35,910 nt of DNA from Basidiobolus meristosporus CBS 931.73 (GCA_002104905.1 MCFE01000795.1:1-35910), one strand, 5' to 3'. Counted from the first letter of the stretch, positions 1 to 35,910 are shown. Notes: generated by a model from the letters alone, not told the origin. Numbers and translations: made by a program.

Positions 1-349
1 CTGGGTTCCCATCTTAGATTATATGGATCAGAAACATCTACAATTGGTACTCCCCCCCATACCCTTGAATCTTATATTTACACCTGATTAGCTTTACTCT
101 ATTGAAACAAACATTAGAGATGAAACAAAACATAAATTAGATTACTTATTAGAGAGGTTCTAGACTTTTTAATTGGCTTCTTTATTTGTACTTAGATTAG
201 TTCTTGACTCAGATAAAGATTTCACCAACTTGGTGACTTTCCCTCCCCTACCAACTGCCCTTTGCTACACACTCTTATATCAAAGCTACAACAGTAGTGC
301 TGGCTTCTTTGGCTCAACTGAGATAAAGATTTCACCTGTTAGTGACAGT

Positions 350-835
350 CTCCCTCCATAACTGGCTGCTTCATTATGTGTGTTAACATTCTCTAGGTAA
401 AAGCTAAATTGTAATATAAAGTTTGGATCAAAAGCAGCAACAGTGTGAGTTGAACTGCCCTGTGGAATGGTTTTCCAAGTCAATGATTTTACTGTTTCTC
501 CCTGACCATTTCATGTGTTGCTAATCAACATGTCAATGGGCTCTACATAGTCATTCACCTCCTTAGCAGCCTGCCAAACCAATGCTAACAAAACGGAGTC
601 ATTAATGGCTGCAGATTTGCCCCTGGCACTTCTTTCTTGATATTGCTGATAGTTTTGTCAAGAGCTCACTTCCCCTGCAAGCAACTATCACTAGTCCCAC
701 ACCGTGTTTTTCAAGCACCTATGCCATCTCTGGCCCAAGACCGCCCCAGGTAGCTCCGGTGATGGTCACAGTCTTCCCTTTGATGTCGGAGAACACTGCT
801 GCAACCTTGTTTCTTTTCCAAATTGGTGGGCCAGT
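350..835 (-). pseudogene. Short-chain dehydrogenase/reductase (retinol dehydrogenase-like) pseudogene, internally deleted
   Basis: Manual minus-strand translation gives NKVAAVFSDIKGKTVTITGATWGGLGPEMA*VLEKHGVGLVIVACR (TGxxxGLG Rossmann motif), then after frameshifts KTISNIKKEVPGANLQPL and QAAKEVNDYVEPIDMLISNT*. The C-terminal SDR motif WKTIPQGSSTHTVAAFDP follows almost immediately (ORF 286-483). Stops, frameshifts and a missing YxxxK region. Ends approximate. Confidence 0.7.
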
Positions 836-3132
836 TTGTATATCACAGCCTGAGTCAACAAGGCTCCATTAATGCATTTGGCTTGGGTTTCCCTTCATCA
901 CTGCTTTGACTGAGCTAGTCAGTGTTCGCCGCTTATTCAGCGTACTCATCCGCAACTGTGGTAGTGATTCGGTCTGCACAATGGGATAATAGTTGCATCT
1001 TTTGTCGCGGATGTTCCTTGATTTTGGGATTGGTGTTGAGGACCACGTAACCACTTGACTCGAAACCAATAGATTGCAATACAATGTATTCCGGTGTGAG
1101 AGAGGGTCGTACGCCATACCACACCGAAGCACGGACAAGCTCAGCAGCAAACATCACCATGGCAATACTACTACCTCAGTAATTTCATCTGTGCTTTGAG
1201 TCTGCTGCCAGGCTGGAGCCCTCAAACCTCCTAGAGATCGAAGCCAGAGGCCTAATACACAAGACCTCGATAATGGTGGCATTTAATCAACTGGAGTGTC
1301 ACGATAACTCAGAATCCTCCCCGCTAGAAGTATTTTGAATAACATCCCACTGTCAAACAGGTAGACCTGTCAATAACCATGATTCTCCAGCACTACCGCC
1401 AACACTGCGGATTGGCCTTTTGACTCCATCCACCCTGGAGTCCGCTTTGGCGGTGCACATCGCATGACTATGAAAGTGTGCAGCCAAGATAAAAGGTTGG
1501 CAGGGGAATCTGGCATGGCTCAACCAATCTGACTGTTTGGGGCTTGACCAGTTCTTTGTGTTATATTCAGCAAAATGAACTCCGGAAGAACGACCAGACA
1601 AAATTAGTCGTGATCCGCAAATGGCTGGAATTTCTGAGCTGCCTCTCGATCGCCCATTTTACTGGAATACATGGATGCTCTGGTCGTGGTGCCACACACT
1701 GATCCCAATTGGCCGAACCAAGCCAATGATAGCTCAGCATTCAACAGTTGTTGTAAGTGTACGGCAAGATTCCTTGCAGTGCTCCAACCCGATCCCACCG
1801 GGATAATCTTCCCAACACCCATCGGATCGATGTGGCAACCACCTACTGCTCAAGCACTCTGTGGTTTCGACTCTGCAACCTGATGGGAGCCGCCACATGA
1901 TGGATGCAACAAAAGCCCATGATTTTCGGGGTCATCGAATGCATACCTGCTTTCTGTGTAACGGGAGGGATGATGGGATGCTTTGGGAAGTGGCAAGCTG
2001 CACAGTGGGATCTTGAGAGCGGTCTGTTGAGGGCATATGGGCTGGGTAGCTTTGCAACCAATACTCGTCCGGCCGTCTTTCATTCGGACTCTTCTGGCCA
2101 GCCCTCTACAGCCATAACCGAGCATCGACCGACACGGTATTTAGATGCAAGCAGCACTACAAACACCAATCTGCCCTATCCCCATACACAATATATACCC
2201 GCATAACGTAGCGTACGCATGCCATACCCTAGGGGGCAGCACCATCAAGATTTCTGCATTGGATGTTGGATGGCTCGCTGAGATGTATATTCCACCACGG
2301 TCATTGGGGCATTTTGCGCAACCAGGCATCCATGACATCAACATTGGACCAAGTCATGTCGCCACTAGCCAATGAACATCCAATGGAAAGGATGAAAGAT
2401 CTCCAATGCGATACTTACATTTAGCCCGACCACTGTGCTGCAGTCTCTAATCCTGGTTGTACCACCCTCCGATCCTAGCGTCCACCCTTTGTAGATCCTA
2501 TTTACAGAAAGGATTGGTGGCCACCTCTGGCCTGCCCCTACCAACTTCCCCTGAAAACCTTCCTCCCACCTCCACCTTTCACATCGGCTTCCACCTATAG
2601 CACGCCCCATGATCCTGATACACGGCTCGTACAGTGCAAATGTGACCCGTACGCCATCCCCATTTCAGTTGGGCTGGGGTGAGCTTGGCCATGCGAGGCT
2701 CACGGTTGTGGCGAATGTGATGTGAAATCCCCCTCGCCACAACCACACTCGGGCACAGCTAGACCGGGCTGGGGAGACGTGATTCCCACCCCCTCTGTGA
2801 AGGCAGATCTGGTGGCGGCAATGTTGGTAGCAATTAGATCTTTATGGTTTCCGGGGTTTATAGTATTCATGGAGTTTGACCACACGCTATTTCCCAAAGA
2901 ACTGGCTGGGGATGGCTTCCCGTTGGCAGCATCGCCGTCCTCCAGGATTTCACGAGGTCTGGATGGTTGTTGGGGGAGGGGAAGATAAGGATAGGCCGGA
3001 TTTCACATCTCCTATTCACAAAACATGGGGATTTTGGGAAGGGAAGGGGAGGGAAAAGGCGAGGAAGGAAGTGGAGGTAGAGGGTAAACTAAGCAAACAA
3101 AAAGTCGGTGGGTTCGAACGATCGTACGCTCC

Positions 3133-4507
3133 TTAGAAGATGGGGATGTAGTTGTTGATTCTTTCCTTCTGCTGCTGTTGAATACATTCGGCGATCCAAA
3201 CGATATTGCGGATCTCCTGCTCCTTCAGCTTCAACCAAGAGTAGAATACTCCGTAGTGGAACTGTTGGTAGAATGCAAGCTTGTTGAGATGGACCTCGTA
3301 CTCGAAAAATTTGTCCTCCAATGTTTTCGACTGTCCCTGTAGCGAGTTGTCGAAGAATGGTCTATATTCGGAGAACACATCACATGCGACCTTGACCTGT
3401 TCGATATCATCGGCACGGGCTAGCTTGGCGCTGCCATCTGGATAGAGGCGTCCAAAGGTGGGGAATAAGTTGGCACGGTCGCTCTTGGAAAGTTCGGTGC
3501 CGAATGAGTTGATGGTGATGTTGATGCTTCGGCGGTCTGCTTCGAACTGGATCCAAAGTTAATGGGATGGATGCTGCAATGACCGAGTGCCTACCACATT
3601 ACCTGGAGAATCTCACCCATGATCTCAGCGGTGGTGGGACCCAGCGTAAGGCAGTAGTGATAGAAGTCTTCTAGGTATGCTTTGTAGAGAGTGTTTCTAA
3701 TGATCTCGATGTTCATCTCATTCAAATCGTTGGCAGACAGACATTCCTTGAAGTAGGGCGCTAGGAGACGAACGGGTCAATAAACGTCACACCGCTCGTT
3801 GGCCAGCTCATGACCTACCTAATGGAGTATCAACAATCACAGTGTTGTATAATTCAGATACGTTGGTAGCTACACAGAGTGCGGGCATGGAATCGAAGAC
3901 ACCCAGAGGATGGCATCTCTCAAGTAGCTCATGGGTGTCACGCTCGTGGAGGGTGCCGGTGATGAGCAAAATCACATTGTCAATCATGTAAGCGTATCTA
4001 CAAATATGCCAGGGACGAGGTGAGTTTTCAAAGGGGTCACGGGATAAGAAACCAAGTTTCCAACGTACGTCAGGTAATCCATGAATTTGGACAGAGGGGG
4101 TACAGCCTGGGTACGGACATATTCGAATTCCTGCACGAGCTTCTCTGTGCACTTCTCAGAGATAACCGAGGTGGCCAGAGGAGAAGCCTCGTTCTGGAGG
4201 AAATTGCCGTAGTCGGTGGAAGCCAATTGGAGCTTGAAATCTAAATTCAACCCAGACGAACGTCGGTTACTCTGCGTTGCAATAACCCAAACAACCAGGT
4301 AAGGTGCCATCACCTGACCATTGTTGGCCCCCATCTGGAGAGGAAAGCGGATACAAAGAGAAAGGAGAAAGTACCTTCCAAATTCTCACACTGGCTCAGG
4401 TTGAGGTACTGGGTACTGTTGAGAATACCCCCACGGAAGCCACGAACGATACCTTCTAGATAGCCATCTTCGACGTTGAAATAAGAGCTTTCAAGGGCGG
4501 TTTGCAT
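3133..4507 (-). CDS. VMA6: V-type proton ATPase V0 subunit d, 5 exons, 351 aa
   Basis: Exons 4507-4375, 4240-4069, 3997-3819, 3760-3603 and 3546-3133, all with GT-AG introns; total 1056 nt in frame. Motifs [48 protein letters not shown] and [15 protein letters not shown] are characteristic of Vma6/ATP6V0D. Confidence 0.97.
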
Positions 4508-6632
4508 GTTGAATGAGGACTAGGAGAGACAAGGAGTAGCTGAGTAGCAACTAGACACAAATAGAGAAAATGAGGAGATGCAGCGATTGGAAGAGAGAGA
4601 GAGAGTGGAGGGAATTGGGAAATCATACATCACCATCATAGAATTAATACCATTCTGCATTTCGCTCCATCATCATTTGTAATTAAAAGATGTATTATAC
4701 AATTAGCATATGTAACCATCGCAGATAATATTATCGTGTGTTAGGTATTCCCTTATGGCCCCCAGTAAGATCCCTGTTTTGGCTGTGTACCAATCACAAT
4801 GGGGGATTTGATATGAGGTACGCAGAAGCATCCAATCACTGCTGAGTATTGCCCAGGGGTCTCAACACCAAGGATAATTAAGTGAATTTCAAGTAGGTGA
4901 TTCAATTGGAATCGGCTATTGAAAGGCAATGGTTTCCCAATGCCACAAACCTCGGTTTGATCGTTCTATCTGCATACAGCATACCAATCGATATGGGCAT
5001 TGATTCAATTGCCACAATGTCCGGCATTACCAGACCACTACACAAACCTGTCGATGGGGCCTGGGCATTGGCTCGTTGCTGCAACTGCAAATTACCATCT
5101 GACTTCCAAGAAGGTCTCATGCACAAAATTAAGTGCCAGCGGGCCAGTGTTGACAGAAAACGAATTCACCTTAAATCAAATAAGCTTGTTTCTGGGTAAC
5201 TAGTGGTTGTTGTACAATGCTCCAATCTTCTCTACCACACGATTTGTATTGCCACTTTCAGGCGCTGTCCAATGATCTTGACCCATGCTATGGAGACCTA
5301 ATATCACTCAACTTGCACAACCAGCCACATACATCTTCTCCTGTCAAATCGGGCAATTCACTTCCCTTCCCTAAAAATCATCAGGATGCAGCGGGTGTTT
5401 GGCATTGGGAAATCTCGGTGATTTCAGCTCCTCTGCAGCGTGTGATTTCGCTGCTGCGTCGGAGCGTCGGCACAGCGTTTGATCATCACTCGCCCGCTTT
5501 CCTAGTTAAACATGCATGACTTGGTGGCTTGATTAGCCAAGACGAGGACTTAAGCGTTCGGAGGAATCCCCCCCCCGAATGGCAGAGATGCTAAACAGCG
5601 ATAATCCACCGGGAATTCCGGGGTTTGTCCCTATATTGGTAGGAGCCACTTTATATTGCGTTATGGCAGATCTCAGCTCTAGTCAGCCACGGGTGGTTTT
5701 CAGCCCAGTTGAAATATGCTGCTGCATGCACAGGTGGAGCCAATCTCACAATCAGCAGCCATAGAATTCCATAGGTGTGTGTGCGCTGGAGAGTTGGGGC
5801 TTTGGTAGGACCCTAGTACTGGTTGATGGGAGTGGTATGCTCTTATGAAAGCTGGAACACTGGTGCTTGCGGAGGCAAACAAACAGTGAGGCCAGCAGAT
5901 TTTCTGCTGGTGAGTTACAGTTTGGCCTTAAAGAGCTGTACAGTGGGTTCTGAGGTCCTGCCTTGCTGAAGCAGTAACGAGTCTAACCGAGAAGGCCTCC
6001 TCCTGGCTCATCTTGTGCGTATATGAGATGACAGGCCTACTGACCAACTCACATACTAGTCAGTGCCACGTACTGGTTAGTTTCAATCGACACTATTGAA
6101 TCGATGATGTATTTGTGGTAAGCATTTCAGCCTCATCAGATTGGATAACTCAGGCTTGAGAGTCATCTTCAAGACCAATCATGAACGGGAGCGATGTGGG
6201 TGCAATTGCTATTTCTGATTAGATATCGACCCTGCGATTGCTCCAAATCTCTCTCGAGCTTCGAAAATCCACTAGGAATGGAAGGGTGATAGAGCCGGGT
6301 GGGTCATGTGACGGATGGGTTTGACCCGACCCAGCTAATAATAGCGTGAGGCGAAGGGGATCATATCATCGACCGAGTGGAGATTTCGCGTAATATTTCG
6401 TGACAAGAAATCCCCTCTTGTCCGGGTATTTATACATCTTAGGGCGGATCCGGCTCTGAATTTGTTTGGTTTCTTTTCAAGTTACGTGATCCTCAGAGTC
6501 TCAGCGAACTATTGAACTGCCACTACTTGTACATTCTCGCGTTTTATTTTATCCAACCTACTCTTGGAACGGGTCATGAATTTTAACACCACCATTTTAC
6601 CCTTTCTCTCCAGGATATCCAATTCTTTACAC

Positions 6633-7544
6633 ATGTCTAGTGCCAAAGATCAGCAGGAAGACATGAAACTCCAGGAGAACGAAGAGGTTGAGGAGCAGAT
6701 CTCTCAGGAGGAGAATGATACAGAGGAGGGGGAGAAGGAGGAAGAGGAAAATATGGAAATGGCCGAGGAAGACACGGAAAAAGCTGAAGAAGTCGCAGAG
6801 GAGGATATGGAAGAGGCTGAGGAGGTCGTAGAGGAAGAAGAGGAGGCGATCGAAGAGAATTCGGAGGAGGAGGAAGAGGAAGAGGAGGAAGCTAAGGCGG
6901 AGGTGTACGTAGTGGAAAAAGTGGTCAACCACCGTAAACGCAAGGTGAGTCCAAGTCGTGCCCTGAATTGCTTTTTCGCTGTTGAAGTAATGCGCGCCCA
7001 ATAGGGAAAAACCCAATATCTGCTCAAATGGAAAGGATACCCAGAGGAGGAGAACACCTGGGAAGACGAGGAAAACCTCTTCTGCCACGAGTTGATCGAG
7101 AAATACCTTAAATCTAAGGAAACACCCAAAAAAACCAGAACCCCCAAATCGAAAGTTCGCTCAAACAAGAGGCGAAGGACTGAGAGCTCTGACGAAGAGA
7201 GTGTGGCGCCACAGGAGCAAAGCGCCGATGAGGAAGATTCCGAAGACTGGGAAAGCCTGGTGAAGGAAGTAGAGACAGTAGAGCGGGACGAATCAGACCA
7301 ACTGAAGGTCTACCTCATATGGTAAATATTTCGTGACGACGCACAACTTGGCCGACATCACTAACGCTACGCCGAAAGGAACAACGGCAAAAGAACTGTT
7401 CACGATGCCGAAGATGCCAACAAGAGATGTCCACAGAAGGTAACAATCGCAGCCCATATCACGCGACCACCGAGAGCCAAGTATTGACCATTTGAATAGG
7501 TGATCGCATTCTACGAGGCACATTTAAGATTCAAGGCAGCCTGA
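6633..7544 (+). CDS. swi6: HP1/Swi6-like heterochromatin protein (acidic N-terminus, chromodomain, chromoshadow domain), 4 exons, 244 aa
   Basis: Exons 6633-6944, 7005-7321, 7379-7439 and 7500-7544 with GT-AG introns; 735 nt in frame. Chromodomain [13 protein letters not shown]|[25 protein letters not shown]. Chromoshadow LKVYLIW|NNG...ANKRCPQK|[11 protein letters not shown]. Confidence 0.92.
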
Positions 7545-8823
7545 TACACCACTCCGCTTAGATGTTTGCAAACCGAAATCAAATCCTGGTTAACTCTTGA
7601 CTTAGTTCTCGATTTGCGTGGCAGCCCATTGTAATCAATATTAGTAAAGAATTTTGAATCGCACTTATTGGCCGGAGTCCCCGCACCGAATGTGTTACTT
7701 GTCACAATGAATACATTACTAAATACCTCATTTCGACCCTTGACGGTCCATGAAACAATGTCACATACCCAAACACTCGCCACCCCGCCCAAGCAGATGG
7801 TGGAGTTTGCGGTCAAGCACGTGGTGGCCCATGTGCAAGCCAGAGAATCCAGACTTTTCCCTAAACCAACGAGGCCGGGCAAATCATAGTCAATCAGAGG
7901 CCATCTCAATGATAACAACGTTTGAAGGGGAACTTGCCCAGCCTATGGAGCAGGAGGATTGGTGCAACATGGGGCACCGATTCCTTGTGGAGTGTTCCAA
8001 ACCAACCTCTTGCTGCCGCCAGTTGGTTGCGGACTGGCCTCAATTTAGGAATGCAACCAATACCTCCTATCGCTGCCAGGCCAATCCCAACCGTCGCTAG
8101 CACAGGGTGAAGGGTCCGGCAAAGAAATGATTGGGTGGCCAATCAAAAATAAACCTTGTAGAGACAGTGCTTGGATCTAGATGAATGGCTTTGCGTTCTG
8201 AACTGAAGGTTGCAAACCCCCTTTCGACACCCCTTTGCTGTGGCAAGCACGCTGGCGGTCGATGCGAATGGGCTCACGTCCGCCTCTGGTAGCTCTGGGG
8301 AGGTGTCGATGTCGAGGTGGACGTGCTACCTGTGCGAATGAGGAAGGACATGGGGCGAATCCAAGGGATTTGTTGGAATTGGCCCAGTTGCCTAATATGG
8401 TTTGGCTCGATAAACTTCCCTTGTGTCCCATTGCAAATTAAGAAGTTCGATGGATTTCGAGATATCATTTGAAATGTTTCAACAATTGTAAGTTGGTGTG
8501 GTTCTTCTGACTGGTCGGAAGGCCGATTTGGATTGGGAACGACTGGAAACCAGAAAAAAGGAAAAACTTTTTTTGGGCTCTTTCCAGGTCCGTACATGTT
8601 CCGGAATCCCCGTGCTCCGTCAAATCCCACGAGGCCGTTGTTTCCATCTTATATAAACCAAGTAAGGGCTGTTGGGGCGGCCATCTGTCTTCCTGATCTT
8701 TGTCCGTTTCCCATAGAAAAACTCTGGTAGTTTGGGGCCTCAGGTGTTCACCGCGCTTCTTCAATACCCTACAGCATTCGTCGTTGCCTTCACTCAACCA
8801 CACCCACCCACAATCCCCTGAGC

Positions 8824-9972
8824 ATGCACTCCCCACGAATTGAGATCCGCCTGCCCGAAAATCACTTGATCCTGCATGGCAGGCCTTCGGAATCCGCAGG
8901 CTGTGTGCTGCGTGGCTCCTTGGTCCTGAATCTTCCAAGCAGCCAAAGAATCAAAAAGATCTCCCTGAATTTCTCCGGGCGTGTGCGACTATCCTGGCCG
9001 GAAGGTAGTGTTCGAAGGACCCTCGCTTGTCTGCGGCTCGTTGCTAACCCATCTTCACCCATAGGTCAATGTGATTTTGTTCAACGCACACACAGCGTGA
9101 GGCGTACCGTGGTGGATCATACCTGGACTTTCTTAGACGCCACCAAGAAGTCGAAATCGTTGTCCAGCGGGCAGCATGTGTACGACTTCGAGCTCCCCTT
9201 GAGCGGGGACATCCCCGAAACGGTCAGAACTGAGCATGGCGCTATAGAGTACGAGCTCATCGCTCATGTGGAGCGACCCAAGTTCTATTCTAACTATTCG
9301 GCGTCCCGGGATGTGCTCATCAAGCGACAGGTTCCCTCCACCGCCACCGAGCTGATGCAGTCCGTGGTGATCGCTGACCATTGGGAGGAGAAGCTCGCTT
9401 ACGAGTTCTTTGTGCCCTGCAAGGCCTTCGGCGAGGGCGAGTCCATCACCGTGAGCTACCGGCTCCGCCCCTTGGTGGAGGGGTTGCAGGTGCAGCGTGT
9501 CAGTTGCGCCCTCAAAGAGTATGTTCGCTACGAGTCCAGCGACTCTTCCGCACATCGGATCAACTCCCATCAGATCTGCTTCGACGAGGACACCCAGCCG
9601 CGCAAGATCGCCGAACTCATCGAGAAGGAGACCACTGTCATTGTGCCGAAGGCTTTGGAGATGATCCAGTATGACTGCGAAACTGATCTGATCCAGATTC
9701 GACACAAGCTGAAGGCGCAGATTGAAGTGGTCGAGTCCGATGGTACGGTGACCAAGATCCTGGCCGCCATCCCCATATTGATTATCCCGGGGACCCTGGA
9801 GGACGCCCTGGACTGTCTACCTAGATACGAATTAGGCATCCCGTTGCCTGACTACGAGAGCATCGTAGCCGGCGCCGTCGCTAGACTCTCCCTTCTCCTG
9901 GAAGCCAGCGAGCTGCCGCCGACATATGAAGCCTTGAACGAGCCGGTCGCCCCAACCATCTCCACCTACTAG
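8824..9972 (+). CDS. Alpha-arrestin (Rod1/CreD-like Rsp5/Nedd4 adaptor), with a probable 60-nt in-frame intron at 9005-9064
   Basis: Arrestin_N (LRGSLVLNL..IKKISLNFSGRVRLSW, GQHVYDFELPLSGDIPETVRTEHGAIEYELIAHVERP) and Arrestin_C (WEEKLAYEFFVPCKAF, IQIRHKLK). C-terminal PY-type motifs LPRY, LPDY and PPTY. Intron signals: GTAGTG donor, GCTAAC branch point, TAG acceptor. Confidence 0.9.
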   Translation: MHSPRIEIRLPENHLILHGRPSESAGCVLRGSLVLNLPSSQRIKKISLNFSGRVRLSWPEGSVRRTLACLRLVANPSSPIGQCDFVQRTHSVRRTVVDHTWTFLDATKKSKSLSSGQHVYDFELPLSGDIPETVRTEHGAIEYELIAHVERPKFYSNYSASRDVLIKRQVPSTATELMQSVVIADHWEEKLAYEFFVPCKAFGEGESITVSYRLRPLVEGLQVQRVSCALKEYVRYESSDSSAHRINSHQICFDEDTQPRKIAELIEKETTVIVPKALEMIQYDCETDLIQIRHKLKAQIEVVESDGTVTKILAAIPILIIPGTLEDALDCLPRYELGIPLPDYESIVAGAVARLSLLLEASELPPTYEALNEPVAPTISTY

Positions 9973-10717
9973 GCCGAGCATTTCAAGACCCACCCCCTGC
10001 CCCCTACACACTCCGACGAACCCAATCAGCCATAGATTTCGGAGCACCAAGACAATCCATGATCCCAACCGCTCCAACCCCTCGAACCGATTATCTCTGT
10101 AAATTATAGAATCCCCAGTGTAAACCAGATATATATCTATTATGCATATCAATAAACCCTGCAATTCTTCCATCAGCCCCATCGAGTGGATGAGACCCGC
10201 TCCGCACCATGAATTCCCATGGGAGCCACAGTCCTGCGCCCAGCGGGCCGGCCATTCGCGGACTTTGCCCGGTTGCTGTTTGGGGGTATGGGTGTGGATG
10301 CGAGGGGATTTCTCCGATGCATATCCGGGCGAATACCCGCATTGGGTTTAAGCGAAAACCCATTTGGGGCCGCTAAATCATGCTCATCAAATAGCCATAA
10401 TAGTCCCAACGATCCAGCCGATCTCCCGTGCGAGTCACAGCCGGGGGATTACCATATTGCCGAGCCGCCGAAGCACCATCGTTGCAGAGACTCGATTCGA
10501 TGCGGTTCACTTTAACATAACGCCCACAGGATCAAACTGATGGCTCGGATTGAGATGGGCAGTGGGGCCGTGGTTGAAGTGGTGTTTATTCGTCTACTAT
10601 TTCACAAAACAGGAGCTCGAGGTAAGAGGGTACGCAGATTGATATGACTTGGGTTAAATAGTCTCTCCGGGACGGCCGTTTGAAGAATATGCTCGCCCCC
10701 GTTGCGGAGTGCGTTTC

Positions 10718-12722
10718 TCAGGTGGCCGCGTATTCTGGTCGGCCCTGCTCCTTGGTGAATGAGAATTTAATGGGATTGGGGAATTTTAGATTAAGCCATG
10801 ACGGCTTCTTTGTCAGTTGGCGACTCCCGGAGCGCTTATGGTCGGAGCTAGATTCACCTCCGCTCTGATGACTGCTCGAGTAGACCGAGCTGCTCGGTGG
10901 CGTTAGGTAGGTATTGCTGTGCTGCGGTAGTTCCTGGATGGGGCTCTCGGAGAGACTCCGTGGGGCGACATCGCGGTCAAAGAGGTCCTGGTGAGATTCC
11001 TGTTGAGTCGGGTCGGATTCTGTTCTCAATGGCCGAGAGAGATGTGCAGGCAAAGGAGAGATCTCGAAGTGGGTATCCAGCGGGATGACTTGAGCGTTTT
11101 CCTCTATCAGTCTACCTTCAAAGTGGGCTCTCAGAACTTGGTTGTAGCGCACTGGCTGTTCGACCATCACCATATGTCCACATCTCTCAAATGTAATTAG
11201 CGGACACTTCAAGGCCTTGCTTAACACCTTTCCGCACTGATGCCGAATTACCTGGTGGAGATGGGTTGTGAGCAAATCGGCTTAGGATACAAGCGCAACG
11301 CTGCTTCGAGTTCTTACTTTGTCCTTGGACCCGTGGATTACAATGGTTCGAACCTTCGAGCGCCGGATTGTTTTACACTCCTTGGGAGTCGTGTAGTGGA
11401 CCCAAGTTGAATGCATCTGTGACAACGACGCTTCTTTGGTTTGTGGCGGGGAGAGCTTGCTAAGCTCCTCCATGGCCTGTCGGGTACAAAGAAGGTTAGA
11501 TGGGCACCCGGTCTGACGGACGAACGAGCGAGCAAGCTAGCCTACCATTTGCATGAATTGGTAGTTTGTCACATCCACGCCCTTCTCTACATCCGCGTTC
11601 AACCATTGTTTGGGGAAACACAGCTTCAGCAGGGGATCGATTTGCTCGTCCCAAGGCTTATGGAAGGAGGTAAGAAAAAATTTGACTTCTGCCGGAGTGG
11701 GGATTAAATCGAAACTGGCATGGAATGTGCTGGTACACACGAGTGTGCTAAAGCGGTCAGGCTGTAGTGAGACCATCTTCTGCACGATCATTCCACCTGT
11801 GGTGTCAGTTCTTTGGGTTAGTACGGGTCCCTAGCATGCTCTAGCGAGGTGTGATGTTACCAAGGGAAACGCCCACCAGGTGGACATCCGACCCCCATCC
11901 AAGATGGTCCAATAGATCCAAAGCGTCCTCAGCCATCGCTTTTGTGCTAACAAAGTGAGACTGTCGATCAGTCGGCCCGTCAGGGAACAAACGCCAATCC
12001 TACCAACCTGTAAAACCCCTTTGGCGCGCTGCTGTTTCCTATCCCCCGATTGTCGAACACGCACACCTGATAATTCTCCAGCTTGCTGAAATACTCTGTC
12101 TATGACGGCGAGTCGGTGAGCAAAACGATAAAAGAGAGGTGGATTGTTGGCCCGTGGGACATACCTGGAGAAACCACGTAGCGCCGATTCCGTTGAGCCC
12201 CATGACCAACATCACTTTATACTGCGTACCACTGCCGAATACCGCGTAGCTTAGCTCGATCTTCTCTTTGGACCTTGTTTTGGCCACTTCACATTTGTCC
12301 CTTATCCTGGCTCCGCTTAGGAACTGATCTCGTTTGCTGCTCAATAGTTCTTGGATCTTCTCCACCTGACTTTCGAACTGCTTCTCCGACTCGGTGGAAA
12401 CTTCCGAGTCCTCGGTAGACCTCCTTTGGGGAGAGGGAGGGGGTGTTCCCTGGTTAGTGGGTGTGGTGGGGTGTTGTAACTCCGAAAATGGATTGTCGGA
12501 TTCGTGGTGGGGTGGTGGAGCAAGGGAGATGGTGCTATGAGTGCTAGATTCTTCTGAAGAATCGAGGTTTTCTTCCGAAGGGGAGTATGGGAATTCCGGT
12601 TCTACAGAAGGGGTAGGGACTTGAGGGTCATTGTAAGGCTGCGGGGTGCCCCCCGAAGAGGTGGCATTGTCAGTGTGTTGGCTTGAGTGCTTGTTTGACT
12701 TGAGTTTGGAAAAGAATTGCAT
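10718..12722 (-). CDS. Alpha/beta-fold hydrolase with long Ser/Pro/Glu-rich N- and C-terminal extensions, 6 exons, 559 aa
   Basis: Exons 12722-12165, 12099-12008, 11946-11861, 11796-11546, 11476-11318 and 11251-10718, all GT-AG; total 1680 nt in frame. Motifs VMLVMGL, FDNRGIGNS, nucleophile elbow GVSLG, acid HGSKD and catalytic His GHM. Confidence 0.88.
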
Positions 12723-14647
12723 TCTACGAGGTGTGAAGAGAAGTATACGACTGGTAGGTGGTGAATCCTAGAAGGTGGACGGAGCTGAAGTAGGCGGTAA
12801 TATCTAAGCTAGCCCAGCCAGAGTTCCAACGGGTACAACGAAGGGAGTTTAAAAGCTAAAGGAGTGAAACAACATGAAAAAGAGGATAATATGCTATCAA
12901 CGGTCTGAAACCATACAAATAGCTACGAGTATCCAATTCAAGGAGATGTAACGAAAAGTAGGTCTGTTCCAGAGAATGGAGTATTATTACAGGCAACCGG
13001 TATGAATTCCGGCCAACAGTTTGCGTGGAAAATCCTTGGAAAATCAAGAGAATCCTGAAAAATGGGTTCCGCCTTCGCATGGGATGGGGTTATATAGAGG
13101 TAGCTGGATGTGACATCAGGATATAGTAATTTGCACTGATGAACATTGGACTTGTTCTCGCTGGTGCCAATTCCCGCATATAAGGGTGATTTACTGATTG
13201 GGAAGAATTGATCGGTGTTGGCATTTCCATTTATCCGATCAAGCCATCATCCATCATCCATCATCCACTGAAGGATCGTCCAGGCCGATTATTCAGCCAA
13301 ATCCGACAACAAATCCTGTACGCCGCTTTACGTATCATCATATACGTGACCCGTTGAGCCTGATGAATGTGCTCATCTGGATCAAAGCTCCGAGTATATA
13401 AAATACGCGCGCATATATACAGACCATGATCACATTACATCATGGTGCTTACGGCTCGTAATTTGCGCCATGCAGTGGACACGACTGCTTTTCATCTACT
13501 GAACAGGCCCTACACCACCACCACCACCATGCATTCTATTTATCGTCTACAAAATACCATGAACCCAGAGTAATCATGGTGTAACGTTGGCCAAATTGCC
13601 GCCAGTCCTGAATTGGTGATTACTCCTCCGGGTCATACTGTGGTCGCACTTGGATGGGGTTGCTATATCTGATGGGCAGACCTTGAGCGTGATCAAGCTT
13701 CCGCTAATGGCTTGGGTTGTGTGTCCCAGATGGCGGAACACCCTATTGGGTCTCTCGACATTCAATGGTTGCTATCCCACTGCAGCATAGCTCCTCGGCG
13801 TCCTAACATCCCACCAATAACACATGATATGCGTGGTCGCTCCTGCACGTAGAGCGCACTCTGGCTTTCAGATGCGCGCGCGGTTGTGCTCAGCGGGGGT
13901 TTGGTTTGTATGGGGGATGCACATGAGACACCATTCATTTCCGATGTTTGCTGTATGGAGTCGTGATGCCCGGGGGGTGCACTCTTTGCCCACCGAGCAC
14001 AGTTACACTCCGTACCAACATGGCCCTATAGGCGGCAAGACGCCACCCATCACGATTCATACGTGATGATCAGCCGCAGCTCTAGTCTCCTAACATCCCC
14101 CGATCCATGTTGCATTCGCGCCCAGATCCCAATCTCATCCATGTCATGATGAGTAATTCCCATGAATCAACACCTCATTGGCAGACCCGTTTTCGAGCCA
14201 TTCGACAATAAAGTGCTACAGCACCATGTGCTGTAGGAGGTCCGTCGTACCTGGCAATTCGTGCTATTCCTTATGAATCCATTCAGACGTGAATCAACGA
14301 GATTAGTCTACTCCGCAGCCGTCGGGGGCGGGCGACCGTATACGCTGCGGACATGTTGGATGAGCCCGAGGGGTCTTAGGTGGGATGGTGTATGAGATTG
14401 GCGATTGACAAATGAAATCCTGTACGATTGCCCACATGCGCTCACAGTCACAGCCCAAGAGAAGCCCAAGTCCACAACGCGGCCTGATCAAAGGCTGGGG
14501 GTAGCGAGGAGCTGCCCTACCAACCCTTACACCTTCAACATGGGGGGCTGCTAGTTTAGAGGCATTACGCGGGAGGTCAAAGGCAAGGGTGGCGCTTTGT
14601 CTAGTCTACTGGAGATCTCTGTTGGTTGGATGGGCCAGCCTTTCCTG

Positions 14648-15443
14648 CTAACGGAACTCGAATGAAGATGATCGCCGAGGAACGTAGTGCAGAACAAGCT
14701 GCTGAATCCGGTGGAAATCCCTATGGGAGTAGTAGCCGGTGGATAGTTGGAAGCATATGTAGTAATACCCTGCGAAGCTGCCCCCGGTCACATCCTCGAC
14801 CCGGTGATCCGGGACCAGAAAACGCTCTTTCCATCGCATGAAGAGGCAGTCCTTATCCATGTGGTCGTACTTGAAGTCCAACCGGTTGAAATCCTTCGCA
14901 TACTCCTCGAACTCCGGGAACCTAAGCTGGGTGGGAGTGGGTTGATGAGTACGTGGTGTTCGCGGGCCCTGCCATCCAAAGCAAATGTACCCAGTGGTTT
15001 ATGTTGATGTTCTCGTGGGTGATCCACTTTCTGGTCAGGAAGGTGTGTTACCGTCTGATGACCTCGGTATCGAAGAAGGTGGTCAGCCCTGGGATTTCCA
15101 AGGTAAGGTTGTGGATGTGTAAATAGCCACAGAGATAAGAGTCCTCCAGGTCCACGTGCTACATTGCATTGACCCGGGTTACCACTTCCCTTCGAAGGAT
15201 CACTAGGCTGTCTTAGGAACACTTACTTGCAGGTTGATGACCACTTCGTAGTCTTTGGCTCCGCTGGATTGTTTGCCCCGGAACTGACTTCCCGGGTAAA
15301 GGGTGCGCGTTCCGGTAGAGAGCTGTCTCATCATATATAAGCAACTAGGCTTCATCCACGATCGTCGGCCTCTCTCTGGGCTCTTCGCAATGCTTCTGAA
15401 TGCTGGCATCCACAGGACTCGGTGACTGAGACGTGGCCGGCAT
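14648..15443 (-). pseudogene. GID4: GID4/VID24 (GID/CTLH ubiquitin ligase substrate receptor), probably disrupted
   Basis: Motifs [37 protein letters not shown] and FMRWKERFLVPDHRV...SFAGYYYICF. Introns 15226-15159 and 14990-14927. In-frame TAA at 15050-15048. The 5' end is unresolved (ATG at 15443 or 15409). Confidence 0.75.
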
Positions 15444-15950
15444 AGTGGGAGTTTGATGGGGGAACGCTGGGTGGCAAGGCCAAAGGTGTCTCCTGGAACG
15501 GTCGGCTGTAGCGACTCTCTATATCGGCGCAGAGTGATCCGTCACAGGGAGCAGGAATGCACACATAGACACCTCTGGGATGTGGTGTCCGACCAATCAT
15601 TAAGGGGTCTCGGTGAAGTATTAAGTTATCCATCGACGCAGGCGACGCGATCAAAAACCCATCCCCGAGTCCAATGAGTATATTTGATACGTGGTGATAC
15701 ATCCTCACCAACGATGCTGATTCCGTGGTTCATGTGCCGCACTTGAAGTTCAATCGCGACGAATGCATGACCAGCGGACTGATGCATGGAGTCATCAGGC
15801 GAGTTTAGCCCAGCTCAGTGGCGTGCTTGCCAACCCACCGTGGTGCTCAACTCGTATGCCATGTAGCAACTACCCATCGCATATAGCCCACTGGCTTAGG
15901 AGTTCGGCGGTATCGCATATGTGAAATTTCCACCAGCGCTAAAGGGTTGC

Positions 15951-16268
15951 TCAGAGCGGAGTGAGTGTGCTGATGGCTAACTGTTGGGCGATCTCACCCA
16001 CTGCCATGCTACAACGACGGAAGAAATCGTCTGCATCTATTTGGAACAATAAGATGGCGCTCACATCGGCTGACCGAACGAATTTGCGTATCTCAGCGTC
16101 CGGGTTACTGTTCAAACCGATAGGTTCTGGTGTTTTCGCACACCAAATCAACCGTGCCACAGTAGCCAGATCCAGCTCGGTTGTTTCAGCGCTCACGTCT
16201 GCGGGCATTTTCTGCGACCACCCTGCCAATATTTCCGCATAAATCAGAGGGACGCTCGAATGACTCAT
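15951..16268 (-). CDS. Hypothetical 105-aa protein
   Basis: ATG-initiated ORF with gene-like composition; no recognisable domain. Confidence 0.25.
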   Translation of the reverse strand: MSHSSVPLIYAEILAGWSQKMPADVSAETTELDLATVARLIWCAKTPEPIGLNSNPDAEIRKFVRSADVSAILLFQIDADDFFRRCSMAVGEIAQQLAISTLTPL

Positions 16269-16809
16269 GATACACTTGGTAGCCCATCCACCACACTCAT
16301 GGTTTGTTGATTGGAAATCCCCTTGACTACTGTATCACAATGAGATCATGAGCAGCAACTTCACCTGACAACGCCATGCCCTAGTTGTTACAGGGCTCTT
16401 TTCGGGAATCTTGGACTTGCACAACAACTCTTCCATTCCATATTTCCCGGACTACCACTCACCACTAACCATGAAAAGGTGTGAAAGCTAAGGGTTGCAT
16501 ATACATATTATCAACCAGAACTGGTTCTTTAGATCCCAGCTTATGTACTCTGTTATTTCCAGCCCAAATTCTAGGTTGAGATCTACCTGGATATCATATG
16601 GTATTCTGCCAGTGTTCTTTGATTTTTCAGTCAATTTTTCCAGTGTTAATGTCTCCAGGGTCAACAAGCTGATGGTTATCCTGCTCAGTATGGGGGTGAA
16701 TCAAACACATCATTTTCAGGTGCATGTTTCCACTGGTTGTCAAAAAGGCTGGACCTCATGGTAATGAGGATTGGCACTCTACTGACCATTTGAGCTTTTT
16801 CTCATAGGG

Positions 16810-16930
16810 CTGTTGGTTTGCCAAGCTCATGAAAATGCCTAAACAATGCTTTTGCATCCCACTGATGATTAAGAAGAAATGTAGTTGGCTTGCTCTTCCA
16901 GTCACTATCAAGGTCTCCAATGGTTCTCAC
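16810..16930 (+). repeat. Highly degenerate copia LTR remnant (host of the solo LTR)
   Basis: Weak similarity to the 3' half of the family LTR. It resumes after the solo LTR as ...ctcacAACA followed by a degenerate PBS (ggtcaagagcccc). Left boundary is uncertain. Confidence 0.55.
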
Positions 16931-17262
16931 TGTTGTAAAAATTTGTATTTCCACCTATATATTCACCTAACTTAGTCACTTAGATCATCACCTTCAAATC
17001 CTAGAGAATACTGACCAAATTCCTTGTCAGGATTTACTTAGAATATTTACCCAGAACATGAAAATTAGATAAGTTGTCCAAACAGCCCCAAACTTTGCAC
17101 ACATGTTCTTGGGACCTTCCTTAACCTATTCTACATGCTTGTAATGCCAAGACCAGGTAAAAGTATAAATACTACTTTTACATTCAATAAATCATTAAGT
17201 GAAAACCAAATAATCTACTTGTCCTCCCAATCACTTCCAATATCTCCAAGACTCTTACAGCA
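16931..17262 (+). repeat. Solo LTR of the copia family with 5-bp TSD CTCAC
   Basis: TGTTGTAAAA...CTTACAGCA, similar to LTR 25142-25487. CTCAC occurs at both 16926-16930 and 17263-17267. Confidence 0.9.
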
Positions 17263-17270
17263 CTCACAAC

Positions 17271-18429
17271 AGGTCAAGAGCCCCAAGCCATCCCCACAGT
17301 AGTGTTGCTACTGCACCTACTACATTCTTCCCCTATTTTGCAAAATTGGATGGACTTGATCATCATGTCACAGGGTGTAATGACATTGTTGTTACAGGAA
17401 AGAGGCTTTTGGATTGTTGCTGTATCATGGGATTACCCCTAAACATGCAGGAGAAGAATTCCTGTATTGTCCAATGAGTGAATCAGGAGCTATAAGCCTG
17501 GTTTGTCTGATCTTCAAGGACCACATGCTAACTGTCAATGCTAAAGAGTTAAAGTTACAAAATTCATCCAAGTAACGCTGAACATCTAGATATCATTGCA
17601 TAAATTTGTAAATGTACCTGAATACTCACTTAGCTTGGTCACTAAGATCATTACCTACATATCTTAGAAAATTCCACCATATCCCTTGTTGGGACTTAAA
17701 TAGAATAGTATAACCAAAACATCAGATACTTAGTACAGGAAATTTTGATAATTGTCCAAACAGCCTCAACCTCTAATCACATGTGCTTGGAACTTCTTGA
17801 ACCATTCACTACATGTTTGTCTTACCAAGATCATCTAAAAGTATATATATCACTTTTACAATCAGTAAACTACTGATTGAAATATATAAAAATTACTTCT
17901 TCTCCCAGTCCCTTCCAATATCTCCAAACTCTTACAGCAGGTTATAAGCCTCAAGCTGTCACTCCTGCCAATGTTTACTACTGCTAACACTAGAATTCTT
18001 GCCTTGGCAGAAATGCTCCATGGATCTAACCACCAAGTCTGGAAGGTGAAGATGAAAATACTGCTACAGCAAAGAGGCCTCTAGGATATTGCTAAGAGAG
18101 TGGAATGTCCTTCTGAAGGGGCAGTAAAAGAAGTCCCAACGTACCAGAAGAAAGAACAATGCATCTTCAGCTGCATATGCCTTAGTGTCAAGGACAAACT
18201 GCTACTTATGTACCCAATAGAAAAACCATAAGGGATGATTGGAGGACATCAGAAGACACCTGTTAGTCATACTCAGCAGTTGAGAAAATGTACAATGGAA
18301 CAATATTCCTTGCTACAGAGATGCTATCAGGGGATGAAGTAAAATATCTAGATAACAGATTTACCCTATTGGCTGATGAGAATAGATGAGATATGTGGGC
18401 ATGCAAGCTATTGATAAGTATGTAACAAT
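17271..18429 (+). mobile_element. Degenerate copia remnants: gag 5' (17271-17593), LTR (~17594-17939), PBS (17940-17950), gag (17950-18429)
   Basis: Nucleotide similarity to the gag and LTR of elements A and C (e.g. caagtctggaaggtgaagatgaaaatactgctacagcaaagaggcc). Many stops. Confidence 0.8.
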
Positions 18430-21400
18430 TGTTGTAAGAGTCTTGGAGATATTGGAAGTGCTTAGGCAAGCATGTAAATTGTGTGGTTTTCATATTATCA
18501 TTTATTAAATGCAAAAGTAGTGTTGGTACTTGAACATGGTCTTGGCATGGCTAACATGTAGGATAGACTCAGAAAGGTCCCAAGATCATGTGTGCAAAGT
18601 TTGGCACTGTTTGGACAACTTATCAAATGCTCATGTTTTGGGTCCTCTGCATCTTGGTGAGAATATTCTCAGCAAATTCCATCAAGGAATTTGGTCATTT
18701 TTCTCTAGGATTTGTAGGTAATGATCCAAGTGACTACACTAGGTGGATATACAGGTGGAATTATAAGTTTTTACAATACTTCCACTCAACTAAATGCTCA
18801 CACTGATCAGTCCTAATTTTGACCTGAGATATTCAAATTTGGCTCTAGCTAGTGGTTTGGTAAATATGTCTGCAATTATTTCATCTGTAGGACAGTAAAC
18901 CAGGTTAACTAAGCTATTCCTTATAGCTTCACCTATGAATTGATGGTCAATATCTATGTGCTTAGTTCTTGCATGAAAAGTTAGATATCTGCATAATTGT
19001 ATGTATCCTTGAATATCTTGAACTAAAGTGATAGGCACTTTCCACCATAAGTCCAAATCTCTACAGGCTTTCTTAACTGCATCACTTCTTTTGTAACTTC
19101 ACAGGCTGCCATATACTCTGCTTCTGTGGTGGAAAGTGCCATGGTTGGTTGCTTTGTTGAATTCCAAGAAATTGCACATTTACTGTAAAGAAAGGTGTAT
19201 ACCATGGTGGATCATCTGTTTTCTAAGCCTTACCCCCAATCAGCGTCAGAGTAACCTGCAAGATCCTGCTCTGCATCTTTAAATGAGTACCTTAAGCAGA
19301 CATCAGTAGCTCTCTTTAGGTATCTAAAAATCCACTTAACTACTGCAATTGGATCAGATCCACAGTTCTGATTATGCTGGCTGAGAAGTTCCACCTAATA
19401 TAAGATATCTGGACATGTTCTAAGCATTATGTACATCACGTTGCTGGCCATAAGCTGATAAGGAAAGCCACAGCTTTCAGATGGCATCAAGCTCTCTTGA
19501 CTTGGTTGAGTTTTGGCCAAGTTTGGGCTTGTCTGCAGTGGGGTAGCTGCTGGTTTACAGTCTTCCATTTGATATCTCTCTAGTTTATCCTAAATATACA
19601 TGGGTTGGCTTAGGGTGATTATCTGGGTACCTCTGTCTATGGAGAGCCTTATCCATAAGCAGTAGCCAAGCTCTATTAGATCTGACATCTTGTACTCCTT
19701 AGATAGGCAGGATTTAGTCCCTTCCAATGTTTCTGGGTTATAAGTGGCTATGATAAGATCATCCACATATAGAGCCAATAGAACTGGATTTGCCCTATCC
19801 GGCTATTCTGGATAATAAGTCTGCAGTGCTCTTTTGGAAACCCAAAGATTCCAAGTATTAATCTATGTTGCAATTCCAGGCTCTCAGTGAATGTTTCACA
19901 CCCTGCAGAGATTTTTTAAGCTTTCAGACCAAATGGGGCTTATATTGGTCAGCAAACACATTAGGCTAGTCCATGTACATGTCTTCATTGGTTCCCCACT
20001 CAAAAATGCAGATTTTACATCCATTTGATGTATAAAAATATGTATTTGACTGCAATAGCTAATATTAATCTGATGAAATTAAATTTGGCTACCAGTGCCA
20101 TGGTCTCCATATAGTCAGGCCCTCTTGTTTGAGAGAATCATTTGTCTACAAGTCTTGCTGTGCATCTTTTGATTGTACCATAGGCTTGAATATTGTATTG
20201 AAGACCTATTTGCATCCAGATGATTTTTGGTTCACTGGTAATTCACTAAGTCCCATATTTGATATTCCATCAGAGCCTGATCCTCCTCAGTCATGGCAGA
20301 TCTCCAAAACTTTATCTGAGGACTATATAGGGCCTCTTTTAGAGTCTGGGAATCATTGATATGGACTGAATAGGCATAGGTTAAGTTTGTACCCTCATTG
20401 ATATGGTAATTTGGGCTATTTCAGGTCCAGTAGGATCTCCTGAGCTATGATACCGGAATGATCTCCTCTAGGATGTTCCTTGGTACTGATTCAGGCTGAA
20501 CCACAGTTGTAGAGTCCTCTGGGATGAAAACATTCTCATTTTTTGCTCTGATTTAATCCTGACCATTGGTGGACTAGAGGTGAGATTCTTGTCATCAACT
20601 GATGTCATTTTTGGTGGAAGTTTTCAATTTTCATGCTCTGCACTTGGTCTGTATCCATACCATGCTTCACATGGAGTAGAAATACAAAATATTCTGTTAT
20701 AACTCCTCTTTATATGATATACAGCAGTGGCAACTGATTCCACCCATAAATCATAGGATAATTTTTGATCATGGATCATAGATCTTGCCATATCATTTAT
20801 TGATCTGTTAGCATATTCTACTACTCCATTTTGCTGTGGGGAGTATTGTACAGTAGTCTCTTGCATTATTCCATGAATTTTGCAGAAGTTGATGAAGAGC
20901 TTTGAGGTATATTCTCCACCATTGTCAAAGTGTATTTTCTTGATTTTTTCACCAGTTTCTCTCTCCACCATGGCTTTAAACTCCCTGAGCTTAGACAGAG
21001 CTTCTTCCTTTCTCTCCATGAGTTAGACCCATGTGTATCTGGTATAATCATCAACAAAAATGATTAAATACTTCATCCCACCTACGGATAAATTTTGCAT
21101 AGGTCCACACAGATCTGAGTGAGTTAGATCTAATTTTTTTTAGTTTGGATTGACACAGAGCTCTTGAACAGTTGTCTGGCCTGTTTCCTATATATACAGG
21201 CTTCACAGTGCTCCAAATTAGCTGGGGATCAATTTTTACTCCAGAAATTAGCTGATCTTTGATCATTTTGTGAAAATAATCAAAATTGATGTGCCCAAAT
21301 CTCCTGTGCCAAAGCATTGGTGATTCTTCATTTAAGTTACTTATATTGGCTTCCAAATATGATAGAACATAAGTCAACTTGTATAGATTTTGATCTCTGA

Positions 21401-22920
21401 TACCCAAAGTAATATGGGTACCATTTTCATCAGTGATCTTGCATCCAGAATTGTCAAAGCTGATACTGAGTCCTTCTGCAGTGGCCTTGCTTACAGATAG
21501 TAGGTTCTTGGCTATTTCTGGTACATAGAGTACTTCTTTGAAGGTCAGTGTATGGCTTCCATCACTGCTTCTTAGGTTTACTTGGATAATTCCTTTTCCC
21601 ACTGCATCAAGTGTTCTATTGTCACCCATGAAAACCTTCTTAATTGGAATTTCTTGATATTGGGTAAAAAGTTCATTTTGGTGTGTAAAGTGTTTAGATG
21701 CTCCATAGTCCATACACCACATCTGAGAATCCTTGTATGTGGTCATATTTAGTGCAGATATAAATAGTCTATCTTCAGTTGCTGCAGCATTTCCATATTC
21801 AGGCTTTTCCTGCTGACTATCTTTCATTTTGAAGCACTGGTCTGATGTGTTCCTTTCCTTTTGCAGTAGTTGCAAAACAGGTTGCTGTTGCCTTTGTAGG
21901 GTCTTGGGTATCTCCTTTGTTGGCTATCATTGCTTATTAAAGCATTTTCGTCTTCCTTCTTATTGGCGCTTGATTTTCTTAATTCTTCATCCATGAGCCT
22001 TCCATATACGTAATTTAAAGTCAAATCTTCAGTTCTGGACTCTAGGGCTGATACAAGGCCCTGAAACTTGTCTGTCAGGCTATTCAGGATGGTAACTATT
22101 ACATCCTCATCAGTAGTTGGTACACCCACATATTCCATCTCATCTACCAGCAGGGTAATTCCATTAATTAGATTTTTCATTTCTTCTCCTGGCAGCATCT
22201 TTGTAGTAAAGAATATTTGTCTCAGATACATCTTCTTGGCAGCTGAACATGACTGGTAGGTGTCTTCTAATGCCTTCCAGGTGTTGTTTGCCATTTTTGC
22301 TCTTGAGCATTGAATTAGCAACTTGTCCTTGACATTAAGGCAAATGCAGTTAAAGGCACTTTGTTCTTTCTTCTGGTACTTTAAGGCTTCCTCTCCCACA
22401 TTTTTAGGAGGGCATTCTTCTCCCATGACAATATCCCAAAGGCCTCTTTCTTGTAGCAGCATCTTCATCTTCACCTTCCACACTTAGTAGTTAGATCCAT
22501 CCAACTTTTCAGCAGAGGGAAAAATTCCAGTAATAGCAGTAGTAGACATTGCAGAGAGTGACAGCTTGGGGCTCATAACCTGTTGTAAGGGTCTTGGAGA
22601 TATTGGAAGTGACAAGTAGATGATATGGTTTTCACTTAATGATTTATTGAATGTAAAAGTAGTGTTTATACTTTTACCTGGTCTTGGCATTACAAACACA
22701 TAGAATAAGTTAAGGAAGGTCCCAAGAACATGTGTACAAAGTTTGGGGCTATTTGGACAACATTGAGAATTTTCATGTTTTGGGTACCTGGTATTTTGGT
22801 GAAAATATTCTAAGTAAATCCCAACAAGGAATTTGGTCAGTATTCTCTAGGATTTGAAGGTTATGATCTAAGTGACTAAGTTAGGTGAATATTTAGATGG
22901 AAATACAAATTTTTACAACA
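18430..22920 (-). mobile_element. Ty1/copia LTR retrotransposon 'A', near full length, defective, probably chimeric
   Basis: 3' LTR 18430-18778, PPT-like TTGAGTGGAAG adjacent to it, then RNase H, RT (ALYVDD), integrase, protease and gag fragments, PBS 22569-22580, 5' LTR 22581-22920. Domain order is GAG-PR-INT-RT-RH. No TSD (ACAAT vs AATTC). Confidence 0.93.
18790..22549 (-). pseudogene. Copia gag-pol pseudogene of element A
   Basis: gag WKVKMKMLLQERGLW and zinc knuckle CNYCKRK; protease WCMDYGASKHFT; integrase WHRRFGH and PQQNGVVEYANRS; RNase H ALSTTEAEYMAA and RTKHIDI. Multiple stops and frameshifts. Confidence 0.9.
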
Positions 22921-23620
22921 AATTCCATATTGAAAGGTGTAGAAGTTGGCCTGTGACCAAGAGAAATCCAGCCTACCTTGGTAGAGTTTTCCAAATAAAA
23001 ATTAGTTGCTTGTTGCACCCAACCCTACTATGCATTACTTAACTGATGACCCACACATTGGGGCTTCTTAGCTTGTTAGTGCCATAGGCATAGGGGTCTC
23101 CAAGTGAACATCTGTCCTCAGTATTTTCCACCTCTTCCTGGCTGTCCTCCATGTGCCAGCTCATCACATCCATGACAGACTTGAAGGTAATATTCTTGAT
23201 GAGATTGGGGTAAGGTAGTACCTTCAACCTGACCTGTGTTCCTCTCTCCCCACACATCTGCTCCATAGGAAACTCCCACAAGGTGAAGCAAGGCCCAATA
23301 TTCACCACACACCATGCAAGATGGAGTAGATAATGGATACAGTGGCAGCAGAGATCTATGCATTCAGCTTTATGTTTATAGTATAGCCACTCAAATTCAG
23401 TCACAAACTCCTAGCACAACACCCTGATGTAAAATTATTGAGGTGATCCCATCAAAAGGCCATCACAAAGTTGAAGCCCTGTGGCAAAGAGGTACTGATT
23501 CCATTAGAACACTGTCCAGAGAGTGTTGAAAAATAGTTGCGCCTCAGATTTCACAAAAAACTTGGTCAAAATGTTTCATCACAACAATGTATAAGCGGCT
23601 TTTGACTGGTTCCCTGCCAA
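22921..23620 (-). pseudogene. CACTA/EnSpm-like transposase C-terminal fragment
   Basis: EFVTEFEWLYY...IHYLLHLAWCVVNIGPCFTLWEFPMEQMCG resembles the conserved H-x-L-x-H...GP...W-x-F-x-x-ER motif of tnp2/CACTA-like transposases. Boundaries approximate. Confidence 0.7.
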
Positions 23621-25487
23621 TTTGCTCACATGCTGATCCCAGACACTCTATTGCCTCCTATGTTTGTGTGCATTGTTTGGCTGTTGCCTCTTTTTCACAC
23701 TCCTTACTTCCTGACTCAACCATTTCTCTTACTTTTGATGCGTACAAATTGATTTATTTCTGTTGAAACTTCAGTTGTACCTCAATTTCCAATTGTATTT
23801 GTTGTAAGAGTCTTGGAGATATTGGAAGTGATTGGGAAAACAAGTAGATTATGTGGTTTTCACTTGATGATTTATTGAATGTAAAAGTAGTATTTATACT
23901 TTTACCTGGTCTTGGCATTACAAACATGTAGAATAGGTTAAGGAAGGTCCCAAGAACAAGTTTGCAAAGTTTGGGGCTGTTTGGACAACTTTGAGAATTT
24001 TCATGTTCTGGGTACCTGGTATTTTGGTGAAAATATTCTAAGTAAATCCCAACAAGGAATTTGGTCAGTATTCTCTAGGATTTGAAGGTGATGATCTAAG
24101 TGACTAAGTTAGGTGAATATTTAGGTGGAAATATGAATTTTTAACAACAATAAGGAAAGTCAGGGCTTTCAGATGGCACCAAGCTCTCTTGATTTGGTTG
24201 AGTTTTGACCAAGTTAAGGTTTGTCTCCATTGGGGTAGCTGCCGGGTTACAGTCTTCCATTTGGTACTTCTTTAGTATATCTTGAATATACTTGGATTGA
24301 CTTAGGGTGATAGTCTGGGTACTTCTGTGTATGGAGAACTTAATCCCTAAGTAGTAACTAAGTTCTCCTAGATTGGACCTCTTGAACTCCTTAGATAGGC
24401 TGGATTTAGTCTCTTCCAATATTTCTAGGTTATTGGCGGCTATAATAAGATCATCCACATATAGAGCTAATAGAACTGGATTTGCTCTATCTGGCTTATA
24501 GTATATACTATAGTCAGCATTACTCCTTTTGAAACTCAAAGATTCCAAATAAGAATCTATCTTGCAATTCCAGGCTCTTGGTGATTGTTTAAGACCATTT
24601 AGTGACTTTTTAAGCTTGCAGACCAAATGGGGGTTATTTTGGTCAACAAACCCATCAGGCTGGTCCATATACATGTCCTCATCAAGTTCTCCATTCAAAA
24701 GTGCAGTTTTTACATCCATTTGATGAATAAAAAACTTATATTTGGCTGCAATAGCCAATATTAATCTGATGGAATTAAACTTGGCTACCAGTGCAAAGGT
24801 CTCAGTATAGTCAAGTCCTTTTGTTTGAGAGTATCCTTTGGCCACAAGTCTTAAAGGCACTTTGTTCTTTCTTCTGGTACTTTAAGGCTTCCTCTCCCAT
24901 ATTTGTAGGAGGGCATTCTTCTCCCATGACAATATCCCAAAGGCCTCTTTCTTGTAGTAGCATCTTCATCTTCACCCTCCACACTTGGTATTTAGATCCA
25001 TCCAACTTTTCAGCAGAGGGAAAAATTCTAGTAATAGCAGTAGTACACATTGCAGAGAGTGACAGATTGGGCTCATAACCTGCTGTAAGAGTCTTGGAGA
25101 TATTGGAAGTGATTGGGAGAACAAGTAGATTATGTGGTTTTTGTTGCAAAACTTTGTATTTCCACCTAAATATTCACCTAACTTAGTCACCTAGATCATC
25201 ACCTTCAAATCCTAGAGAATACTGACCAAATCCCTTGTTGGGATTTACTTAGAATATTTTCACCAAAATGCCAGGTACCCAGAACATGAAAATTCTCAAA
25301 GTTGTCCAAACAGCCCCAAACTTTGCACACATGTTCTTGCCTTCCTTAACCTATTCTACATGTTTGTAATGCCAAGACCAGGTAAAAGTATAAATACTAC
25401 TTTTACATTCAATAAATCATCAAGTGAAAACCACATAATCTACTTGTTTTCCTAATCACTTCCAATATCTCCAAGACTCTTACAACA

Positions 25488-25499
25488 GGTTATGAGCCC
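25488..25499 (+). promoter_or_regulatory. Primer-binding site GGTTATGAGCCC (internal, half-tRNA-iMet type)
   Basis: Directly follows the LTR-terminal CA. It is the reverse complement of GGGCUCAUAACC, the anticodon stem-loop of initiator tRNA-Met. Same site at 25069-25080 and 22569-22580 on the minus strand. Confidence 0.85.
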
Positions 25500-25518
25500 C
25501 AAGCTGTCACTCTCTGCA

Positions 25519-26358
25519 ATGTCTACTACTGCTATTACTGGAATTTTTCCCTCTGCTGAAAAGTTGGATGGATCTAACTACCAAGTGTGGAAGGTGAAGA
25601 TGAAGATGCTGCTACAAGAAAGAGGCCTTTGGGATATTGTCATAGGAGAAGAATGCCCTCCTAAAAATGTGTGAGAGGAAGCCTTAAAGTACCAGAAGAA
25701 AGAACAAAGTGCCTTTAACTGCATTTGCCTTAATGTCAAGGACAAACTGCTAATTCAATGCTCAAGAGCAAAAATGGCAAAGAATGCCTGGAAAGCATTG
25801 GAAGACACCCAACAGTCATGTTCAGCTGCCAAGAAAATGTATCTGAGACAAATATTCTTTACTACAAAGATGCTGCCTGGAGAAGAAATGAAAAATCTAA
25901 TTAACAGAATTACCCTGCTGGTAGATGAGATGGAATCTGTGGGCGTACCAACTACTGATGAGGAAGTGATAGTTACCATCCTGAATAGCCTGACAGATGA
26001 GTTTCAGGGCCTTGTATCAGCCCTAGAGTCCAGAACTGAAGATTTGACCTTAAATTATGTATATGGAAGGCTCCTGGATGAAGAATTAAGAAAATCAAGC
26101 GCCAATAAGAAGGAAGAAGAAAATGCTTTAATAAGCAATTATAACCAACAAAGGAGGTACCCAAGACCCTACAAAGGCAACAGCAACCTATTTTGCAACT
26201 ACTGCAAAAGGAAAGAACACACATCAGACCGGTGTCTTAAAAAGAGAGATTATCAGCAAAAGAAGCCTGTATATGGAAATGCTGCAACAACTGAAGATAG
26301 ACTATTCATATCTGCACTAAATATGACCACAAACAAGGATTCTCAGACGTGGTATATG
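25519..26358 (+). pseudogene. Copia gag of element C
   Basis: MSTTAITGIFPSAEKLDGSNYQVWKVKMKMLL, in-frame TGA at 25672-25674 (GGA in element A), zinc knuckle CNYCKRKEHTSDRC. Truncated just before the protease active site. Confidence 0.9.
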
Positions 26359-26714
26359 TCAACCAAACTTTTTTTAATTTAGAACTATAGATCTTAGTTT
26401 AAACCTTTTTTCCAACTTTTGTTTTTAAATTCTAATTTTAAATATGATGTTTGATGTTTGATATTTGTTTTTTAAATTCAAATTTTAATATTTAAATATG
26501 GTTTTTATAAACTTCTTTTAATCTGAAACTTTAAACCCTAGTTCAAACTCTCTCCACCAAAACTCTTTCAACCAAACTTAATCTTTCTACTCCCAAACTC
26601 TCTTGACCCAAACCTTTCCGACTCCCAAACTTTCTCCACCAAAACTCTTTTATAATCTAACACCTAAACATTTGCTGACAAACTATTTTATATTACCCTA
26701 ATCTCAACTACTGG

Positions 26715-26822
26715 TTTAAAAAACTTTTCACGCAAACTATTACTATCAAACACAAACCATTGCCTTTAAAAAACTTTTCACGCAAACTGTTAATATCAAA
26801 CATAAACCATTGCTTTTAAAAA
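26715..26822. repeat. Tandem direct repeat, 2 x 50 bp
   Basis: TTTAAAAAACTTTTCACGCAAACT at 26715 and 26765, plus the start of a third unit. Confidence 0.9.
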
Positions 26823-26834
26823 AAATATATACAT

Positions 26835-26928
26835 ATTATATACACAGGTATTATAACCACTGACTAGAACAAAAATATATAAATATTATATACAAACATA
26901 TTACAACCGCTGACTAGAACAAAAATAT
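26835..26928. repeat. Second tandem direct repeat with 50-bp period
   Basis: TGACTAGAACAAAAATAT at 26861 and 26911; ATTATATAC at 26835 and 26885. Confidence 0.9.
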
Positions 26929-27012
26929 GCGCTATATACGTACAATTAAATACTACCCATTTTAACCCAAAAACATACACCATTTATCACCCAGCACACT
27001 TTTTGATTAAAT

Positions 27013-27680
27013 TTGGAAATTTTAAAGGTATTTATACCATATTTGTGTTTGTATGTCCCTCCCTATTTTTCCAATATATCCCAAACCATTTTTGGAAAAA
27101 AATTCGTCAAAAAATTACCTTATATAGACAATCATGGAATAGTTATCCAACATAGTGGTAATTGCATGTATTCCAAGTTTGACAATTTAAACGCATTCCA
27201 ACACTGGTACCTTAATCTCAAACCAACCCAACGCCTCTTTGCCAAAATTATTGGATTGGGCCCCCAAAAATTTAGACTAGAACTAGACAGTGACATCTCA
27301 GATCCCCACATCCTCATCCAAGATGTCCAAAACGTTTTCCACATTATGGGTCACGGCACCCCACAAATTTTGTATTACAACATCTCCTCATCAGAAAAAA
27401 TGTCATACCATCTTATTGTATCATCCCACTATTTCTCTGACAACATCTCTTGCAAAATTTTTACCAATTCCCTGATCCAATTCTCACAAATCTCTCCCTG
27501 GACTCTATGTGTCAATACTGGCGTATACAAATCGGTTCAAGGTTTCCGCCTCAAAGGTAGCACCAAATGGCAACAAAAAAGATGGAAGTACTTATTTGGC
27601 ACCCAACAAATTAATCCCAAATCTTTCCCTGATAGCTTATTGGGTAATATTAATACACAAACTATGCGCCTCATCTCATA
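27013..27680 (+). pseudogene. Archaeo-eukaryotic primase (AEP, PrimPol/large-DNA-virus-like) domain fragment
   Basis: Motif I-like PQKFRLELDSD, motif II SYHLIV (SxH) and motif III-like CVNTGVYKSVQGFRLKGSTK, in the expected order and spacing. Probable real start ATG 27053 (MSLPIFPIYPKP) joined by a 1-nt frameshift. Truncated at the junction with copia. Confidence 0.7.
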
Positions 27681-29892
27681 TAGAACAAGCTAACAGATCA
27701 ATAATTGATATGGCAAGATCTATGATCCATGACCAAAAATTATCCTATGATTTTTGGGCGGAATCAGTTGCCACTGCTGTATATCTTAAAAATAGGAGTT
27801 ATAACAGAATTCTTTGTGATTCTACTCCATTTGAAGCATGGTATGGATACAGACCAAGTGCAGAACATCTAAGAATACTTGGGTGTACAGCATATGCCAA
27901 AAAACTGGCCAGAAATCAGTCAAAATTTGAGCCAAAAAGTGTAAAATGCATATTTTTGGGCTACTGCAACAAGAGTAAGGCATGCAGACTCTACAATACC
28001 AAAGCAAAGAAGCTGATCAAGTCCAGGGATGTGTTGTTTGATGAAAATTCAAAATTTTCACAAAAAATACATCAGATGATGACAAAAATTTGATCTCAAG
28101 TCCACTAATTGTCAGAATTGAATCAGAGCAAAACAATGAAAATTTTTTCACTCCAGAGGACTCTACAACTGTGGTTCAGCCAGAATCAGTGCCCAGGAAT
28201 ATCCCAGAAGTGATCATTCCAGTATGAAATGCCCGGAGATCCAATTGGACAAGAAATAGCCCAAATTACTATATTAATGAGGGTACAAACTTAGCCTATG
28301 CCTATTCAGTCCATATTGATGAGCCCCAGACTGTAAAAGTGGCCCTAAATGGCCCTCAGACAAAGTTTTGGAGATCTGCAATGACTGAGGAATATCAGGC
28401 ACTGATGGAAAATCAAACTTGGGACTTAGTCAAATTACCAATCAACCAAAAATCAATTGGATGCAGATGGGTCTTCAAGACAAAATACAAGGCTGATGGT
28501 ACAATTGAAAGATACAAAGCAAGACTTGTAGCCAAAGGATACTCTCAAACAAAAGGACTTGACTATACTGAGACCTTTGCACTGGTAGCCAAGTTTAATT
28601 CCATCAGACTAATATTGGCTATTGCAGCCAAATGTAAGTTTTTTATTCATCAAATGGATGTAAAAACTGCATTTGTGAATGGAGAACTTGATGAGGATGT
28701 GTATATGGACCAGCCTGATGGGTTTGTTGACCAAGATAACTGCCATTTGGTCTGCAAGCTTAAAAAGTCATTATATGGTCTTAAACAATCACCAAGAGCC
28801 TGGAATTGCAAGATAGATTCTTATTTGGAATCTTTGAGTTTCAAAAGAAGTAATGCTGACTATAGTATATACTATAAGCCAGATAGAGCAAATCCAGTTC
28901 TATTAGCTCTATATGTGGATGATCTTATTATAGCCGCCAATAACCTAGAAACATTGGAAGAGACTAAATCCAGCCTATCTAAGGAGTTCAAGATGTCCCA
29001 TCTAGGAGAACTTAGTTACTACTTAGGGATTAAGTTCTCCATAGACAGAGGTACCCAGACTATTACCCTAAGCCAATCCAAGTATATTCAAGATATACTA
29101 AAGAAGTACAAAATGGAAGACTGTAAACCGGCAGCTACCCCAATGCAGACAAACCTTAACTTGGTCAAAACTCAACCAAATCAAGAGAGCTTGGTGCCAT
29201 CTGAAAGCCCTTACTTTCCTTATCAATCAATGGTCAGCAGTCTGATGTATATCATGCTTGGAACATGTCCAGATATCTCATATTCAGTGGGAGTTGTCAG
29301 CCAACATAATCAGAATTATGGATCTGATCATATTGCAGCAGTTAAGCGGGTTTTTAGATACCTAAAAGGAACTGCTGATATCTGCTTAAGATACACTTAT
29401 AAGGATTCAGAACAGGATCTTGTGGGATACTCTGATGCTGATTGGGGACAAAATTTGGAAGCCAGAAGATCCACCACAGGATACACCTTTCTTCACTGTA
29501 AAGGAGCAATTTCATAGAATTCAAGAAAGCAACCAACCGTGGCATTTTCTACTACAGAGGCAGAGTATATGGCAGCCTGTGAAGCTACAAAAGAAGCAAT
29601 GTGGTTAAGAAAGCTCCTTACAGATTTAGGCCTATGTCAAAAAAAACTTATTACTTTATTTCAAGATAATCAAGGATGTATACAATTAGGTAAAAATCCA
29701 ACTTTTCATGCTAGAACCAAGCACATAGATTTTAGACATCATTTCATACGTGAAGCTATAGAGAATAACTTAGTTAGCTTAGTTTACTGTCCTACAGATG
29801 AAATGATTGCAGACATATTTACCAAGCCATTAGCTAGAGACAAGTTTGAATATCTTAGGTCAAAATTAGGACTAGTCAGTATGAACATTTAG
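27681..29892 (+). pseudogene. Copia pol remnant of element C (integrase C-half, RT, RNase H)
   Basis: ANRSIIDMARSMI, FEPKSVKCIFLGYC; RT YKARLVAKGYSQ, QMDVKTAF, LYGLKQSPRAW, LYVDD; RNase H GYSDADW and STTEAEYMAA. Frameshift near 28090, a further stop near 28226, and TAG at 29515-29517. Confidence 0.93.
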
Positions 29893-30297
29893 CTGAGTGG
29901 GAGTGTTGTAAAAATATGTATTTCCACCTAAATATTCACCTAACTTAGTCACTGAGATCATCACCTTCAAATCCTAGAGAATACTGACCAAATTCCTTGT
30001 TGGGATTTACTTAGAATATTTTCACCAAAATGCCAGGTACCCAGAACATGAAAATTCTCAAAGTTGTCCAAACAGCCCCAAACTTTGCACACATGTTCTT
30101 GGGACCTTCCTTAACCTATTCTACGTATTTGTAATGCCAGACCAGGTAAAAGTATAAATACTACTTTTACATGGTCTAGGCATAACAAGCACTTAGTATA
30201 GATTAAGGAAGATCCCAAGAACATGTGTACAAGGTTTGGGGCTATTTGGACAACTTTGAGAATTTTCATGTTCTAGGTACCTGGTATTTTGGTGAAT

Positions 30298-31030
30298 AGA
30301 CTTGTTCGGTTGGATAGTGCCACATTGAGCCATGAGTGCCAAATGATGCCATAGTGTGCCAGAGAGGTCACGTGAGCCTATACTTGGCCACAGAGTGTGA
30401 AACATAGCTCTGCATCTTCATGTAAAGCAGCCCCTGTGTTTCACCCATTGTGCAGGAGAAAATCCATTTTTTGACCTTTTTTTGTGGATCAATATAGCTC
30501 AGGATGTGTAAGAGCACAGGAGAGCTGAAGATTTGCATCTGGTACTCAATACCCATGGCACTCTGAATCTATCTCCTGTAGCTAGTATCATGTCACAAAA
30601 ATGAAATGCACTATCTTGGTCCACTGGCACTATCTGGCACTATAAGTGCTTTGTATAGATCTTATTTTAGGGCTAATATTTAACTTTAGTGCCAGATAGT
30701 ACCAGTGGATCAAGATAGTGCCATTCATTTTTGTGACATGATACAAGCTACAGGAGCTAGACTCAGAGTGCCATGGGTATTGAGTACCAGATGCATATCT
30801 TCAATCTGCTTGTGCTCTAACACATCCTGCACAACATTGATCCAAAAAAAAGGTCAAAAAAAGGATTTTCTCCAACACAATGGGTGAAACACAGGGGCTG
30901 CTTTGCATGAAGATGCGGAGCTATGTTTCACACTCTGTGGCCAGGTAAAGGCTCATTTGGCCTCTCTGGCACACTATGGCATCATTTGGCACTCATGGCT
31001 CAATGTGGCACTATCCAACAGAACAAGTCT
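30298..31030. mobile_element. Foldback MITE (733 bp) of the adjacent Harbinger-type family, TSD AAT
   Basis: Inverted arms 30298-30642 and 30687-31030 around a 44-bp spacer. Termini AGACTTGTTC...GAACAAGTCT with AAT on both sides. It interrupts the LTR of element B. Confidence 0.92.
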
Positions 31031-31235
31031 AATATAATCTAAGTAAATTCCAACAAGGAATTTGGTCAGTATTCTCTAGGATTTGAAGGTAAAGATCTAA
31101 GTGACTAAGTTAGGTGAATATTTAGGTGGGAATTACAAATTTTACAACAGTATTGACCTATGCAAGTCCTTGTACCCTACACTAGTATTAATCCCAACCC
31201 TACACTAAGCAAATAACTCCATTGAAATCCACTAC

Positions 31236-32108
31236 TCAATAAGTATTTCTGCTGTAACACTCTAGTTCCACAACTGTGGTGGGAACCTTATTCCAATTAA
31301 TTCTGTATTCTGGCCAATGGCTTATAGCTTGCCAACTTTGCTGCAATTGCAAGCTGCCTTCTGTATGCTTTCTCTGTGGAATGATGATGTTCTTAGTGCT
31401 GGTGTTTGGGTAATAACAATGTGTGTGAGTTATGGAGTAAGTCCCCGGGATCTCACACATTTGACAGCAATACCATCCATTGTGCCTAGAAAAACCTGCT
31501 ATCTTGCTGATGTCTGGGGTATCTTCAATGCAGATAATAACACAAGCTTTTACATGACAGCCATTTACTGTTATCCCACTGGAAAGCATACAAAATTCAT
31601 CCTGCAATGGATGCAGGTAGCAATCCAGGTTGGACTATGATTTAGGCCCAGATATCAGTGAGACTACCATCTGATCATTGCGTTGATACCATAGGATAGG
31701 TGGCAGATTCAGATTGATGAGAGTCAGTGGCCACTAGGACTTCCTGGTATAGTACTTATTTAATGAGAATTCATCAAGTGCTAAGGCAAAGGCATGGTCA
31801 ATAATACCTTTGAAGTAGCCCTTGCTTCTTAGCTGTTTGAAATGTTTGCCATCAAATACATTGGATATTTTTGCGCTTGATTGATACTGAGTGCAGTATA
31901 AGACTTGATTCATTTTACCATGCCAGGGTGCACGCCATGATCTGCAGTCTTTAAGAACAATCAGGCACAATATTATAGCTACCAGTAGGCAGGATTGCTC
32001 TTGGACAATTTTGCACCATGTGGGACAATCTTGCACACTATGGACAATCTGACACAATGAGGTTGCACAGATGATTGCATCAATTTGTAACATTTGCATC
32101 ATGTGCAC
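31236..32108 (-). pseudogene. CACTA/EnSpm-like transposase N-terminal/central fragment
   Basis: ISNVFDGKHFKQLRSKGYF...AFALALDEF and EDTPDISKIAGFSRHNGWYCCQMCEIPG...HCYYP resemble tnp2/Transposase_21 motifs. Stops and frameshifts. Confidence 0.7.
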
Positions 32109-32219
32109 AATTAAATACCTCTATTATGGTAGGTAAAATCTGGTATTTGGATGTGTTTCTTCAATGTAAATGGAATGTGTATTGCACTATAAAGTACACT
32201 CATACTTACCATTTTAGTT

Positions 32220-32420
32220 ACCATCACTCTGCTCCAATGGACTTGAGTCTAAATGAGCAGTTTGGCAAGTTCTGGTGGTTTTGCTCAGAAGCGGATGAGT
32301 TGACACAACATGCGTTAACTTGATGTGGGGTGCTCTTGTGAAGGGTGTTGGCATAGTTTGCACTGATGTACGCCAGTGTGGTGGTGTAGAGGTACTCCTG
32401 GGAGAAGCTACACAACTCAA
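32220..32420 (-). pseudogene. Decayed copy of the 3' part of Harbinger ORF2
   Basis: Reverse complement aligns with ~35515-35690 (e.g. CCAGAACTTGCCAAACTGCTCATTTAGAC is identical). Confidence 0.8.
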
Positions 32421-32607
32421 GGTATGTGGGGTGTCTGATGGGTGCAATAACCTCTGTGTCTAAGCTGCTAGTGTCTTTATCAATATGTCACTATGGTAAA
32501 AGCTCCTGCTTCTCTAGCTTCCTAGATGCTCCAAGTGTCTTCAAAGGCCTCTGTGTGTCTTGTGCACTACCCTGAAAAGCTCCTTGATGGCAAGTGTGAG
32601 GTGTAAC

Positions 32608-33180
32608 TGTTAAAGGTAGGTGCAGTGATCAACTGCTAATCAATAAGGGAGAAGTGTTACTGATAGAAGGGATGATTTATTGATGAGGGATTGCTTTCCC
32701 TCAAATATTTCTCCTGATTGCCAAGTGATTACCAATGACAAGGTTCTAGAAAATTCTAGGTATCAGTGGAATTCTTGATGACATCACTATGAGCTAAAAA
32801 TATGCCAAGAATGTCCTGGATGGTTCTAAAAGGCACAGCACATTCAACCAATCAGGAATCAGTAGTCTGAAACCTGTGCAACATAGAATACCATATATGG
32901 TATTGAAATGGTAGGGATGGTAACACAGACCTAGGTCATGTGTCATGGGTACTGACGCGGGTACTTGCCTTATGTAGATATATATACTGATCACAAAGCT
33001 GAATAACATCTGGGATAACTAATGCTAATAACTAATCAGGGTAAACATCATATGGGGATAATACTGATAATATGGGCAAAAGCAGAATGGGACAATACTG
33101 ATAAGATAAAATATGGATAAGTATATTATAATGACTATATGAATAAACTTGTCTGTGGGAGGTATGTTTACCCTACCACA
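32608..33180. repeat. Possible LTR of a second, unrelated retroelement family
   Basis: 573-bp non-coding block bounded by TG...CA, with AATAAA on the minus strand. It begins exactly where the ORF2 remnant homology stops at 33181. No TSD found. Confidence 0.4.
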
Positions 33181-33399
33181 CCGGCATGCTGAAGTTGCAA
33201 GGGATGGTAAGAGATCCAGCAAGGCATGCTGGTGCAATCTAGATGCTGTTGCTTGTGATCTGTATTCTTCCTCCTGAAGCTCACCATCTGATTCCTCATG
33301 GTATTCCTTACACTCTGTCTGATTCTTTGGAACTGTTGCCTAGATGAGTTCTGTTTATATTACTCTTAGAAGCAACCTGGCTCTACTAATATATCACAT
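33181..33399 (-). pseudogene. Decayed copy of the central part of Harbinger ORF2
   Basis: Reverse complement aligns with ~35308-35528 (GAGGAATCAGATGGTGAGCTTCAGG is identical), with many CpG to TG/CA differences. Confidence 0.88.
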
Positions 33400-33585
33400 A
33401 ATAGACTTGTTCCGTTGGATAGTGCCACATAGTGCCAGCCGGTTTATAGTGCCGGATTGATCTGGCACTCTACGGCACTATCTGGCACTATAATTTCTAC
33501 CATAATGCCAGTGGTATGATACAGTTACTGGTAATTTTACTCAATCTTACTTATGTTGCTCAGAATAGTGCTTTCCTTGCTTTAT

Positions 33586-34470
33586 TTACTCTTCATAATG
33601 CTCCAGACACATTTCTCTCAGTGGATGTCTTCTTGTATGAACATACTGTGCATTGATAAGTATCTTAACTATTTTACCTATTCTGCTGTTTTCTCTTATA
33701 TATGACTTTGCTCTGTAATTACCAGCCAATATGCTAAATCTCTTCAGATATCCAAATGTGTGCTCTACCCTCACTCTAAAATGATTAAATATCTCATTGT
33801 AGAGCTTCTGCTTCCTGCTAAGCACACCATTCCTTGGCTTCCTATAAGCTGTAATACATCCTAATCTCTGACAATCCTCTCCTATATAGGCCAAGTCTGC
33901 CATACATTTCTCCCCTCTACTGAATTCAGGATGATTCTCTACCCAGAGTGCTTTGTCATGCCTACTTCCAGCAAATAGCCCACTAAACCAGATGATGTTA
34001 CCCTCAATGTCAGACAGTGCTTGAAACTTCACACAGTGTACCTTGTACTTGCCAGAATAAAAGTGCCTCTGCCCTCTAGAAGGTCTGTTAATCCTCACTG
34101 GGAAGGTATCCAAAATACTCCTGATATGGAACCTGTTGCTGAACACTCTGGGATATGGAAGTCTATTGGAGCTTCTAAACCTAGTATTCCAAGCTTGCTC
34201 TAAGTCATTCATACCCTCTGCAAGGTGGTTCTCCATTGCTGTCAGCTGGGAATGAAAGCTTCTAGGACTTTTGTTGCCATGCATGGTGGGATGAAACCTT
34301 GTAGGGCAATAGTTCTTGTAATAGCAGAGAAGCTTAACAAGGGATCTCCTTGAGTAGATTGGGGTTGATGGTCCACAGTACTTGGAATAGATCTCCTCCA
34401 GTGTGTCAAAAGGAAATCCAGTGGTAGTGATGGGATTGATGAGAAAAGACCATTCAGATGAGTAAGTCAT
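33586..34470 (-). CDS. PIF/Harbinger (DDE_Tnp_4/HARBI1-like) transposase, 294 aa, intact
   Basis: SILDTFPVRINRP (D), FYSGKYKVHCVKFQ, GSRHD, MADLAYIG (D), RVRVEHTFGYLKRFSIL (E). No stops. Confidence 0.9.
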   Translation of the reverse strand: MTYSSEWSFLINPITTTGFPFDTLEEIYSKYCGPSTPIYSRRSLVKLLCYYKNYCPTRFHPTMHGNKSPRSFHSQLTAMENHLAEGMNDLEQAWNTRFRSSNRLPYPRVFSNRFHIRSILDTFPVRINRPSRGQRHFYSGKYKVHCVKFQALSDIEGNIIWFSGLFAGSRHDKALWVENHPEFSRGEKCMADLAYIGEDCQRLGCITAYRKPRNGVLSRKQKLYNEIFNHFRVRVEHTFGYLKRFSILAGNYRAKSYIRENSRIGKIVKILINAQYVHTRRHPLREMCLEHYEE

Positions 34471-34829
34471 ATTAAAATTGATGGATGATTGTATGGAGGC
34501 GGTTTGAATTGATTTGGCGCGATCTGCGTTATTTATCTGATTTTTAACACATTATGGTTAAATCTCCATCAATTGCCATGTATCCCATCATTATGTCCCA
34601 AAAATCATCCGCAAAAAATGCCTTGGTACTTTTATTGATGCTTTAATCATAGGTCTATAATCAAATAGGAAATCTGCAATTGATGTGATCTGATCTGTGT
34701 CAACGCGATCCAAGATGCATCATGCATAATATATGGAAAATTCAACAATCACTTTAGTTTTCATAAATATTTCATATAAGACCAGGTTGATGCCAATATA
34801 CTGCTGTATAAGTATCCAAATCCGTTGCT

Positions 34830-35720
34830 ATGGTCCCCATACCAAGCCTCAACTCATCTTTAGTACAACCCAGACAAAACCCATCCCCCAGCTCACAAGC
34901 GCGGTCCGGACCGGAAAAGTTGATGTCAGATCTGTTCGAGTTCTTGCCAAATGATTTTAGTATGGCCCAAGTGTCTATGATGAGCCTTCATACAGATATT
35001 TGGGCACTACTGATTAATCTAGCAGAACTAGATACCTCAGAGAGTCGACAAAGATGGAAGAATTTGAGTAGAAAGCTGTGGCATGAGTTCTACATCAAGA
35101 TGCCAGCCGATGTATGTAAAAAGATATATAACAAGACAAGTATTGAAGTCAAGAATGAGCTGAGAGTGAGGGGATTTGACAAGGAAGCCGTGCGGGAACG
35201 ATTTCGCGCGCAATTTGCACAGTACGGGCCGGACACATCCGTTCGTGCCTCAACTTTGGGAACCAAAGAGATTTTGAATGAGTTTTTGCCTCAAATGACT
35301 AATGTACTACGCGATATATTAGTAGAGCTAAGTGGCTTCCGAGAGCAATATACACAGGACTCATCCAGGAAACAGCTCCAAAGTATCAGACAGAGGGTAA
35401 GTGAATACCTTGAGGAATCAGATGGTGAGCTTCAGGAGGAAGAATACAGACCGCAAGCAACATCGTCCAGATTGCGCCAGCACGCCGTGCTGGATTCCCT
35501 ACCATCTCTTGCAACCACAGCACGCCGGCGCACATCAGTCCAGACTACGCCAACACCCTTTACCAGAACGCCCCGTGTTGAGTCAACGTGCATTGAGTCA
35601 ACGCGCGTTGGGTCAACGTGCGCGCTTCAGAGCAAAACTACCAGAACTTGCCAAACTGCTCATTTAGACACAAGGCCATTGGAGCGGACCAAGTCGCGTC
35701 AACATGCGGCATCACATTGA
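34830..35720 (+). CDS. Harbinger accessory ORF2, probable Myb/SANT (trihelix-like) DNA-binding protein with low-complexity tail
   Basis: IWALL...RQRWKNLSRKLWHEFYIKMPADVCKKIYNK fits the W...W...C spacing of Myb/SANT-like domains. Divergent from the transposase, as is common for Harbinger two-ORF elements. The true start may be ATG 34923. Confidence 0.6.
   Translation: MVPIPSLNSSLVQPRQNPSPSSQARSGPEKLMSDLFEFLPNDFSMAQVSMMSLHTDIWALLINLAELDTSESRQRWKNLSRKLWHEFYIKMPADVCKKIYNKTSIEVKNELRVRGFDKEAVRERFRAQFAQYGPDTSVRASTLGTKEILNEFLPQMTNVLRDILVELSGFREQYTQDSSRKQLQSIRQRVSEYLEESDGELQEEEYRPQATSSRLRQHAVLDSLPSLATTARRRTSVQTTPTPFTRTPRVESTCIESTRVGSTCALQSKTTRTCQTAHLDTRPLERTKSRQHAASH
35577..35621 (+). repeat. 3 x 15-bp tandem repeat with quasi-palindromic core
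   Basis: GTTGAGTCAACGTGC / ATTGAGTCAACGCGC / GTTGGGTCAACGTGC, encoding VESTC-IESTR-VGSTC. Confidence 0.85.
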
Positions 35721-35910
35721 ACTCAGCCAAGGGCCATCTCAACGCGTCAAGGCGTGCCTGCGCGTGCCCTTTCGCCTGACCATCAGCAAGTTACTTCTGG
35801 TGAACTGACTGATGATGACCAACATGAAGTGCCTCAACCACCGGAGCCCTTGGCAAGTAAAAGAACGCGTCAGCACGTGGCACTACAGGCCCGGTTCAGT
35901 TGGTTCAGTC

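Follow-up and report, generated by a model that had tools for sequence, protein, structure and literature searches.

What is 1.3 kb of foreign, primase-like DNA doing inside a copia retrotransposon of an early-diverging fungus, and how did it come to lie there? The locus is part of a 35,910-nucleotide stretch of the Basidiobolus meristosporus CBS 931.73 genome (MCFE01000795.1:1-35910), which we refer to as the window. An earlier note on this DNA had described a virus-like AEP primase cassette swapped into a copia element, designated copia B here. The joint reading that we favour, with a probability of about 0.6, is that the insert is a dead fragment of an endogenous giant-virus relative and that it entered copia B most likely by repair at the DNA level. 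We set out the boundaries of the insert, the state of its carrier, the identity of the gene within it, the loci from which such DNA could have come, and the possible routes of entry.

Boundaries and composition of the insert

Self-BLAST of the window aligned copia B 25132-26358 with positions 22930-21711 of a second copia sequence, element A, at 93.3% identity, and copia B 27681-27868 with A 20820-20633 at 92.0%. Between these two matches, 1,322 bp of copia B (26359-27680) replace 890 bp of A (21710-20821). The positions at which copia homology was first said to stop and resume (26358 and 27681), and the exchange of about 890 bp for about 1.32 kb, were thus reproduced. Junction alignments revealed a clean break on the left, at 26358/26359, and placed the right junction within 27677-27680, with no more than 3 ambiguous bases.

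The original description of the insert as AT-rich and G-poor was borne out: its GC content is 0.30-0.35 and its GC skew -0.38 to -0.67. A donor-type B. meristosporus locus (L001, see below) has the same composition. Neither terminal inverted repeats nor flanking duplications were found at the insert bounds, again in agreement with the first description. An exact 12-nt direct repeat occurs at 26359 and 26568, both copies lying within the insert.

The first half of the insert contains tandem repeats of 7-50 bp. Positions 26359-27075 hold no long ORFs, and Rfam and tRNA scans of this part were empty. Most of it (26571-27075) corresponds to L001 7296-8000 at about 95-96% identity, with a 50-bp tandem repeat present in fewer copies than in L001. 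For the first 212 bp (26359-26570) no donor match was found; they have no counterpart in L001, whose block is interrupted at that point by a piece of copia. Their repeat families are nevertheless those of the L001-matched part. Further downstream, an ORF of 226 codons (27013-27693) bears the AEP-like motifs that had been quoted for this insert.

Table 1. Coordinates of copia B, its insert and neighbouring copia sequences within the window
Feature	Position	Strand	Basis or remark
Stretch of element A matching the loss in copia B: protease beta-barrel, GAG-pre-integrase, integrase core	20821..21710	-	self-BLAST
Left LTR piece of older copy C, positions 289-346	25081..25141	-	copia B nested in C
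5' LTR of copia B	25142..25487	+	346 bp, TG..CA ends
gag region of copia B, over two ORFs	25492..26358	+	Retrotran_gag_2 E 4e-24; 93% to A
Foreign insert, whole, in copia B	26359..27680	+	copia homology ends and restarts; 1,322 bp; GC 0.30-0.35
Non-coding repeat-rich DNA, upstream of primase gene in donor-type locus	26359..27075	+	partial L001 match
Broken AEP primase gene, first 201 of ~280 codons	27076..27678	+	P0001-P0003 alignment, profile, fold
Residual pol of copia B: integrase SH3-like C-terminal domain, RT, RNase H	27681..29903	+	Pfam
3' LTR of copia B, minus last ~79 bases	29904..30172	+	95.6% identical to 5' LTR
Right LTR pieces of copy C, split	30146..31149	-	30146-30296 = positions 118-268; 31031-31149 = 1-119

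Copia B is a defective element nested within an older copy

Pfam searches identified gag, SH3_retrovirus (4e-25) and RVT_2 (1.7e-82) in copia order, the pol part being spread over at least three ORFs. By its LTRs and domain order copia B is a defective member of the Ty1/copia group. Its LTRs have TG..CA ends and a run of purines precedes the 3' LTR, in keeping with the claim that both LTRs, the 3' one truncated, and the PPT had been kept. The account of what was lost needed correction in one respect. Protease and pre-integrase are missing, as proposed; the integrase has lost not its N-terminal half but practically its whole core, and the SH3-like C-terminal part alone is retained.

The second gag ORF enters the insert by 8 codons and then meets a stop, and the primase and downstream pol ORFs lie in different frames. 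Copia B would consequently make no fusion protein and should be unable to express pol.

Element A, which had been used as a single reference element, proved to be composite. Its LTRs match each other at only 78%, and beyond a 172-bp indel the identity between A and copia B falls from 92-93% to 83%.

Copia B lies within an older copy, C, that has suffered internal deletions. Three opposite-strand pieces tile one LTR of C, and copia B sits exactly between the pieces at 30146-30296 and 25081-25141. The right-hand pieces are themselves separated by a 735-bp near-palindromic insertion (30297-31030). About 100 bp are deleted where the 3' end of copia B meets C, and any target duplication has gone with them. 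As one C LTR is split around copia B, the latter is a single nested insertion unit.

This arrangement bears on whether copia B is one element at all. Two separate truncated copia copies might by chance flank a viral remnant that had always been at the site. The region is full of truncated copies, and the 5' LTR of copia B matches its own 3' LTR (95.6%) no better than it matches the LTR of a neighbouring copy (96.5%). However, complementary parts (1-268 and 289-346) of the same C LTR bracket copia B, its halves are co-oriented with just 890 bp missing between them, and the window holds no further viral gene fragment: tblastn of the donor-element gene products matched the primase fragment only. 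We rejected this arrangement on the split-LTR bracket and regard it as highly improbable.

The insert contains a truncated and decayed gene

A word search with the insert ORF matched only three proteins (P0001, P0002 and P0003), of 278-282 aa and all Basidiobolus-type. Two of the three are named as hypothetical proteins of B. meristosporus and B. ranarum; the annotation of P0001, on a contig of 154 kb, is that of a hypothetical protein of the host. The window copy shares 92%, 83% and 75% amino-acid identity with P0001, P0002 and P0003, respectively. Searches with the single window ORF gave no real match in Pfam, PHROGs or the PDB, a CFAM166A match at E 0.06 being discarded as noise, and a Pfam search of the full-length relatives returned nothing.

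Alignment to these relatives revealed how much of the gene remains. The window copy has lost its start codon. Its 201 codons contain no internal stop or frameshift, and it lacks the C-terminal ~80 residues, which form a conserved Cys/His-rich tail (zinc module). The family has 22 columns with conservation of at least 90%; 10 of these fall in the missing part, and 3 of the 12 retained ones are changed.

Substitution patterns pointed the same way. Pairwise comparison of the three lineages gave dN/dS values of 0.09-0.18, indicating that the gene was strongly constrained over most of its history. By comparison, the window copy and L001 differ by 5 synonymous and 16 non-synonymous changes (dN/dS 0.82), and the two B. 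meristosporus-type copies have thus drifted neutrally after splitting. Judged from its sequence, the window copy is dead and non-functional. The term "cassette" in the earlier note therefore does not describe a working unit; what is present is a truncated, decayed two-thirds of a gene together with about 0.7 kb of non-coding DNA.

The gene belongs to an unmodelled family of AEP primases

An exhaustive profile search recovered 1,338 relatives at E <= 1e-3, 371 of them at <= 1e-10. This family has no Pfam model. We built its alignment and profile from 76 relatives, among which an acidic pair, S-x-H, a further Asp, an Arg and a Lys, and Cys-Cys-His-Cys were invariant or at least 90% conserved. 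Searched against the PDB, the 76-member profile matched human PrimPol (E 1.7e-15) in each half of the catalytic core, and the AEP domain of VACV D5 / MPXV E5 at 6e-6 to 5e-5. The comparison with AEP profiles that had been proposed for this insert thus yielded a match through the family profile and not through the single sequence. Below the Pfam cut-off, AEP_C962R was touched by 2 of the 76 members and DNA_primase_S by 1.

Structure prediction agreed with the profile. An AF2 model built from the family alignment reached a pLDDT of 93; an earlier model from 3 sequences (pLDDT 42.6) was discarded. Foldseek against the PDB returned PrimPol, D5/E5, ASFV PrimPol and HSV primase at probability 1.00. 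Against BFVD, the top nine matches were Pithovirus, Cedratvirus and Orpheovirus proteins labelled "DNA primase" or "DNA helicase/primase" (E 8e-20 to 1e-15), and many further NCLDV primases matched. In long relatives, a UL9-type helicase (Pfam Herpes_ori_bp) is fused to the primase. The reading of the motifs as AEP-like is upheld.

Since motifs, profile and fold all agree, we assign the family to the AEP superfamily, within the PrimPol / NCLDV-herpes clade. The narrower label "pithovirus-like" is probable, on the ranking of matches to the predicted fold and a published DNA-polymerase phylogeny. We had also considered that the 280-aa protein might be a divergent Rpb1 domain 1 cut off by an intron. 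This was rejected because profile and fold identify an AEP, and the reading also fails because relatives encode Rpb1 domain 1 elsewhere. A scan of IMG/VR with single-protein patterns confirmed no relative.

Related loci have the gene content of a giant virus

Insert positions 26571-27677 correspond to B. meristosporus contig MCFE01000148.1 (L001 7296-8602) at ~96% nucleotide identity, non-coding repeats included. L001 supplies what the window lacks, namely the C-terminal part of the gene and neighbouring virus-type genes; neighbouring genes had been anticipated in the earlier note for a full-length donor locus. In the three Basidiobolus-type loci the primase gene is intronless, and an Rpb1-like gene (Pfam Rpb1 domains 2-5) follows within about 50 bp downstream. 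The order primase then Rpb1 is common to L001-L004, and in L001 an Rpb5-like ORF comes after the Rpb1-like gene, which itself has one in-frame stop and 0 frameshifts.

The nearest relatives outside this group lie on gene-packed contigs of about 20 kb. Loci L004-L006 encode DNA pol B, an SNF2 helicase, a capping-enzyme-like protein, split Rpb1, Rpb2 and Rpb5, along with a D5_N/SF3 helicase, TFIIS, UDG and an XPG-type nuclease. The D5-type helicase has a gene of its own and does not resemble the AEP primase. Intergenic spacers in these related compact genomes measure 20-100 bp.

L001 is embedded in its 154-kb fungal contig between retrotransposon fragments. Its viral block starts at 7296, exactly where the RT homology of another copia family ends. 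The position 7295/7296 is thereby a second, independent and co-oriented junction between copia-internal and virus-type DNA. Neither copy derives from the other, because the window fragment extends 212 bp further upstream and L001 much further downstream. We also considered whether the repeat-rich upstream DNA could be the terminus of a linear viral genome joined to copia. That idea is unsupported, as genes lie directly upstream of the primase in L002 and L004.

The comparison with L001 also addresses the assembly. The region is dense in repeats, and the junctions could in principle be misjoins that are absent from the organism. Such an error would, however, need two misjoins in one element, both in the correct orientation, and the observed structure is consistent with the nested LTR arrangement. 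Furthermore, the insert is ~4% diverged from the only other known copy, and hence is not L001 misplaced. We consider an assembly chimera extremely improbable.

Gene content and composition likewise argue against an ordinary cellular host gene of the PrimPol type as the source of the fragment. Such an origin would account for human PrimPol being the best match among solved structures, and for the annotation of P0001 as a host protein on a long contig. Yet pithovirus-type primases matched at E 1e-19 against 3e-9 for PrimPol, in libraries that differ, the PDB being without a pithovirus primase. The gene is also intronless and always found beside an Rpb1-like gene and other NCLDV core genes in compact arrays, its composition is unlike that of host DNA, and the word search gave just three matches, none of them outside the Basidiobolus type. 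A host origin is accordingly very doubtful.

The donor element instead fits the "fundsalphavirus" type, and would be a relative of pithovirus-like NCLDVs that is endogenous in Basidiobolus genomes. Gong, Zhang & Han (2020, PMC7017919) described endogenous fundsalphaviruses as pithovirus-related NCLDV fossils, present in B. meristosporus and other fungi and often beside retrotransposons. Their gene list includes a D5 helicase-primase and lacks a stand-alone AEP primase. The earlier note had left open a captured piece of an endogenous virus or of an undescribed element. Virus-like gene arrays and pithovirus-type matches support the viral origin, whereas "undescribed" does not hold in view of that report.

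Origin of the chimera

The insert is then a dead fragment of an endogenous NCLDV relative of the fundsalphavirus type, probably pithovirus-like, comprising about 717 bp of upstream repeat-rich non-coding DNA and 201 of the ~280 primase codons. In the virus, family membership suggests that the primase would have used its acidic triad and S-x-H motif to make the primers needed to replicate the genome. It was probably assisted by the C-terminal Cys/His zinc module and would have acted beside the separately encoded D5-type helicase. The fragment in the window, having lost its zinc module and start codon, has no function and has drifted neutrally. A single event in copia B took out 890 bp and put in 1,322 bp, which also destroyed the gag-pol frame.

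How the fragment entered is less certain. We favour, at about even odds, break repair at the DNA level, in which an already integrated copia would have been mended with a copy taken from a virus-derived locus at an ectopic site. This route is favoured because the insert opens with ~0.7 kb of non-coding tandem repeats and because those rearrangements nearby that can be judged took place at the DNA level. Among the latter we count the unlike LTRs of element A, the internal deletions of C, the loss of about 100 bp at the 3' end of copia B and, in L001, the second copia/virus junction. Repeats of that length would be unexpected in an mRNA, given the short spacers of the compact genomes. The insert is co-oriented with copia, which weighs against the DNA-level route.

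Capture at the RNA level is possible, and we hold it to be the less likely route. In this scheme RT, working inside a copia particle, would have left its copia RNA template for the transcript of a virus-derived locus packaged alongside and then returned, and the resulting non-autonomous chimera would have been integrated with functions that intact copies supplied in trans. Mobilisation of the chimera in trans, as the earlier note suggested, is possible. LTR retrotransposons are known to pick up gene fragments, maize Bs1 being one example. Several features of the locus would suit such a process: the shared orientation of insert and element, clean junctions with 0-3 nt of overlap, both LTRs present around one inserted unit, and the additional co-oriented copia/virus junction in L001. 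Retrotransposons are also known to adjoin viral fossils (PMC7017919). The divergence between insert and L001 (3.7-4.5%) is about that between the two LTRs of copia B (4.4%), as if capture and integration had been one event; the same figures fit capture at transposition as well as later. Against RNA-level capture, two non-homologous switches would be required, the opening repeats are unlike a compact mRNA, and those rearrangements in the nest that can be judged are DNA-level.

Database searches with the junction itself did not separate DNA-level repair from RNA-level capture. A word search with the gag ORF that spans the left junction found nothing at E <= 1e-30 and is uninformative as to how many copies of the chimera exist. 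Three window ORFs, the junction-spanning one among them, had no record in exact look-ups.

Implications

The core reading of the earlier note is supported. The chimera is real, and viral fossils of its class had been described from Basidiobolus before. Gong et al. 2020 (PMC7017919) only noted that such fossils are associated with retrotransposons, and our literature search found no later description. The present locus shows, at base resolution, DNA of a giant-virus relative broken up and interspersed with retrotransposons in an early-diverging fungus. Its bearing on the window itself is slight, the fragment being non-functional and its carrier defective.

Two points extend beyond the window. 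The primase defines an unmodelled family, with over 1,300 members in the representative library. They are stand-alone AEP primases that carry a zinc module at the C terminus, and are now annotated as "hypothetical" or mis-annotated as host genes. In pithovirus-like elements the family is a consistent neighbour of the split Rpb1 gene. More speculatively, LTR retrotransposons of Basidiobolus might take up giant-virus-like DNA during reverse transcription and carry it to new sites, a suggestion that we think rather improbable. If it were true, copia elements would be a vehicle that multiplies and scatters viral fossils in fungal genomes, and retrotransposon capture would have given rise to both the window chimera and L001.

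Comparison with known systems

The closest described system is the endogenous fundsalphaviruses, which share the host genus, the pithovirus-like affinity and the retrotransposons beside the elements. Their gene content also recurs in the related loci (DNA pol B, SNF2 helicase, methyltransferase/capping, split RPB1, RPB2, RPB5 and D5 helicase). The window differs in holding just a 1.3-kb fragment, enclosed by a copia element instead of adjacent to it.

Among individual proteins, the primases of Pithovirus, Cedratvirus and Orpheovirus (e.g. A0A481ZAK7 and W5S590) are the best fold matches, at 18-25% identity, and these Pithoviridae-type matches span both the AEP core and the C-terminal module. 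They are longer, at 334-570 aa compared with about 280 aa here, and their sequence identity is low. Human PrimPol (PDB 5l2x and 7jk1) resembles the family by profile, with the R-x-x-S-x-K stretch included in the match, and by fold (Foldseek E 3e-9, TM about 0.55). PrimPol, however, is cellular and intron-bearing, has a large insertion in its core and shares 18-20% identity, whereas the context here is viral.

Poxvirus D5/E5, ASFV PrimPol (C962R), F1055L and the herpesvirus primase, compared as named matches only, fall in the same AEP clade by profile (~6e-6) or fold. The F1055L type has a further likeness in the UL9-type helicase that long family relatives carry. These pox, ASFV and herpes proteins are large primase-helicases with the AEP as their N-terminal domain; here the AEP stands alone as a protein of ~280 aa, and another gene encodes the D5_N/SF3 helicase.

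As to the chimera, the nearest parallel is capture of the maize Bs1 type, in which a foreign coding fragment in sense orientation likewise replaces internal coding sequence between the LTRs. Copia B differs from it in that the captured DNA is virus-derived and includes non-coding repeats.

A Second Copia/Virus Junction and Repeats in the Insert

The virus-derived insert in copia B, the defective copia carrying the broken primase gene, is not the only such sequence joined to a retrotransposon. In L001, a donor-type virus-derived locus of B. meristosporus (contig MCFE01000148.1), homology to the reverse transcriptase of a different copia family stops at 7295, and the virus-derived block starts at 7296. 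The two pieces are co-oriented, and they form a second, independent boundary at which viral DNA meets copia-internal sequence.

Repeats occur within the insert. An exact 12-nt direct repeat forms its opening 12 bases and recurs where homology with L001 starts. This may reflect chance in low-complexity DNA, or may be a trace of the origin of the 212-bp unmatched block. Upstream of the primase gene are 50-bp tandem repeats; the window has about two of them, whereas L001 has several more.

Features of the window, L001, and contigs bearing outside relatives of the primase
Feature	Sequence	Coordinates	Strand	Description
Element A	window	18429-22930		reference copia copy
Copy C	window	23800-25141	minus	copia with internal deletions
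12-nt direct repeat	window	26359-26370, 26568-26579
50-bp tandem repeats	window	26715-26928
Palindrome	window	30297-31031		735 bp
Stretch resembling the palindrome ends	window	33398-33437		40 bp
Transposase ORF	window	33586-34470	minus	PIF/Harbinger-type DDE_Tnp_4
Reverse transcriptase homology and junction	L001	6909-7296
50-bp tandem repeats	L001	7440-7850
Virus-like contig	L004 (ERR14048323)	1-18665		sequencing-run assembly; all three contigs ~19.8-19.95 kb
Virus-like contig	L005 (SRR27942956)	1-16580		sequencing-run assembly
Virus-like contig	L006 (SRR10906887)	1-16010		sequencing-run assembly

Genomic Setting of the Insert

Composition shifts abruptly within the window, from GC ~0.50 with long ORFs (1-16000) to GC ~0.38 with nested fragments of copia, LTRs and DNA transposons (16500-35910). 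The LTRs of element A share only 78% identity, and its identity to copia B, 92-93% on one side of a 172-bp indel at 20633/20634, drops to 83% on the other; element A is composite. Copy C consists of an LTR end and gag start joined to a reverse transcriptase piece, which is itself joined directly to LTR. Copy C lies head-to-head with copia B, and the 5' LTR of copy C is the site where copia B is nested.

The LTR of copy C is also interrupted by a near-perfect palindrome (89% self-complementary). The palindrome ends resemble a short stretch adjoining the transposase ORF of a PIF/Harbinger-type transposon. A foldback or MITE-like origin of the palindrome from that transposon is possible.

Relatives of the Primase

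Two primase-family relatives from the profile search (P0144 and P0155) are catalogued under host or bacterial names. One, from the chytrid Gaertneriomyces sp. JEL0708, is annotated as host RPB1 and contains Rpb1 domains 1-5 followed by the AEP of this family; it looks like a viral fossil carrying a host-gene annotation. The other, assigned to a Phenylobacterium metagenome bin, probably derives from a mis-binned viral contig.

Across their tabulated spans, L004-L006 contained no retrotransposon sequence and no recognised capsid or packaging genes. NCLDV-type replication and transcription genes are densely crowded on all three contigs. Possibly they are fragments of pithovirus-like genomes that are live or well preserved.
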